Assembly (NCBI GenBank): GCA_047495785.1
Contig: JBLDXI010000028.1
Span: 310,001 to 374,000 of the forward strand
Direction of reading: 5' to 3'
From: Lepidodermella squamata
Taxonomy: Eukaryota; Animalia; Gastrotricha
DNA: 64,000 nucleotides
The notes beneath the pieces are model-generated. The model was not told the DNA's origin, ran no database searches, and saw only the letters and a list, made by a program, of their open reading frames with translations. This document shows, piece after piece, positions 1 through 64,000 of this stretch (positions within the stretch are counted from its first letter, which is position 1; the number at the start of each line of letters is the position of its first letter). Both the position numbers and the translations under genes were made by a program.

Positions 1-299
1 TTACATTCAAATCGAAGCCATCCATAGTCAATAAAGTCGCAGTAAAGGTAGATTCTGAGCTATCAGATTTACTCGGTGTAACTATTAGGGGCTTAGACTA
101 TCAAGGCAAGGAATTAGCGATTCCACTCAGACACCAGACACAATCTCACTATTTAAAGTCTTTATCAGTCTATTTCGCTGGACGTTGTCAAAAGTAGCCG
201 GCGAAAGAAGTTGGTTGTTGTAAAAATTGATGTGGAAATTTTTGTTTACCAAATTTAAAATATCTGGATTTCTGAATTTAGGAAATGCCCACTTGATTA

Positions 300-700
300 T
301 AAAAGTAAGGGTCTTACTTTTAGCGGAACCAAATTTCACTGTTGCGGAACCAAATTTTGGAATTTTCAATGGGCCTAAAACCCATTTTCGAAGCTTTTAA
401 GGATGTTAGGAGTGATCGACATAATTTAAAATAAATTATCTTTGAATTCAGCGTGAAATTCCGTATATGACACATTCTTCACCATTGCCTTAATTTCGTG
501 GAATTATTCGAAAAGCGACCTTTTTCCTATCTAAAATTAGGTTCCGCAACATGCGGTACCATGGTACGTCTCATGGCGGATTTGGTTCCGCTACAGCCAC
601 ATTTGGTTCTGCAACTGGCGAATTTGGTTCCGCTAAAAGATATTCTGTAAAAGTAACATGGCTATAAAAATGCTAAATCCGCGTTCGTAGGTTTCACAAA
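300..700. repeat. Dispersed MITE-like repeat with inverted arrays of GCGGAACCAAAT / ATTTGGTTCCGC units
   Basis: Units at ~322-360 are reverse complements of units at ~540-635. The same layout, ending ...GGTTCCG(C/A)TAAAAGATATTC, recurs at 45890-46190 and partly at 54320-54360. Boundaries approximate. Confidence 0.65.
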
Positions 701-1028
701 GTTTTTCGCAAAATGCTAAGTTGGAATAAGTTGGGCCCACGACAGAGCGAGCCAAAAATGTCAAAAAGAATTATTCTAAATTACGGCTTTATTGACAAAA
801 ATAGTAACGCTTACCTGTAGCATTAGGCAAAATCTTGGGCAAAATAAATAAAAATTTCTACTTGGGTAGAATGCGCCGTACAAGCCTTCATTAGTCCAGA
901 TAATGCTGTGCAATATCGCATTTTTGGACTAACCCAGCAAAATTGTCTATAACATTATGGCGGTTCTTGACGCCGTTCTGCTATCGCTAATTGCATGCGA
1001 GGCTGAAAGATTGTCGTAAAAAAAGTGC

Positions 1029-1142
1029 GTGGACAATAATTGAAATGAGCACGGCCGAACATCGCACGCGTTGTAGTCACCGTCACCTCGAAGACGCGCG
1101 AAAATTCATGGCAATTATTATCAGGCTCCTATATTGCGCAAT
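1029..1142 (+). promoter_or_regulatory. Upstream block conserved between Cys-repeat paralogs, with C/EBP palindrome ATTGCGCAAT (1133-1142)
   Basis: GTGGACAATAATTGA(A/G)ATGAGCAC...GAAGACGCGCGA...ATTGCGCAAT also occurs at 4848-4957 upstream of paralog 2. Confidence 0.55.
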
Positions 1143-1260
1143 CATCACGCTGCTAATATTTAAAAGCAGCAAAAACCACCTGTATACATCTTGTCGATTA
1201 GTTTTTTCATATACTTTTTTTCACAGTCGCAGAATCGCAGTAGTGACGTTTGCGTGAATC

Positions 1261-3638
1261 ATGGTGACGCGAATGGATGTGTTTGCCGTCACTGGTTTCG
1301 TTTTGCTGATTTTCTACCTCGTTGCCGTGAAGAGCGATCCTACATGTGAGAATTTGCCTGAAAATATCCTATCCAAATTAGATATAACTCGTTTACTTAT
1401 TTATCATTTTTATATCCTGTGCTATAATGGGAAGAACAGTTGTTCATCATATGCATTGCAATTTTTGGTTCTACGACAAATTAGCCAGAATTTTACAGTC
1501 AACGACAACTCAGCTAAAATTCAAAGTTTAATTTTAAATAAATTAAAACGACATTGCAGCCAAAACTCAGCCGAAAATTCATTAATGTCATAAAAATGGG
1601 CAATTAATTGCGTAATATCAATCAAATGGTTCGAGAGGGCGTCTGGGAACGATCGCAGACCCGGCGGAATAAATTCTAATAATTTAAAAAACTTGTCAAT
1701 TCCTAATTGTTATGTTATTTTGCAGTTCGATGCATCGACTCGGTGACCTTGGCCTTTGTCGGCTGTCGCCCAGCATGCCAGGAGCAACTCGGCGAGACGC
1801 CACTGGGTCCAGCATTAGAGAACGAGAACTTTTGCCGCTTTGGGGTCGGTTTTGCGAAAACCTAAAACAATTGAAATTAAGAATTTTAATCGTATTTCAA
1901 TCGCTTGCTTTTAAATTGCCTAAATGAACTATTGATTAATTATTTCAAATTATTACTGTGTTCCGTTTTTAGATTGCGTATGGATGCTATGAGGGTGAAG
2001 TATTGAAACAATGCTTAGGCGATAACATGGAGTGTCCGAGTGACCAGGTTAATGTCTCAAATTAACTATGTACCATTTTGATGATCTATAACTCTGCTTT
2101 TACCTATCCTGCATCAGATTACGCTTTCTATTGGTGATGGCGCTTTTTTCGGCGACAACTACGATGGTTGCTTGTTGGGAATTGATGCAACTCCACAGCC
2201 GCCTACTTCAGAACCAACGGCCATGACTCCAGAGCCTATTATTACGACTCCACCTCCTGAGCCAACGACTCCCTCTACAAATGTAAGCCTTCTGAAAATT
2301 TCAAAAATATGTTAAAATGCTATGAAATTAATGTTACTAAAATCGGCCGTTACATTTTAACAATGGCTTTATTTTCCCCTTTTTTCCCAGTCGAAAAATG
2401 ATCCTTCTCTCACTCTGCGCACAGCATCAGCTGAATTCTGCGTTTTTCAATAGATTCATCATTTTTAAGCGACTTCTAAAAAAATGCGCAATTTTATATA
2501 AATTTAAAAATGTACGATTCACCAAATATTAATTTTCAATTATATTGAAAATTTCGAGGTTGAAATGTTAGCTGGTGTTATTAGGGCAAACGTGGTTTTT
2601 AAAAAGTCAATCATTCGATGAGACCCTCGTGGATTTATTTAATATTTAATACTATTTTTCTAATAATTTTCCGCATTCAGACCTTTGGGCGATGCATAAA
2701 CCGGGCGGATTCGCAGTACGTGGGCTGTCGAGACGGCGGATGTCTGCCGGGCGAAATTTCACTCGGTGGAGCTAACAAGGGCTGGAAGACATGCACACGA
2801 GGGGTTTGTTTCCTGCGATGATGATGATGTTCATTATCGCATTCTTATTTGTATGAATAATTATGGAATTCGTTTGATTTTTATTCAATTTTTCCAGGGT
2901 GCAAAGCGTTGCCTGAAAATAACGTCGAAGAAGCTTCGTTGCCTCCCGAACGATTTGCCGTGCGGAGATAATGAAATTCAGGTAGTGACATTTGAACTAA
3001 AATTTGACCGAATTTTTGGATTGACAATATCATTTTCAACAGCTTCCTGGGCTTTTCAATTACTACAAGTATTTCGGACGCAACTATGTCGCCTGCATGA
3101 ACTTGCCGATCGTGGTAAATAAACGCATAATTTCTCTTAGTAAAATCAGAAATCAAAATGTTGTGGAACCACTGAATCTAAAATGTTCTATGATTCGTCG
3201 GAAGGTTTGAAATTTGACTGGTTGTCCCAAAACATTTTCACTAAATTTCCGCGACACGCACCATTTATTTGTTCATTTTTCGCTAAATTTTGAAGACATC
3301 AAAAATTGAGGATTCCCTTGCTAATTGTTGAAGAAATTTCAATTTTCTGAAAAATCAATCTTTTCAATTCATGTATACAGGAACATATCAGGTGTTACAA
3401 GCGTGGGACTGCTCAAGTTGTCGATTGCCGCAAAAAATCGCAGGGCTGCAAAACCGGCGAGGTTCGTCGCTCTCTGATTTTCCTCTGGTCAAGATAATAG
3501 CAGTGATGTGTGTTTTTCCAGGTCGCAGGTCGTCTGACATATCGCAACGTCGACAAGTGTTACGCCTTTCGTCAGGGCTCTGTCGATGTAACACGTCCCG
3601 GGCTGGGTTGGTGGTGGTATTTTGATAGAGATATATAG
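1261..3638 (+). CDS. Secreted cysteine-rich repeat protein, paralog 1 (~306 aa, 9 exons, five four-Cys modules plus a Pro/Thr linker)
   Basis: Exons 1261-1345, 1726-1844, 1973-2047, 2118-2282, 2681-2803, 2898-2981, 3043-3114, 3381-3461, 3522-3638; all GT-AG and in frame. Signal peptide MVTRMDVFAVTGFVLLIFYLVAVKS. Exon-by-exon match to paralog 2. Confidence 0.85.
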
Positions 3639-4207
3639 AGATCGAGAGGGTTCGGCAGATAACACAGTTGAAAGTCAAGATGCGGAAGCCGTTATTAATT
3701 GACGTGGCTGAAATCCATGATAACATTTTGATGATTATTTTTATTATTTTTTCGTTTTTCTTGCGCTTATCTCACGACAACGAAATTCTGTCGTCACTGT
3801 ATGAATTGTGGCCAAATTGTAAAAGTTCAGGATGAGAATTATTTTCGTGAAACATGGCAATAAACTTTATTTATGACAATAACTTCTGGTTTTAGCCACC
3901 CTCCACGGGTAATTCAACAAGCAAAATATTCGGCTCTGTGTATTAGCGTTTCCGAAAGTCATTTAAAACTTGAATCTTCATTTGTCTTATTATGTAGCAA
4001 CATCGGTGGCCGGCTAACAGCCGTCAATGTGGTCAAAACCAGCGCTGTTCCGTCTCGCAGCCAATTTTATCATGAAGTTGAAGGCTTGCTATTAAAAAAT
4101 TTCCTGATTTTTCAAACGGTTTTGAGCCTATATTAATTCATCAATAAATACCTATATAAATGCAATTTTCTCCTCTAATTTTTGAATTACACTTGATCCT
4201 ACAGAGC

Positions 4208-4365
4208 AGATATCGATTCCAAGTATCGCTTTTAAAAATCAGTGATTTTCCCGATATTAAGCCGCCCTGGAACCTAACATATTTTCTACGTAGTTTAGGA
4301 AACATTTAGTGCGAGGACGCTGAAATTTAGTGCTGGAACCTCATTTTTAATGGTGCCAATATTCT
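4208..4365 (+). repeat. Dispersed repeat (second copy ~5345-5540 in intron 1 of paralog 2; reverse fragment ~28050-28090)
   Basis: Shared GATATCGATTCCAAGTATCG...AAATTTAGTGCTGGAAC. Confidence 0.55.
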
Positions 4366-5074
4366 GAGTTCGTTGAAAATAAACATATTCCTCTATATAT
4401 TGTAAACGTAGCGATATTTTTAAATTCGCGGCCCATCAATTTCGGCATTTTGTCTTTGATCGACGGCAAATTTGACTTGAAAATTTGTCAAACCGCGACA
4501 TTGATCTACACGAATATTGCTACGCCTGCAATATTAAATAACTAATTGAACATTAGTTATCTGACATTTTCCATTGAATTGCTTACAGATTTATTGTTCG
4601 AAATTATAGCAACGTTCGGCTGGCTCTCTCCGCCACTCAACTTCTGATGCGGGAACGGCAGCTCAACATAATGATATAGGATTATAAAACGCGGCACAAG
4701 TATGACTAACAAGTTTGTAAAAGTCCGATTCTTTCAAACGAAATTTGTCGTCTTTCCCCGAAAAATTGTCCAGAATAAAATGACGGTGATTAGCCGTTCT
4801 ACTATCGCTCATTTGACGAGAGGCCCAGATTGTCGTAATATAGGTGAGTGGACAATAATTGAGATGAGCACTGCAAAGCACGAGCGCCGCAGTCGCCTCA
4901 TCGGTGAAGACGCGCGATATTTATTGCAATTATATTAAGGTGCCTTTATTGCGCAATACCTACGTATGAGGCAGTTTAAATACGGCGGCGGAAAATACTG
5001 TTAAAACCAGCCATTCGTTATTTTCTTCTCGTTAAAATTTTCACAGTCGCAAAAGTTGCAGTTGCAGTTTAAGC

Positions 5075-7610
5075 ATGTTGCGAAAAACCAGAAAATCGTT
5101 TGCCGTCGCTCGTCTCGTTTTGCTGATTCTTAACCTCGTCGCCGTGATGGGCCATCCAGAAGGTGGAGTTTTTAACTTGGAGGAATAGAGATCACTATTT
5201 TTACCTAAATTTTTACCTATTTTTTACCTAAAAATCGGCCATGTTATAGGTCCATCAGGATTAGATTATACTCATGATCCTGGCATATTTACTTTATGTT
5301 GTTTTTGTCACGTGTATTTCTATCAAATTCATCATATAGTAACGATATCGATTCCAAGTATCGATTTTACAAATCAGATCCCGATATCAGTCGTCTTGGC
5401 CCTCCCTGAAAATCCCAGGATGAGGGAGGGCATTGGTATATCGATCAAAAACCGAAAACGCCGAACTCGCTAAGTATCTGAGAGATGAAGTGCCAGGGCG
5501 CTTAAATTTAGTGCTGGAACTTCATTTTGTGTGGTGCAAATATTTGGACCCATTTTAAATGCTCTGATTTTCGATTTTTCAATTCAATTAGGTAGCCTGA
5601 CGAACCCCTTTGCAAATTTTGAATCTTTTGTGAAATGTCAGGGCCGTTTACTAACGGGAGAAATTCGCACATATCGGCGTGTATATTAGATATGAATCAT
5701 TCACTTGTGAATATTTATAAGAGTTCTTGCAAAAATTAGTACAAATTTTGAGAAAACAAGATATATAATTAATAAAATTCCAGTTAGATGCATCAACTCG
5801 GCGACCTTGGACTTCATCGACTGTCGCTCGGCTGCCACATCATGCAAGGCGCAACTGGGCGAGACTCAACTGGGTCCATCAATGTTAGAAAATTGCAACT
5901 CCGGGGTCGGTTTTACAAAAGCTTACCTACAAATTGAAATGATGAATTTCAACCGTTTCAATTTGTAGCTTAATAATCATGAATTTTTAAATAATTCATA
6001 CGTTGTTCCTCTTTTAGCCAGCCATTGGTTGCTATGCTGGCGCAGTGTTGAAACAATGCATAGGTGATAACATGGCGTGTCCGTATAACCAGGTTAATAC
6101 TCTCAATATATTACTGTACCATTTTGATCATCTATAACTTTTCTTTCGCCACATGCTAGAATTCGATTCGGTATAGCGGTAGCACTCTGTTCAGCGATAA
6201 CTATGCCACGTGTAGGAATCCACATCGAAATGTGAGTCTTCTGAAAATCTCACAAAGTGAAAAAATGCTAAAATTAATACCTCTCATTTATAATATTTTT
6301 GTTTTTTTTTCTCGATTTTCTTTAGGCTGTAATTGGCTGTTTCGTAGGAGGTACCCTGCAGAAATGCGGCCCAGCTTCAACGCCATGTGTAAGCGACCAG
6401 GTACGTATAGTATATGATAAAAGTGTGGTAAAAGGCCTGCTGTTTTTATTTATCCTTCTCTGCTTTTAATTCAGGCGACCAAGGTCACGTACGACAGCGC
6501 TAGTAATTACGACGACAACTACGCCGAATGCATGAGCCACATGCCGCAAATTCCTCGGACTGTAAGTCTGCAGAAAATTTCAAAAAAAAAATTCAAAAAT
6601 GCCAACTGTTTTCTGCTGGTGTTGCACGGTTAAATTTTGAAGCAATCGAAATTTATTGATTTGTCGATTTTTTCATTTTCAATTTGATTTTTCTATGAAT
6701 ATTTAAAATTTATACAATCGAGCTTTTATTTTTATTAATTCTTCATTTCTTGGCCATAAGACGTACGAGCGATGCATGAATTTGGAGGATTCGCAGTACA
6801 TGGGCTGCCGACCTGGAAACTGTCTGTCAGGCGAAATTTCACTCGGTGGACCTAAGAAAAGCTGGAAGAAATGCATTCGAGGGGTTTGTTTTTCCACATC
6901 TTGGCACCGAATGTGCCTGTTTCAATCAATTTTCTTCTAATTTATGCAGCATGCAAAGCGTTGCTATGACAAGGCATCGAAAAAGATTCGCTGCATCCCG
7001 GAAGAATCTTCGTGCGATGTTGAGGTTGAGGATGAAGTAAGATTTTCGCGGTTTCCATCAAGTTCAACTCAATTTGTTCTATTCCTGAAATAAAAGCTTC
7101 CCGGCGCTTTCAAGTCTTACAAATATTTCGGCCGCAACTACGTCGCCTGCATGAACTTGCCTCCTGTGGTAAATCTACTAACATTTTCTCGTTATTTTAT
7201 TGAAATTTCTAAATTTTCATTTTAAAATAAAATTTCCTTTGATAATTTGACCGGCATTTGCTGAAAAAGTGACAGCTAGAAATTCGAAATGAACAAGTTT
7301 TGCTTATTTCTCATTTTGATCATTATAATTTCTGAAATTCTAGGAACACATCCGGTGTTTCAAAGCTGGAACTACTCAAGTGGTCGATTGCCGCAAAAAA
7401 TCCCATGGCTGCAAAACCGGCGAAGTTTGCTCTTGAACGGCATTTCATCATTGTACTATTACCCTTATATTAATTTTTAATTAGGTCGCGGGTCGCGAAA
7501 CTTACGAAAATGTCGACATGTGTTACGGCTATTTGCAGGGCAATCTGAATGTGCCAGATGGCAAGTTCAACAGATTAGGTTCGCCGGTCATCAACGTTCG
7601 AGGCTCGTAA
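5075..7610 (+). CDS. Secreted cysteine-rich repeat protein, paralog 2 (~335 aa, 11 exons, six four-Cys modules)
   Basis: Exons 5075-5162, 5784-5905, 6018-6092, 6160-6231, 6326-6400, 6475-6561, 6761-6883, 6950-7036, 7097-7168, 7344-7424, 7485-7610; in frame with GT-AG junctions. Signal peptide MLRKTRKSFAVARLVLLILNLVAVMG. YKYFGRNYVACMNLP is identical to paralog 1. Confidence 0.85.
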
Positions 7611-7790
7611 CTCATCCATTGAAAGCAGATGCTTGATTCTTCAAAATGCATATCTTTATTGACCTGAGACATTTATTGAACTTATACTGAATAACGTTTC
7701 CTTTTTTCGCCCATATTAACGAATAAACACCTGGTGTATGACCGATGATCTTGCCCGTTGTTTTATTTTCTGTCTAATGTGTTTTCGCTC

Positions 7791-8444
7791 TATCGGTGTG
7801 GGGTAACTTGGCCGGAAATATGGTTTTTTGAACCTATTACGTCTCCGGTAACTTGTTTCGCTTTAAATTTTATACCAAAAAAATCTCCGTTCCATTCTCA
7901 ATCGATTAGTCAATATCCGGTCGACGACCGATAAAGTCAATCGATTCTGTGAAGGTTGAAGTGATCTTGACAAAGTGGGGTAACTTGGCCGCATAACTTG
8001 GCGATGAACCATCTGGCAGAAACTAGGGCGATGATTCATCACGCCCTCTCATATCTAGGTCAAATTTTAGTGCGCATTTCGCACGTTAAAAATCGCCCAA
8101 GTTACCCCACAAAATTCAGGCAATTACCGCTCGCAATTGCGACATCAGTTTTCTGAGTTCAAGGTGTCATTTGAAAGATGTAACCGAGGGGAACCTTTCT
8201 GTGAAATCGCCGTCTTCCTCCGATCCCACTATTCCTTGTTATAAATGCTCAAAATCTCAGCGCCTAAAATGAACGAGTTGGTACTGACTTTCCTTGTCAT
8301 TTAAAAAACGATTTTCGAATTCGGGAGTTGCAGCTCAGGTGGCAAGGAATGTTCCTATGAAAAAAATTTCGTGAACAAGATTTTTCTCGATGTAATATCG
8401 ACCAGAAGGCGACTTTTACGGCCAAGTTACCCCACTCAACGGTA
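7791..8444. mobile_element. Non-autonomous DNA transposon (MITE), TA-flanked
   Basis: Inverted ends GTGGGGTAACTTGGCCG / CGGCCAAGTTACCCCAC, with internal copies of the motif at ~7976 and ~8094; TA on both flanks. Confidence 0.65.
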
Positions 8445-8618
8445 GTTTTTGTTTAATTTTTGCATGGTAAGTAAAGCAGGTCTGATAACCAAAAATAACA
8501 TTTCAACCTAACGCATCCGACCAGTCTCGTTTTTGAGCTTTTTAGTTGATTTTAGCAGGGCCTATCCGATATCTTCAGTCCAAGCGATAAATCATTGATA
8601 AATCATTGACCTTATAAG

Positions 8619-8998
8619 AACAGCTTGGCCTTGATGGAATCCGTTTGCTTATTTGTCAGCAGGAAGGTCATTGATAACTATCGTCCCAAAGAGCCGAGGC
8701 CGTCTATCATCAACGAGCAACGAGTCGTGTACCATTTTAAATGTGCTCGGTGTGATGCTGATTATGTCGGGATGACATCCCGACACTTACACCTACGCGT
8801 TGAGCGTGGACATAGATACACCGAAATCGGTAAACACATGCAGAGCCATGGCGTTGCGAAAGAGAAGATCGACAAGAATTTCAAAGTGCTAATGAAAGGA
8901 CGAAACAAATGGGACTGCCTGATCTTAGAAATGTCGGCAATTAGGAAGATAAAGCCTAATATGAATAAGCAAACGGATTCCATCAAGGCCAAGCTGTT
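8619..8998 (+). mobile_element. 5'-truncated Penelope-like element (GIY-YIG endonuclease C-terminus)
   Basis: VVYHFKCARCDADYVGMTSRHLHLRV...GKHM...LILEMSAIRKIKPNMN matches the PLE GIY-YIG pattern (VY-x-C-x2-C-x-YVG-T-R-L-R). A perfect 35-bp inverted copy of the 3' end (8964-8998) sits at the 5' end (8619-8653). Confidence 0.8.
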
Positions 8999-10386
8999 TA
9001 CAGAGCCCATTTTTCATGAAAAATGCAAGCGGACAATCAAGCAGAAAATTAGCCGGAACTGCAGGAGAGCTCTGGGGATTTTAGTTTCTATTATTTAAGA
9101 TGAAATTAGGATCGTATGAGCCATTTCATTTTCTTCGTCAGACCCGCGCGGCATAAAACAGGTGTTCAAATTCGCTAAGGAATACAAAGTAGACATTTCT
9201 ATCATGCTTTTGCGTATTTAGATTACTTTTTGCTCTACGCAACCATGTAGTGTGAATTCCTTACTTTATTTCGAATAATTCAAGCTAAATAATAAATTCT
9301 GAAAGTGAAAACGCATCAATCATCAACCAGCACCGCGCCCGCCACCGAACTGTACTAGGTCCATAATTCTGCACCCGCTGCTACTTTCGACACGCGGGCC
9401 GTAGTTTGAGATAGAACTACCGCCTCAATGAGCATACAAATCTCATCTAAGAAGGACACTCGCAAAAGACTTTTACTGACTCTACCATAGCAAAAATTGA
9501 AAGTTGCTTGCCATTTGACAATTATATCTATATCTAATATACGCATTCTTCTTTGGAGCCTGACGATGGCCACTTTCTGGCGGAAACTGTTGCTCCATCA
9601 CTCTTTAAAATAAGAAAGGCTGTGAAACTGCCATTGCTTTAGAGCAGCTTCTGGGTGTTCCTGATGATTGCCGAACCCACACGATAACGCGACCCATGTC
9701 ATATCTAAATACGATGTTAGGATTTTCTTTGTTCAGTTGTTTCAGATAACATTTAACGGCATGCATTTTGTATATACCCTAACTAAGTCGCTGATTTCCC
9801 GCAGGTGACTGATGTTCCACAGCGTTGATTTCTCGGTTTCTTGACTTTATTCGCCCAGAACTTTCCTCACTATTGCAGTCATCATAATTTGTTCAGATCA
9901 CTTGATTCCTGTTTTGATTATTTCTGGGGATTTTCACGTACGCCTTGGTTGAGAGGCTCTCATACTAGTAGGTCTAATGGCGACTGCGGTCCGAGAAAAT
10001 TTCTTGGATCAAGAATTACTTGAAGGTTGAAGGCTGAAGATAAGGTTGTTAGGAATGCTAAAGTAACCTGGGAAAGCCGAATAACCCTGCCTAGCCATAG
10101 AGAACGTAGAGCGCAAACTTGTAGATCATTACGTGTTCTCCATGTGCCAAAAGCTGAGATCATTAGTATTGCAGAAAGCTTTTCGACGTTAATGAAGCCC
10201 AAATGCATCCTATAATTAGACTCAGAAATATTAATTTCTCACGTCCCGATCTGAAAAATGACACAGTTGCACGTGGTTAATTATTAATTCGCACGCCACC
10301 CACCTGAAAGTTGAATGACTTCAACCTCAAACTGCCCAATGATACGAAATGCATAGCTAAACGAAAATATTGACAGGGAAGAGAAA

Positions 10387-12894
10387 ATGTCCCTTCATTG
10401 GAATAAATTTCTGCTTCTGATCATCATCTCATACTCACACAGCAGTGATGTTGAAAAACGGTTTCCGATGACAATGCAGATGCCTGAGGTGCAATCGGCA
10501 AGCTCTACAGCATCGACGAGGTCGAAAGTACTGCGGATCATCACGCCCGTTTCGTATGGAGGCACGGCCTTACCCCTTGGCCCAACCGTTTTGATCAGCC
10601 AGCAACTAGCTCTTGACTGGCTCCACGGCCAATCGCGATGGCTTCCGAATTATCGTCTGGAATTAGAGCTATTTGACGATGAGGTAAGTTGTGAGTCAGG
10701 TTTGATCTAATGCACCGCACTTTCTGAATCTTCTTAGTCTGATGATGCTGCAATGATCGGCGGTTTGATGTCGAAGCTACTTGAGAACGACGAACTCCCA
10801 AACAGGTTACCTCTGATGGGCCTGGCTGAGTACGCCATGATCAGCCAGCTAGTTACCGCCTACATTATGAAGACTTACGGAACGATAGGGACAAGCACTT
10901 ATCCATTACCTGAAATATTCTTCAAACGGAACAAATTCCCCAACTATGTCTCATTTGGTGAGCGGCAGGACTACTACATGATATCGGTGGCTGAATTTGT
11001 GAGCAGGATGGGCTGGAAACGTGTGGCCTTAATAACAGACACAAATTCCTACAATCAGCTGGTCGAACAGTACCATTTGAACAATCTTGAAGCTAACAAC
11101 ATAACCCTGGCGTATATGGCCAAGTTTAGAGAGACTGCAGATGATGCTTATGAGATGGACTCTACATTCTGGGAGATGAAACAACGCGAACCTCGAATAC
11201 TATTGAACTGCGCCATTAATAGTATTACTGTAGCCTGTTATCTGAACAAATATGGCATGTTTGGCCCTGGTTACGTGATTATTGGGTATTCCTGGACAAA
11301 CTTCGACCACACTACCCCTATTCCAGATATTGTATCGCAATGGTGTACTCGGGAGATGATTCTCCAAGTTCTGCCGAGCACAATTTTCTATGGCGATGCG
11401 CCACTCTCTGATATTTATGGTGCTGATTTCAAAGGCACAACAGGATTGACCAAATTGGAATTTCTAAGCACAGTCAAGTCGGGAGTTGACAACCCCGATC
11501 TCGCGCTAGGGCTAGACTATTGGGGGCCTGCTTACTACGACAAAATAATACTCGTGGGATCTATTCTCAACATAACAGAGTCGATTTTAAACGAGCAAAA
11601 CGAAACGCTCTCAGATTGGACAACAGCCTCGCAGAGATTCAAAAGTAACCCAGGTCGAATTCTGGATGTGATTAAGCGAGCTATAGGTCGGATCAGTTTG
11701 GGTGGCTTGAAAGGTGAATGGAGCTATGACTTGATCAATGACTGGTCAAACGGCTCTATGCCAATCGTTTATACACAGACCCGGATGAAAGGCAACTCTA
11801 CCTACCAAGATGTTATTGGCTACTACAAGTCCAATCAGAAACCGAATAATAGAACCGTCATTTTACGTGACAAGCTCAAATGGTCGACTTCAGGCGGGAG
11901 TGCACCGAAAGACCAGCTCTTTGTTGTATCCCAACAAGAGCCTTTAGTTGCAACTGCAATCAGTTCAACATTTTTCAACATTGCCGCAGTCTTCATATGT
12001 CTTACAACTGGTCTTGCAGTTTCTATTGCGGTGAAACACTGTAAAAAGCAGCAGTATCCATTCGCTTTTTGTGATATCCGAATCCTGGCAGGAAACATCA
12101 TGATGCTGACCAGCATATTTGTGACTCCATTCGGCATCAAAAATGATCCTAGCCTAAGTTGCACCTTTTCGATCGTGCTCGCCGCAATAGGTATATCGAT
12201 AGGTATCGGAACCATTGAAGAAAAATTGAATATAGTTTTGTTGAAACTACGAGTTATCGGTAAGATAAGAGTAGTCCCGTCCAAGCAACTTCTTTTCATT
12301 GCAAACCTATTGATTGTAACCATGGTATGTTATCAACCAATCTCGGCTAAGAAACAACTACTAAGTTACGAATTTTCTAAAACCGACATAAGTTTAGCCT
12401 ATCAATACGAGACGACGGAGTGTGCTGTTGTTGAGTCAATAACCCAATCCCTAGCTTCAACAATCCTTGCGATATTTGCTATCGCTGGGGTTGGAATCTC
12501 ACTGATATCATTAACACTGGCTTCCTTTAAAGTTCAGTCTGTCGTAAAGCGATCTCGAAATTACAGCGATATCGACGCACATTTTCTCGCGGATACCCAT
12601 CGCACTTCACTGTCAGTTTTCATCCTTTTGACTATACTTTTCGCCGGCGTCTTTATTGGTCTGATTGTTGGGTCGAGTAACGCGGCGATGATCGAACTGC
12701 ATGCTTCTATTGTATTCTCGATTGCCACCTTGAATGCTGGGGTAGTGGCAGCCTGTTTGTTTCTGAAAGTTGACCCGGGTATACGCCCATCAACGTCTAT
12801 CCTTGGATTCAGTCGGGGCAGCGGAATTCATCTAACGGCTCGCGATGAGCAGTTATACGCGAACCGAATATCACGGCTATCGCGAAATAACTAA
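10387..12894 (+). CDS. Divergent class C GPCR (GABA-B-receptor-like): signal peptide, Venus flytrap domain, 7TM
   Basis: Exons 10387-10683 and 10738-12894 (54-nt GT-AG intron, phase 0). LPNYRLELELFDD, KFPNYV, MGWKRVALI and YGMFGPGYVII are GABA-B-like VFT motifs. No Cys-rich linker. Seven hydrophobic segments at the C-terminus. Confidence 0.8.
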
Positions 12895-13263
12895 TAATGA
12901 GTGTTTGCTAATGACTCGGCGTTTCGAAAGGGAAGCAATCCGAGAGAAATTGACTTGAAAATGTCAAGTTTTACTGCTTCACCATAATTTTGCAAAGATG
13001 TTAGTTTTTTAAAATTACTTAAATTTCATCAATTTTCCAACCTCCAGCTCTGCCGGTTTTTATTTCAATCATAGAAAATTCACTGAAAATCGGGCTTTTG
13101 AATCAAAACAAATCTTCTGTGTTCGGTATGGAGCCCGACGTACCTGCCGTTATTTTTTTGCCGATATTTTGCGCTACGTCGCGAGTGCATGTTGCCACAG
13201 ACTTCTCGGTAGTGTAGCAATGAAGCGCCACCTGTTCGACGCGGTGCAAGTGGCTTCAACTTA

Positions 13264-13458
13264 CAGTGCTCCCTCGATAACTATGCACCCCCGCTATCAA
13301 CACACCCTCTTTAATTGCAACTGTTTTTTGGACTCACAGCTGTCGCGTGGCACCATCATCTGTTTTAAGCAAAAAAACGCTAATCCCTCGTTAACTGTTT
13401 CCCTCGATAATTTCACGGGTCTGGACCCCGACCCCGTGCAGTTATCGAGGGAGCACTG
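13264..13458. mobile_element. Tc1/mariner/pogo-type MITE (~195 bp)
   Basis: TIR CAGTGCTCCCTCGATAACT / AGTTATCGAGGGAGCACTG, flanked by TA on both sides. Confidence 0.8.
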
Positions 13459-13507
13459 TATTACCATAAATGAAATCTCGCAATTCTGTCGACATGGAAT
13501 TTTATTA

Positions 13508-14496
13508 GCTCAATTCCGGGCCCATATTAGTTCCGTCCGTCCCCAAAGCGTCGGTTGCGCAATTGGAGGGTAAAAGTGGACTTAACGTAAAACGTAAAAA
13601 GTCGAAAATTTTAGAAATTTCTAGGCCGCGCGCGGTAAAGTCAAAGGGCAAGTTTTGATTATTTGGGCGGTTTTTATACTAAAAGACGATTCAGAAAATT
13701 CTCTATCGAATAGATATGGATTTGTTGAGGGAAAAAAGAACGGAAAACAGTTTTACGTACAACTTCACTTTTGTGGAGCGAGTGCGCGCGCTCTCAACTC
13801 AGCGCTCAGAGCTCTCAACTCGCTCTCAGCGCGCGGAATTTAGAGTGCGCGTAAAACTTTTTTATTTCAATTTTTTCGCGCGAGAACACCATATTCAATC
13901 GATAGAGAATTGTCCGAATTATTTTTTAGTATAAAAACCGACGCGGTATTTGAAAGTAACCCTTTAACATCTTTGCGCGCGGTTTTGAATTTGTTAAAAA
14001 TCAGAACTTGGCTCACGCGCATCAGTTGAATTATTTTTATAAATTCAAAACCGCGCGCAAAGATGTTAAAGGGTTACTTTCAAATACCGCGTCGGTTTTT
14101 ATACTAAAAAATAATTCGGACAATTCTCTATCGATTGAATATGGTGTTCTCGCGCGAAAAAATTGAAAAAAAAAAGTTTTACGCGCACTCTAAATTCCGC
14201 GCGGTGTTCCGGAGCGCGCACACGCGCAAATGAAAAGTTAGAGTGCGTGGAAAACCTTTTAATTTTAAATTTTCTCGCGATAAACCCATATTCATTTGAT
14301 AGAGAATTAATTAAACTTCATTTTGGAATAAAAACCGCTAGGATATTTGAAACTACCCCTTTGACATCAGCGCGCGCGGCCAAAATTTTGTTTAAAATTT
14401 CGACTTAGCGTTTTACGTTAAGTCCACTTTTACCCTCCAATTGCGCAACCGACGCTTGGGGGACGGACGGAACTAATATGGGCCCGGAATTGAGCC
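13508..14496. mobile_element. Foldback element, ~990-bp nested palindrome with 8-bp TSD
   Basis: ~88-bp near-perfect TIRs (13508-13595 / 14409-14495); inner ~165-bp near-perfect inverted repeat (13830-13992 / 14040-14203); TTTTATTA at 13500-13507 and 14497-14504. Confidence 0.85.
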
Positions 14497-17400
14497 TTTT
14501 ATTACTATCCAGGTACCCCATCAGTCGACTTTAAAAGCCGCGCGCTGACGCACTTTTTATTACTTGTCCTGCTGTTGTGTGGTAATAAACTTTTCTGCTT
14601 CGTAAAACCCGTTTCAGGCTATTTTTTATAGCAGAGATTTACGAACGGTAAAAACGCGTGTTCATATTCCTGAACAGTTCATCCCGCATGTTAATTTATG
14701 CGGGCCAAGTAAGTTTTCATCTAATCTTTGGATGTCTGCGTATGGCATGTGGCAGATGGCAGACAGTAGCTTGAGCTTTTGACACGCTAAACCGTTGCTT
14801 ACTTTCCTGGTAGCATATACCTATTATTTACGATTCACGGATTTTTCGCTCGGAAATATAACTCCGCTATAATCAACAGAACAGTTCCACCTTCACCCTT
14901 TCGAATTCATCGTCCGAGGGCCCGTTTTATGGCGGTATTCTGGACCGTCCTGCGGCTGTAACTAGTCAGCGCTTTCCGGGCCATCGCAAACTGGCCTCGA
15001 GCAACTGCTCCGGAACCGGAATTGCTCGTCAAGGCGAGTTGGTGGTAAATTCGGCTGCCGATTGCAGCCGACAATGAAGCATTTTTCGCCTTTTCCTCGT
15101 TTAATTGAATCGAAAGCTGCAGATGCTACTCATCGAAAATCGGAATTACCCACAATAGTAAGAAAGTTTTTAGTCAACTAATTAAATTTAACTTTTACGT
15201 TTCAATTTCCTAGCAGAGATCTCTGGCGTTCGGCTTTGTTCCTGATTCCCGAAAGCTCCAACTGTTTCGCAGTCTGATCGCAGTTATAAGCCAGGTTTTC
15301 TTCTCATTTCTGTCACATCTTCCGCCTCAATAATAGCTCTTCGCTAACATTAAAAAATCTCGCATTAATTTCGCCTAAACACATTTAATCAAGGAAATCA
15401 TAACAATAATTGCCTTCTGCATAGGGAAGAGTAATCGTCAAATTTCAATATTAGTCTGTCGACATATATTTCAACATTAGGTTTATGATTGATGCGTGTC
15501 ATGATTCTGCAAAGTCTTGAGTGTATGTAATTGTTTTGAAAATATTGAAAAATGCCCGAATTTCTTAAGCAAAATTTTCCAAAAATTGAAACATAATTTG
15601 ATTCGAAATTCCTATAGCAGCAGGGGGTTTTGATGAGCTGGGGTTGTTTTCGGCAATTCTTTCGGAATATTGGGATTATCGGAAAATTTGGCTGATGATT
15701 GCAAACCTGCGTTGTAGACGTAGCCAAAAATCTAAAAATACAAAATAACTATACGCCGTGGGATTTTCTTTTTAAAACCTTAAAATAGAAATAGAAGATA
15801 AGCGGAGAAAGATTAAATTCACAGGATAATGCGATCAAGAGTGGGCCTTTCAGTCGATGATTTTCGTTTTTTCAAAGATGAAGCCAGCAATAGTAAGACA
15901 TCTACCTAAGCTTGTAGCCCGAATTTCGGGAATCCAGCGTCTAGCGTGTCATAGGCATTACCTTATGTTCAACTGCCACGAGATGCCTTGTCTTCTTCAA
16001 CACGATTATTGATTGTGTCTGCGAGGCGCACGAACTCAGCGTTCGTTTGATTGAGCGTGTGTTCGATTGATTGTGATGTGCAGCCAGGTTATTTACAAGG
16101 ACGTTCAGCTCGCACAGCTTTTGCGCAGGCACGTAGAGCTGAGACTTTTCCCGAAAAAAGCGCAACCCATCATTTGATTCGTTTTTAAGTTGAATTTGTT
16201 GGCAAGCACACAACGTAACCAACCGCTTCTCAACGCACATTCTATACAGCGGAACTTGATCTTCTACAGTAAGTCTACAGTGCCAGGAGGTGTTTCCTCA
16301 CTCTGAAAATAAGACTGCAGATCAATGCGAGCTCACGATAAAATCAGACTCCGTTTATCACTTTTCTCGCTGAGGTTTATCAAAGATCGGAACCAATCGC
16401 CAATCTTTTTGTTTCATGCCTTCAATTTGAATATTTCGGTTCGTTTTCGTATTCGGTTCGTGGCTAAAGCGACAGCTGAGGCATGCATGCGCAAATATTA
16501 TTATGTTATTTACGGCTGCACATATGCAATCCCAATTGCACGTTCTACCGGTCGGATCGGGGTACCTCAACCCGAAGGTTGTGCACCTGCGACTCTAGTT
16601 ATTCCAAGTCTTCAAACGCTGCGGAAAACGCCCGCCGCGCTACCTCAATTGTTGCATTCAACAAAACGTAAAATTAGCAAGTATATTTTAGTTACACCCA
16701 CTGCGTGCGCATGCATTACTGTTGCTGAGTATTGATAATAAGGGTTGCTCGACACCCGGCTGGGTTTGCGGAGGATGTTGCTGCTGCCATGCACACTGTG
16801 GACGTGGTGGTTGTTGTTGCCCCTGCGATTGTGCCGCCAGTTGAACTGGTCCTTGTTGTGGGACAGCATTGGGTCCGTGAACCACCCCCACTGCACCCCC
16901 ACGCCGCATCGGCGTGCTGATGGCGCAGGCGGGCACGCGCGGCTGGCTCGAATCTCTTAAGGAGCTTGTTAAATTGATATTGTTGGTAGCTACACAGCCG
17001 GATGGTCTCATCCAAGAGGGTGAGTTGCGTGTTAATAGCTTCCACCGATCGTACCATTGCTGTTGGTGCTATGAGGCTGAATAAGCACAGAATTATATTT
17101 ACGCAACGATTTTATTTGATTATAACGAACAACGAACCGGTGGTGGTCCATGCTATCCATTATCTTCTTCATGGTTGATGCCTCCGTTGCCAGAACTTGG
17201 TGTACAGCGACTACCATACCGCATGTATTCTTCCGGCATATTCACCAGCTTGGAAGCATTTGCTGTAGTCGTTAACAAGATTCACGACGTAATAGTTGTC
17301 TTGCTGGCGAGGTTACATGAAACCATTATTGATATTGGTAAAGTGAAAACAAAAAACTTGAATTATTTTGCGACAATTATTAGGCGAGTGTATTTCAGAA

Positions 17401-20400
17401 TTCACGTTTGAATGTTATATGGAAATATTTATGTGTGTGGAGTCTGTCAGTACTACTAATTATTTATATCCTTTCTCATGACCAGGTAGTCACAAGCCCC
17501 GCCGAGTGGGCTATTGGTTGGCCAAAAAAGCTAAAATATGTTTAAGGTGGATTCCACAAGCAGGGTAATTACCAGCGCCAAAATAGACCTGATGCTGCCA
17601 GCCCATGATGAGCCGGGTCTGGGGATTTTTCTCTTGGTAAACTATTTTTCAATCGGGACAAAATTATCACAAGCATCACTGGCTAGTCTTGAACGCAAGC
17701 AGTCGTCAGAAATCAACCTGGTGATGCGTTGCTATATTATAAAAGGCTCGAAGCTTCCAAGCTACGGCGTCCTATGACCCATAGTACGTCCGAGTACGTC
17801 TTAGTTAGTGTCATGACTTGGGAATTAATTACATGGGAATCATGGGTAATGGTCCTCTCGGAATGTTTTAACAAAAATTATTTGGTAGTTTCATCAAACC
17901 CTTTCAAGCCTTTCGTAAGGAAATATCAGTATTTGTTCTAAACAGAAAGATTTAACGATTTAAGAAAAAATAAATTGTTAAAAATCTGAAAAAATTAGAA
18001 TTTTCGTTAAATTTTGGCATTTTTCAATATTTTTCAATTTTGCGAAATCTACAATATTGATATGCTTTATTGCTCTACTACCTTTTCTATGATCCAGTAT
18101 TGTCGCTTCTAAAATTTTGCTGTAATTAATGAAACCGATTTGTTGATGCGATCTGTTGTGGAAATCTTGAAGTGGAGAATAAATCGCAATTGGCCTTATT
18201 TCGGCTGTTTTCTGTTAAAGATGACGAATAATTTGCGACGAGTTTTCACAGATTGACGCTTCACATGAATCTACGCATGAAATTACCATTTATTTATGCT
18301 TGAAATATTTCCCGAAAAATTAGTAGTGCAATTGGACCTACGCATGCCACGCAACTGCCTATATACTTAAGATAAAACGCAAAAAAATGAAGAAGAATAA
18401 ACCGCAGACTCGAATTTTATTTTTTATTTTGTTTAAAAGCGAATACTAATCGGGCTTTTCCGAAATGTCTTATAAACATGCGCTTAAATCGTAAAAATCT
18501 GGAGCAACTTTTTGGGTTTTATCGCTTTATTTTAAACAATTCCTTGCATTTTAGCTTTTTAATACAACTTTATAACGAAAAATTAGCTTCTAAATTATAA
18601 AATGTTCGAATCTTCCGTGAAATTCGCTGAATTCTACCCCAATCGAAATTTGTGGCTGAAGGCTAGAAAGCATAAATTGCAACATGTAAGCTCAGCACTC
18701 GACATCCTCGCGCTATTTACTTCGCCTCAACAACATTTCGAAATTCTGAAATTTATTGCGCAGCTGTCAAACTCGTCTGGCGGCATACCATACAGATTTA
18801 TATCAAGTAGCCCAGGGCCTGGGAAATTATGCTCGAAATGCCGTTTCTCGAATAATCCACAGAGGCCCATGCGTTATGTTTTAAAAAAATAAAATATGTC
18901 ACGTCCCAAACGAGCGCCGCTTAGTTGCGTTTTTCTCGCGAACAATTTACCGAGAGAGACGTGTGCGCATCACCCGTGTTTGACGCCCAAGTGCGCGCCT
19001 GCTGAAATTCTCATCACACAGCAGACATTTTTTCGCGACATCAAGCATGCGGCGTGGCATTTTATTACCATCGAGGTATCTGTTGCGAAGACCGTGCAAT
19101 GTGACCTTGGAATGCCGCGCGATGAGCGCGATGACCCATATTTTTTATTGCACTCCTTTTCGCTAGGTAATAAAATTTCCAGTGTAATGACCTATAAACG
19201 CTCGCGATGGCGAGCTAGCTTTCGGACACACATAATGTTTAATGTGAAAAATTCGCAACAGCTCTAACCTTTTTCTTATTCCTCGGGCAAATATTTTCGG
19301 CTGGCCGTCGGATAAATTTCACAATTATTTCAATTTCATCGTTATTATAACGTAGATTTTTTCATATCATGGGTTCTCTGCTAAAATCGAGAATGGCTGA
19401 ATAAAACTGTGTTAATCACGCTCTGTCAATCCGATTGTGGGTGGCAGGGGCTGCAATCCGCGTCAAGCTCAACTTCTAATTGGTTGATCCCTGCGAGTTT
19501 CGAACGAAAGCCAGGCGCATCGCCTGACGTCCTTCATCGCCCGCGGCTCATCAAACGGTCGCCAATTTCTGCGCTGAGTATGTATTCAAATCAACTGTGT
19601 AAAGTTAGATCTTGGGCCGGGACGATGTTCGTTAGCTGAAGTGACCTAACATTGAAAATTCTGCATCGGATTTTGCAGGATTTGAAGGATATAACTTGGA
19701 AAAATTCTCCTGATTATTGGACAACATTACTTTTACATTCACCTGTGATTAAATAATAATCCGTCGATTAAATTATAGGGCAAAATTGAAAATCAGGAAA
19801 TCAGGATTCGAGGTCTGCAATTTAGGGCTCGCTCACCCAAAAAGCTGAGAACGGTTCCCGTCCGACTATGAACTATTATATTTTACAGTCCCGTAAGTAA
19901 CGCAAGCAAACAAAATACACGAAAACTCTAAAATGAGGGACTATGGCCAGACAATTTTCAGAAAAGTTCGAAAATCACGAGAATAGTAACGTAGTATATG
20001 TCTCTTGTTAATGGGATCAAAATGTCCGGAGAAATTCTGTCCAACAAGGTAAAATACCGAAATTTACCGAACCAGTTACCTCTCTCTCAGCATGTTTAAT
20101 TTCAAAAAAATTAGTTTGATTTCCTACAAAAAATTTGCCAAATAGTTGCGCAACTTCTGGGACACGCTGTAGTGAATTGAAAATTCCCGATAGACTATTA
20201 GGTTAAATGAACCGAAACCTTCTAGAAACTTGATTTACTCCTCGCTCATTTTTTATATTATTTCTTTTTAGAATCATCGTTCACGTTCACTATGGATGGA
20301 ATCCCATGGAAAAATCCGAATAGCGCTCTCCCTAACTTTAAATACAGGTGAGACAATTTTCAAGGTATATAAATTGTTTTAAAACCTGAAAATCTCGATT

Positions 20401-21099
20401 TCTTTCAGCGCTCAGATACGGCGGCAATTGGAACGAAAATTATAAGCAGTATTTCTTGAGTTTTCCCATATACTAATGGTAAAAAAATTCTCGATATTTG
20501 CAAGCTTGCTTGGAATGATTTTTGCCAATTAGGAATACCTATTCAAAAGTTGCACTTTCTGCAAAATCGGCAATTCATCGCTGTTATGGTGCGGCAGCCG
20601 GCAGCGGCATCAACGCATCTTCAGGTTTTCCCGCGCTACTTTTTTTGATGAATTCTTCGCCTTTCCTCCACTTTGTTGTACTATTTTCACTTCGTCATCT
20701 CGTTGAAAATTTGTTGAAAAATGCCTAAAACCCAAAAGTCTCCTATTTTTCGCCATTCCGTTTTTCGAAATGCATCGACATGCATTAATTAATTGGGGAA
20801 ATGGCTCATGCCTTTTAACCGTTTACTGCCCACTCATAGAAAGCCGGGGGGTAGGGTAGTAAAACGACATGATTTATATGTAATTGACTATGAGAAGAAA
20901 GAAAAAAAATATTTCAGATGTTTAAAGTCCGAATTCGACGATTAAGTTCGATCGGCTTGTAAAGAATATTCAGCCAGAGCTTTATTTGCTTACTTGTCGC
21001 CGGCGTTTAGGAAAGAAATTGCAAAATAACCTGGTTGAAGGTCTTTAGGCAGAAAAATGCCACTATAGTAGAATATTATTCCTGTTTGTAGATGTGAAT

Positions 21100-21560
21100 A
21101 TATATAATGGGTCCTCAACACGTTGAAGATCCGCGATAAGGTCCGACAGATTGTGCTTTGCGGTTTCTATCCGATTTGTGAGGCATATAACCTCGAGAGA
21201 TCTATACGATTATGGGATATTTTTCATGGTTTACTTGGACGATTCTCAAGCGCCAGGCAAAAAGATCCAGTTAAGCAAATTCCGTTGTGCAAGCGTCAGG
21301 TCAACGGTCGTTATGGTCTCTAGCAATGACGTTTGCTCCTTCAACTATTAGATATTTAACGGCGTCAGCCGATCTGTACAGGTGTATACCACAGTGTCGA
21401 CGCATCGGCGCCGGCATCGACCAACCGCGACAGCGACGCGGCTCAGACGGTCTTATTCGCCGACGCGCGTATGAGCATCGTTTCTTTTTCATACACTCTT
21501 CCTCTGGCATGGAATCTATATTATACGGAAGACGGAAGAAATGTTGCTTCGATTGAATGT
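21100..21560 (-). pseudogene. Degenerate ankyrin-repeat gene copy
   Basis: EKETMLIRASANKTV*AASLSRLVDAGADASTLWYTP, then a frameshift to SADAVKYLIVEGANVIARDHNDR*; homologous to the neighbouring copy. Confidence 0.7.
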
Positions 21561-21807
21561 GATAGCAGCCATTTATATACCAGAGCGTTGTACTTGGGTT
21601 CCTTGATGATGAGTGCGTTTTGAAATCTCGACTTTAGCTCAGCCATTTTGAAGTGTCGTATTATTTTACACAACATTTTGCACACGAACATCCAACTCCC
21701 ACGAACTTCCAACATTATTTATTGCGAAAATTATTGGTGAGCTACAAAGCAAAAGCAGACATAATGATTACTTGGCGCGTCATAGATGGTACTTTAGCAC
21801 TCCTAGA

Positions 21808-22480
21808 TCATCTTCGCGGTCTACTTAGCTGTTTTTCAACTGCCGGGCTGAGAATATCCCATTTGGCATAGTCTCTTGTGCAATGGTCAGGCCGACACTT
21901 GTTGAAATTCTCCGCCATGACATTTGCACCTTGTTGCACCAAGTATCCTACTGTCGAGGCCGATCCTGATTCAGCAGCCGCATGAAGAGGTGTGGTACGC
22001 CACAGTGTTGATGCGGCGTACCACACCCAGCAGCTCCTGCCTCGATCATTCGCGACAGCGATATGACAGATATTATGGTCTTATTGGCTGATGCGCGTAT
22101 AAATATTGTCTCTTTTTCGCGTACTGTGTCACCGTAAGGACCAACGAAGCTCGTTTCGAACCACTCGTTCGGATTAGCTCCCGCCATCCCTGAAGTATAA
22201 AAATATTATTAGTTATTTTATAATTAAGCATCGTCATATTATTATACCGAGAAGGGTTTCTATAATAACTTCTGTAACCCGTGGGTTATCTATCATGTCA
22301 TAGAGCGCCGTTGATGCATTGTAATATGTAGCTAGATATCGACATATCGTGTCGACCTGAGGCGAGTTTGGGAAATGTGTTATATCGAAAATTAGCGCTT
22401 CATATTGAGTGCGATCAGGGTAGGTTGAGATTATATATTCTTCTTTGGCTTGTTTATCAGATGTCTCCTTAACCCACACC
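21808..22480 (-). pseudogene. Ankyrin-repeat protein gene with a frameshift near 22027
   Basis: TTPLHAAAESGSASTVGYLVQQGANV is a canonical ankyrin repeat; GT-AG intron ~22192-22247; a frame change is needed after MIEAGA. Confidence 0.65.
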
Positions 22481-24532
22481 TGGGGCGAATTGAGATACTT
22501 GAACTTTCGGAATCAGGACCCTTTGAAACGTGTGAATATGCAATAAAATCAGGGGGTAATTTTTTTTCACTGCCCGCAACTCGCCCCAAATGACGGTATT
22601 ACGCAGTTGTGATAATTAGCCACATCGAGGCATATACCTATTTTTCATGAGAGGCGAATTTTGACGGTATGTTATATGAAATAACACAGCATCTTATTTA
22701 GTATGGTCGTTTGGAAGCAATTTAATGTTGAACTCGGAACAACCGTTGTGCTTCACACTTCACTGCTGTTATACATAGCAATATGACATCATTAAATCAG
22801 TGCGAGGCAGTCTCCGATTTATCAATCGGATTTATCTCGCTATATGTCTTGTTTCAGTTCCTCGATTTTCCAAATCGTCAAACGCTGCGGACAACGTCCA
22901 CCGAAATTGACCCAACAGCTGTTCGCCATCTGACTGACTTGTAACTGCTGCGACTCCATTTTAGAAATTAGTAGAAACCTAAAAAATTACGAATAATAAT
23001 TCAACAAAAAATAGCAACTTTTTTTATATTTTTTGGAATTTATATGCTTAGGTATGTGGGTATAAATTGCATGACTAATTGTTCAACTTTCACGCGTAAA
23101 GCTCAAGCGTGACCTTGACCGTGAGAAAATTCAAATTAGAAATTAGATGATTATAAAATGAGTAGTAGGACCGGAGTAAACCGTGACGGTTTTTTCTGGA
23201 TTCAAAATTAAAAAATATGCCCACGGTGGATTTTCACGCCAAAATAACCTTAACCCCAAGCAATTTACTCGCGTGGTGAAAGGTTGCGCGTGAACGTATA
23301 AAGCTGATTCTATTCTTTGTAGGTCTTATATCAGGTCGGAAAGCGTGTTTTTGACATGTTCGATTCTGTTCGTGAGGCATATCGCCTCGAGAGATCAAAC
23401 GCCGTGCTAAAGTCGAGTAGGTAAAGTGATAATGATTGGATAAATATACTTACAATGCCCGAAAAGTGGCTGTTACCTGCTCCATGACTAACGGTGAACA
23501 TGAGAAATGAAAGAAATATTCTTAGTGGTCAAGATGAATGATACACACACAAAAAAACACATCGTACACGACTTATAAATTGATAGGTAATTGTTTTTCT
23601 CGAATCGAGAACTACTAAAATGAAACTATAAACGTTGAATGTAAAAATGACAACAATTAGCAAGATAATCTTCAGTAATTTCTGAAATTGTTTCAAGCCT
23701 CCAACAAAAAATTACAGAATAATTAAAATTATTAATTTGGGTTCGAAGGGGAATGAACTTATTGGAAAAGTACAAATAAATTAAATTGGCCAGTTCATTC
23801 ATGCTGTCGATGCTTTTTCGAAAAAAAATTGGAATTATTTCACTTTTGATTTTTCGATGTTTTGGGCATTTTTCGAATATTTTGTGCGAAATTTGATGAA
23901 AACTCTTGCTCTTATACCATTGTTCGATTCACGTTTCTTACAACTCAGCAGTTTTACTGTTCATCTTCTGATTTTATTGATGCAAAGTTGAATTTCTCTA
24001 CGGTCATGCGGTTTGTGGAGAATAAAATGAAGAAACTCGCAACTTTCGGTATTTTTTTTTATTTTAATCCATAAAGATCAGGGTCTGCTGTTGCTGAGAC
24101 GGAGTAAAGTTGTGCGATGAAAATGATCGGCGGTAATCGAAGCATCGCTAATATTCACTTTTGCTCCGAAAGTTCAAAGTCTTAGTGAAATTTGCGTTGA
24201 TTTTGTTTGCTCTATCTGTTATTTTTCATTTGATTTGTGAAAATTGCTACAGCTACACTTTTCGTGCTATCAGCCTTAACGCCGACGGATGATTATCTCA
24301 GGCCGAATCCCATTCGGTATTTAATCCACAAGATGCGCATTTTCGGCCACGTCATCCAATTTGCTGCCCTTAGCGCTTTTCGTTTGGCCGGCGCTGTTTT
24401 GCATAACCGCTGAAATCCGCAGAAATCTGAATCTGACATGAGACCGCAAGCTCAAGTTGCCTTCAAAGGGATGCATTCCAATTGGTCCGTCGAACGGTCG
24501 ATGAATACTAGTTCCTTTAGCAGACCAGGCTA

Positions 24533-24754
24533 CTATAGCCATGTGACGTAGATATTGACGGACGCAGGACTACCCCGATTTTTTGCCTGAGCCACAAAAC
24601 ACGAATATTCAGAAATTCGGCCCGGCCTCTGCATCAAAACAATACAAAATCGAACGAGATAATCGAACGAGAGACATTATCTTTTTCGCGATTTTTTCAG
24701 GCAAAAAATCGGGGTAGTCCTGCGTCCGTCGACATCTACGTCACATGACTATAG
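24533..24754. mobile_element. MITE (~222 bp) with ~58-bp TIRs, TA TSD
   Basis: CTATAGCCATGTGACGTAGAT...TTTTTTGCCTGA pairs with TCAGGCAAAAAA...TACGTCACATGACTATAG; TA on both flanks. Confidence 0.8.
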
Positions 24755-26736
24755 TATTTCAAACTCGAATTTCTGAAAAAAATCGAAGGAAATATTTTTG
24801 GCGTAATGTTCGTTTTCATGGTCTCCCACCGACCCTCAACCCTGGGCTTATTATTGGAGCTAATACGGTAATGGCCTTTTCGAAATTTCATGTCGATGAA
24901 AAAACTCTTCAAAATTGGATTAAATCGCTCGACAAAATGCGAATGTTGGGCGTAAAAATTTGTGCTTTAAGTTTTTCAAGCAAAAATCAAGCAATACATA
25001 TTCAATCAATTTTCAAGAATTTTTAGAATTTTATTATAACATGACAGCGCCGAAATTTGAAAATTTGCATAATTTTTTTACTGAAATGTATAGGCTTGGT
25101 TATATATTATTTGGCCTGAAAATATTATACCTTTCAAGCCATTCAATTTTTTTTTGAATATTGTCTTGTTACTGTCATGATGATAACTGAGGAAAATTAG
25201 AAAAAATGAATCAGGCTGCAAGAAAGACGATATTATGCGTGCGCGCCGAAATATGCGTTGCGCGAGAGCGCGCACAAAGCGCCGACCCAATGGAATCGCA
25301 AATTTTCGGCGGGCCTAAATTGTTGAAATTAATTGAGTATAAATAAACCATTTTTATTTTTCGAATTTTTCTCAATATTTTCATTTCTGTTTTCTTTCAT
25401 TTAAAATAATTTCATTATAATAGTCTGACACGGTCCGCGATTATGGAGGATTACGGTTATAGACCGAGGTATTGCGGCGGCCTGATTAGCGTGACCCGAT
25501 TTTAATCGCGCCGCAACAGTCTGCGAATAGCACCCTATTGCAACCAGCGGCGGCGCTGCTCTTGGTAATTAGCGCCATTTTTCGTTGAAATTCATGCAGT
25601 GGTGTAAAGTTGCCGTCGGCTGGAAACGCAGTGTGGCCTGGAACCGGGCGAGACGATAAACATCGAAAACCGGCCATTTCAGCCGCTGCTCATGTCACGA
25701 ACTCCAATTATTGTCGACACCTGTCACGGCGCAGCCAAGCGCGCTGCCATTAGTTTAGCTAGTAGCTGCCGTACTAATGAGCTGCTCATTAACCCGCGGC
25801 GGAACCGCGCTCGGCCCACACCGAGAAACACACCTCGGTTTTATAGCGCCATAAATGTCAGGTGAACATTTATTAGTTTTTATACCCGCTATTCGCCCGC
25901 AAAAAGGGTGTCCCGCAAAAGTTGCGCTAGCATTTAATAACTGTGCAGCTTTTTCCGGGAAATTTTCCTAGAATTAAATATACCGGCAGAATTTCTCATC
26001 ATTTTTCATCCACAATTCCCGTAAATACCCGATTTTCGGTAATTCGGGTGATTCAACCAGTTTAACCGAATTTCTCCAGATTTTTATTCCCATTTACTGA
26101 GCCTTTTAATTTTTGTGAATTTTTCTTCCTTGAATGGACGTGCCCGAATGAATGCTCTCAGGGCCGCTTGCAAGTCGGACTAATTTACTAATTTGGAATT
26201 GTCCTGGCTGTTAGGTGTGATTTCGCCTCGAAATTGCGATTTCTTTCTCGTTCTGGGCATTCCTTTTGTTTGCGTTTTACTTCCAGGTCGCACTGCGTTA
26301 TTAATTTTTTCCATTTTTCAATTATTGCGTTGAAAAAATGGGAAAATTTCCATTTTCGCAATTATCGCGGCATTTTAATATTTTTACTTCTTTCGTAAAC
26401 TTTCTTAACATTTAACAGCTATTTTTTGTTTTTTTTTTTAATAAGAAATGAGTACCTTCCCGGAAAATTGACAGCTTCTTCTCATCAATTTTCGACTCGG
26501 GGATTATTTTTGCAGGCATCAGGCCATTTTGAAATTTCTTGACTCCTCCATAATGTTTTTCACCACGCGAGAAAATGTATAGAGCGCTGGAAGTAGATTT
26601 TTATAGCAAAGTGAAATGGGCCAAATTTCCCATCTATCGCGAATATAGAATTTACTGTCGAAAGAGCGCGCAATACGTTTACTCAAAAGTTGCGAATCGC
26701 ACACAAAAACGCGGCCTAATTCGATTTGCATGCGAT

Positions 26737-27915
26737 CATAGAGATCAGATTAACCAGAGAGGAAACTCATGCAGAAAACTTTCTACAAAAACTATTTTCG
26801 CATTTTTTCATTAAGGAGGAATTTTAATAATTTTTCCTTTCTTCAAGGTTTAAGAAGCCATCAGTCTTCTCGAATTTATCACTACCGAGGATTCCAGATG
26901 ATTCCTCAATTCAGAAATCGCACACGGCAAAAAACCGTATGCAAAAATCAGCTTCCTACGAGGAGATATTTGAAAATGAAAAAGTTCAGTTTTTTGGGTA
27001 GATTGCAAAACTTTATTCTGCCATATCTCCATAAAGGGTCAGGGTTTTGGCTGCGCTTTTCAGAAATGAAAGTTTGGGATGTGCTCTGTCAGATGGTTTA
27101 TGTCCCTCGGAGGGCTTTTGAGTATAACTCGAGTTATTAGAGCTCAAAGTAGGCATACTCGGTCTATAAAACCATCACTTCTGTAGGTCCCATGACAATT
27201 TGGCATGCACCATCGTGCTCGCAGCATGGTCGAATTGCTTAAAGCGCTAATTTTCAAATGACCAGTCGCGAAAATATGCGAGAAGTTGAAAAACAAAAAT
27301 GTTTAGTTTTTCGTGAGTTGATTCAATTTTAGCGATAATTTTCTCTCCATGTTTCCTAAAACTGTTTGTCGATTTCTCAACCTATTGGTGTCTAAGTTCG
27401 CACTCCAGGTAATTCGACCATGCTGAATACGATGGTGCAATCTAAATTGCCATGGGACCTTCAGAAGTGATGGTTTTATGTGTCGAGTATGCCTACTTTG
27501 AGCCCATTTTTCTCGAGTTATACTCAAAAGCCCTCCGAGAGACCTATACCATCTGATAGAGCACATCCCAAAATTTTATTTCTGAAAAGCTCAGCCAAAA
27601 CCCTGACCCTTTATCGAGATGAAACAGATTGAATAGAAAAATAGACAAATTTTTGCGCATCGCTATCTCCTGTTTGGTAGCGCTTAATCGAACGGGGTTT
27701 GCGTTGCCAAACTCGTAATGAGTCGCCGAAAATAACCCTTTTAAAGTTAGGCATTAATAGCTCAATGCCGTTTTTCACAATGCGAATGAAAAAATAAGCA
27801 GTTTTCAGGTCACCCGTAATTAGTCGAAATAAAAAAATCCATCTTAAAAAACTTGCTGACTTTTTGTAGAAACTTTTTGCATTGAGTTTCCTCTCTGGTT
27901 AATCTGATCTCTATG
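26737..27915. mobile_element. Foldback non-autonomous element, P/Galileo- or hAT-like
   Basis: Termini CATAGAGATCAGATTAACCAGAGAGGAAACTCA and its reverse complement; 8-bp TSD CATGCGAT (26729-26736, 27916-27923); inner ~210-bp inverted arms 27030-27240 / 27409-27620. Confidence 0.85.
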
Positions 27916-29952
27916 CATGCGATTTTGACTTTTCTCCGATCAATACCGATGCGTTTCATTTTCCTGGTAATTTTCAGTATGAAGGCCGCGGCTCGAAAAT
28001 CTTTCTCTTTTCCGAGAAATGGGTGAAAAAATTCGGCGATATAATTAAGGTGGATATCTGATATAGGGAAAAATCACTGATTTGCGAAATCGACGTGTGG
28101 GTTGACCGTTGACCGCTTGTAGCACAATATGTGCACAAGTCAGGTCTATGGATTGGGTATCAATAATTTTTCTGAAATTTGAGCCTGAGGTTGAGGTTGA
28201 GATTGGAAAACCCCAATTTTTAGGCAATTTTTCGCCTCAAATTTGCCGCGCGCGCACTTCATGTTTACACTTCAATTTCGCAACGATCGCTTCGAGACTA
28301 AACACTAAACATTCTGCAAGCATTTTCCTAATTTTTCAAAAAATATTTTTTTTTATTTTACAATAATTTTGTGGTAAAAATTGACGCTATGGTTGCGAAC
28401 AATTTTATGCATTTTTCATGAATTTTGTTTTATATTATTTTATAGGATATCGTATTAATCATCCCATGAAATTTTCAATGGCAAGGCTTGTCAAATACAA
28501 GATCGCCCTTTCATCGCCATTCTGAGGCAAAATTCTCAAACGCGGATTTTCACCTGCGTTGTATTCGAGTGCGGTAGTACACAAGGTAATTTTTCTGCAT
28601 TTTCTTTGCTTGAAATGTATGATTTTTTTTTCATCGATTTTCTATTGCCGTGAACGATTAATCCTAAGGCCATTCTCAGAAAGTACCTAAAAGAAGCGCG
28701 ATCAATTCTGCTCTCTCCCCTATCAAAAAATGTGAGAAAAACTCATGATTTTCATTAATTTTTCTAATTTTTTTCTCAATTTTTCCAGTGAATATCGATG
28801 CGATCGTTGATGCAGATCATTCAGGCAGATCTTCGCATTTGTCAGCTTTATTCTACTCGGCTTCACTTGGCTGACGTCTATCCTGGCTGATTATCCAGCT
28901 GCCAGTTGGTCTCGAATCGATTCAAATCGACTCAGTCGGCGAGGCCGCTGATTTTACACGCAAAATTATTTCAGGTTTCAATTTTATTATTCTTCGAGGG
29001 CTCAAATCATTGTACATAATCTCCGACTATGTTATTCACTCTATGTTATTCAGTATCGTTTTTAATTCGATCTTAAAAATGTTTGATTCATACCTATCAA
29101 GATGAGAAGTAATTATTCATTAATTATGATTCAACTGAATTTACTTTTGAGAGGTTCACAGCGTTTTCCCCTTCTTCATTAAACACTTGATTTTGTTTCA
29201 AGTCAAATTGTCTTGATTCTCGAGACATATTTCCGTGAATCCAAATCCAGCTTTTTTATTTTCGACTTCTTTGAAATTTCAAGAATTTGTTGCGTGCGAA
29301 TCAAGGCCGAAAACTCGAGTGAATTAGAATTAGAAAATGGAAAGTAATTTTTTAAACTCAATTGCATCAACCAGTAGTTGTTTTGACCCCGAGGTAAAGC
29401 TTGAAAGCTGCACCTTAGCAACGACGTACTTAGTTACGAGAAGCGATTTTGCGAGTTGGACGACGCGCATTCTCAAATTTTTAGAATTTTTAGAAACCTG
29501 TTCTGGAACCCGGCGAGCCCGGCGAGATGACTTGAATTTAATTTAAATAATCCAAGAGATCAAGCAATTCAATTGTTTGTTGCTAGTTGGATGCTTGTAG
29601 TTACGCGGGACCTTTTTAAATCGAAGAGAGAAAGAGGAATTAACAATTTCCAAATTTTATTGATACACATACAAACGGTTTAAAATCAAATCAAATCAAG
29701 TAGTAGTAGTCGCCTGTCGCCGTTGTAGTCACCAACCGCAGCCGGTCTGTATTGAAAAATGACAAGGTTAAACTTACTCAGCGAGATCGCTGCAGACTGA
29801 ATAAGATGCCTGACAAATTTCTCGAATAGATTCACCTCAATGATGCACTTTTCTTTTGATCTGAATAAACATTAAAGTAAAACTATGGCCGGTTAATGAC
29901 AAGGTTCAAGTTACACACCGAGATCGATTTCAACGTGCTGTTTCCCCTCTAA

Positions 29953-31241
29953 TATGCTGTTAGAGTCGATTCTGAGCTCTCAGATTTCTTCTATGTTACC
30001 AGGGGACTAAGACAGGGTTGCCCGTTGTCTCCTTTGCTATTCATAGCGACCTTCAACAAAATTTGCGAAAAAATATCTGCTGAAAAATTAGGCTTTCCTA
30101 TTAGCGAGACCGCAAACAGCGAGACCGCTATGAGCGAGACTGATTTCCTAAATTTACTAGCGTTTGCTGACGACGGAACACTTTTAGGCATGAACCACGA
30201 CGAAATTTCACGACTACTTCACATTTTCGATTTGGCTTGCACCGAATTGGGTCTGAAAATTAACGCGGCAAAAACTCAATATATGATTATTTCTAGAGAC
30301 GAGTCAGCCACTCAAAATTACGAATTGGAATTGAACGGGAAAAAACTTGAAAAAGTGACCAAATTTAAATATTTAGGGAGCATTATTACTAGTGACGGCA
30401 AAATCGATGAGGAACTAAACTACAGAATTTCTAAGGCAGGCAGTGTTTTCGGCGCCATGAATAAATTCATGTGCAACAAAAGTCAGGTTTCCATAGCTAC
30501 AAAACTTAAGGTACTGACATGTGTTATAATACCTACCATCATTTACGCCTGCGAATCGTGGAACATATCGATAGCCCAAGAAAATAGACTAAACACTATA
30601 GAATATCGATGGCTTCGATCTATAGTAGGTGTCCACCTAATGGACTATATTCCAAATATAGACATTCGACTTGCGTTATGCGGAGGTCTCATTGAAGTGA
30701 GCCGCATTGTTGAAAAACAAAGGCTAAGGTATCTAGGTCACATAATTAGGTCACGTGACTATGACGTAGAAGGACTAATACACAAAATATATATTTGGAC
30801 GCCTCCGCTTGGGTGGTTTGCACCCAGAGGTAGACCTCGAACCAGATGGATCAACGGAGTGCATAGAAGCTTAATTAAAGTAGGTCTTACTAAGGAAATT
30901 CGCCGGAAAAAGAAAACCAATAAGAACAATAAGGTCAAGGATAAGAAAAATAAAGCCACCAAGAAACGAGAAAATAGAAAAAATCCCGGCGAAAAGGATT
31001 TTGAGATCAAAATTATTCCCGATGTCCAACTAGCGGAATCGGTTTCTTTTGAAAAAGATGAATGGCGCATGGTTGTTAACTCGATTGAAAATTACGAATT
31101 CTATACAAAAAGCAGAATCCTCGACTGTGGGGGTGGGTGAGGATCATTCTTCGCCTGCCTTCGCCCTCTTCAAAACCGGAAACGGTACACGACGCTCAGT
31201 CCCGAAGAGGATAAATAAAAACATTATTATTATTATTATTA
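29953..31241 (+). mobile_element. 5'-truncated non-LTR retrotransposon (RTE-like), RT C-terminal half
   Basis: Open frame 29953-31140 with GLRQGCPLSPLLF, FADD, KFKYLGS and RGRPRTRW; (ATT)n tail 31223-31240; 13-bp TSD GTTTCCCCTCTAA at 29940-29952 and 31242-31254. Confidence 0.92.
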
Positions 31242-31689
31242 GTTTCCCCTCTAAGTTTTTGCTTAGTTTGATGGCCATCCGATCGTTCTGAACGCACGAT
31301 TTCAACGGATGTCTGCGTATCTGCTGCCATTCGGCGAGCCGCGCGAAGAATCCGCATCCATTTCGGCTCGGCGCGAACCTCGGAGTGATTTGTGACGATA
31401 GCCATAAACGCTCATTTCCGCTAATACCAAAAAATTGGTTAGTCTATTAAATGCGTAAATAGGAGATGGCTTTATCGCATCGCCTTGAACGCTGCACTCG
31501 ACTTATTCATCGTCTTCTTGCCAGTTGATGGCAACTGTTAATTCATCAGCGAATTCCGAATTGTCATCTGATGATCCTATGCTGATCACTTCATCAGATA
31601 GCCCGCGCCTAGTTAGGAGGGGGAAGGGTGATTCCCAGGCGAAGGTAGTAAAGTTACGGTTGCAGCCGTTGGGGGGTAAGATTTGCCCC

Positions 31690-32645
31690 TCTGGGGTTAT
31701 AGATATGAATTTGAATTCACCTCCACGGTGTCTAGCGGGGTGAAGATGTCCCCGAGGTGTCCTTGTTGAGCGGTGAGAGTTCGCTATCTGTTCCGGCGTC
31801 AAAAGCATCCGAAACGTAGTCGGGGAAAATAACTTCAGGTTTAAAAAAGCATGCGCAAGCTGTACACGTAAGGTGGGTAGTTTGAACGATGACGATGAGT
31901 CGGATGCATTTCGTCGCGGTACTTGCGTAATTTTTGGAATAGAAGTTTGCGTGTTGAGGGTTTGCAACGTTCGAGTAGCAGGGTGATCAATTGCCTGTTT
32001 TTACTAAACATCAAAGCTTTAAAAATGTAGATGCTCTGTTGCGGCCCAGTATGCTAAATCACGAAGTGCTAGATGAGGTCTCGTGATCAAAATACTCCGA
32101 AAACGTTGAATATCAAGTGGCCGTTGTAACTCGACTGATCACGATGAGCTGAGTGCACGAACACATCTTGTTAGTGTCCATAAGCTTTTATGCGCTTATG
32201 TACACGTCCAATTTGAGGATCCAGGCATCGCCCTCCTAACTACTGTTGACGCTGGCTCTTGTTTCACAGACCTGTCGGCGAAGATCTCGATACTCAATTG
32301 CACTCATTGCGGCTACAGCTTTTGCTCATTCGAGGGTAGATTTGAATTTGAAATCACCCCCACTGTGTCTAGTGGGGTGAAGATGTCTCCGAATCTCGCA
32401 GAATTCTATCCCGCAGAATTCTTTGGCCACCCTGTATAGGGCTTCGTTAAGTGGCGAGAGTTTGATATCTGTTCTGGCGTCAAAAGCATCCGAAACGTAG
32501 TCGGGGAAAATAACTTCAGGTTTAAAAAAGCATGCGCAAGCTGTACACGTAAGGTGGGTAGTTTGAACGATGACGATGAGTCGGATGCATTTCGTCACGG
32601 TACGTGTGTAATTTCACGAACAGAACTCTGCGTGTTGAGGGTGGC
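31690..32645 (-). repeat. Local direct duplication (~260-300 bp) of a degenerate coding-like segment
   Basis: 31780-31960 and 32465-32640 are near-identical (AAAAGCATCCGAAACGTAGTCGGGGAAAATAACTTCAGG...), with further similarity 31700-31755 / 32335-32392. Confidence 0.7.
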
Positions 32646-35600
32646 GCAACAACACACATCAACGTTGTTTCGCATCTCGATACTCGCTTATACGCTCATT
32701 GCGGCCACAGGCGTTTTGAGCTATCGATTGTCGAACAAGTTAGAAATTAGAAGTAGTCATTTTGCATTGCTGAGGCGAAACGCTTAACTGTGTAACTAAT
32801 TGACTCGCCAAAACAACAATTGCCTCTATCGCGCTTTCTATCGCGAAATGCCAGTTAAGCCGACGTAGTGTCCGACACATTCGACCGGCCCTACTCCTCC
32901 ACCTCCTTCAACATGCGAAGTAATAGTTTGACCACTATTATGTAATTTGCGTCAAACTTTATTAATTTGCGATATTTATTAACCGCTGTGTGTCACGGGC
33001 CGCTACAAACAATTCATTGAAGGTTGCGATTGGAGATACCCAATAATTTTGTTGATCCCTTTTGCCAAGATGTATTGAGTTATTCTAAATGCGAAACGCA
33101 GTGTAACCTCAGTCCGATAATATTTCCTGCGTTATACCGTAAAAGCACTCGAAATTCATATTCCGGACGTTGGAACTGTGAAATACTTGATAATTGAGCT
33201 GAGATGAGGCCGTTCATTTCCTCCTCCGGCTTTTCGATAGTAACAATCTGGAGTTTGCATTCATTTAGGCTTCTGTCTATTTGTTGCAATTTGCATCTGG
33301 TTCCGTAAATTCCAGTGCTTTTCCCACGTGAAGTGGGCATGAGGCTTCCAAATAGGTTCAAAAGTTCTTTCGCGAATTCAGGCTCGGCATCAATTCCCGA
33401 TTTATCATCAGATGATTACGTCTTGTTTGCCAGATAGATCATGTCTAACCAATTCAAGGTTGGTAACTAGCATTAAACTAGCAGTTACGTTCAATTCGGC
33501 CAGCAATTGTTGTAAAATCATTGTTGTTGAAAAATCAGGAGTATCAGGAGTAGGTGAAAATGAGACCATCAAGGTGGGGTATTTATGGATGTTCAATCAG
33601 TATAATTGAAGCATCTAGGGTCTAAAAGACAAACTTTATAACAAGGTTTGCATAAGATGCTCAGCCGGGCGAGAAATTGATGACGTTTGGCGTTCAGTAA
33701 TGAGGTCTATGATATTTTCCGACTTCTCGATGGTTGAAAATGAACGCTTCATGATAAACAATTTTATTGTTAAAGATACTCTTACGATATTACACTAATT
33801 ACACAGTGAAACAACGAGAAGAGAAACGCAAAATTAAGAAGTGTATGATACATTTTTTAGCGACAGATTAACATTTAGTCATTACTGTGTAATTAATGTG
33901 TAATTACTGAGCATGTTTTCATGTTATCATTACGCATGCGACTTCGGCGTCTCCTATATTTTTTGTGATCGTTTGTTAGACCTGCGTTACCAAAAATTGC
34001 TGAGTAGCACGTGCCGCGCTCAGCTAAAACGCAGTTCAAATGTTCCTAGAAGTCACCAAGTTTGAGGGTGTTACCGAAATTGGCGATGAGCAGCTTTAAA
34101 AACTTGAGCTCACCATCGTCATATCGCGCGCCGGCTTTAGGAGCTGCCACAGGTATATCTTAGGAAGTTGCAGCAGGTGGAATGTTGGGCCGTAATGCTG
34201 CCGGGCTGGATGCAGCTACTGCCTGGACGGGTGGCACTGAGTTCGATGCATTAGTAGCAGCCGTTGAAGAAGGTGTGGATTGCAGCGACGATAGAATACG
34301 AGATCGGGGAGCTATAGCTGCCTGAGCTGCCGCTTGCAGGGCTTCTTCAGGTCCGGGTTCATGGTCACCGTTCCCGCTGCCAGATTCACCTTTTGCCGAA
34401 CAGCTCTCTCCGCAACAGGTCTCTCCGCATAGCTTGCGAAGCGCCACGCGCTGGCTCTCATCGTCCACCATCCTCAGATCTTGGCGGAGTTCAAATTGCT
34501 TTCCGATGACTGCAATTGGCACGATTCGCCGATGATCGTAGAATCGAATCGACTCGTAGAGGTTAATGTCGTCACGAATTATCATTCATTTTTTTAAGAA
34601 AGACGTTGCCAACAAGACTGGACTGGCAAGATTGGGGAGGGGCGAAAAAGTTCCCCTCCAAGATGACTAGGAGGGGAATTTCAGGGGGTGGTGACGCGAA
34701 CCGGCCTAAACCTTTCATGCTGAGCTGAATTAGAAATTAGAAATAGTAATGGTCTTTTTCGACATCAGGCTTTTCGATGAGCGCTTGAAAATTTAGAAGA
34801 TTATTGAAGTGAGAGCTAAACGATAAACGATTAAGCTCAAGCGATTTCAAGTACCTGACATCACTTGGTTCGACTGGGAGAGTGAGAGGTTGGGATAGGA
34901 AGGAAGGGGTGGGTAGCTGATTCCATTCAAATTTGCTCGGTAACTGCCTAGGTATCCGCTGCGCCTGGGCTCAAGTTGCGCCATCATATCATTCAGGAAC
35001 CACTTGAGGCTACAGCAGCATTGGTTTATCTCGGACAAAACCGTGTGCGGGATCGCGATTCTGATGCATGATAAATTACAGCAATCAACAAAAAATGTAC
35101 TCCTGGTAAGAATGCCACATGTTTGCATTTTTGCGCGAACAATCACATCAAAAAGAGAAGAAAGTCGTGAACTTCATCATCCTCAATTTCGTGTCCACTT
35201 TGATTCATCCCACTTTTAGTGGCTAGCTTCTTGGTTTGGTCTAGGCTCCAACTTCGTAACTAGCTTGCGGAGACGATCCTCCAAGCGGATCATCTCTATG
35301 GTTGAATCGGATAAAATTAACCCTTCCGACGCCACCTCCTCTTGTAGCGATTTCACCTCGCTGGATCTTAGTAAAATGAAAGTTATTCAATTATCATAAT
35401 TGACCACTGAGCACGGTGGTATCTGCAGATTTGATCGAAAGGTGAAGACCCATCGCTCCAGACACGATCATTCTAACCTTGAGGTGGTTGTAGCAGTGGA
35501 CCATTATTTATAGGTATCAGTTGCATCGATACTGGGTCAGCCGCTTGATTCGCCTCTATGTCACTTGCTGCTTTCATCAATATCTCATCGGGCATGCCTG

Positions 35601-37542
35601 GCGATGCTTTCATCAGTAGAAAGTCTGCATCATACGATGACGAAAATGACGGCGCAGCATTGTCGCTAGCGACTTCCAGTACATGTTGATTGTTCTAACT
35701 TGCCATGTTAAGTACTTCTTGCTCGTCAGGTAGAACCTGCCTAGCCGTAAGCCTTGGTAGTAGCCAGTTACGTTGAATGCGGCCAGCTATTGCTTCCAAT
35801 GTCTGCGTGCCAATTGATCGATAACAGACTGGATGATGCTCGGCCGGTCAGGAAATTTTCGATGTTCGTCGCTGAGTGATGACATCTATTTTATGAGACG
35901 TACTATTGGACGCCGCGAGTAGTTGGAGGGGGAGGGGTGATTCCCCCGGGGCCAGGAGCGAAGTGACGGTTAGAGTTTGGGGGAAGAGCTAATGATGACA
36001 TTCGAGGTAACAGCCAGTTCGACTCAACTCGCTTAGCGATCGATTCGGAGGATTGAGTGCCAATTGAACAGGACTTGATGAGGAAATGGTCAGCTGAGCG
36101 CGAAATTGTAGACGATCAGCGATGGGTGATGACATCGCTTTCATCGTCTGATTTTTCAATAGTAATCATTGCACGCTTCATGGTAGCTGGTCGACTTTTA
36201 TTCTAATAATATAGCTGCTGATAAAACGGTTTACACTACTGGGCAGTAGTTTGCAATGGCAGTCAAAAGGTCTTGAATGTGATTCGTTAGGTTGCTCATA
36301 TCTTCGCCACCACCGCAGCCAGCCAAGCATATTCGTCCCGTATGAAACAGGTTTACAGTTTACACAAATATTCTAGTACCGAACACATGTTTGCACCGCA
36401 TCGCAGGAAACCTTGTCAGATCTTATAGCCGCACAGCCAAGGGTCACTACTATAATTATATAATTTATAACTAGCTCAGTTGTCGTTAGCGCAAATGTCG
36501 CAGAGCGAAATTAAATTCTGATTTGATGCTACTTTTCACTTCAATGCATAATAATATTGTTATTATCTACTGAAATTTCGCTAGTTTCATGTTTTTCCAC
36601 TAATGCGCAAGAATTTGCCTCAGTAGTTTACCACGATTAATATGGAGTTTACGCTCGTAGTCAATGGATACCGTGCAGAAGGTGTGGCAAGGTCATTTTT
36701 CGCATAAATATAAAATAATTTGTTAGTGGATCGCACGGCTAAATTGTTTCGTCCCGGAGTCATGGCAACAATAAATTAACCAATAAGCGCGCGGGTCAAC
36801 TTACTAATTGAATTTTTTATCCCGATCGTACTAAGGGATCGTATTACTGCCCGGATCGTACAGTAATCGTTACCGTTTACGATGGGCATAATGAGATTGT
36901 TTTGAATTACTTCACTAAATAAGCTGTCTGTTTCTTTTGTGAAATAGATAGAACATAGAGAAAAAGAATGACTTTTTCCTCACTTTTTTCTCTATGGGAT
37001 AGAATAATTGAGGAATTTATATTTGTTGGCCCAATAAGGAAGGATGCAATGCCAAAACAAAAAATCAGTCGGACCAAATTAAATCCCACCTAACAAGTAA
37101 TTGAAATCCTCCGAAGAAATCGGTTAATTGTTTCGAGAATCATGCACGTTATGGCTCAGATCACTTTCAAAATCTTGCAGGTGAGAGGGGAAAACGCGAA
37201 TAGCATTACTATCAAATTCTGAAATAATTATTTCTCATCTGATTTTCTCTTCTTTATGAACTGTTGTATTATTCCTGACCTCAATATCAGAGCGAAGATG
37301 TTTTTATTGGATAATAAAATTGTTGTTGAAATTCAAGCCTTGTTTTCCTTCCTGTTTTTCATTTTCATCCTTTTCACAGAAATAAGGTAACAGCAGTACA
37401 GAAGATGAGACCTTCATGTGGAAAGAAAGTCTTGGAAACTACCTAATCTTTATTTTTACGAAATCTAAGCGCGAATAAAATATCACGGGAAAGCGTGTCA
37501 TCACTAGGGCTACTCTTGCAAGCTATCATCTATGATGCATTC

Positions 37543-39224
37543 TTAACATTGGAGCTTGTGGATCTGGCCAATGCTGACGGGCTCGACAGCCTCGAGCTTC
37601 TGGCCCTTGCGGTCAACGCAGTGGCAAACGGAGCCGATGCATTGGATGGGGTTGTAGCTGCCGAGTTCGTCGCACGAGTAAGTCAGACCGACCATGCCAG
37701 TCTTCATGAAATCAGCCTGAGCACGGGCGCATTCGCAGTCCATCTTCGAGGCGAATCCAACGTTAGCAGAGTGGCCGGTGGGGATGCCCTGGCTGTCAAC
37801 GCACTGGCAGACGGCTTCGCGGCACTGGCGGGGGTGGTACGAGCCATCTTCGAGGCACTGAGGCTTGTGGCGGCCGAGGCACCTCGGGCAGGTCTGCTCG
37901 GAGAGTTCGACCTCACGAGCGCAGGCGCCCTGTTCGACGGCTTGGCGCTTGTCAGCAGCGCAGTTCAAGGTCGAGATCATGTGGATGGGGACGGCTTCGA
38001 TGGCTTCAAGACGCTGACCGACCTGGTCGACACAGTGGCAAACAGAGCCGATGCATTGGACGGGGTTGTAGTTGCCGAGGGCGTCGCACGAGTAGGTGAG
38101 ACCAACGAGGCCAACCATGCCCTTGCGCTGGTAGTCGGCTTGTTTGCGAGCGCATTCTAAAACAGAAAATTGTGATCAATGAATTCGACAAGGCATTTTT
38201 TAATTTTCGGAAGGCATTGATTTAGGGGTCGAGACTCTGAGATTTGCTTACCGCAGTTCATATCAGCAGCCTGGGAAATGTGAGCCGAGACTTCAGTCGG
38301 GCGGCCCTTGGAGTCGACGCAGGTGCAGACGGAGCCAAAGCACTGGCGGGGGTGGTACGAGCCATCTTCACGGCAGACTGGTTTCTTCTGGCCAAGACGA
38401 ACCGGGCCTTGTTCGAGGAGCTCGAGCTCACGGGCGCAGGCTCCCTGTTCAACAGCATCACGACGACGACGGACCAAGCAGCCGCCGAGTTCTTCCTTGC
38501 GCTCCTCGGGCCTTGATCCGAGCGAGTCGATCGGCTTGCCGAAATCGTTGACGCAATAGCAAACGCCGCTACGGCACTGAACACGCTCGTAGTTGCCCAT
38601 GGAATCGCACTGGCGGGTGAAGGCGATCGTCGACGTTTTGTGGTCGTCGCGGTCACGAACGCATTGGCAGTTCATCTGCTGGTGTTGGCCGATGGAGACG
38701 GCGAAGTCTTCGATTTGCTTACCGCGCTTGTCGACGCACATGCAAACAGCTTCGCGGCATTGGACTGGGGCGTAGGTGCCATCTTCGAGGCATTCGGGCA
38801 AATGAGCGCCCATCATACCGTTCTGGATGTCGCGGCTTTTGGACAGGACTTCAGCGTGACATGGGCCCTTGACTAGGGTTTCTGTAATACAAGTTTGATC
38901 GTTAATTTTGAGAAATGTATTTTTTAACTTACCCAGCTTGACACACTGCTTGGTAGCTGGGTGGCACTCGAGGCCCCTTCCGCACTCTTTCTTAGACGGG
39001 GATCCGAGGAGGTTCGAGGCGCAAGATTCGCCTTCGTTCAGTTGTTTAACGCAAGCCGGGCAGCAACCACAGAATCCGCCGTGGATGTCAACGCGACCAT
39101 CGCAAGCTTGGATCTCGAGCATGGCCGAGGAGCAGTCGGCATTGCTGCAGATATCGGGCGTGCAAATGATAGCTGAGCACACTTGCAGGGTGCAAGCAGC
39201 CGCAATTGCTAAGATGAATCTCAT
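37543..39224 (-). CDS. Secreted IGFBP-like domain plus six thyroglobulin type-1 domains (thyropin-like protease inhibitor)
   Basis: Exons 39224-38933, 38881-38252, 38156-37543 (introns 51 and 95 nt). Signal peptide, GFCGCCPACV motif, six QC...CxCVD/N..G modules. Confidence 0.9.
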
Positions 39225-39252
39225 TTCGGTGGGTAGAACGAACTTGAATAAC

Positions 39253-39286
39253 GACTGGAATTAACTAGGTGAACCCGCCTTTTATA
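39253..39286 (-). promoter_or_regulatory. TATA box and Inr-like element of the thyroglobulin-repeat gene
   Basis: TATAAAA on the minus strand at 39280-39286, with CCAGTC ~25-30 nt downstream and the ATG 30 nt further. Confidence 0.6.
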
Positions 39287-40770
39287 GGGTCTCTCCTGGT
39301 TATGGGAGTCGCCATCGGGTCCCAGAGTTTTCTCACGCATGGCTGTTTTTTTATTATTAGGGCTAAGTGCTATCTAATTCGAGCTATTATCGTGTTGTTT
39401 TTGCTGCCTGGTTGGGTCCATAATGAGCGCGTTGTTGCTTTATCTCGAAAGTTCGGTGGGAGACACGAAAAAAGGCAAAGGCAATCGCCTATCAAGCTAT
39501 ATATCAAGCTCACGCCGTGGTAAAAATATTGAGCTAGGGCATGCTAGATAATGCATAAGTACTTGTTACGTTGTTATTATGGACAAAACATGATCTTTCA
39601 TCAACCATTAACCAGAAAGTTAATCAGTGAGTTGATTTGCTGAAATCGATGCATTCTCGCCAGTAGAAGGAGGCCTGTCACACTTTCGTATGTCGGCTGA
39701 GCTGGGAGTTGTCACGCTTGGTGAGCGCTCTAACCTGCGAACGAGAAATAGGCCTCAGTGAAGCCTCGTTTATGAAAGGCGAAGCCATATCATAGAGTTC
39801 AAAAATTATTATCAGTGAAACCTGAAGCCACAAAATTATATTTGAAGCAAGCTGTCTGCATAGATCCTTCCCTCAATCCTTCAAGGGTAGATCTGTGTGC
39901 CATAATATGAGACGTACCAGACAGAATAGGTCCTCATCGTTTCTGTTCTTGCTTAACACAGTTGGGGTGACTACGCTCTGATGAATTAACTATCAACATT
40001 TCCCTCTGTCAAATTCTTTTTCGGCTCTAATAATAAGGGCCCTTTATATACGGCACGTCTCACTTAGTGTTGTGATGTATAGAAGTTGGCTGAATAGTTT
40101 AATTTAATAATTCTCGACACGGAAATGTGCTATCGTCCGCATCCTGAGCTATATAATACAATGACCACAGGTTTTGCTTCGATTTGACTCCTCAAGGGCC
40201 TCCATAGCAATGGCCTCTCGCCGAGCCCTGGACCGTCGACTCCTGCGAGGTGGACTCTGTGATTGCGCAGCTGTGAATAACGCGGGTAAGGCATTGCACA
40301 GATGTGTTAAAAAAGGCTGAAAGAGAAATAGGCTGAATTAAAACTGCCAACACTTCAGTCTTTTCACGTGAGCATTATGAACACCGCCATAGAGAACGGG
40401 ACTCAATGGAACCAACCAATTCCCTTTTTACGTATCCGCCTGACGAGGTGGTCATTCAGGGGGTGGTTATTCTGCCTATAATTCAAGTTTTTAATCGATT
40501 TTTCAGTTTTATAACACCCGTTGTGTAAGCGTAGTGACATCAATTGCACAGTATAATTTATTGCCGACACTTCAAGCGATAAGTCCCAAGCCGAGCAGTA
40601 GTTGAAATCACACATTCACCCACACGAATAATATTGCATACCCCCGTAACCAAACCTAGAACCAAACATATCGATATCTTTCACCTTTAAAGAAATTAAG
40701 GCGCGGTGACAAAGCAGCGAAATCCCCACGGTATGGCGTGGCGAACGATATCTTATGTCGATGCCGCTGA

Positions 40771-43213
40771 CTAAACCTCACGCGGTCTGCCAGGACGACC
40801 CTTGCCAGCAGGCGCCGGTGGTGGAGCTGGGGCGTACACAGGAGCAGCTCTCGGTGTCTTGATGTCCGCCATGCCCTGACGGGTCAAGCGGCTCTGCTCG
40901 GATGGAACTTCAACCTCACGCGGTCTGCCAGGACGACCCTTGCCAGCAGGCGCCGGTGGTGGAGCTGGGGCGTACACAGGAGCAGCTCTCGGTGTCTTGA
41001 TGTCCGCCATGCCCTGACGGGTCAAGCGGCTCTGCTCGGATGGAACTTCAACCTCACGCGGTCTGCCAGGACGACCCTTGCCAGCAGGCGCCGGTGGTGG
41101 AGCTGGGGCGTACACAGGAGCAGCTCTCGGTGTCTTGATGTCCGCCATGCCCTGACGGGTCAAGCGGCTCTGCTCGGATGGAACTTCAACCTCACGCGGT
41201 CTGCCAGGACGACCCTTGCCAGCAGGCGCCGGTGGTGGAGCTGGGGCGTACACAGGAGCAGCTCTCGGTGTCTTGATGTCCGCCATGCCCTGACGGGTCA
41301 AGCGGCTCTGCTCGGATGGAACTTCAACCTCACGCGGTCTGCCAGGACGACCCTTGCCAGCAGGCGCCGGTGGTGGAGCTGGGGCGTACACAGGAGCAGC
41401 TCTCGGTGTCTTGATGTCCGCCATGCCCTGACGGGTCAAGCGGCTCTGCTCGGATGGAACTTCAACCTCACGCGGTCTGCCAGGACGACCCTTGCCAGCA
41501 GGCGCCGGTGGTGGAGCTGGGGCGTACACAGGAGCAGCTCTCGGTGTCTTGATGTCCGCCATGCCCTGACGGGTCAAGCGGCTCTGCTCGGATGGAACTT
41601 CAACCTCACGCGGTCTGCCAGGACGACCCTTGCCAGCAGGCGCCGGTGGTGGAGCTGGGGCGTACACAGGAGCAGCTCTCGGTGTCTTGATGTCCGCCAT
41701 GCCCTGACGGGTCAAGCGGCTCTGCTCGGATGGAACTTCAACCTCACGCGGTCTGCCAGGACGACCCTTGCCAGCAGGCGCCGGTGGTGGAGCTGGGGCG
41801 TACACAGGAGCAGCTCTCGGTGTCTTGATGTCCGCCATGCCCTGACGGGTCAAGCGGCTCTGCTCGGATGGAACTTCAACCTCACGCGGTCTGCCAGGAC
41901 GACCCTTGCCAGCAGGCGCCGGTGGTGGAGCTGGGGCGTACACAGGAGCAGCTCTCGGTGTCTTGATGTCCGCCATGCCCTGACGGGTCAAGCGGCTCTG
42001 CTCGGATGGAACTTCAACCTCACGCGGTCTGCCAGGACGACCCTTGCCAGCAGGCGCCGGTGGTGGAGCTGGGGCGTACACAGGAGCAGCTCTCGGTGTC
42101 TTGATGTCCGCCATGCCCTGACGGGTCAAGCGGCTCTGCTCGGATGGAACTTCAACCTCACGCGGTCTGCCAGGACGACCCTTGCCAGCAGGCGCCGGTG
42201 GTGGAGCTGGGGCGTACACAGGAGCAGCTCTCGGTGTCTTGATGTCCGCCATGCCCTGACGGGTCAAGCGGCTCTGCTCGGATGGAACTTCAACCTCACG
42301 CGGTCTGCCAGGACGACCCTTGCCAGCAGGCGCCGGTGGTGGAGCTGGGGCGTACACAGGAGCAGCTCTCGGTGTCTTGATGTCCGCCATGCCCTGACGG
42401 GTCAAGCGGCTCTGCTCGGATGGAACTTCAACCTCACGCGGTCTGCCAGGACGACCCTTGCCAGCAGGCGCCGGTGGTGGAGCTGGGGCGTACACAGGAG
42501 CAGCTCTCGGTGTCTTGATGTCCGCCATGCCCTGACGGGTCAAGCGGCTCTGCTCGGATGGAACTTCAACCTCACGCGGTCTGCCAGGACGACCCTTGCC
42601 AGCAGGCGCCGGTGGTGGAGCTGGGGCGTACACAGGAGCAGCTCTCGGTGTCTTGATGTCCGCCATGCCCTGACGGGTCAAGCGGCTCTGCTCGGATGGA
42701 ACTTCAACCTCACGCGGTCTGCCAGGACGACCCTTGCCAGCAGGCGCCGGTGGTGGAGCTGGGGCGTACACAGGAGCAGCTCTCGGTGTCTTGATGTCCG
42801 CCATGCCCTGACGGGTCAAGCGGCTCTGCTCGGATGGAACTTCAACCTCACGCGGTCTGCCAGGACGACCCTTGCCAGCAGGCGCCGGTGGTGGAGCTGG
42901 GGCGTACACAGGAGCAGCTCTCGGTGTCTTGATGTCCGCCATGCCCTGACGGGTCAAGCGGCTCTGCTCGGATGGAACTTCAACCTCACGGGGCTTGACA
43001 GGACGACGCTTGCCAGAAGGGGCGGGTTGCGGAGCTGGGGCGTGCACAGGATCAGGTCTCGGTGGCTGGATACGGGTCAAGCGGCTCTGCTCGGATGGAA
43101 CTTCAGCGGAAACCGTGGCGACCTTACGGGTAAAGTTTTGAACATTTTATACAGGGTGCTTTTATACGGCGCAACGAACTTACCAGAAGTACCACAGCGG
43201 CGTAGTGGAGCAT
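40771..43213 (-). CDS. Secreted Pro/Arg-rich tandem-repeat precursor A
   Basis: Exon 1 43213-43184 (MLHYAAVVLL), 61-nt GT-AG intron, exon 2 from 43122 (VATVSA-EVPSEQSRL...). One variant unit, then 15 full and 1 partial 46-aa repeats. Same gene structure as paralog B. Confidence 0.8.
40774..42990. repeat. 138-bp coding tandem repeat, ~16 apparently identical copies
   Basis: Unit encodes TRQGMADIKTPRAAPVYAPAPPPAPAGKGRPGRPREVEVPSEQSRL on the minus strand. Confidence 0.97.
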
Positions 43214-45889
43214 TTTATTACTAGAATTTGAAATTCGGTCCGAAAAAGTTTAGCGTTTTGCAAAGCTAAATTCTTGATAATGAAAGAGAGTTAGGCTCGT
43301 TCCTTCCTTCTCGGGTGAATTTTCCACCTGCCGAGCGCCATGATGTTTGGGAGTTTACATTAACTTGCACCCTTGTTCGGGTCATCATTCCGGTGTTTTT
43401 TGCACGGACTGATCTACCATCATAATATGTTGGCATAACGGGGAAGAATGTGCGTGAAAAATTTGAAAACCCACATGCACGCATGCCATTGTACGTGAAA
43501 ATTACGCCATGTTACCCCACTTGGCGTTTCAGGTTCTAGCGAGTCATTCAGTTATTAAGAAATACTGTAACGCAAGTGCAGTATTTTAATAAAAACGGAA
43601 ATATAAAGTAAAAAATTGAAAGGGAGAGGTTATGAATAATATAAAACATCTTCTGTGAGCTTTGTAGTGGATAGCGGAAAATATTCGCCTCACTGCCAGC
43701 TTTTCAGAACCAAGGCGCGGAATAGCGACCTGATGAAGGCGAATATTTTAGCCATTCGTATAAAAGCTTCCAGATATAGTTGTGTTATCCGGGCCACTAT
43801 CATCAATTTCTTCACAGTAAAGTTACCTGTTCAGACGGATTAGGCAATAATATTGAAAATTAAAATCCAACTTGTAACTTTGCATGAAATTTGCAACAGC
43901 GAATGATTTTCAACTGCTGAAAATCATCCATCACTTTTTTCTGCGATTTAAAACTCCACGCTCATCCGCATCGACATTGAGCGCATTAATCTCGAGGTGA
44001 AAAATGGAAAAATGCCAAGTCTATCTCTCGAACTGCAAATTTGCATCGAGCCGCTCAATCTTGGGTGTCAAGCTGCTACGTAGCTTCAAGAAGAATTGTC
44101 AGTCAACCAGCGATATGGCAACGACATGTTCGGCCCGACTGTTTGTTGCACCATCCTCCTTTGGCAAGTTGAGGCTCGCTCAAGTCTCTAAGCAATCGGC
44201 AATAATTCTCGGCCGCGGTAAATCTTTCGCTGCCTCTAACCTGATCCAATGGCATGCCCCGCTTGTGGATATCTCTTATAATTTGCGACAAATCCCTCAG
44301 CCTTGTTGATTTTCTTTCAGAAACAGCCCAGGATAGCAGTACTTATTTCGGGCTGTTTAATGGCATATTTCCCGCTATGATAACCCGGATACTCCAGATT
44401 AATTAGACGGAGACTTGGAATATTGATGAGAAAAATAGTTGGAAATGGCAAGGAAACAATGCAAAATTGCAGGACAGGATACATAGCAGGAGCAGGATAA
44501 GTGAGTTATTTCGTTGTCCGTCTCAGTCAAATATGCTTGTGCGGAGACTCTGGAGGAAGAAAATGCTCAGGAGAAAGAAAGAGGGATGGATTGCACTTTA
44601 ATCATGAAAACTAGGCTAGTAACTGCTAAAAATAAGTTGAACCGTTATATGTCCGGCTCCCTATCAGCGGCGGCTTAGATTTCATACTCGCTTCTTTTTG
44701 TCGAAACTTCTCTAAACTCATTGAAGCATGAAAACGCGCTGTAAGGAAAAAATTGACTCACTGCGAAGATCACATTCATCGAAATGTAACATGTGGGATC
44801 GAGAAGAAAAAGGCTGTAATCTGTATTTTTCGACCAATTTCTGCACGCTGATAAAGTTTATTAGCTATAATTCGCCAAGCTATCAATTCATAGGTATATT
44901 TTTGCTCACGCATTCACAAATTTAATTTAGCTAAATTCAGTGTTAAATACAAACGTAAAAACTGCAAATAGGAAGAAATTATTGCAAGCAAAAGCAATAC
45001 TATAAGTGGGAAATTCACAAGAATGATGAAATTCGATATTCCATGCGATTTTACAAGAAATATCCTTTAGGCCAATTACTTGTTTCGGGAGATGAGCTCC
45101 GTGCCGTAAACCCGACTGCACCAGTTGGTACTAGTTGCTTTCTGCGTTTTGAGCGACTGCCTCTCGCCGACACAAACCCTGGAAGATCGCCCAAGCCCAA
45201 TTTGGATCTTGGGTAGTCGGATTGCATAGAACGACGCTTGCATAGCATATAACCTATTGGAATGTGCGTTTCAAAATTATAGGTATAACATCGATCATGA
45301 AAGCGAGAATGAACTTATACCAGAATAAGAGACAAGGCAACGACGAAGTTGTTCATCTTCTAACAGGAACTTTTTATTTTCAACTATAGGTATATGAGTA
45401 GCAGTAGAGCGAAATTTGACAGAAATGAATTTCGTCCTTCTATCTTTCCTCATTCTTCAGTTAACGTGCAACGCACCTGGCGGAATGACAAACAAAAGGA
45501 GGAAAGTATCACGCAAAAACTCTAGGGAAAGAAATGAGCGCCGAAACGGGTGGCTGTTTAAATTCTCATATATTATCTCTCCTTCTCAACAAGCAGGAAA
45601 TTAGTCAGCGGAAAATTTGTAAGAAAATTTAGCTTGGATGAGTGGATCGAGTACATATTTGAATTGTGTGCAAATTTGAGCTATGGATCTCTAAAATCAC
45701 CAATCGCCAATAGATTGAGAGATGAACAAAATCTATAGCAATTCACTAGAAGCAGCCGATCAATTTCTCTGTCACTTGCCTAGATAGTAGCTTAAGATTG
45801 AAAACTACCGCAACAATATCGTTAAATTTCTTTCAAAACCTGTTCCAATAACACCTGAGGGTCCTCCTTTTATCGGAATTAACGGTAAG

Positions 45890-46200
45890 CAGAACCAAAC
45901 TTTCTATTAGCGGAACCTAATTTTGGAATTTTCTGGTGGCCTGAAATGACGTTTTGCTTATTTCTTGCGGGTCAAGATTGGGCAAAGGAATTCTGGAAAA
46001 ACACCTGTAAATTCAGCGTAAAAGTCTCTTTAAGACAGAGTGTTCAATTCAGAGCTCATTGTTCACCTAAAATTTGTAGAGTTATCTGAAAATCTGAGAA
46101 TCTCAGTCTCAGCATATTTCGACTTTGGTTCCGCGAAATGTCAATTTGGTTCTGCTCACCGTAAATTTGGTTCCGATAAAAGATATTCCGAATACCTGAC
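45890..46200. repeat. Second copy of the GGTTCCGC-unit MITE-like repeat
   Basis: Same inverted unit layout as 300-700. Confidence 0.6.
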
Positions 46201-46428
46201 CGGTCATAATACACGTGGATGACCCTCAAAATTGGGTCTAACTGAAATCCTATCGTTTTCGGATTTTCGGTGCTTGTGAAACCTTTCATTGACCGTAATT
46301 CGGGTGATTTTCCGTAATCTAGCGTATCACTTCTGGCACGTGCTCTACTCTAGAACGTTCGTTGGTGCAAATTTTTTTCATTCATCTTTTCTAGGCTGAC
46401 AAAGTTTCTCGCCTGGAAAATTCGCTAA

Positions 46429-46740
46429 ATGACTGTGAAAAAAGTGTTAATGAAATAGCCAAGCTTACTTCTTTGCTTTGATTCAAATTAACATCGATCG
46501 AATCGGACGCTTTTTCCCAGTATGCCATGTTGGTTGTAAATTTCAAAGATGATAGAACAAGGCGAATTTGCGATATTATCGCGGGTGAAAATCGAACTAT
46601 CGATAAGACGCCGATTTTCGGCCTAGATTGGGACAACTTTGGTCAATCATCAGCAAGCGTCTTGTAGGCTTTTGTTTATTCTACTTATCATCTTTTCACA
46701 AAGACCTGCAACTCATTTTGCGGGTGAAAAACAACCATAC
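46429..46740 (+). pseudogene. Truncated, deleted copy of the 5' part of sulfotransferase 1
   Basis: Near-identical to 49020-49510 (e.g. AGAACAAGGCGAATTTGCGAT...CAGCAAGCGTCTTGTAGGC), with deletions and a frameshift. Confidence 0.8.
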
Positions 46741-46880
46741 AAACTTACCGACTCAAAAACCATAAAACGCCGCTATGAAACGCACCGAAAACAATCACAA
46801 TATGCAATATGCGATTTACCCTTGTCCAAAAATAGAGAAACAGCGCCCACAAATCTAAGACAACTCTAACTCAGTAGAAC

Positions 46881-47265
46881 TTATTCAACCTTGTGGCCAT
46901 TTCCCCTCGGGTTCCTGTATTTGCCAGAGGGTGCTGGTGCTGGAGCTGGCCCACGAACAGGGGCAGCTCTCGGCGCTTTGATGTCGTGCATGCCTGCACC
47001 GCTCAGGCGGCTCTGCTCAGATGGAAGTTCAACCTCACGGCAATTTCCCGTTCTGTATTTCCAAGCGATAGTCGGTGTTGGAGCTGGCACAGTGACACCT
47101 CTTATTGGCTCGTTGTCGCGCATGCCTTCAGCACTCAGGCGGCTCTGCTCAGATGGAACTTCGCCGAAAACGTGGGCGACCTTATGAGAAATGTTTTGAA
47201 ATAGAGCAATCTCGCTTTAGAGGTAGACAACTTACCAGAAGTGCCAATGTAGCGTATCGTAGCAT
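46881..47265 (-). CDS. Secreted Pro/Arg-rich precursor B (two-unit paralog, ~109 aa)
   Basis: Exon 1 47265-47236 (MLRYATLALL), 55-nt intron, exon 2 47180-46881 (VAHVFG-EVPSEQSRLSAEGMRD...REVELPSEQSRLSGAGMHDIKAPRAAPVRGPAPAPAPSGKYRNPR...). Confidence 0.8.
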
Positions 47266-47530
47266 CTTGTCTCAAAGATTCGAGAATAAGACCGAAAATG
47301 TTGGAACCCTCAAAAGGAAAATGCTTGATAATGAATGCGAATAAAGCTTTAGCCTTACTCCCCGGGAAAATTTTTCACGTGCCTTACGGCGCATCGGTCT
47401 TTGGCAAATTACGTTGTTTGCACACTGGATGCTTTTTTCGCGGACTAGTGAATGCAAATACAAATATGTAATTTACGTTAAAATATAAGCTCGAAAGCAA
47501 CCATGAAAAATAGCTAGGAATGAGCTAGGA

Positions 47531-47768
47531 ATCTCAACCCAAAGATATTGGGTTCGACTCTAACTTTTTCATCATATACCCTTGTGGTAATACCACTACG
47601 CAATAGTGCTCAGTGATAGGAGTTATGCAGATTCGGCAACTTTGAACATTTTAGTGATTCTGAGCATAACCGAGTTCAAGCCGACTCCTACAGAAAGATC
47701 CCTACTGCGTAGTGGTATCACCTCAAGGGTCTCAACCCAAAGATCTTGGGTTCGACTCCAACTTTTTC
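47531..47768 (+). pseudogene. tRNA-derived (Glu-like) pseudogene or SINE-head fragments
   Basis: TCCCT...TAGTGGT (A box), TCTCA, GGGTTCGACTCC (B box) then a T run at 47699-47768; partial duplicate at 47531-47568. No acceptor-stem pairing. Confidence 0.45.
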
Positions 47769-47967
47769 CTCAATTTTTTTCAAGTTTATTAGTTTTTTGG
47801 GAATGACGGAGTGACGAAATGACGAAGCAACGAGAAGAAGCCACCACCTCAAAAGCTAGCTATTTTTTCATGTTATCTTGGCACGCGCGCTCCGATCCTG
47901 CAAAACCGAAGTAGAATGCATAGCAGCAGTCCTGAGGGGACAGATAAAAAGCATAATCTTCAACTTT

Positions 47968-48077
47968 AGGGGTGGGTGATGACCATTATTCGCCTACCTT
48001 CGCCCTCTTCAAAACCGGAAACGGTAAAAGACGCTAGTCGAGAAGAGGCTAAAAAATAAAACAATTATTATTATTAT
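47968..48077 (+). mobile_element. 3'-end-only copy related to the RTE-like LINE
   Basis: Matches 31130-31240, including CCTTCGCCCTCTTCAAAACCGGAAACGGTA and the (ATT)n tail. Confidence 0.8.
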
Positions 48078-49019
48078 ACGTGCAGAAGTGAATATTTGAT
48101 AAAATGAGGCGAATAACAAGGTCGTCGAAATCTCTTGCTGGTAGCCGTCACGATGCAAACCAGGTTTTCCTATTCAGGTCGAAATTGCATGATCCGGATT
48201 CGCGGTTCACGCTGCAACAGCAGAAAGTTGGAACAACAAGCCAGAGCAGGATTTGAGGCGCCAATGGCTGCTTCCTCGGCAACTCTTCGACGTCGATTGG
48301 CAAAATTGACCCTAAATTGAGGATTCATTCCACTTGGAAATAAACGCAGATCCTATTACGTTATCTTCAGTTAACGTTCAACGCACTTGGCGGATTGACA
48401 AATAAAAGGCTGAATATCACGCAAAAACCCTCTGGGAAAAGAAATAAGCGCCGAAAAGGGTGTTGATTAAACATCGCATATCGTCTTTTCTCATCATGCA
48501 GAACAATTTTAATTGTGTGCGAATTTAAGCTAAAAAGTCGCCAATCGATTAATAACCGAATCGAATTTGAGAAAACAAAATCTATAGCCTTGAACTAGAA
48601 GCAGGCAAACAATTTCTGCGGCGCTTTCCTATTAGAGCTATGGATAGGCATAATATAAGCAAAGATCAAAGAAGTCCCGTCAACATTCTGCCACCTTATG
48701 CATGACATTTCGCCGACTCAGATGCCAAGCTTCAACAGGCTCATTGTTTATTTCGTTTCATATGTAACAATTTTTGACCGTGCAGCAATTGAATTTATAG
48801 GAAGCTGACATGGGATACTCCCCGGGCCCTAATTGACGGGATTTCAATAGTAAAAATGTCCGATTTTCTATCACCCATCACCCTAATAACGGGTGACTTT
48901 TTTTCTGGTGTATCGCATTGGCACGTGCTCTAATTTTTGAACATTCGTTGGTGCAACGTGTTTCATTCATTTTTTCAAGCAGGCTGAACAAATTTATTAT
49001 TGCCTGGAAATATTGCTAA

Positions 49020-50386
49020 ATGACTTTGAAAAAAAGTTTTTATGAAATAGCCAAGCTTACGTTTTCGCTTACATTCGGTTTCATCGTTGCGCTTAGCCTG
49101 AGAAATTTTGAAAAATTACCAGACGATTTTTCAAGTGAAAAACTCAAATTAACATCGATCGAATCAGCAGCAATCGACGCTCCAAATGTATGCCCAGTAT
49201 GTCGTTATTTCGGTTTTAAATTTCAAAGATGATAGGTTTTGAATTTTCTAGGAAGATGCGACCTTGAAACCACAAAATGCGTATCGGCAGAGTAGAACAA
49301 GGCGAATTTGCGATGTTATCGCGGCTGAAAATCGAACTATTGATAAGACGCCGATTTTCGACCTAGATTGGGACAACTTTGGTCAATCATCAGCAAGCGT
49401 CTTGTAGGCTTTCGTTCCTTTTTCTATTCGTTTCACACAAAATCATTATTTTAGACAGTGGTGGGAGAATTTGTACGTCTTCGAAAATCTGCAACTCGTT
49501 TTTTGCGGGTAAATTATGAAAATAATCCTAGAAAAATCAAGATTATTCAGGATATTTTATTAGGTCACCTTCGGTTATCAATGAAGTGATCCTCACCTTT
49601 TTATCCGATGTCGATCAGCGAAACCTAGGTCCAACGAGACCAGGCGAGAGAAAATACCAATTTTTACGCTTGAGTGATTTCTCGGCTGACAAAGCAAAGT
49701 GGATGATGGAAAGCTTCAAAAAAGTTGCCTTCATACGCGATCCATTGGAACGTATGCTGACTCTTTGGCGCGATCATCTGTCAGAAAATGCTACAGATAA
49801 GCAGTCGTTTAAGGTAGGTGTACCACTTGGAATAATATTTTGAGGAAATCTTAAAAGCTAAAAATCTAAAATTATTGCGATTCGTGGTCAATTTTCCTTT
49901 ACTATTATTCTAATTCAATCCAGAAATCAAAACATTTCTTAGGGCCTTGGCGGGATTATTTTGGCGAAGTTGAACAAAACGAACGAATCTAAGCAGCCAT
50001 TGCCTATCGATCTGATCGATTTTTTGCGATACATGGCGGTCGATCAGCCATCGAAGGGCCTCGACGCCAATTTACGGCCACAGCTCGACTCGTGCCACTT
50101 TTGCGCAATTAATTACAATTTTATTGGTCTTCACGAAAATTTGGATTGTGAATTCGACTACGTTACACGAATTATTGGCAATCGAAGCTCCCTAAATCGA
50201 TTTCCCAACAACAGAAGCGATTACGAACTTGTAAAATCAATTATTGAGAATCGGCGGAATAAAAGGAGGGTGATTTTAGTTGATAAAATTATTCGCCAGC
50301 ATTACGAAACTGATTACTGGCTTCTTGGCTATGATCGGCCCTATTTTAACCTAGAAAATGACAAATCGAAGAAAAATAAAGTCTAA
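49020..50386 (+). CDS. Carbohydrate sulfotransferase-like protein 1 (Sulfotransfer_2 family; PAPS motifs degenerate)
   Basis: Type II TM anchor; exons ~49020-49196, 49252-49403, 49455-49508, 49564-49813, 49943-50386; FIRDPLER, RPQLDSCHFCAINYNFIG, YETDYWLLGY. Confidence 0.8.
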
Positions 50387-50444
50387 TAATAATTCCGTAA
50401 AATTTGCCTGTTTTTATTATATAGGTATTTTTCTATTCATAAAA

Positions 50445-51813
50445 ATGAGTCTAGGTCATCCTAATAAAATTCTCGCGAATTTAAGATTATTGCTCGCCTT
50501 TATTATTGGTGTTTTATTGGCTCTTCACATCGATTTATCGGCAAAAATCGAAGTACGATTGTCCAGCGATAATTTCTCGCATCAACGATGTGAGGTCAGT
50601 TTTTTCAACAATTCAGCAACAAATTTCAAATTCACATCAGCCTGATGAAGTGATAGCAAGACGGTCGAAGGCTCGAATTCGAAGGATGAAAGAAATTTGC
50701 GAGATAATTGAGCGGCGAGGCGACCTTTACCAGCCGCTAAAAACTCCGGAATGGCGATTTTTCTCTTGGGCAGCCGCTAACAACATCACTTCAAATTGCT
50801 AGTATGCTTTGTGAAATTTCAAAAATATTTAAATTAATTTTTAATTTCAAATATCAGCTTGCCCGATTTTTGGTGGAACGATCTGGCGATAAATGACAAA
50901 TACAAACTTGTTTACTGCGCGTAAATTCACTTTTATTTTTTTTTTAATTTTTAATTTGTCTGATTTTCTGAATTTATTTAATTTATTTTTACTGATTAAA
51001 GGACTCCGAAGGTCGGTAATACCAACGTCCGGCTTTATCTGAATCACCTAAGTGAAAATCCCGAGATGGAATCCTACCCATACAACCGATCTGAAATGCT
51101 GCAAATTCATCGGCTCGGATCGGGTCTGAAACACTCGCGACGCTTGACCGAATATTCGGTTAAAGAGGCTAAAAAAATCATGGCTACTTTCAAGAAAATC
51201 GCGTTCATTCGCGATCCAGTCGAGCGTGTCGTGTCGTCGTGGCGTGAAAAGTTGTCCACGGCTGAATCAGACGGCATTTGGCGAGATCACTACAAGGTAA
51301 GTATTTCGAAAATTTTCAATTTTCGGTAGCTTTCGAATAAGTATTATTAAAAATTCAATTTTTAAGATAGTTGGTTCAGAGGTGCGGCAAAGAATATGGA
51401 GGAACGCCTCGAAGTCAGAAATCGATATCGGCCTGCCAGTTCGACTCGACGATTTCATCAAGTATTTGAATACTGAAAATTACCCGCGAGAGCTGGAAGC
51501 TCATTGGCGCGGTCAATTGTATCTGTGCCATTTCTGCGCTATCGACTACCATTTTGTTGGCCATTTCGACAATTTAGCGTGTGATTTGGAATATTTTGCC
51601 AGGCAAATTACTGGCAGGAAAAAAGTGCCGAGATTACCGGAGCCATCTGATAAACCAAGAGCTGGAACCGATCGGTACCAGTTTGATACTAATACGAAAG
51701 GTGCGGCTTACTTGGACTTGGAAGCTAGGAAGACGTTGGATCGTGTTGTCGCGAAACATTTTTCAATTGATTATTGGTTTTTAGGCTTGAAAATGCCCAA
51801 TTTTTCGCATTAA
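50445..51813 (+). CDS. Carbohydrate sulfotransferase 2 (CHST8-14 / Sulfotransfer_2 family)
   Basis: Exons ~50445-50594, 50641-50801, 50858-50920, 51002-51296, 51367-51813. 5'-PSB motif LVYCATPKVGNT is assembled across an intron; 3'-PB motif FIRDPVERVVSSWREK; HWRGQLYLCHFC. Confidence 0.88.
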
Positions 51814-52845
51814 AAATCAATATGAATAAGCCATTTTTTGTTTTTGTGAACCCGTTGTAGTGATGGTTCCATTCCCTGGCTCTCTCCGATTTTCCCCCCC
51901 GAAAATTCTATTTCTTTTAGTATTGTGACTGGCAATTTTTCATCATTTTTCATGGAAAGTCGACTCGTCACTACGGATGCTGAACAATAATTTCACACAA
52001 GCGGTGTCATACGTCAATTTGATCCGGCTTGATTGGCGCGTGCTCTGCTGCTTACACACGTGTGCCAATTTCGACCTTTTACTACTTTTAAATTTTACTG
52101 AAAAACGATGCTACGATATAGCCTTGCTTATTCTCTCGCTTTCATTCTGCTTTTTAATTTTGAGGAATTTCGATAGATAAGTTGAGAAGTTCGCTAAATA
52201 TTCCCCGATTTCGATCTAAAAATCATCGCTATAAATCTATATAAATCGTTAGCGTAAATCTATAACTCGGATTTAGGCTTGTTTACATCCATCTCAAGGT
52301 GATATAGGTGACAAGTAAAAAGTCTTTTGCTTTGCCTCTTCATTTGGCTATTTGTGCGCATTTGTGAGATTGGAGCTCATTATTTGCTATTGCGGTTTGA
52401 TGACTTATTTTGATTTTGTTTTATATTGTGTTTAAGGGTGAACCTAATATTTAAGCGCTGATATTCGATATGCAAAACGTATATATTAGTACAAAGAATT
52501 TTTCCAATAAATGCAAATTTTCCTTGAAATCGCTGATCGCATGTTCGCCTCAATATTGTTCTCATTGATTATTTTTCATCGAGAATTTTAAGCTTGAAAA
52601 TGTCTTGAAAAATTCCTTATAGTTTTGCATGAAAATGTATCATTTTGGTCAGCATCAAAATAAAAACCTTGTGATTTCTTTCTACTTTTTCGAAATTTTT
52701 TATTTCACTTTGATTTTATGATTAGGCCTTAACATTATCAGAATTTCCCTCTCAATGAGACGAGTCAGTTATTAATATAACTTATTATTTAATATGGTCT
52801 AATTAGCATATGCGTGTTCAATAATGTGTCCAAATCTTAGGGAAA

Positions 52846-55453
52846 ATGTCCAAATTTACAGGTTGCTTCACATATCTTCAAAAATCAAGGTGAGTTCCTA
52901 AAATCTCCACAATTTACCTGCCGATCCAGATTCCTCGGGCAAATTTCTTTCCATTTTTACGAGCGAACTAAATTTTAAAAATTGAAAAAGGCGTTCGTCC
53001 AAATTTAGGACCTATTATTATATCATGATAGACGATATTATTACTGAAATATTGGATAACCGTGGGCACTGCAGCGACGTTGCAATGGCGGGAATTTGGC
53101 GAGGTTCCGGAAAGTATCACTCCATCGATCTTATAAAATCGGGTGGTTTCGGCGATGTATTCCGTTGCAAGAAAATAGACGCCGACGATACGATTTTTGC
53201 CGCGAAGCGCGTTTACAAGTCTGCGATAGCTGCGTTGACATTGGGACGTCCTAATCTTTGCGAGAAAGTGTGGAAAATGGCACAGAAAGAGGTTGACTTT
53301 TACGCTTCTCTTTTGCTTATTTATGCTGCTCTTTAAACACATTTCAGGCTGAGAACATGCAACACGTTGAATGCAAGAACATTGTCTCGGTGATCGAGTC
53401 TTTCGAAGGTTAGCTTTATTGGAAAGTTTATCAATAGGATTATTTTAAAAATTGACGTGTCAAATGACAAATGGGCAATAAAAATGTAGGCTCGCAGCAC
53501 GATTTCAGGGCAAAATTTGCCTTACAAAATAAACAAAATAAACTGAACGTCTGCTTAAAATTTGAGGAATCATGCCAAAATTCATGGAAAAAACAATGCC
53601 GATTGTGACAAGACGCAGACCGAAACGGCGAAAAACAGGCATGCTAAAAGGGCTATATTGCAAATAGCCACATTTTAGACCTTAGAATTTAGAATCCTGC
53701 CTAAAACTCGTTAAAATTTGACCTATAAAATTCACCCAGTTTTATGCGCAGTCCTTCGTAGAGATTCAGGATTCAATTAGAAGCGATTGTAGTTCTGTCG
53801 ATAAGCTAAAGTTTATTCATTTTAGAATAATTCGCTCAACGTTTTTACCAGTGATCTGAATTTTGAAATTGTTGAATTTTCGGTTTTTACAAACGAAAAA
53901 CGAGGTTACGAAAACGCGTAGCCATTTTTCCACTTGAAAATAAAATAGTTTTTGGTGAAGTACAAGGGCCCTAAAATTGATATTGGGAAAAGCTCGAAAA
54001 TCGACCTAATTCTAGTTCTAACCGCCCTAGCCCCCTAACCCCAGTTCCTAATCATCGGTTTAGAAAAAATATCCGAAAAGTTGCCTTGTTGATCATTTGT
54101 GTTAGGTGCCAGCTTTTGATTTGAAATTTGGTGCAGCTAAATGTTGATTTCCGAAAAATTCTAAGAATTTTTGGCAACGAATGATTTCTATAGTGAATGC
54201 TACGTCTTGCACAGACTTTCACGCTGAACTTTAAAATAATGTATTTAAAATTATACGATGGTCTATTTTAATATCTCTGGATATTCTGAAAAGTGGTCTC
54301 AGGCCCAAAAAATATTGCGAAATTTAGTTCCGCTTACAGCTAATTTGGTTCCGGTACAGGAGGACCCGTATTATGTTTTTAAATTAATTTTGAAAGCTAT
54401 TAACCTCGGCCCCCATGACACGGCCTGGTCTGAAAAATATTGTCTTGTATTTCAGAAAATAGCGTGGATGGGCCTGTTTTTTACATTATTATGGAATACT
54501 GCGAGGACGGGTCGTTGCGAGATGCCATCAATGAGATGAGGGCGAAAAATGAGCGATTCTCGATGCTGACAATTCAATCTTGGTCGAAGCAGATGATAAA
54601 TGCGCTCAACTTTGTTCACAAACGCAACCTGGTGCATCGGGACATCAAGCCTGATGTAAGTTCGAGAAGTTTTCATTTTAAATACTGTGCAGCAAAGATT
54701 CAATTACCTATAACCCTGAAAGAAAGGAAAAGGGTAACCGGCCAATAATAGATTGTACATAGTATAGATCTCCGAAATTACATTTTTTACAACATTTATA
54801 GCCCCTTTGAGAAGTATGAGCATGTGCAAGTTGTTTCCGTCTGTGGAATAGCGCTAATCGGATTGTTAGCATCAAAGAGGATAAGAAAATTGGATAACTA
54901 GATTTTAACCTTTTCCGTAATCGTTTCATTCAATTCGCTTCATTTCCATCTTATTACTGTTTTCATATTCAATCTATCAGAATATCTTTCTTTGTTCGAG
55001 ACGCCGCGTGATCAAGCTGGGAGATTTTGGGCTGGCGAAAGATAAAACTGAGTAAGCCGCTTGCATTCAGATTACAATAGCATGTGAATTATTGTCTACG
55101 ATCTACGAAAGGGTCACTGATACATTGGCTGGCACTCTTGCTTACTTTGCACCGGAATTTGCGACTGGTTCAATTTATACTTTGAAATGTGATAATTGGT
55201 CGCTGGGAGCTACAATTTATGAGCTTGTTTCTCTCGACATGGAGGTTGGAACTCTTATTTTTTATAAAAATCTTGTGTTTGATTGCAAGAAATTGCTTAG
55301 TTCAAGTCACCAAAAAAGGCATCGGAATTTGGCTATCGCGATGCGGAAAACTTGGATGACTTGCTGATCAATTTGATGAGGGAGAAGCCGGAGCAGCGAT
55401 TCACCATGTCACAAGCATCTGGACATCCATTCTTAAGTATAATAATATCTTGA
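52846..55453 (+). CDS. Ser/Thr protein kinase (NEK-like, family uncertain)
   Basis: Exons 52846-52889, 53009-53291, 53348-53408, 54456-54655, 54981-55051, 55112-55244, 55301-55453. Motifs SGGFGDV, FAAK, IIMEYC, HRDIKPDN, KLGDFG, GTLAYFAPE, DNWSLG, PEQRFT...HPFL. Confidence 0.88.
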
Positions 55454-55731
55454 ATTTCTTTGATACAAGGAGGAAAGTTCCATTGCCCCATTTTTTCTTC
55501 CCGTTATTGAGCTTGGAACCTTCGAAACCGCCGTGCACTGATTGGTCAGCTTGTCACTTTTTCAAACCTGACTTCGGTCTTGGGTGCAAAGCGTAGGCTG
55601 ACTAACTGCGGGCGGCATTGTCAATTAAACGAAGTTGACATATTCGAAATTTTGATGCTTCCTCGAATATAACAACGAAACCTATCTAAAAATCTCAATT
55701 ATTATGGAGTGTCGCGGGAAATGCATGTGAA

Positions 55732-57588
55732 ATGGGGATAGAACGCTTTCTCATTTCTCAGTCGATAATTTGTAAACCCTCTGTCGTTGCAGCCTTGCAG
55801 TACGTTGTTCTCATCGGAGCGACAGGTAGCGGGAAGACAACGATTGCCGAGGGATTGATTGGCCGTGAATTGGAGGCGAATGAGACTCGCGATTGTGCCG
55901 TGAGCGTTACAACTGAAACCACTGTTTATGGAATGCCGCTGTTCGACTTCGCCGACACGCCTGGTTACGAGCCTATGGACAAAAGGGTCGAACACGCCAT
56001 ACACATTGCTAAAGCGCTATGCTACCGGCTTGTGACGCGAATCTTCATTATTTGCAAGTTTGACAACCGAATCGATAGAATGGTTCGAGACGTCGAGACC
56101 GTAGTCGATCCTATGGCAGAAGACCTGGAAGATAACATGACCATCATGGTGACACATTGGGATCACGCCGACAATTTGCGGACGAGCTCAGCCGATCTTG
56201 AAGGAAAGATTCGGTCTACGATGCTGCATCGCTTCAATATCAAAAGCGTCGTGTTTGTTTCCAAATTGAATACAAATTACGAGCAGGTCATAGGCGAATT
56301 TATCGGCCGAGACGACCTGCCTGGTGCAAAGGAGATCAACATTTCCGTCGACAATCTTTCTCGCTACTTCGACTTGAAGAAAAGTGAACGGGGAATTTTG
56401 AGATCGGCCCAGGAAATGAATGAAAAAGCGAACGTTTTCGTCAGCTGCGTGATGGAGAAGTTGCAGTCAATTGAGGACATTTTCGACAGGCAGGATTTTA
56501 TGTTTTCAATGCTGAAGGAAATACGAAGCTATTGTGATGAACTTGTCCAACGGTTTGTGGATGAAAACGGGCTGGACGCCAATCATTTCGATGATTACTT
56601 CTGGTACGAGAAGGTTCGAGAGGAACTTAACGCCATCATTAATGGTTACTTCGCCCATTGCCAGCAATTCAGGAGCTATTTGACGGACAGTCTTGATAAA
56701 GAGCATCCCTTTCGAAAGTGCCCTCACTGTGGGTTGATATGGACTCAGGTTCAAGGTTGCAACAATTCGACGAATTGTGGCGCCGTTCCAAGAGGCGATT
56801 CAGTGCGATTAATTTCCCGCTGGAATAGCGACGGCAGATCTTTCTTTATTCGAAGAACTGAGCCTCCAGTCGTTACACATGTTCAGACGAAGAAGCTGGA
56901 GTTCCGCAGGCGGCAGCTCGAAAGTATCAAAGTTGAAAGTTATAAAGAAATTTTCAAATTTCTGCTGGATGATGCGGACAAGTACGACGTCGAAGAATTA
57001 AGGCGACAAGTAATCGAAGTTGTCATGGCACACGATCTCCACGAAATCTGGATTTACATTTTGGCCGAGCTCATCGCTGTTAGGGCAGGGTTAATTCTGA
57101 GTGACAACCGTCCCACCTCGTATTTGTTCGGATATTTGATTGATAAAATGTTTTCACTTCCACTAACTAACGAAAGTCTGCTCTTTTTATGTGAATTTGT
57201 TAGTTTATTGGACGGTAAATCTGATAGCATCGATGCTTTGAGCGGTTTCAGTAATTGGATGTCAGCCCTGAAGCCCATTGGCCAGCGCCAGCAACAGCTC
57301 AGACGTGCATGTGCGGCCCTCAAAACTTTCGACGTAAAGTTGGACTTGATCGAAAAAGGATATGGTTGTGATGAGCCTATCAGGTGGGATGAGATGGCTA
57401 TCGTTAGCATTCCCGCCGACTTTTTCGACATGACTGAGCTTGAACTCAAACGAGCTGTCTCGTCTATTTCCATTTCAAATCCGGGCGTGGATGCCCACGT
57501 GAAGGAGACATTGGCGCAACGAATTGACCAGTTAAAGGTCAATCTCTGTGAATTCGGCAACAGGCCACCTGCAGCCGACATTGCTTGA
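55732..57588 (+). CDS. Intronless P-loop GTPase (AIG1/GIMAP/G-domain-like) with a C-terminal Cys-rich motif
   Basis: G1 GATGSGKT, G2 SVT, G3 DTPG, G4-like THWD; KCPHCGLIWTQVQGCNNSTNCG; 618-aa open frame. True start uncertain (may be a terminal exon of the kinase). Confidence 0.85.
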   Translation: MGIERFLISQSIICKPSVVAALQYVVLIGATGSGKTTIAEGLIGRELEANETRDCAVSVTTETTVYGMPLFDFADTPGYEPMDKRVEHAIHIAKALCYRLVTRIFIICKFDNRIDRMVRDVETVVDPMAEDLEDNMTIMVTHWDHADNLRTSSADLEGKIRSTMLHRFNIKSVVFVSKLNTNYEQVIGEFIGRDDLPGAKEINISVDNLSRYFDLKKSERGILRSAQEMNEKANVFVSCVMEKLQSIEDIFDRQDFMFSMLKEIRSYCDELVQRFVDENGLDANHFDDYFWYEKVREELNAIINGYFAHCQQFRSYLTDSLDKEHPFRKCPHCGLIWTQVQGCNNSTNCGAVPRGDSVRLISRWNSDGRSFFIRRTEPPVVTHVQTKKLEFRRRQLESIKVESYKEIFKFLLDDADKYDVEELRRQVIEVVMAHDLHEIWIYILAELIAVRAGLILSDNRPTSYLFGYLIDKMFSLPLTNESLLFLCEFVSLLDGKSDSIDALSGFSNWMSALKPIGQRQQQLRRACAALKTFDVKLDLIEKGYGCDEPIRWDEMAIVSIPADFFDMTELELKRAVSSISISNPGVDAHVKETLAQRIDQLKVNLCEFGNRPPAADIA

Positions 57589-57879
57589 TATTATGAGCTT
57601 TCAATTTGACCTATTGCTTGCAAGATTGGATTATATTATGGACTGTGACGTTGCCAACACTTACATTCTGAAAGTGCTAGAAGCTATTCAGAGCATTCTT
57701 TTTCTCAATTTTTCGTTTTTTCCTGTCAAGTTTCAAGTTCTAATAATAAGTTATCACGAATAAAGCTGTAAACTATGTTTTGTTAATTTGTCGATATTTT
57801 TTCGTATGAGTTCGAAACTTTAAAAGGTTGAAGCTGCCGCGCAACTGGTGAAATTATTGATACCAGGCGATACCTTCTT

Positions 57880-57932
57880 CCAGGTTAGGGTTGCGGTCAG
57901 GGTTATGGTTGGGGTTGGAGTTAAGGTCAGTT
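57880..57932 (+). repeat. Degenerate telomere-like (GGTTAG)n hexamer tract, probably part of a dispersed element
   Basis: AGGTTAGGGTTGCGGTCAGGGTTATGGTTGGGGTTGGAGTTAAGGTCAG; similar reverse tracts near 23245, 40645 and 54020. Confidence 0.5.
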
Positions 57933-58385
57933 ATGTAAAATAGCAAAGTACCACAATATTGTGTAAAAAAGGATATAATACCAAATAATGTTGTGCAAAT
58001 AGGAATAGGGGCAGAAAATGGGGAAATATCATCCATAATCCAATACCTTGTTGGCATTTTTGGCCAAACGAGCTGAAATTTATTTTCAAAATACTTTTAG
58101 CCAGATATGCATTTTGAAATGCATCGATGTTTAGGAGGCACAGGATATTGAATGATAGCCAATCCGGGCCAAGACAGTAAAAATGACTCTTGTGATCTTT
58201 GCTAATAAGTTTCCTGCTTCTTATTTGAGCAGGCTCACAAACGAACAAACCACTCGAAAAATATCGATAATTTCTTATTTTTACTGGATGATTGATTATT
58301 CGTGCGCGTGTCTGTGAGGCACACGACTAAATTTACGTTTTCTAACTACTCTAAATGATTTTTCATTTTATTTATTCCACAAAAA

Positions 58386-59859
58386 TGATTTACGTGAGAA
58401 AATCTTCGATTTTTCAGGCCATTGGGCCATTTATTTTCGGCTTCTCCGCCTGTTTACTACTTGTCCTTATTTCGATTTCCCGGCTTGAGAATGAACCAAT
58501 GCCTGCACCCGAACCCATATCTGCTCCGAATTTGGTATCAGCGGGCGAATTGCTGTCGCGATCGGTTAGAATAATGTGCGTGATGCTGACGACGCGGAAA
58601 TTTCACGAAAGCCGAGCTAAATTAGCCAAATTATTATGGGGCAAAAGATGCGACGGCCTTTTCATTGCAAGTGACGAGCATGACCCAGTTTTGGGCGCGA
58701 CAAAGGTCACGAGTAATTCAGACTATCGAGCTTTATGGTACAAAACGCGCAACGCTTTCAGGTCAGTATATGAACGGCAAAATTACAAGAAAATTAATTT
58801 GATTAATTTTTAAATTTCAGGAGGGTTTATGAGGAGAACGTTGATAATTACGACTGGTTTTTCAAAGTTGATGACGACAGTTATGTTGTGATGGAAAATT
58901 TGAAGCTGGTCCTTAGCCAATATTCACCTAATGAACCGCTAATGGTCGGCCGGCATCGTTACCATTTCCTCTCTGGATCTGGATACGCGATCTCCCGATC
59001 TGCTCTCAAGAGGTAAACATTTAATTAAAAAATACGTAATATTCGTGATCATGGATTTTATTAAATAATTACATTTTCAGTGAATAATTATTTGTAATTT
59101 TGAACAGATTTGGAGAACGTGGGAACAATGTCCCAGAATGCGTCCGAGGCATTCATTATAGCGAGGACATTTCAATGAGTCATTGTATGGAAAAACTCGG
59201 GGTAAAAGTTGGCGATTCTCGCGACGCTGAAGGCCGGCAGCGTTTTTTCCCGCTAAAACCCGTCGAGTACCTGAACGGAACCGTCGATACGGCCATCAGT
59301 TTCTACCCACCTGATTTCGACCTATTCACGCCGGGTATTGATGGGATCAGCGATACTGCCGTTGTTTTTCATCATTTGGATCATCTCGAGATGCAACTCA
59401 TCGAATGTAAGTGTGTAAGTGTAAGAGTAAAAAACTCTTCATTTTTTTTAATTATTTTGGAAATTCAAGTTCTGCTCTACGGGATGAGACCATTCGGTAG
59501 GACCAGCTACAAGATGGCGGCTGATGAGATGGAGATGACTGAGAGTGAATTGCTCAAAAATGGCTATGAAATCGCCGAAAAACGTAAGAAAAATCGTCTT
59601 CACATAAAATTCACAGAAAACATTATTTTCAAAAAAAATTTAAATCAATTTGAAATTTCGAACAACTCATATATTTATTTATTCTTTTTTAGAAAATTAT
59701 CAGCCACGCGAACCTCGATCCTATTTTCAGCGTAAAATCGTTGATATGATTCGAAATTTGAAACCCGAAGAATCGCCATGGATATTCCGTGGCCGCGATC
59801 TCAACAATAATCAGCCAACATCCAGCGAACAAGAACCGTCAAATCAGCCAAATCAATAA
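58386..59859 (+). CDS. C1GALT1: Core 1 beta-1,3-galactosyltransferase (T-synthase)-like, GT31
   Basis: TM anchor; VRIMCVMLT, WGKRCD, LWYKTRNAF, YDWFFKVDDDSYVVMENL, SGSGYAISRSAL, EDISMSHCMEKLGVKVGDSRDAEGRQRFFP across short GT-AG introns. Orthology untested. Confidence 0.85.
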
Positions 59860-59901
59860 ATTTATTTGCGAAATAATGTGATATAATAAAATAATTTGTT
59901 G

Positions 59902-61165
59902 TTAAACAATTTCTTCTCCTAGCCGAATGACAGTTCTGGAAGGTATTGTGAATCCTTTTTCACGAATTTTTGCAATGTTCAACGGATTGTGACTGTTAAC
60001 AGGCCGCCCGTCACGGTCTTGATTTCGACCCTGTTGCGACCACGTGAAATCCCACCATTCCGGGCTCGGCCACGTTGATAAATTCCACTTTTTAGCCAAT
60101 AAGCTTAAAATCGACTGGTCGTGGCGGTGTTCCACGAAATTCGAAATTTCACTGCCTAGACGACTCGGTTCGTCGGTCACAATTCGAGGGTCTTGAGCAT
60201 AGGTCAACCATTCGCTTACAAATCGGATGGAATGTATAGATTTTCTGAGCATTAAATAGCCACCGTAGATTTGCATGGTTTCGTTGAAAAATTGCACGTT
60301 TTTGTGGTCGATGTTCATTAGGTGATAGGTATCAGCTTTTGTCCATACATTGTCGTTGAAAGCTTGGTAGAAGACAACTACGTCCTGCTTCAACTCAGCC
60401 TAATTTGGGAAATTAAGAAATTTTTTAAAATAGTCCATGGTAACTTTTTTGACCTATCGATTTTTCAAATTTTTGAAATTGATGCGATCATGAATCATGA
60501 AGAGAACAATTATTGCTCAAATTAATTGCTATAACCTCAATTTCCGTTTATTAATTTTGAATTGAAAAATCAAATAAAAAATGTCTGAAAAATACCTGTA
60601 AGCAGACGTATTCTTCCAGGTTATTTATCAAAAATTTATCCGCATCAAGGTAGAGCAGCACATCCTCAGCGTTCATTTGCTGTATAAATCGAAAGACAAT
60701 GTAGGGTTTCCACAACCAGTAACCGGCTCCGCGTTTGCGCGACAGAATACTGTCCCAATTCTGGTCTCGAAACTTAACGTCTAGAAAAGATGGCCTAACA
60801 ACTATACAAGCGTCAATGCCTCTGATTGACACGGCCACTTGGCAGTGATCCTCGGCTTGTTTTAGATAAGGACCGTGTGAGCCATAGGTTATGACTATGC
60901 GGTATCCACGGGCCAGGTCGCATTTATGCTCCTGATCCAGAACAAAATCCTGCCGATCTGAGGTGAAAATTCGCAAAGAGTCAGACGGGCTGTTGTCAAC
61001 TAATTGATTCAGCCAGTTGATTTCGGTGAAATCTGTGGACGAAGAGTTCTCGCGGATGAAGCGTTTGAACCTGCGAGCTGGGTAGAAGTATATGTAAATC
61101 ACGACGAAATTGAGTAGAATCGAGATGAATAAAATGCATTGCAGTGCGGATCGCTTTACAATCAT
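59902..61165 (-). CDS. Putative type II membrane glycosyltransferase (RGAGYWLWKP...HRHDQS type)
   Basis: Exons 61165-60596 and 60399-59902 (196-nt phase-0 intron); N-terminal TM; YLDAD DxD motif; EHRHDQSILSLL. Confidence 0.7.
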
Positions 61166-62679
61166 AAAACCAAGTATCCTAATGACCAAGAAATGTCAGA
61201 AATGATAAGAAGAGTAATCGTTTGTGCGGCAATTCATCACAAAATCCATGAGGAGTGTGCAGAATTCCGAAAGCTTAAGAATGCAATCAGAAACCACAAG
61301 TCAACGTCAGAATACTTAGCTTTTCTTATATAAGACGGGCAGCAAGAGCCACTAATATTTGCGCACATGTACCTGGCCATTATTGCATATAGTAATGCGC
61401 TGATGTAATTGTGTGAATGAATGCGAATTGTTTACCCTTTACCCGAGGCAACTGCGAGCTCGGGCGAATATATAGGTGTGGTGGTACTGCGATGCAGCCG
61501 CGCACTGCAAACAATGCTTTGCGGGTCAGTGCGTGCGCGATCGCGGTTTTGTGTCACCGGAATGGCAAATGAGCGCGGTCCGCACGGGGCTGACAGATGA
61601 GCGACAACAGCGCGAATATTATTGCTTTATTGTTCTGATATACGCGGAGCCAACTCAATTGTTAGCTGATAGGTGACTCATTGGAATGGGCTGATGCCTT
61701 GGGGCCGGTACGAAGATTTGAGTTGAAAATTGAGGTTCTGGTTTTATTGTGGCAACATTTTCTCGGGCGAAATCGATTCTTGATATTTAAATAGGCAAAA
61801 GGCCAGCTATTGCGCAAAATTAGCTCAAAAATGAGATTTATCGATTAAAAGAGTAATAATAGCAATACTCTTAGTGAAAGCATGGAAATTAACATATTAT
61901 ATGATTCAAGAAATTGAGCGCTGAAAGCTACATTTCACTTGCTGTGTCCGGATGTGTGCCAAAATCGACATGTTGGCCGCAGTTTTTCCTGCCTGATTTC
62001 TCTTCGCATTGTCATTCAACTTCATTTTCGCTATTTGCTCAGCTTTCGCAATGATCACCACTAAATTATTGCAGTTTCCCATCCATTCCGCATCGAACCG
62101 TTTTGATGCGGGTGAAACCGCCGAAACGGGAAGTAATTCTTGCCAAATATTGACCCATTGTCGCAATATAGCGTCACAGCAAGCCCATTAGCTTCGCTCG
62201 AAATCTCTCGACAGGGCACAAAAAGCGGCAAAATCAAGAGGAGTGAAGAGCAACGCCATTTCTAATCATTGCTTTCATTCATTCATTCATTTGTGTTATC
62301 GATCAAAAGCGGACACTTTCGGAATAAAACAAACTACGCATTATTCATAGATGTAGCATGCAAATGCAGGATATATCCGGCAGTATTTATTGCATATGCA
62401 TCAGCGACCAATAAAATCGATTGTATTTATACAAGCGCTATAACTCTTTTATAGCCTCGCAGTTTCCGTCGCACACGCACGCTGTGAACCATTTTAGCTG
62501 ACCGTGTTTTTTACAATCCGCAGGCTGGCAATATTAGAGTTCCGCTGAGATTAGTTTTCGATTTATTTTGAACGCATTATTTGATTACACAAAGGATTGC
62601 GTGAATTGGCGGTTGGTCCTTGTGTGGAATTTCAGGCGACCTGATTTGCCAACATTTTTGTCCAAAAATATTGTTGAAA

Positions 62680-64000
62680 ATGTCTGGAAGCAAAGACTTG
62701 AATGCGACTATAACTAAAATGTGAGTTGATAGCACAAATTTGGCAAATTTGTTGCTGAATTTCGCCTTATTTCTTTAGTTCCGCGGAGCTAAACTCAGCG
62801 ACGGATTCTCGCAAGTTGGAGTTGCTTTACGAGCTGTTGAAGAATGAGACCACCCATATGGTTTCGATGGCAAGATTTGTCCAGCTGCTAACTCACACTG
62901 GTCTACGACGATCAGATCCTCGATTGAAACAATTCTTCAAGAAACTCAAAGTTTGTGCTGGACATTCCTCTGAAGAAAGTGACGAGGGTGGCATAAGTGA
63001 AGATTTACAGCTTTCCCGCGATCAATTCATCGACTGCATTCAGGTATGTGTAATTCTCATGTTTCAGGTACGATATAAGTTTTGGCTGATTACAGGAAAA
63101 TTGTGAATTGATTTGCCAAGCCTTGGAGGGCGAATTCGTTATTCCTGAATTTAACAAATTCTGCCGTTCAATCGACAATCTCTTTGAAAGCTGTCGAAGC
63201 AATGTTGGTGGTAAAGTGGCCAGTTACATCCCTCAACTAGCCCGGTTCGACCCTAACTACTGGGCTATCTCAGTTTGCACCGTCGACGGTCAGCGATACT
63301 CAATCGGAGACACAAAAGTGCCATTTTGCCTCCAATCTGCGAGCAAACCTTTGAATTATGCGATTGCTTTGAATGATTTGACTCCCGAGGAGGTTCATTC
63401 TCACGTTGGCCAGGAGCCGAGTGGCCGATCCTTCAATGAACTGAGCCTTGATTACCACAAAAAGCCTCATAACCCAATGATTAATGCAGGAGCTATCGCT
63501 ATTTGCTCCCTCCTGAAAACTGAATGGTCTATGTCAGATCGCTTTGACTACGTATTCAACGAATATAGGCGACTGGCTGGGGGTGAGTACGTCGGCTTCA
63601 GCAATTCTACGTTCCTTTCAGAGCGAGAAACAGCGGATAGGAATTTCGCCTTGGCCTACTACATGCAGGAGAATAAGGTTTTCCCAGGAAATGCTAAGCT
63701 GGCTGATACATTAGATCTTTACTTCCAATTCTGCTCGGTTGACGTGACGGCAGAATCCTGCGCCGTCATCGCCTCAACCCTAGCGAATGGCGGTATTTGC
63801 CCTCTAACTGGTGAGCGAGTTTTGGCTGGTGAAGCTGTGCGAAACACGTTGTCCCTAATGCATTCCTGTGGAATGTACGATTACTCAGGGAAATTTGCCT
63901 TTAAAGTCGGTCTACCGGCGAAATCTGGCGTCTCCGGATGTATCATGCTAGTAGTTCCTAATGTAATGGGCATCTGCACCTGGTCCCCGCCTTTGGACGA
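62680..64000 (+). CDS. GLS: Glutaminase, truncated at the window end
   Basis: Exons 62680-62720, 62779-63043, 63096->64000. TGLRRSDPRL, GKVASYIPQLA, catalytic CLQSASKP, VGQEPSG, PHNPMINAGAI, MHSCGMYDYSGKFAFKVGLPAKSGVSG. Confidence 0.96.

Follow-up and report, generated by a model that had tools for sequence, protein, structure and literature searches.

Two neighbouring paralogous genes on the minus strand of the window (the whole 64,000-nucleotide stretch of DNA analysed), here called A and B, are very probably real genes for secreted, disordered, cationic repeat proteins. Judging from their sequences, we propose as the best explanation that both are lineage-restricted. For their products, built of 46-residue units, we tentatively favour a chain that acts whole outside the cell, a reading to which we give somewhat less than an even chance. 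Whichever way the protein works, the locus shows cleanly how the two copies of a taxonomically restricted gene in a single genome can differ about two-fold in repeat number; its practical value today is modest.

The coordinates of both genes are listed in Table 1. The sequence-only reading had described two paralogs sharing a 16-residue signal peptide split by a phase-0 intron after codon 10, one variant and 16 identical units in A and two units in B, an EVPSEQSRL spacer, and unit ends of the forms GKGRPGRPR and GKYRNPR. All of these elements were recovered, with the unit counts as claimed. The two signal peptides are hydrophobic 16-mers, ending in VSA or VFG, with 9 of 16 residues in common and an identical intron position; in A, the cut is predicted after VSA (-3/-1 rule, read by eye). 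Tandem Repeats Finder reported the array of A with a period of 138, 16.7 copies and 99% matches. Its 16 units differed at the nucleotide level only where the stop codon takes the place of the next unit's opening GAA. From summed unitig depth in run X1, the array size was roughly estimated at 24-31 unit equivalents, in keeping with a large array.

Table 1. Features of genes A and B, in positions of the window.
Feature	Position	Strand	Description
Gene A	43213..40771	-	2 exons, 1 intron
Gene A 5′ flank	43214..43376	-	about 160 nt alignable with that of gene B; exact 12-mer TTCATTATCAAG at 43273-43284
Gene A exon 1	43184..43213	-	ATG + 9 codons, MLHYAAVVLL, part 1 of signal peptide
Gene A intron	43123..43183	-	61 nt, GTAAGT...GTAAG, phase 0 after codon 10
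Gene A exon 2	43122..40771	-	opening VATVSA|EVPSEQSRL
Gene A exon 2 start, VATVSA	43105..43122	-	end of 16-residue signal peptide
Gene A variant first unit	42982..43104	-	41 residues, EVPSEQSRLTRIQPPRPDPVHAPAPQPAPSGKRRPVKPREV
Gene A array	40774..42981	-	16 nucleotide-identical 138-bp units (46 residues each), EVPSEQSRLTRQGMADIKTPRAAPVYAPAPPPAPAGKGRPGRPREV
Gene A stop codon	40771..40773	-	TAG, right after the EV trailing the last unit
AATAAA, candidate poly(A) signal of gene A	40557..40562	-	208 nt 3′ of stop; consensus match only
Gene B	47265..46881	-	layout as gene A, two diverged units
Gene B 5′ flank	47266..47432	-	alignable with that of gene A; TTCATTATCAAG at 47324-47335
Gene B exon 1	47236..47265	-	MLRYATLALL
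Gene B intron	47181..47235	-	55 nt, GTAAGT...ATAAG, phase 0
Gene B exon 2	46881..47180	-	VAHVFG, 2 diverged units, tail GNGHKVE, stop TAA (46881-46883)
AATAAA of gene B	46675..46680	-	200 nt 3′ of stop; consensus match only

A second copy of the locus, 85-97% identical, was found on another contig (C34), and its genes are called A′ and B′. Both versions were present at comparable depth in the one public DNA run. Gene A′ has 9 units against 17 in A and lacks the variant first unit, and this variation in unit number bears out the earlier claim of amplification by intragenic repeats. Exon 1 of A is conserved in the second copy apart from one synonymous change, intron position and phase are the same in all four genes, and all length differences between the locus copies are in frame. 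Comparison of the A and A′ units revealed four non-synonymous changes, all within the 8-residue basic tail, and none in the other 38 codons. Between the two loci, identity in B is 93-97% for the exons, 89% for the intron and 81-82% for the flanks. Of the possible reading frames, only that of the signal peptide was open in every one of the four genes. In the 121-Mb genome, a degenerate DNA pattern for EVPSEQSRL had 38 matches, all at these genes or their second copies, and its reversed control had none. Since the pattern is so restricted and the signal-peptide frame uniquely open, the genes are more than a product of chance.

No relatives of the two proteins were detected in Pfam, PDB, the protein atlas, protein libraries of 5.8 and 1.84 billion entries or the JGI metagenomes, and none were found in the published literature. 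This accords with the earlier suggestion of a new family. Searches with Pfam, phmmer and hmmsearch likewise detected no similarity to antimicrobial peptide (AMP) or neuropeptide families. Chitin_bind_4 cuticle genes were absent from the host genome, in which Thyroglobulin_1 was found by the identical tool.

Mature A has a computed length of 777 residues, a mass of about 82 kDa, a net charge of +68 and a pI of 11.4; mature B has 93 residues and a pI of 9.7. Three parts make up each unit, which has a pI of 10.8: the EVPSEQSRL head, which is mildly acidic, a rod rich in Ala and Pro, and a basic tail of the form K-x-R-P-x-R/K-P-R. The tails end in GKGRPGRPR or GKRRPVKPR in A and in KYRTGNCR or GKYRNPR in B, and GKGRPLKPR is a further end among the gene copies. 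No transmembrane segment or GPI-type tail was found in either protein, no cysteine in A and no N-x-S/T site in the unit. The products look secreted, as judged from their N-termini. The repeat protein is predicted to be intrinsically disordered, AlphaFold2 returning a mean pLDDT of 55.6, a pTM of 0.13 and hardly any secondary structure.

In the reading that we favour, the chain would be exported and would work uncut outside the cell as an extended polycation. Acidic heads alternating with basic tails may make it self-adhesive and able to bind polyanionic material, candidate partners being sulfated glycans, mucus, and microbial or substrate surfaces. It could thus serve as a component of a coat, glue or matrix, with B as a short, diverged relative built of the same 46-residue module. 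Unequal crossing-over would expand and contract the array and keep its units identical. The absence of canonical dibasic sites at the junctions, together with the loss of RLTR from B, favours a chain acting whole, as does the lack of any substitution among the 16 units, a usual mark of concerted evolution in repeat proteins. The composition (22% Pro, 15% Ala, 13% Arg, GRAVY -0.94) was counted on the same side. However, some facts tell against it. A protein of two units and 10 kDa, as B is, would be unusual in a structural role but expected of a peptide precursor, and conservation is stronger in the head than elsewhere in the unit, a feature shared with many defence-peptide precursors. Sulfotransferase genes adjoin the locus, which may be a coincidence. 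The alternative named in the sequence-only reading, a structural or adhesive protein that stays uncleaved, is at least as likely as the processed peptide system. If the chain does act whole, it would be a candidate for part of an extracellular material, whether coat, glue or mucus binder, in a lineage that has received little study.

In principle, such a role would resemble that of cationic Pro-rich tandem-repeat coatings and binders, such as mussel foot protein 1 and the mammalian basic salivary proline-rich proteins. What these have in common with A and B is an extended, unfolded chain of high pI that contains 20-40% Pro and tens of near-identical short repeats. Unlike theirs, the unit of A and B is longer, has an acidic head that is conserved and contains a single Tyr; there is no sequence relation. 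The salivary proteins are in addition processed into smaller pieces at RSxR sites, so that a protein can be both 'structural' and 'processed'. The gene plan recurs in the MMR surface-protein genes of the rotifer Brachionus (PMC2746195), which also favours the chain acting whole. Like A and B, the MMR genes are orphans with a 16-codon signal peptide and head-to-tail, near-perfect repeats held identical by concerted evolution, with paralogs differing in repeat number, and their product acts uncleaved on the animal's surface (PMC2746195, PMC3495898).

The strongest competitor, possible though unlikely, is a polyprotein precursor cut between units to release host-defence (antimicrobial) or otherwise bioactive peptides. 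A convertase-type enzyme would cut after the Arg preceding each EV(E/–)VPSEQ head, and maybe after RLTR in A. Gene A would then yield 16-17 copies of a cationic, Pro/Ala/Arg-rich peptide of 33 to 46 residues and B two different peptides, and repeat number would set the dose. Such processing fits the opening of the first unit directly at the signal-peptidase site and the retention of the R|EV junction by the last unit. Monobasic convertase sites generally combine a P1 Arg with a basic residue at P6 or P4. Every unit variant has the P1 Arg, with a basic residue at P6 (RPGRPR, RPLKPR, RPVKPR, RTGNCR) or at P4 (RNPR), so cleavage stays possible at every junction. However, the junctions lack KR or RR, mostly lack Arg at P4, and have Pro at P2. 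The furin motif RxxR that had been proposed survives in part: RLTR in A is a minimal site, but in B and B′ it is replaced by RLSA or RLSG. The confinement of the differences between A and A′ to the basic tail is a pattern of diversifying effector peptides, and a small two-peptide paralog beside an amplified one is also seen in the apidaecin (PMC11549390) and Baramicin (PMC8423362) genes. Against these points stand the lack of similarity to any AMP or neuropeptide family and the absence of the locus from every RNA run. If the chain is cut, its products would form a new class of cationic peptides, 33-46 residues long and simple to synthesise, in an animal group for which hardly any immune effectors have been described; 'dose by repeat number' would then also have evolved convergently. 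In a classical neuropeptide or prohormone precursor, dibasic KR or RR sites flank each copy, often preceded by a Gly for amidation. This class was rejected, as no dibasic site occurs at the unit junctions or in B; most units contain AG-K-G-R, and AG-K-R-R is found only in variant units.

The antimicrobial version of the polyprotein is improbable. Proline-rich AMPs (PrAMPs) are defined by at least 25% Pro and a net charge of at least +1, with PRP motifs indicative but not essential (Welch et al. 2020, PMC7736402, Box 1), and act on an intracellular target, the 70S ribosome or DnaK (PMC7736402). Net charge exceeds this limit throughout (unit +4, hypothetical 33-residue A core +5, B cores +2 and +5). 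Pro contents, which depend on the assumed cleavage points, were 27.3% in the A core and 35.7% in the variant core, but 21.7% in the whole unit and 12.1% and 21.2% in the B cores. The class composition would be reached only by hypothetical A cores, the variant one included, and not by B. A single PRP motif occurs in A, within its variant unit, and none in B. In contrast to known PrAMPs, the central APAPPPAPA rod is uncharged.

The analogy with apidaecin, on which the earlier interpretation leaned, extends to gene layout. Apidaecin genes also encode a signal peptide and many cationic Pro-rich copies, some identical, with a conserved short spacer; copy number differs between genes, several of which occur per genome (PMC11549390). 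The same pre-pro-polyprotein layout with varying repeat number is seen in the A/B family (17, 9 or 2 units). However, apidaecin and other Type II PrAMP peptides have a conserved C-terminal PRPPHPRL with a penultimate Arg and terminal Leu, and an inter-peptide motif resembling RR-EAEPEAEP, that is, a dibasic site followed by X-Ala/X-Pro dipeptides (PMC11549390). Both features are missing here, and so the analogy fails: the junction is PR|EVEVPSEQSRL(TR), without RR or KR, and the spacer, unlike that of apidaecin, is not built of X-Ala/X-Pro dipeptides. The units are also longer (46 against 15-34 residues), have an Ala-Pro rod in the middle and show no sequence similarity. Membership of the apidaecin family was rejected on the absence of a PHPRL-like end, an RR-EAEP spacer and detectable homology. 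Apidaecin-type pre-pro-polyproteins are limited to bees and wasps, according to PMC11549390 and to Casteels-Josson 1993 as cited there, whereas the present host genome lacks arthropod cuticle genes. What remains of the sequence-only reading is real-looking, amplified genes with apparently secreted products and no relatives. That they represent, for the first time outside arthropods, a multi-copy host-defence polyprotein rich in Pro and Arg, reaching the apidaecin strategy independently with 9-17-fold copies, monobasic Pro-Arg|Glu-Val release and a diversifying tail, is similarly improbable.

Drosophila Baramicin (PMC8423362, PMC9246212) and the lepidopteran lebocin-type genes (reviewed in PMC11678341) likewise encode one secreted precursor with tandem peptide repeats and have paralogs with fewer units. 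Their boundaries are clear furin RxxR/RXKR sites and their peptides have been found in haemolymph (PMC8423362, PMC9246212; for lebocin, PMC11678341). In contrast, A and B have partial furin-type sites, RLTR being present in A only.

It is highly improbable that the locus is non-functional or non-coding, a GC-rich 138-bp minisatellite open by chance beside a decaying small gene, with fortuitous signal peptides and introns. No public RNA run contains the locus, the sole matching run being DNA, and the missing homologs in all databases searched would also agree with such an origin. A stop-free GC-rich 46-codon unit is not rare, and in the array and in B the codon-aligned antisense frame has no stop either. 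However, that antisense frame has a dN/dS of 1.0 and a stop in B′, whereas the sense frame, alone open in all four copies, has a dN/dS of 0.31 (A unit against B unit 2) and 0.38 (B against B′). An ATG, a hydrophobic 16-mer, a GT...AG intron at the same codon and the head were kept in four copies, although the flanks differ by 6-19%. EVPSEQSRL is invariant as protein in 31 of 31 distinct units, and its DNA varies only synonymously. In addition, the array stops exactly at a unit border, and both genes are followed by an AATAAA at a distance of about 200 nt.

Least probable, by analogy with MMR, would be an uncleaved, fast-evolving surface protein for species or mate recognition or other signalling, with repeat number and tail variants as identity: the shared gene plan and the concentration of variation in one short unit segment would suit it, but the MMR motif, compared by description, is an 87-92-codon, acidic (pI about 4), predicted helical/globular and N-glycosylated one in an intronless gene with a truncated last motif (PMC2746195), whereas the A and B units are shorter, basic, disordered, Pro-rich and free of N-glycosylation motifs, with an intron-split signal peptide and a complete last unit. 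Sulfotransferase genes adjoin the locus, which may be a coincidence.

Translation of the minus strand over 40500-47500 reproduced exactly the layout that the sequence-only reading had described for genes A and B, two paralogs encoding probably secreted, cationic repeat proteins: a signal peptide, an intron and then the units. Each unit has an EVPSEQSRL head, an Ala/Pro-rich rod and a basic tail. The claimed composition of gene A, one variant and 16 identical units, was borne out by unit counts and by Tandem Repeats Finder (period 138, 16.7 copies, 99% matches). A script comparison found these 16 units to be identical base for base, the sole difference being a stop codon in place of the next unit's GAA. 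In both genes an AATAAA is found about 200 nt past the stop codon, and their 5′ flanks could be aligned over about 160 nt, after which similarity faded. The promoter block that they share included a common 12-mer, TTCATTATCAAG, with chance support of 6 in 100 at one mismatch. The kB-like and GATA-like words in this block were dropped as evidence of immune induction, being too short and unanchored.

Features of the two repeat genes, their neighbourhood and the second locus. Positions refer to the window, except in the last row, where they refer to L017, a stretch of contig C34
Feature	Position	Strand	Details
Gene A, start ATG and nine codons	43213	minus	translation MLHYAAVVLL
Gene A, intron	43183-43123	minus	61 nt, GTAAGT...AAG, between codons
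Gene A, exon 2 opening	from 43122	minus	VATVSA then EVPSEQSRL, frame kept
Gene A, variant first unit	43104-42982	minus	41 residues
Gene A, array	42981-40774	minus	16 units x 138 bp, then TAG
Gene B	47265-46881	minus	MLRYATLALL, 55-nt phase-0 intron, VAHVFG, two diverged units, short tail
Tandem repeat, 21 bp x2.5	46124-46175
Two ORFs, C-terminal half of carbohydrate sulfotransferase family (PF03567)	49961-50386, 51382-51813	plus	directly upstream of gene B
Two adjacent secreted proteins	37543-38118, 38157-39224	minus	three thyroglobulin type-1 repeats each
713-residue ORF	10753-12894	plus	ANF-receptor ligand-binding domain and multi-pass membrane part
Reverse-transcriptase (RVT_1) fragment	30025-31140	plus
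Inverted arms in L017	1-1757, 3291-5047		1533 nt apart, 100% identical

The 138-bp unit has a GC content of 65%, and chance could leave a GC-rich unit of this length open. Stops were also absent from the codon-aligned antisense frame through the gene A array and gene B. On the plus strand opposite the genes, one frame was free of stops at 40774-42981 and two frames, over gene B, at 46891-47204. Such antisense frames are open because the sense codons avoid TTA, CTA and TCA. The sense frame was the only frame open in all of A, B and their counterparts at a second locus, A′ and B′; of the two antisense frames open in B, the codon-aligned one is interrupted by a stop in B′ and the other is closed in A. 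Since the comparisons are short, the following values are indicative, and all agree: dN/dS was 0.31 between the A unit and unit 2 of B (dS 0.76), with 1.00 in the antisense frame, and 0.38 between B and B′, while gene B was 93-97% identical between the loci in its exons, 89% in its intron and 81-82% in its flanks. An antisense gene was rejected, as its frame is interrupted in B′ and appears to evolve neutrally (dN/dS 1.0). Every copy retains the frame and the intron position, together with the ATG and the hydrophobic 16-mer. EVPSEQSRL was constant in the protein, the differences in its DNA being synonymous only (TCC/TCT, TTG/CTG). A search with this motif, proposed in the sequence-only reading, was run on the 121-Mb genome as a degenerate DNA pattern and gave 38 occurrences, which were confined to these genes, and none with the reversed control. 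Judged on these sequence features, A and B are very probably real genes.

Searching the 121-Mb assembly in six frames located the second locus at the end of contig C34 (C34:1362000-1381999). With window positions 50650 to 39106 it is colinear, at 85-97% identity, and it contains B′, whose protein is 90% identical to that of B; A′, which has 9 units; and A″, which repeats A′ exactly in inverted orientation. Gene A has 17 units vs 9 in A′, the variant first unit having been lost or gained, and A′ possesses a three-unit higher-order repeat. Amino-acid changes between the A units of the two loci were confined to the unit's eight C-terminal residues (KGRPGRPR, KGRPLKPR, KRRPVKPR), which had 4 non-synonymous changes, the other 38 codons having 0. 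The A″ copy is located in one of two inverted arms, which are 100% identical and separated by 1.5 kb, at 5.5 kb from the end of the contig. This inverted duplication is either a real recent event or an assembly fold-back, and A″ was therefore left out as an independent gene.

For two control stretches of C28, the contig that holds the window, no second copy was found (330-334 kb and 700-704 kb), and this led us to reject the idea that the whole of C34 is a haplotig of C28. The thyroglobulin-domain genes at C28:375-376 kb have twins on C34. Taken together, the controls and the twins indicate a duplicated block of at least 27 kb, which may have arisen by segmental duplication or may be a divergent haplotype that was retained. 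In a public DNA sequencing run (X1), the window version was found at ~44-59x and a ~90-95% similar version, of the C34 type, at ~32-46x, so that both are present in the sample. Depth over the repeat corresponded very roughly to 24-31 unit equivalents, which is not a copy number; it fits a large array and speaks against assembly inflation.

Similarity searches were made exon by exon, with the exons unjoined. Pfam gave no match to the A and B proteins, and no relatives were detected when 5.8 billion proteins were searched by word index with exon 2 of B and exon 2 of A. Against 1.84 billion representatives, an exhaustive profile search with HMMER returned a single match, a Sushi-repeat protein, which was rejected as spurious on reading. 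No relatives were found in the protein atlas, PDB sequences or JGI metagenome contigs, and peptides looked for as literal strings in 8.4 million papers were not found. The 713-residue ORF of the window, apparently resembling receptors of class C or the GABA-B type, was likewise without a match in the word-indexed search (E<=1e-10), and the source organism thus appears poorly represented. Three further ORF products from the neighbourhood were looked up for exact matches, also without result. For this reason the A/B family, which shows interesting repeat dynamics, is an orphan within what is sequenced, its absence from close relatives being unproven. A search of sequencing runs over 42900-47400 detected one run with the locus, a DNA run, and no RNA run. 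The genes may be transcribed weakly or only under certain conditions.

Signal cleavage was predicted by eye, using the -3/-1 rule, between VSA and E in A and between VFG and E in B. The predicted mature A protein has 777 residues (~82 kDa; 22% Pro, 15% Ala, 13% Arg, no Cys), a net charge of +68 and a pI of 11.4, and that of B has 93 residues, 14% Pro, one Cys and a pI of 9.7. A hydrophobic tail and an N-glycosylation site were absent from both. An AlphaFold2 model of B, from a four-sequence alignment, had practically no secondary structure (mean pLDDT 55.6, pTM 0.13), and the chain is therefore predicted to be disordered.

Secreted orphan tandem-repeat proteins that are kept identical by concerted evolution usually act whole. 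We tentatively suggest that the A/B chain may well stay whole too, as an extended polycation whose role would be, for example, that of a coat, a glue or a binder of matrix. The MMR genes of rotifers, for which this mode of action is documented and whose gene plan is the same, would favour this reading (PMC2746195); they have their architecture in common with A/B and differ in sequence and chemistry. The readings considered here were ranked by weighing priors and sequence features.

That the chain is instead cut into peptides seems rather unlikely, and that such peptides would be antimicrobial is improbable. The unit begins exactly at the predicted signal-peptidase end, and R-EV is still found at the end of the last unit. 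Every junction variant has Arg at P1 and a basic residue at P6 (RPGRPR, RPLKPR, RPVKPR, RTGNCR) or P4 (RNPR), a pattern in line with what is generally expected of monobasic convertase sites, although KR and RR are absent and P2 is Pro. Cleavage at the RLTR before the A core would release a piece of 33 residues with a Pro content of 27% and a net charge of +5, within the composition limits for antimicrobial peptides rich in proline (PrAMPs) (PMC7736402). However, RLTR is lost in B, the spacer is without X-Ala/X-Pro dipeptides, the B cores lack a Pro-rich composition, and known PrAMPs do not resemble the uncharged APAPPPAPA rod. An effector-peptide precursor would be in keeping with the basic tail, which diversifies, and with the existence of a small paralog. 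Of the sequence-only reading's claim of a peptide precursor, the layout was confirmed and further support was not found; it is retained as a possibility. Its comparison with apidaecins did not hold at the level of family membership: that family is defined by a PRPPHPRL end and an RR-EAEP motif (PMC11549390), both absent from A/B, and homology is lacking. Descriptions of multi-copy PrAMP precursors are so far confined to insects, with apidaecin, riptocin and the Galleria peptides (PMC11678341). Classical neuropeptide precursors differ from A/B in following a dibasic-site rule. It is quite improbable that the locus is non-functional, and a role as a recognition protein is less probable still.

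In the genome assembly, let-7 was detected neither by covariance model nor by a 21-mer search with 2 mismatches, and no arthropod 7SK, R&R cuticle genes, nematode cuticle collagen or COX1 contig was found; in the domain search, Thyroglobulin_1, a family that is present, was recovered as a control. A putative rotifer spliced-leader sequence gave 0 matches, a result of little weight. The assembly seems to be without a mitochondrial genome, and the source organism is unusual or poorly sampled.

Between A and B, at 45920-46221, lies a dispersed element of very high copy number, its contig depth in X1 being ~2,000-10,000 vs ~50-58 for single-copy DNA; joints and strand switches are numerous. The two sulfotransferase ORFs just upstream of gene B may represent tandem genes or a pair of exons; for a chain acting whole they are suggestive at most. 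The RVT_1 fragment is presumably a retroelement remnant. At the start of the 355-residue thyroglobulin-repeat protein are a signal peptide and an IGFBP-like motif, GCGCCxxC.

What the first reader, a model, noticed from the sequence alone, without database searches (positions are those of the whole stretch)
52846..57588. Possible spliced kinase-GTPase fusion gene
Seen: right after kinase subdomain XI (HPFL) there is a phase-1 donor A|GTATAA (55437), and a phase-1 acceptor TCGTTGCAG| (55792) lies just before the GTPase beta-1 strand, giving ...HPFL-T-LQYVVLIGATGSGKT in frame. Unspliced, the kinase stops five codons later in AT-rich, intron-like sequence. Inference: a ~900-aa kinase + AIG1-like GTPase + Cys-domain protein, distinct from Roco (no COR domain).
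Basis: partly seen in the sequence, partly recalled or inferred. Interest (0 to 1): 0.8.

Follow-up and report, generated by a model that had tools for sequence, protein, structure and literature searches.

The report
Expressed kinase-GTPase fusion gene confirmed
A spliced cDNA contig shows that this animal gene joins a complete protein kinase, in frame and with no linker, to a GIMAP-like GTP-binding protein ending in an unstudied five-cysteine module, giving one protein of about 887 residues whose domain combination has been reported only in passing.

Summary
The predicted junction is real. One 2,791-nt intron-less contig from a public cDNA-like run lies on the window with no mismatches and six GT..AG joints. 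One joint is exactly 55436^55793.

The joint is phase 1 on both sides and reads HPFL-T-LQYVVLIGATGSGKT. The product is 887 aa from ATG 53025.

- **Kinase:** complete, with all catalytic motifs present.
- **C-terminal 597 aa:** belongs to an uncharacterised eukaryotic family with 304 representative clusters, including Paramecium and Physarum. Members are normally stand-alone, about 450 aa. They have a TRAFAC G domain closest to GIMAP/AIG1, Era and FeoB, a helical bundle, and a module with five near-invariant Cys. This protein keeps all five, around a roughly 145-aa insertion.

None of 20 long relatives carries a kinase, and none lies within 10 kb upstream of a relative with genomic context. A snail paper (PMC7053062) reports one N-terminal Pkinase-AIG1 gene model, so the architecture class has a precedent.

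Likeness to the RBR Rcat domain is weak. There is no COR domain, so this is not Roco.

Earlier notes of this scan report similar fusions at other loci of this genome. I did not check them. Function is inferred only.

The parts
52846..52889 (+). Unverified and doubtful.
   Evidence: Not covered by the cDNA contig, which starts at 53074. It is in frame with 53009 by arithmetic. However, an X2 haplotype contig has T>A at 53015, making TAA in this frame upstream of ATG 53025.
53009..53291 (+). Exon with the likely start codon ATG 53025. Holds a roughly 30-aa N-terminal leader and kinase subdomains I-II (KSGGFGDV, FAAK).
   Evidence: cDNA contig from 53074, joint 53291^53348. Pkinase profile positions 1-37. 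Translation. The second haplotype has an in-frame 3-nt insertion after 53035.
53348..53408 (+). Exon holding kinase subdomains III-IV.
   Evidence: cDNA joints 53291^53348 and 53408^54456, both GT..AG. Translation.
54456..54655 (+). Exon holding kinase subdomains V-VIb and ending in HRDIKPD.
   Evidence: Pkinase E 2.1e-13, profile positions 73-127. cDNA joints.
54981..55051 (+). Exon holding the catalytic-loop Asn and the DFG motif (NIFL...KLGDFGLAK).
   Evidence: Pkinase profile positions 128-147. cDNA joints. Translation.
55112..55244 (+). Exon holding the activation segment (TLAGTLAYFAPE) and subdomain IX (DNWSLG).
   Evidence: Pkinase E 2.5e-07, profile positions 155-192. cDNA joints.
55301..55436 (+). 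Last kinase exon, subdomains X-XI (EQRFT...GHPFL), with a phase-1 donor A|GTATAA.
   Evidence: Pkinase profile positions 226-263 of 263. cDNA joint 55436^55793. Phase bookkeeping.
55437..55792 (+). The 356-nt intron removed in the fusion transcript. It holds the read-through stop (55451-55453), an ATTAAA at 55624, and ATG 55732, which opens the 21-codon in-frame leader of the long ORF. That leader may be a relic of, or an alternative to, a stand-alone start.
   Evidence: Skipped in the X1 contig, and no X1 contig covers the intron. Motif positions. ORF 55732-57588.
55793..56334 (+). Start of the last exon. G domain with G1 GATGSGKT (55816-55839), switch-I Thr, G3 DTPG (55954-55965) and G4-like THWD (56152-56163).
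   Evidence: MMR_HSR1 26.9 bits against a cut-off of 21.9. Near-invariant family columns. pLDDT above 90. Fold matches to GIMAP7, Era, FeoB and Toc34. hhalign to an AIG1 domain at 97.9%.
56347..56694 (+). Helical bundle that follows the G domain in all family members.
   Evidence: AF2 helices 185-300 with pLDDT about 90. Aligned across relatives. No Pfam family.
56707..56799 (+). First part of the five-Cys module: FRKCPHCGLIWTQVQGCNNSTNCG (Cys at 56719, 56728, 56758, 56776).
   Evidence: C309, C312, C322 and C328 are invariant or near-invariant in 71 sequences. Coordinates.
56800..57354 (+). Lineage-specific, mostly helical insertion inside the Cys module. The module spans 246 aa here against about 100 aa in most relatives.
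   Evidence: Alignment gap in relatives. Module lengths. Low pLDDT of 45-70. No Pfam family. Atlas feature scores at chance level.
57355..57588 (+). Second part of the Cys module (GYGCDEPIRWDEM, fifth Cys at 57367), the C-terminal helices, and the stop codon at 57586-57588.
   Evidence: G524, C525 and W531 are near-invariant, and G526 is Asp here. pLDDT 87-89. BLASTP second segment to P0001.
57589..57764 (+). 3' UTR. The cDNA contig ends at 57738, and an AATAAA lies at 57759-57764.

Best explanation
**What is shown.** This is one protein-coding gene of an animal genome. Its mature mRNA joins seven or more exons.
- Six short exons encode a complete, apparently active Ser/Thr protein kinase.
- A 356-nt intron is removed, so the kinase's last motif (HPFL) runs through one split codon (Thr) straight into strand beta-1 and the P-loop of a G domain.
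- The protein is 887 aa from ATG 53025.
- The downstream 597 aa are a full member of an uncharacterised eukaryotic family. Its members have a GIMAP/AIG1-like TRAFAC G domain, a helical bundle, and a roughly 100-aa module with five conserved Cys. Elsewhere they are stand-alone proteins of about 450 aa.

**Inferred origin.** A stand-alone GTPase gene lying downstream of a kinase gene was captured. An acceptor inside its own 5' leader came into use. The old ATG at 55732 and its 21-codon leader are still open, inside the intron.

**Inferred mechanism.** The G domain has DTPG-Tyr rather than a catalytic Gln. It also has a near-invariant Arg next to the position of the AIG1 conserved-box Arg. Such domains, like GIMAPs, are expected to dimerise or oligomerise when GTP is bound. 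With no linker, that would bring two kinase domains together for trans-autophosphorylation of the activation-loop Thr residues. GTP binding would therefore switch kinase output within a single chain. The helical and Cys (probably zinc-binding) part would be the targeting or partner-binding end. An immune or stress-signalling role is plausible but untested.
For: **Fusion transcript.** One unbranched X1 contig with six GT..AG joints includes 55436^55793 and has 0 mismatches. There is no X1 coverage of the introns. Frame and phases were verified.

**Complete kinase.** The exons hit Pkinase colinearly over profile positions 1-263. The motifs GGFGDV, AAK, HRDIKPD|N, DFG, APE, DNWSLG and the subdomain-XI Arg are all read directly.

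**Family membership of the C-terminal part.**
- 304 representative clusters at E<=1e-3, the best at 4e-55.
- All near-invariant columns are kept apart from G526 (Asp here) and the unchecked R92: P-loop, T39, D54/P56/G57, D123 and the five Cys.
- The AF2 model built with the alignment has pLDDT 78 and pTM 0.70.

**GIMAP-like fold.**
- Foldseek top hits are 3zjc, 2xtn, 3lxx and 1h65.
- The Atlas shape search returns ciliate clusters plus GIMAP/AIG1 clusters.
- hhalign to an AIG1 domain gives 97.9%, with THWD aligned to THGD.

**Relatives are stand-alone.**
- In-frame stops lie upstream of the Met in L004, L006 and L003.
- None of 20 long relatives has Pkinase.
- No kinase exons lie within 10 kb upstream in L008.

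**Precedent for the architecture class.** Pkinase-AIG1 gene Bg690 in Biomphalaria (PMC7053062).
Against: - The RNA evidence is one assembled contig from one run, which the tool labels 'RNA? (a guess)'. Contigs cannot give isoform ratios, so kinase-only or GTPase-only transcripts could coexist. The intron holds a stop 5 codons in, an ATTAAA at 55624 and an ATG at 55732.
- X1 and X2 carry different organism codes.
- The 5' end is not defined, because the contig stops at 53074 next to an adaptor-like tail.
- The mechanism is entirely by analogy. No nucleotide binding, dimerisation, zinc binding or kinase activity was tested.
- The joined protein was not folded, so no kinase/G-domain interface was examined.
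- By VIA Z-score the G domain is no closer to GIMAP7 (16.2) than to Era (16.8) or FeoB (15.7).
Confidence: 0.8

Rival explanations
1. There are two genes that are mostly expressed separately: a kinase ending HPFLSIIIS* and a stand-alone GTPase starting at ATG 55732. The 55436^55793 junction would then be a minor read-through or conjoined transcript.
For: - The read-through stop lies 5 codons after the donor, and an ATTAAA lies at 55624.
- The long ORF has its own ATG 21 codons upstream of the acceptor.
- All relatives examined are stand-alone proteins with short leaders.
- Contigs drop rare variants and cannot give isoform ratios (notes).
Against: - The only X1 contig on the locus runs unbranched from kinase exon 2 to the 3' UTR through the junction.
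- X1 has no contig over 55437-55792. Comparably abundant alternative ends would be expected to break or branch the contig, although this is my inference about the assembler.
- The junction is exactly in frame and places beta-1 three residues after the kinase.
- An open 21-codon stretch upstream is not unusual by chance, at about 0.36.
- Earlier notes of this scan report the same architecture in several paralogues. I did not check them.
Confidence: 0.12
2. The junction is an artefact. Either the X1 contig is an assembly chimera, or it derives from a processed retrocopy in DNA rather than from mRNA.
For: The run's kind is only guessed to be RNA. The contig carries a 26-nt foreign tail. The organism code differs from that of the genomic run.
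Against: - A k-mer assembly cannot invent a joint that falls exactly on GT..AG borders and keeps the frame.
- All six joints are canonical, with 61 nt or more on each side, and there are no mismatches.
- The tail resembles a SMART-type cDNA adaptor. This is my recollection, with one mismatch.
- X1 lacks any intronic or intergenic coverage of the locus, and its word share of 0.52 is about the exonic fraction.
Confidence: 0.03
3. The fusion is real, but the kinase is a regulatory pseudokinase or scaffold, and the output is the Cys module acting as an Rcat-like ubiquitin-transfer domain.
For: - The motif CPHCG-x3-W-x4-GC-x5-CG recalls the first zinc site and the 'GC' catalytic Cys of the RBR Rcat domain. 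This is my recollection, and also note s1-405039.
- Five Cys are conserved, which leaves one spare if a single zinc takes four.
- IBR or IBR_1 is hit by 2 of 41 module sequences, at E 0.014-0.11.
Against: - All kinase catalytic motifs are intact.
- The module profile finds no PDB sequence at E<=10, so no parkin, HOIP or HHARI.
- The commonest weak Pfam hits are generic zinc ribbons: UPF0547 in 10 of 41 and Zn_ribbon_3 in 7 of 41.
- No second zinc site and no RING1 or IBR lie upstream.
Confidence: 0.05

Closest known systems
Stand-alone G domain / helical bundle / five-Cys module proteins of protists and some animals (for example Paramecium tetraurelia A0CEG8 = P0018, a Physarum polycephalum transcript = P0007, and many metagenomic or transcriptomic ORFs). 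Uncharacterised, and no Pfam family covers the C-terminal two thirds.
   Same: The C-terminal 597 aa align over the G domain, helical bundle and Cys module at 19-35% identity, with E down to 4e-55. The conserved residues tabulated are kept, except G526, which is Asp.
   Different: Relatives are about 440-460 aa and have their own Met and a short leader. Here the leader is replaced by a whole kinase, and the Cys module carries a roughly 145-aa helical insertion. A few relatives, such as the Paramecium protein, also have insertions at that site.
GIMAP/AIG1 GTPases, including the N-terminal Pkinase + AIG1 gene model Bg690 of Biomphalaria glabrata (PMC7053062), said there to be 'also known from Atlantic salmon or fungi'.
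   Same: - Same order of domains, kinase then G domain.
- G-domain fold and motifs: DTPG followed by a hydrophobic residue, and THxD as G4.
- An Arg next to the conserved-box Arg position.
- Helices packing behind the G domain.

   Different: This protein does not reach the Pfam AIG1 threshold. It carries the five-Cys module, which GIMAPs lack. The snail gene is only a domain annotation with no functional data. I did not compare sequences with Bg690.
Roco proteins and DAPK1 (LRRK2, Dictyostelium Roco kinases): a kinase and a GTPase in one chain.
   Same: A single chain combines a Ser/Thr kinase with a regulatory G domain. The working model (nucleotide state and dimerisation control the kinase) is borrowed from these proteins.
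   Different: There is no COR domain. Roc is only a sub-threshold match, at 17.5 bits against a cut-off of 27. The G domain belongs to the GIMAP/Era side of the TRAFAC class. The kinase is N-terminal and directly abuts the G domain. There are no LRR or ankyrin repeats.
RBR E3 ligase Rcat (RING2)/IBR domain.
   Same: Local motif likeness only: CPxC, about 9 residues, GC, 5 residues, C.
   Different: No significant profile match to PDB or Pfam IBR. There is one probable zinc site instead of two, and the fifth Cys lies 60-200 residues downstream.

Membership tests
Eukaryotic protein kinase (Pfam Pkinase, PF00069) | Colinear match to the whole catalytic-domain profile | tested here: met
   Searched exon by exon, the exons cover profile positions 1-37, 73-127, 128-147, 155-192 and 226-263 in genomic order. 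The best exon has E 2.1e-13. Single exons other than exon 4 are below the whole-protein cut-off, because they are fragments.
Eukaryotic protein kinase (Pfam Pkinase, PF00069) | Catalytic residues: Gly-rich loop, beta-3 Lys, alpha-C Glu, HRD...N, DFG, APE and the subdomain-XI Arg | tested here: met
   Read directly in the exon translations: SGGFGDV, FAAK, QKE|AE, HRDIKPD|N, DFG, APE, DNWSLG and EQRF. Activity itself was not tested.
G domain / helical / five-Cys family (unnamed; Paramecium A0CEG8-like) | Significant full-length similarity over the G domain, helical region and Cys module | tested here: met
   phmmer against 1.84 billion representatives gave 304 hits at E<=1e-3 and 112 at E<=1e-10. 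Typical matches cover query residues 2 to about 335. The second knuckle also aligns.
G domain / helical / five-Cys family (unnamed; Paramecium A0CEG8-like) | Five conserved Cys (CPxC, GC-x5-CG, GCG) and the W/G/T positions around them | tested here: met
   C309, C312, C322, C328 and C525 are all present. Each is Cys in 69-71 of 71 sequences. G526 is Asp here.
AIG1/GIMAP (Pfam PF04548) | Match to the AIG1 profile above the curated cut-off | tested here: not met
   AIG1 is not among the matches at E<=1 for this protein, which matches only MMR_HSR1. Twenty of 71 relatives match AIG1 at E<=1e-3.
AIG1/GIMAP (Pfam PF04548) | AIG1-type motifs (THxD in place of NKxD, conserved box after beta-4) and homology to a bona fide AIG1 domain | tested here: inconclusive
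   hhalign of the family profile against the AIG1 domain of P0149 gave probability 97.9% and E 4e-13 over 159 columns. THWD aligns with THGD. The near-invariant R92 falls one column from the AIG1 'DRFT' Arg. Other TRAFAC GTPases might score similarly, and I did not run that control.
AIG1/GIMAP (Pfam PF04548) | Closest solved fold is GIMAP or Toc | tested here: inconclusive
   Foldseek ranks GIMAP7, GIMAP2, GIMAP4 and Toc34 at or near the top. VIA Z-scores tie Era (16.8), GIMAP7 (16.2, longest alignment at 189 residues), FeoB (15.7) and Toc34 (14.9).
Roco (ROC-COR) proteins | COR domain following the Roc G domain | tested here: not met
   No COR family appears among the Pfam matches at E<=1 over the 597 aa. 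Roc scores 17.5 bits against a cut-off of 27. The region after the G domain is the family's own helical bundle.
RBR Rcat/IBR | Match to IBR profiles or to solved RBR sequences, and two zinc sites | tested here: not met
   The module profile (41 sequences) finds no PDB sequence at E<=10. IBR or IBR_1 is hit by 2 of 41 sequences at E 0.014-0.11. Only five conserved Cys are present.

The most novel reading that the evidence does not exclude
The kinase-G domain-five-Cys proteins would form a lineage-specific, multi-copy class of single-chain innate-immune or stress switches. In this class a GIMAP-like GTPase oligomerises on a target recognised by the helical/zinc part, and so directly fires an attached kinase. 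Functionally this parallels Roco and RIPK-type signalling, but it is built from an unstudied GTPase family that is shared with ciliates and slime moulds.
Probability: 0.2. Interest if true: 0.75.

Novelty: new variant of a known kind. Interest (0 to 1): 0.55.

Why it matters
Natural kinase-GTPase single chains such as LRRK2 and DAPK1 are important models for how nucleotide state controls a kinase. This gene gives an independent solution, supported by a transcript. It has no COR domain and no linker, and its G domain is GIMAP-like.

It also offers a functional handle on two poorly understood things:
- what GIMAP-like GTPases actually signal to;
- what the widespread but unnamed G domain / five-Cys family does.

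If the paralogues noted elsewhere in this genome share the junction, the family would be a compact system for testing GTP-gated kinase activation.

Tried and rejected
- **Word-index protein searches.** These were nearly blank: no hit with the whole 597 aa, one hit with residues 1-345, and two P-loop-driven hits with the alignment. The family became visible only in the exhaustive search.
- **Single-sequence AF2.** Useless, at pLDDT 40. The model built with the alignment was good.
- **The search for related loci in metagenomes.** It found nothing with the single protein.
- **PDB sequence search with the 597 aa.** Only chance-level FeoB P-loop hits.
- **Kinase subfamily assignment from single exons.** Not possible. 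The best hits were mixed: CDPK, GCN2, ULK1, NEK1 and Aurora.
- **The insertion (residues 336-520).** No Pfam match and only chance-level Atlas scores.
- **Bacterial promoter/terminator scan of the intron.** Irrelevant to a eukaryotic gene.
- **Paralogues in the window.** tblastn found none.
- **Operon or trans-splicing reading.** I considered a nematode-style operon and rejected it, because the cDNA shows cis-splicing from the kinase donor.

Full report
**Observation**

The window is animal DNA. Its neighbours include genes with ANF-receptor, thyroglobulin type-1 and Sulfotransfer_2 domains, and its introns are short with GT..AG ends.

- The exon 55301-55436 ends ...EQRFTMSQASGHPFL plus one base, followed by GTATAA.
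- Read through, the frame gives SIIIS and a stop at 55451-55453.
- TCGTTGCAG ends at 55792.
- The split codon A|CC is Thr, followed by LQYVVLIGATGSGKT, in frame with ORF 55732-57588.

**RNA evidence**

The look-up of sequencing runs returned two holders:
- X2 is genomic, with 0.99 of the sampled words.
- X1 dates from 2015, is labelled 'RNA?' as a guess, and holds 0.52 of the words. That is about the exonic share of the stretch.

Laid on 52800-57800, X1 gives a single 2,791-nt contig with no mismatches or gaps. It lies on 53074-53291, 53348-53408, 54456-54655, 54981-55051, 55112-55244, 55301-55436 and 55793-57738.
- All six skipped pieces are GT..AG.
- The last joint is exactly 55436^55793, skipping 356 nt.
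- X1 has nothing over the introns or upstream of 53074.
- X2 covers everything and shows no joints.

The 26-nt foreign tail before 53074 looks like a SMART-type cDNA adaptor. That is my recollection, with one mismatch. If so, 53074 is a library end, not the transcript start.

The junction therefore exists in spliced RNA. Because the contig runs unbranched through it, the fused form was probably the main one in that library. That last step is my inference about how the assembler behaves. The tool itself warns that contigs cannot give isoform levels.

**Gene model**

That first exon is not covered by cDNA. A second, 90-95% identical X2 contig, presumably the other haplotype, bears on it:
- It carries T>A at 53015, which makes TAA in that frame just upstream of ATG 53025.
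- Its 1-nt insertion lies in the putative intron.
- Its 3-nt insertion after 53035 keeps the frame.

I therefore prefer ATG 53025 as the start.

**Kinase half**

Searched exon by exon, by reference, the exons match Pfam Pkinase colinearly from profile position 1 to 263. The translations show a complete set of catalytic motifs: SGGFGDV, FAAK, HRDIKPD|N, DFG, APE, DNWSLG and the subdomain-XI Arg.

Single exons hit many kinase groups about equally: CDPK, GCN2, ULK1, NEK1 and Aurora. I assign no subfamily.

**GTPase half**

The 597 aa after the junction match only MMR_HSR1 in Pfam. The score is 26.9 bits against a cut-off of 21.9. AIG1 and COR do not match, and Roc is sub-threshold.

The word-index search was blank. 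The exhaustive search of 1.84 billion representatives found 304 relatives at E<=1e-3, the best at 4e-55. Most are 440-460 aa and align to residues 2 to about 335. Named members come from Paramecium tetraurelia (A0CEG8, 'G domain-containing protein') and Physarum polycephalum. The Atlas adds ciliate and cnidarian clusters.

A 71-sequence alignment has these near-invariant positions:
- the P-loop;
- T39 in switch I;
- D54, P56 and G57;
- R92;
- D123 of the THxD motif;
- the motif C309-P-x-C312...W316...G321-C322...T326-x-C328-G329;
- much later, G524-C525-G526...W531.

This protein keeps all five Cys. The module spans 246 aa here against about 100 aa in most relatives, so roughly 145 aa of low-confidence helices are inserted between the fourth and fifth Cys. 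The insertion has no detectable relatives.

**Structure**

With the alignment, AF2 gives pLDDT 78 and pTM 0.70, with values above 90 over the G domain and helical bundle.
- Foldseek's best PDB matches are GIMAP7, GIMAP2, GIMAP4 and Toc34, followed by FeoB, atlastin, GBP and IRG.
- The Atlas shape search gives the ciliate clusters and then GIMAP/AIG1 clusters.
- By VIA Z-score, Era (16.8), GIMAP7 (16.2, 189 residues aligned), FeoB (15.7) and Toc34 (14.9) are effectively tied.
- The family profile aligns to a bona fide AIG1 domain (P0149) with hhalign probability 97.9%. THWD falls on THGD, and R92 falls one column from the AIG1 conserved-box Arg.

'AIG1-like' is thus a fair description, but strict membership is not shown.

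The Cys module on its own (a 41-sequence profile) finds no PDB sequence at E<=10. It gives only sub-threshold zinc-ribbon hits, with IBR in 2 of 41 sequences. The Rcat likeness noted by the first stage (s1-405039) remains a motif-level resemblance.

**Is the fusion found elsewhere?**

- The closest relatives have their own Met with in-frame stops upstream.
- One of them, P0006, carries an N-terminal CBM_20 domain instead of a short leader.
- None of the 20 relatives long enough to hold a kinase has Pkinase. They are tandem P-loop proteins or have unannotated extensions.
- A 50-kb contig with a relative has no kinase exons within 10 kb upstream.
- In the literature library, only the Biomphalaria AIG survey reports an N-terminal Pkinase + AIG1 gene (Bg690), 'also known from Atlantic salmon or fungi' (PMC7053062).
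- Earlier notes of this scan list several kinase-GTPase-Cys fusions at other places in this same genome: s1-384359 and s1-421484 on this piece, and s1-404925 and others elsewhere. I could not read those loci, so this stays a lead. If it is true, the fusion predates a local gene-family expansion.

**How it probably works (inferred)**

The relatives are stand-alone. The ORF still has an ATG (55732) and an open 21-codon leader inside the intron. The simplest history is therefore capture of a downstream GTPase gene by an upstream kinase gene, through use of an acceptor in the old leader.

Functionally, the G domain has a hydrophobic residue instead of a catalytic Gln after DTPG, plus a conserved Arg. 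By analogy with GIMAP2 and GIMAP7, from my knowledge of that literature, such G domains dimerise or oligomerise on GTP binding. With only three residues between kinase and G domain, that would juxtapose kinase domains for activation-loop trans-phosphorylation. The helical bundle and the probably zinc-binding module would provide targeting.

None of this was tested.

**Limits**

- There is one contig from one run, and its organism code differs from that of the genomic run.
- The 5' end is undefined.

**Verdict**

The gene is a new variant of a known kind, the kinase-GTPase single chain: a kinase fused to a member of an unstudied GIMAP-like GTPase / five-Cys family. Its function is open.

Noticed in passing
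window 52865-53086: The genomic run X2 holds a second contig 90-95% identical to the window here, presumably the other haplotype. It has 11 substitutions, a 1-nt insertion at 52953 and an in-frame TAT insertion after 53035. Its T>A at 53015 creates TAA upstream of ATG 53025.
   Followed up: partly
window 55732-55792: Inside the removed intron, the long ORF stays open for 21 codons back to an ATG (MGIERFLISQSIICKPSVVAA...). The stretch KPSVVAALQYVVLIG loosely resembles the leader of the stand-alone relative P0004 (LPLVVTVPYVVLVG). It may be a relic of the ancestral start or an alternative first exon. No X1 contig covers it.
   Followed up: partly
window 40771-43080 (- strand), GC 0.65: A 769-aa ORF with no Pfam match lies in a 2-kb island of 65% GC, within a window that is about 40% GC overall. 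The first stage also noted it (s1-404906).
   Followed up: no
window 30025-31140 (+): An ORF with a reverse-transcriptase (RVT_1) match at E 5.6e-09, probably a retroelement fragment.
   Followed up: no
window 51066-51813 (+), 38160-39224 (-), 10753-12894 (+): Neighbouring genes: a Sulfotransfer_2 carbohydrate sulfotransferase directly upstream on the same strand, a protein with three thyroglobulin type-1 repeats, and a 713-aa single-exon ORF with an ANF_receptor ligand-binding domain.
   Followed up: no
L003 (Logan contig, protein P0006): One close relative of the GTPase / five-Cys family carries an N-terminal CBM_20 starch-binding domain, so the family accepts different N-terminal fusions.
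   Followed up: no
P0009 (812 aa): A relative matches the query's Cys-module region (residues 301-345) in six separate stretches, so it appears to hold tandem copies of the module. It has no Pfam family at E<=1e-5.
   Followed up: no
runs X1 and X2: The cDNA-like run and the genomic run carry different organism codes, yet the X1 contig is 100% identical to the window. Possible reasons are a naming difference or a mixed or cobiont sample.
   Followed up: no

Follow-up and report, generated by a model that had tools for sequence, protein, structure and literature searches.

A kinase-GTPase gene of Lepidodermella squamata carries a five-cysteine module with local likeness to Rcat domains

The 64,000-nt stretch of Lepidodermella squamata DNA analysed here (the window) contains a 618-aa open reading frame at 55732-57588 on the + strand, as are all features described below. 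The locus forms the C-terminal part of a single expressed gene of seven exons, which encodes an 887-aa protein with the order kinase, Era/EngA-like GTPase, three-helix stalk and five-Cys module. A single 2791-nt RNA contig (run X1) contained six GT..AG joints, none of which was present in DNA run X2. In this contig, six kinase exons were spliced in frame across a 356-nt GT..AG intron onto a 1.8-kb exon, and the joined seven-exon frame was open over 887 codons. Translation probably starts in exon 1 (53025..53289) at the ATG at 53025, which is preceded by an in-frame stop. This exon encodes the N-lobe of the kinase (with SGGFGDV as the G-loop and the beta3 Lys in FAAKRV); the contig covered 53074-53289 and joined 53289 to 53346. 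Exon 2 (53346..53406), also kinase, was bounded by the joints 53289>53346 and 53406>54454. Exon 3 (54454..54655; hinge to catalytic loop, VHRDIKPD) and exon 5 (55112..55242; activation segment and APE motif, GTLAYFAPE) were each defined by Pfam Pkinase together with RNA joints, and exon 4 (54981..55051; kinase Asn and DFG motif, NIFL...KLGDFGLAK) by its translation and the joints 54655>54981 and 55051>55112. The Pkinase profile places the end of the kinase domain (...EKPEQRFTMSQASGHPFL) in exon 6 (55299..55436), whose GT donor after 55436 was used in the RNA. Intron 6 (55437..55792; 356 nt, phase 1, GT..AG) was removed by the joint 55436>55793. Exon 7 was covered in one piece, 55793-57738, with zero differences; its coding part (55793..57588, 598 codons and a stop) encodes the GTPase, the stalk and the Cys module, its 3' UTR reaches at least to 57738, and an AATAAA lies at about 57770.

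Kinase exons were located directly upstream in all paralogues in the genome, and a phase-1 junction was common to all three, each of which lacks a separate ATG upstream of the P-loop. Paralogues L007 and L008 had junction introns of about 55-58 nt, and that of L009 was about 390 nt long; L009 also had an extra intron of roughly 60 nt within its GTPase part. A copy on contig C34 was considered as an independent paralogue under selection and rejected as near-identical, with 109 of 9616 positions differing from the window and only 3 of these across the gene region. The 1.8-kb frame resembles a stand-alone 618-aa ORF because the ATG at 55732 sits inside intron 6. What the first-pass annotation had described as a 1.8-kb intronless frame is therefore exon 7, and its argument for retroposition falls, because the RNA joins the frame to the kinase exons and the paralogues have no such ATG.

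Exon-by-exon comparison with Pfam gave Pkinase matches on 4 of the 6 exons (E 2.2e-13, 2.3e-7, 0.01 and 0.084), covering profile positions 1-37, 73-127, 155-192 and 226-263 of 263. Exon 3 matched at E 2.2e-13 (50.7 bits), exon 5 at E 2.3e-7, exon 6 over positions 226-263, and exon 1 weakly at E 0.084. The PDB relatives of exon 3 included CDPK, GCN2, ULK1 and NEK1. Besides the profile match, all motifs expected of a eukaryotic protein kinase were read in the translation, namely the beta3 Lys (FAAKRV), the HRD Asp and the catalytic-loop Asn (HRDIKPD|N), DFG and APE. The N-terminal part is a complete and apparently active Ser/Thr protein kinase.

The GTPase domain (55795..56364) was assigned to the TRAFAC class (MMR_HSR1 / Era-EngA-like) by the motifs G1 (GATGSGKT, 55816-55839), G3 (DTPG, 55954-55965) and a G4-like THWD (56152-56163), together with a Pfam MMR_HSR1 match of the 618-aa frame (E 6e-6, 26.7 bits versus a cut-off of 21.9). 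The profile of the wider GTPase family described below matched EngA/Der at 1e-21 and GIMAP4 at 7e-10. An AIG1/GIMAP GTPase had been proposed previously, and the protein does share with these immune GTPases the TRAFAC class, a T-H-x-D type G4 and helices after the G domain. However, the window protein matched MMR_HSR1 only and gave no AIG1 (PF04548) match at E<=1 (Pfam; cut-off 27 bits), and the family profile was nearest to EngA/Der. L008 was the sole paralogue with any AIG1 match (12.4 bits, E 0.095), and AIG1 was matched by 13 of 55 family members at E<=1e-3 (Pfam). A three-helix stalk (56392..56691) leads from the GTPase to the Cys module.

Both Cys peptides of the module were found in one frame where the first reading had placed them. 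The first half, RKCPHCGLIWTQVQGCNNSTNCG (56713..56781), contains a putative zinc knuckle, C330/C333, a loop residue, C343, and C349 (618-aa frame numbering). The second half, GCDEPIRWDEM (57364..57396), contains C546, the proposed fourth zinc ligand, and a Trp whose counterpart in the alignment is that of the Rcat FCW motif. The five Cys codons are at 56719, 56728, 56758, 56776 and 57367, and the fourth and fifth Cys (C4 and C5) are 196 residues apart in the window protein. A C-terminal helical tail follows the module (57397..57585; model helices 342-389) and is kept among the paralogues, and the five-Cys pattern was retained in all three paralogues of the genome.

The complete 618-aa frame returned no match in a word-index search of proteins, and relatives emerged from an exhaustive profile search. 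The profile of the C-terminal half retrieved 306 representatives at E<=1e-3 and 53 at E<=1e-10, with best E-values of 1e-29. The members are typically 400-520 aa long with GTPase, stalk and module, and their existing annotation reads 'GTPase SAR1 family' or 'EngB' only. Their sources included Physarum polycephalum (protein P0009) and ESM Atlas clusters that are mostly Ciliophora, which agrees with the earlier suggestion of similar proteins in protists. These results place the GTPase-stalk-module part in a large, mostly protist, uncharacterised family. The window protein shares with members elsewhere the GTPase, the helical stalk and both module halves; those members are stand-alone proteins with a 45-70-aa spacer between C4 and C5, whereas the window protein has a kinase spliced ahead of the GTPase and a spacer of 196 aa. 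Fusion to a kinase was seen in none of the 150 best of the 306 matches, and Pfam detected no extra domain hinting at function in ten longer members. One candidate, P0089 (1300 aa, 14 matched stretches), was a translated low-complexity tandem repeat and was discarded as a false positive. An N-terminal CBM20 was observed in one of the first ten family members scanned.

The family signature is R-K-C-P-x-C-x3-W-x-K-x2-G-C-x-G-x-T-x-C-G ... G-C-G-x2-I-x-W, which the window protein follows with departures including Lys->Gln (TQVQGC) and the second Gly->Asp in GCD. Among the best 150 of the 306 representatives, the five Cys were conserved in 147/148, 148/148, 147/147, 147/147 and 127/127 sequences, respectively, and the Trp after C5 in 123/128. 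A W, a K, a G and an acidic residue were also conserved in the module, and an Asp/Glu 8-9 residues past C4 was near-invariant. At position Cys+2, 134 of 143 members had Gly and the window protein had Asn (GCNNS), and some members had a CPxPxC knuckle, typical of IBR and Rcat. The family contained only five conserved Cys, no conserved His and no further conserved ligand downstream of GCGxxIxW. The GC cysteine, on whose conservation among homologues the first-pass annotation had staked its reading, was thus invariant in a very divergent family with a mean column identity of 21%. Judged by this sequence conservation, the five-Cys pattern is no chance occurrence.

As proposed earlier, the two motifs belong to a single Cys module, whose halves are separated by a large insert that is modelled as helical. 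In the model, the 190-aa segment between C4 and C5 (56791..57360) consists of a low-confidence stretch (residues 136-164 below pLDDT 50) followed by a bundle of about 8 helices (helices 163-313). The C4-C5 spacing is usually 45-70 aa elsewhere in the family. The 190-aa, largely helical segment was common to the four paralogues of the genome and found no match by phmmer in the 150 best family members. On these sequence comparisons, it is a lineage-specific split of the module.

Profile comparison by hhalign aligned the module with Rcat at Prob 89.8 (P 1.8e-6); the real pair scored 36.2, compared to 11.0 for the reversed control and at most 16.6 for shuffles. The score against IBR was 17.8 (Prob 5.7). 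After removal of the insert, 41 columns aligned to Rcat at Prob 92.9, which placed C1-C5 and the Trp on their Rcat counterparts. Without editing of the alignment, only about 22 columns aligned confidently. In the superposition of HHARI (4kc9) residues 338-376 on residues 15-96 of the model, 39 residues matched at 2.0 Å with 26% identity, and the ends of the superposed ranges were consistent with the Cys-to-Cys mapping of hhalign. In both the profile and the structural alignment, the GC cysteine fell on the catalytic column of Rcat. The module pattern also matched the consensus of seven Rcat domains from the same genome, KxCPxCxxxxEKxxGCNHMSCxxCxxxFCWxC. The Rcat domains of Parkin, HOIL-1, RNF216 and RNF217 recurred among weak fold matches, all of which scored in the noise range, where generic zinc ribbons scored like Rcat. 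Foldseek searches of PDB and viral structures with the compact module and with the C-terminal model of the window protein gave no match at E<=1e-3, neither the protein nor the module profile retrieved an RBR or another informative zinc domain from the PDB sequences, and the top score of an ESM Atlas feature search (0.80) was in the chance range. These results indicate that the likeness to Rcat is local but specific (hhalign 90-93% for Rcat versus 6% for IBR), and the Rcat-like Cys motif named in the first-pass annotation is upheld.

Compared with the Rcat domains of HHARI/ARIH1, Parkin, HOIP and HOIL-1, the module shares K/R-x-CP-x-C, a strand and turn of nine residues that include a conserved Lys, G-C-(N/D) followed 4-5 residues on by the next Cys, a further Cys with Trp at +6, and a loop Cys between two beta-strands. 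In this mapping, it shows the pattern of the first Rcat zinc site (C-x2-C ... C ... C), here a putative site, with the loop Cys at the catalytic position. It differs in having C-x5-C rather than C-x4-C, in an insert of 45-230 aa that separates zinc ligands three and four, and in a single predicted zinc site versus two in Rcat, because the second site (C-x2-C ... H ... C) is missing. The catalytic triad of Rcat is Cys-His-Glu/Gln, with the His two residues past the Cys (PMC3940038); the module family has Gly there, and the catalytic His is absent. The module also stands alone, without the RING1 or IBR that accompany Rcat. RING, zf-C3HC4 and U-box gave no Pfam match at E<=1 in the 618-aa frame and none in the kinase exons or in 55 family members. 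IBR (PF01485) had no match at E<=1 in the 618-aa frame and was matched by 0 of 55 family members at E<=1e-3, and the same model matched 34 times elsewhere in this genome. The protein is not an RBR ligase, since it lacks RING1 and IBR as well as the second zinc site and the catalytic His. Because most of the defining features of an RBR ligase fail, the "ubiquitin-ligase-like effector" of the earlier reading is a hypothesis.

We consider it probable that the locus as a whole is a kinase-GTPase-stalk gene with a diverged half-Rcat module. The GTPase-module part would have been captured behind the kinase by splicing in this animal lineage, and the module would have been split by the lineage-specific 190-aa segment. 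C330, C333, C349 and C546 may together coordinate one zinc, as site 1 does in the Rcat of RBR ligases, and the invariant C343 would be zinc-free in a beta-hairpin loop at the place of the catalytic cysteine of Rcat. GTP binding or hydrolysis could act through the stalk, setting the kinase state and the exposure of the module, which may be an effector or targeting end, possibly by means of a free reactive thiol. A diverged half-Rcat is most likely what the module is; we infer which four Cys bind zinc, and likewise homology rather than convergence with Rcat.

A possible, though rather unlikely, competing explanation is a convergent one-zinc ribbon serving as a structural, dimerisation or ligand-binding end-piece, in which the fifth Cys would be a ligand (with a C1-C4 site) or have a packing or redox role. 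The noise-range fold scores, with generic zinc ribbons scoring like Rcat, the roughly 22 confident columns of the unedited alignment, and the lack of Pfam or PDB sequence matches to RBRs would all fit such a ribbon. However, the likeness is specific to Rcat and does not extend to the homologous IBR (36.2 vs 17.8), and it includes non-Cys positions (Pro, Lys, Gly-Cys-Asn/Asp and C-x5-W) as well as the CPxPxC knuckle of some members. Moreover, all five Cys are invariant across a family with 21% mean column identity, so the fifth Cys needs a role.

The diverged half-Rcat is also to be weighed against a working Rcat, in which C343 would take ubiquitin or a Ubl as a thioester and pass it on, making the protein a GTPase- and kinase-coupled E3 without RING1; we judge this unlikely. 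Its invariant Cys lies on the Rcat catalytic column in both alignments. The family has five invariant Cys and conserves no His, so that a zinc site with four ligands must leave one Cys unbound. The Asp/Glu 8-9 residues past C4 loosely recalls the acidic third member of the triad (PMC3940038). Against this stand the absence of RING1 or any other known E2-docking domain, of IBR and of the second zinc subdomain, the Gly in place of the triad His (PMC3940038), and the finding of ubiquitin-system domains in 0/20 family members scanned by Pfam, including the ten longer ones. Rcat has been described only within the RING1-IBR-Rcat triad, and isolated Rcat domains were not known as of a 2014 review (PMC3940038); our literature search found none described since, nor any description of this GTPase family or of kinase-GTPase-Rcat proteins. 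A stand-alone single-zinc Rcat with its catalytic-position Cys invariant in hundreds of GTPases would be a new cysteine-dependent route of ubiquitin/Ubl transfer or an enzyme scaffold reused. It is a speculative and improbable step further that the module is a minimal, RING1-independent Rcat descendant whose invariant loop Cys is a working acyl- or ubiquitin-transfer nucleophile. If so, the protist GTPase family would constitute a new class of cysteine transferases gated by nucleotide (E3-like enzymes), and in the kinase-fused copies of this animal a single chain would combine phosphorylation, GTP switching and thiol transfer. That the 1.8-kb frame is a stand-alone intronless gene, retrocopied or horizontally acquired and translated from the ATG at 55732, is very hard to sustain: that ATG is in frame 21 codons ahead of the P-loop, stand-alone members elsewhere begin at about this point, and the mostly protist family makes a foreign origin of the GTPase-module part conceivable, but the sole RNA seen splices across the ATG, the three paralogues lack it and have the same intron phase, and L009 has a further intron in its GTPase part.

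Under the corrected gene model, the locus encodes a kinase-GTPase fusion; this architecture is rare and is known elsewhere from proteins of the ROCO/LRRK2 type. The combination of a GTPase with a Ser/Thr kinase in the same chain is shared with ROCO proteins (LRRK2, Dictyostelium Roco kinases) and suggests that GTP controls the kinase within the molecule. The order is Roc-COR-kinase in ROCO proteins and kinase then GTPase here; the GTPase here is Era/EngA-like, unlike ROCO Roc (Pfam Roc E 0.005, below cut-off), and the window protein has no COR domain, LRR or WD40 repeats. Because the fusion is present as a small paralogous family, it may offer a compact system for how a G domain controls a kinase.

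Both cysteine motifs that the first-pass annotation had placed at 56700-57400 were present there in one reading frame. A 618-aa open frame at 55732-57588 (+) contains motif 1, RKCPHCGLIWTQVQGCNNSTNCG (56713-56781, +), and motif 2, GCDEPIRWDEM (57364-57396, +). Its five cysteine codons at 56719, 56728, 56758, 56776 and 57367 (+) encode C330, C333, C343, C349 and C546 (hereafter Cys C1 to C5), with a C4-to-C5 distance of 196 residues. This frame does not form a separate gene, since protein-kinase exons directly adjoin it upstream on the same strand, homologous kinase exons lie directly 5' of each of its three paralogues in the same genome (44-52% identity; contig C1, and contig C28 at ~260 kb and ~705 kb), the stretch from the preceding stop to the P-loop contains no ATG in any paralogue, and all four loci possess a phase-1 GT..AG intron linking ...HP(F/Y)L to L(P/Q)Y(I/V)V. 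Two of these loci have a short form of this intron (55-58 nt) and two a long form (~356-390 nt). The paralogue L009 (C28, ~705.9 kb) has an extra ~60-nt intron with an in-frame stop at locus positions 7880-7990, within the helical stalk region, which is absent from the window copy and from the remaining two paralogues.

The kinase junction at the window locus was backed directly by RNA. A single 2791-nt contig from public RNA run X1 was placed on 53074-57738 through six GT..AG joints (53289>53346, 53406>54454, 54655>54981, 55051>55112, 55242>55299 and 55436>55793), none of which occurred in DNA run X2, and the last of which was exactly the predicted kinase-to-GTPase junction. Translation of the seven exons was open for 887 codons from the ATG at 53025, upstream of which lies an in-frame stop, and ended in a stop codon at 57586-57588 (+) with AATAAA ~180 nt downstream. 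The supposed intronless 1.8-kb frame is therefore spliced in RNA behind kinase exons, its ATG (55732) falling within intron 6, and retroposition, whose premise was an intronless stand-alone gene, is refuted with it. Ahead of position 53074, where the RNA contig begins, it carries 26 unplaced letters that resemble the reverse complement of a SMART template-switch or cDNA primer, so its 5' end is a library artefact and does not map the start of transcription; there was no sign of a spliced leader.

The expressed gene product is one chain that unites an intact kinase with a GTP-binding domain, in which every G motif is present, and with a module of five deeply conserved Cys. Exons were searched for domains singly rather than as the joined product. 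Pfam Pkinase matches were obtained in four of the six kinase exons (E 2.2e-13, 2.3e-7, 0.01 and 0.084), covering positions 1-37, 73-127, 155-192 and 226-263 of the 263 in the profile; because the beta3 Lys, HRD, DFG, APE and catalytic Asn are also found in these exons, the kinase appears to be complete and active. The closest solved kinases to the largest kinase exon were CDPK, GCN2, ULK1 and NEK1. Exon 7 opens with a TRAFAC GTPase (G1 GATGSGKT, G3 DTPG, G4-like THWD), for which MMR_HSR1 was the sole Pfam model passed (26.7 bits vs a cut-off of 21.9); AIG1 gave no match even at E<=1, so the earlier AIG1/GIMAP assignment was not supported. An AF2 model of the C-terminal 398 residues (pLDDT 79.6) comprised, in order, a three-helix stalk, a Cys knuckle, a low-confidence stretch, a bundle of ~8 helices, motif 2 and a helical tail, the bundle matching the large helical insert predicted between the motifs.

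A fast word search of proteins found nothing for the window protein. When the four paralogues' C-terminal halves were made into a profile and searched against 1.84 billion representatives, a family of 306 proteins emerged at E<=1e-3 (53 at E<=1e-10). A typical member has 400-520 aa, begins at the GTPase (often ...LPYAVLVG...), continues into a helical stalk, and ends in R-K-C-P-x-C-x3-W-x-K-V-E-G-C-D-G-x-T-x-C-G, ~45-70 residues, and G-C-G-x2-I-x-W. When the 150 best of the 306 matches were aligned to the module HMM without preselection on motif, conservation was 147/148 for C1, 148/148 for C2, 147/147 for C4 and 127/127 for C5; C3, the GC cysteine proposed as catalytic, was kept in 147/147 homologues. 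Conservation was also high for the first Trp (139/148), Lys (132/148), second Trp (123/128), an Asp/Glu 8-9 residues past C4 (139/142) and Gly at C3+2 (134/143).

Family members came mostly from transcriptome and metagenome assemblies, and their sole given names were 'GTPase SAR1 family' and 'EngB'. One is from Physarum polycephalum, another is eukaryotic because its 50-kb contig carries LINE-type retroelements, and the ESM Atlas clusters of the family were 98-100% eukaryotic, Ciliophora most often; the occurrence of similar proteins in protists, as stated in the first-pass annotation, was borne out. The family GTPase profile was nearest to EngA/Der (1e-21), followed by GIMAP4 (7e-10) and Era, and Pfam searches of 55 members matched MMR_HSR1 in 47, AIG1 in 13 and IBR in none. 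The best match, P0001 (812 aa), contains three near-identical stalk-plus-module units of ~260 aa in tandem, both Cys motifs being present in every unit; it is a genuine tandem-module protein or else results from misassembly of a repeat.

In this genome the module was found only in the four kinase-fused loci and a near-identical extra copy on contig C34. The 150 best family matches included no kinase-fused member and no detectable relative of the 190-aa C4-C5 segment of these loci. The GTPase-module part begins exactly where stand-alone members start, which fits an upstream kinase gene having captured a once independent gene by splicing. The C34 copy (L010, C34:1348378-1358000, opposite strand), within ~35 kb of that contig's end, differed from window 54385-64000 at 109 of 9616 positions, with only 3 differences in 54385-60385 and most past 61.4 kb. 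The sole coding difference, 57540 C>T, was also an allele in run X2. Rather than an old paralogue, this copy appears to be an uncollapsed haplotype or the result of very recent segmental duplication.

We compared the module with alignments of seven Rcat and ten IBR domains from the same genome, the Rcat domains being those of its RBR genes. Using hhalign, the module matched Rcat (Prob 89.8%, score 36.2, P 1.8e-6, 22 columns) with C3 on the catalytic Cys column, compared to scores of 11.0 for reversed Rcat and ≤16.6 for ten column shuffles. The match to IBR was weak (Prob 5.7%, score 17.8), and the known homologues Rcat and IBR, as a positive control, gave Prob 94.9% and score 41.6. Removal of the variable spacer in silico gave Prob 92.9% (score 38.1, P 3.8e-7, 41 columns; shuffles ≤21.3) and aligned C1, C2, C3, C4, C5 and Trp to Rcat C1, C2, catalytic Cys, C4, C5 and the FCW Trp. 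Longer queries from the four paralogues (Prob 34.5%, score 30.7) and a 91-row alignment (Prob 62.0%, score 34.6) show a stable raw score whose significance varies with query framing.

At the profile level, the comparisons show a likeness that is specific to Rcat rather than IBR, and we lean modestly towards true kinship with Rcat. The CPxPxC first knuckle usual in IBR and Rcat, which occurs in a few family members, points the same way. A convergent zinc ribbon takes up the remaining probability. Global tests were less informative: Foldseek returned no significant match for the window model or for that of the compact module (P0002 301-419, pLDDT 80.8), and the module profile found no RBR among PDB sequences. 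Five-residue first knuckles, a form typical of IBR/Rcat, replace CPxC in some family members (P0003, P0126 and P0137, with CPHPGC, CPNPEC and CPWGGC). Among ESM Atlas predicted structures, those nearest to the compact module included small hypothetical proteins of Nucleocytoviricota (79-105 aa; TM 0.39-0.44), possibly giant-virus versions that stand alone; a BFVD search gave nothing significant.

Identity as an RBR E3 ligase was rejected, most defining features having failed: RBR ligases have RING1, IBR and a second zinc site, whereas the window protein lacks all three and has no Pfam IBR match even at E<=1, and the Rcat catalytic His and C-x4-C spacing are replaced in the family by Gly and C-x5-C. 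Isolated Rcat domains were unknown at the time of a 2014 review (PMC3940038), and our literature search found no later description of one. At least seven IBR/Rcat-matching frames lie within ~60 kb at C15:4032881-4093852, a clustering that suggests small RBR-like genes have expanded in tandem here.

Five Cys are invariant and no His is conserved, so one Cys must be free whichever four bind metal. We propose that C330, C333, C349 and C546 would hold one zinc, leaving C343 as an invariant, unliganded loop thiol. The GTPase could be a switch acting via the stalk on both kinase and module, the module serving as an effector or targeting end, possibly by thiol chemistry, and the lineage-specific helical insert, which would separate two of the zinc ligands, could control access to the site or provide a further binding surface. 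A true role in ubiquitin or Ubl transfer is putative and, in our estimate, improbable.

Judged on motifs, the exons upstream at 51382-51813 (+) look like a carbohydrate sulfotransferase-like gene, and those downstream at 58355-59735 (+) like a C1GALT1/fringe-type glycosyltransferase-like gene. The GC content of window 38000-44000 was 0.51-0.57, compared to ~0.40 in the rest of the window.
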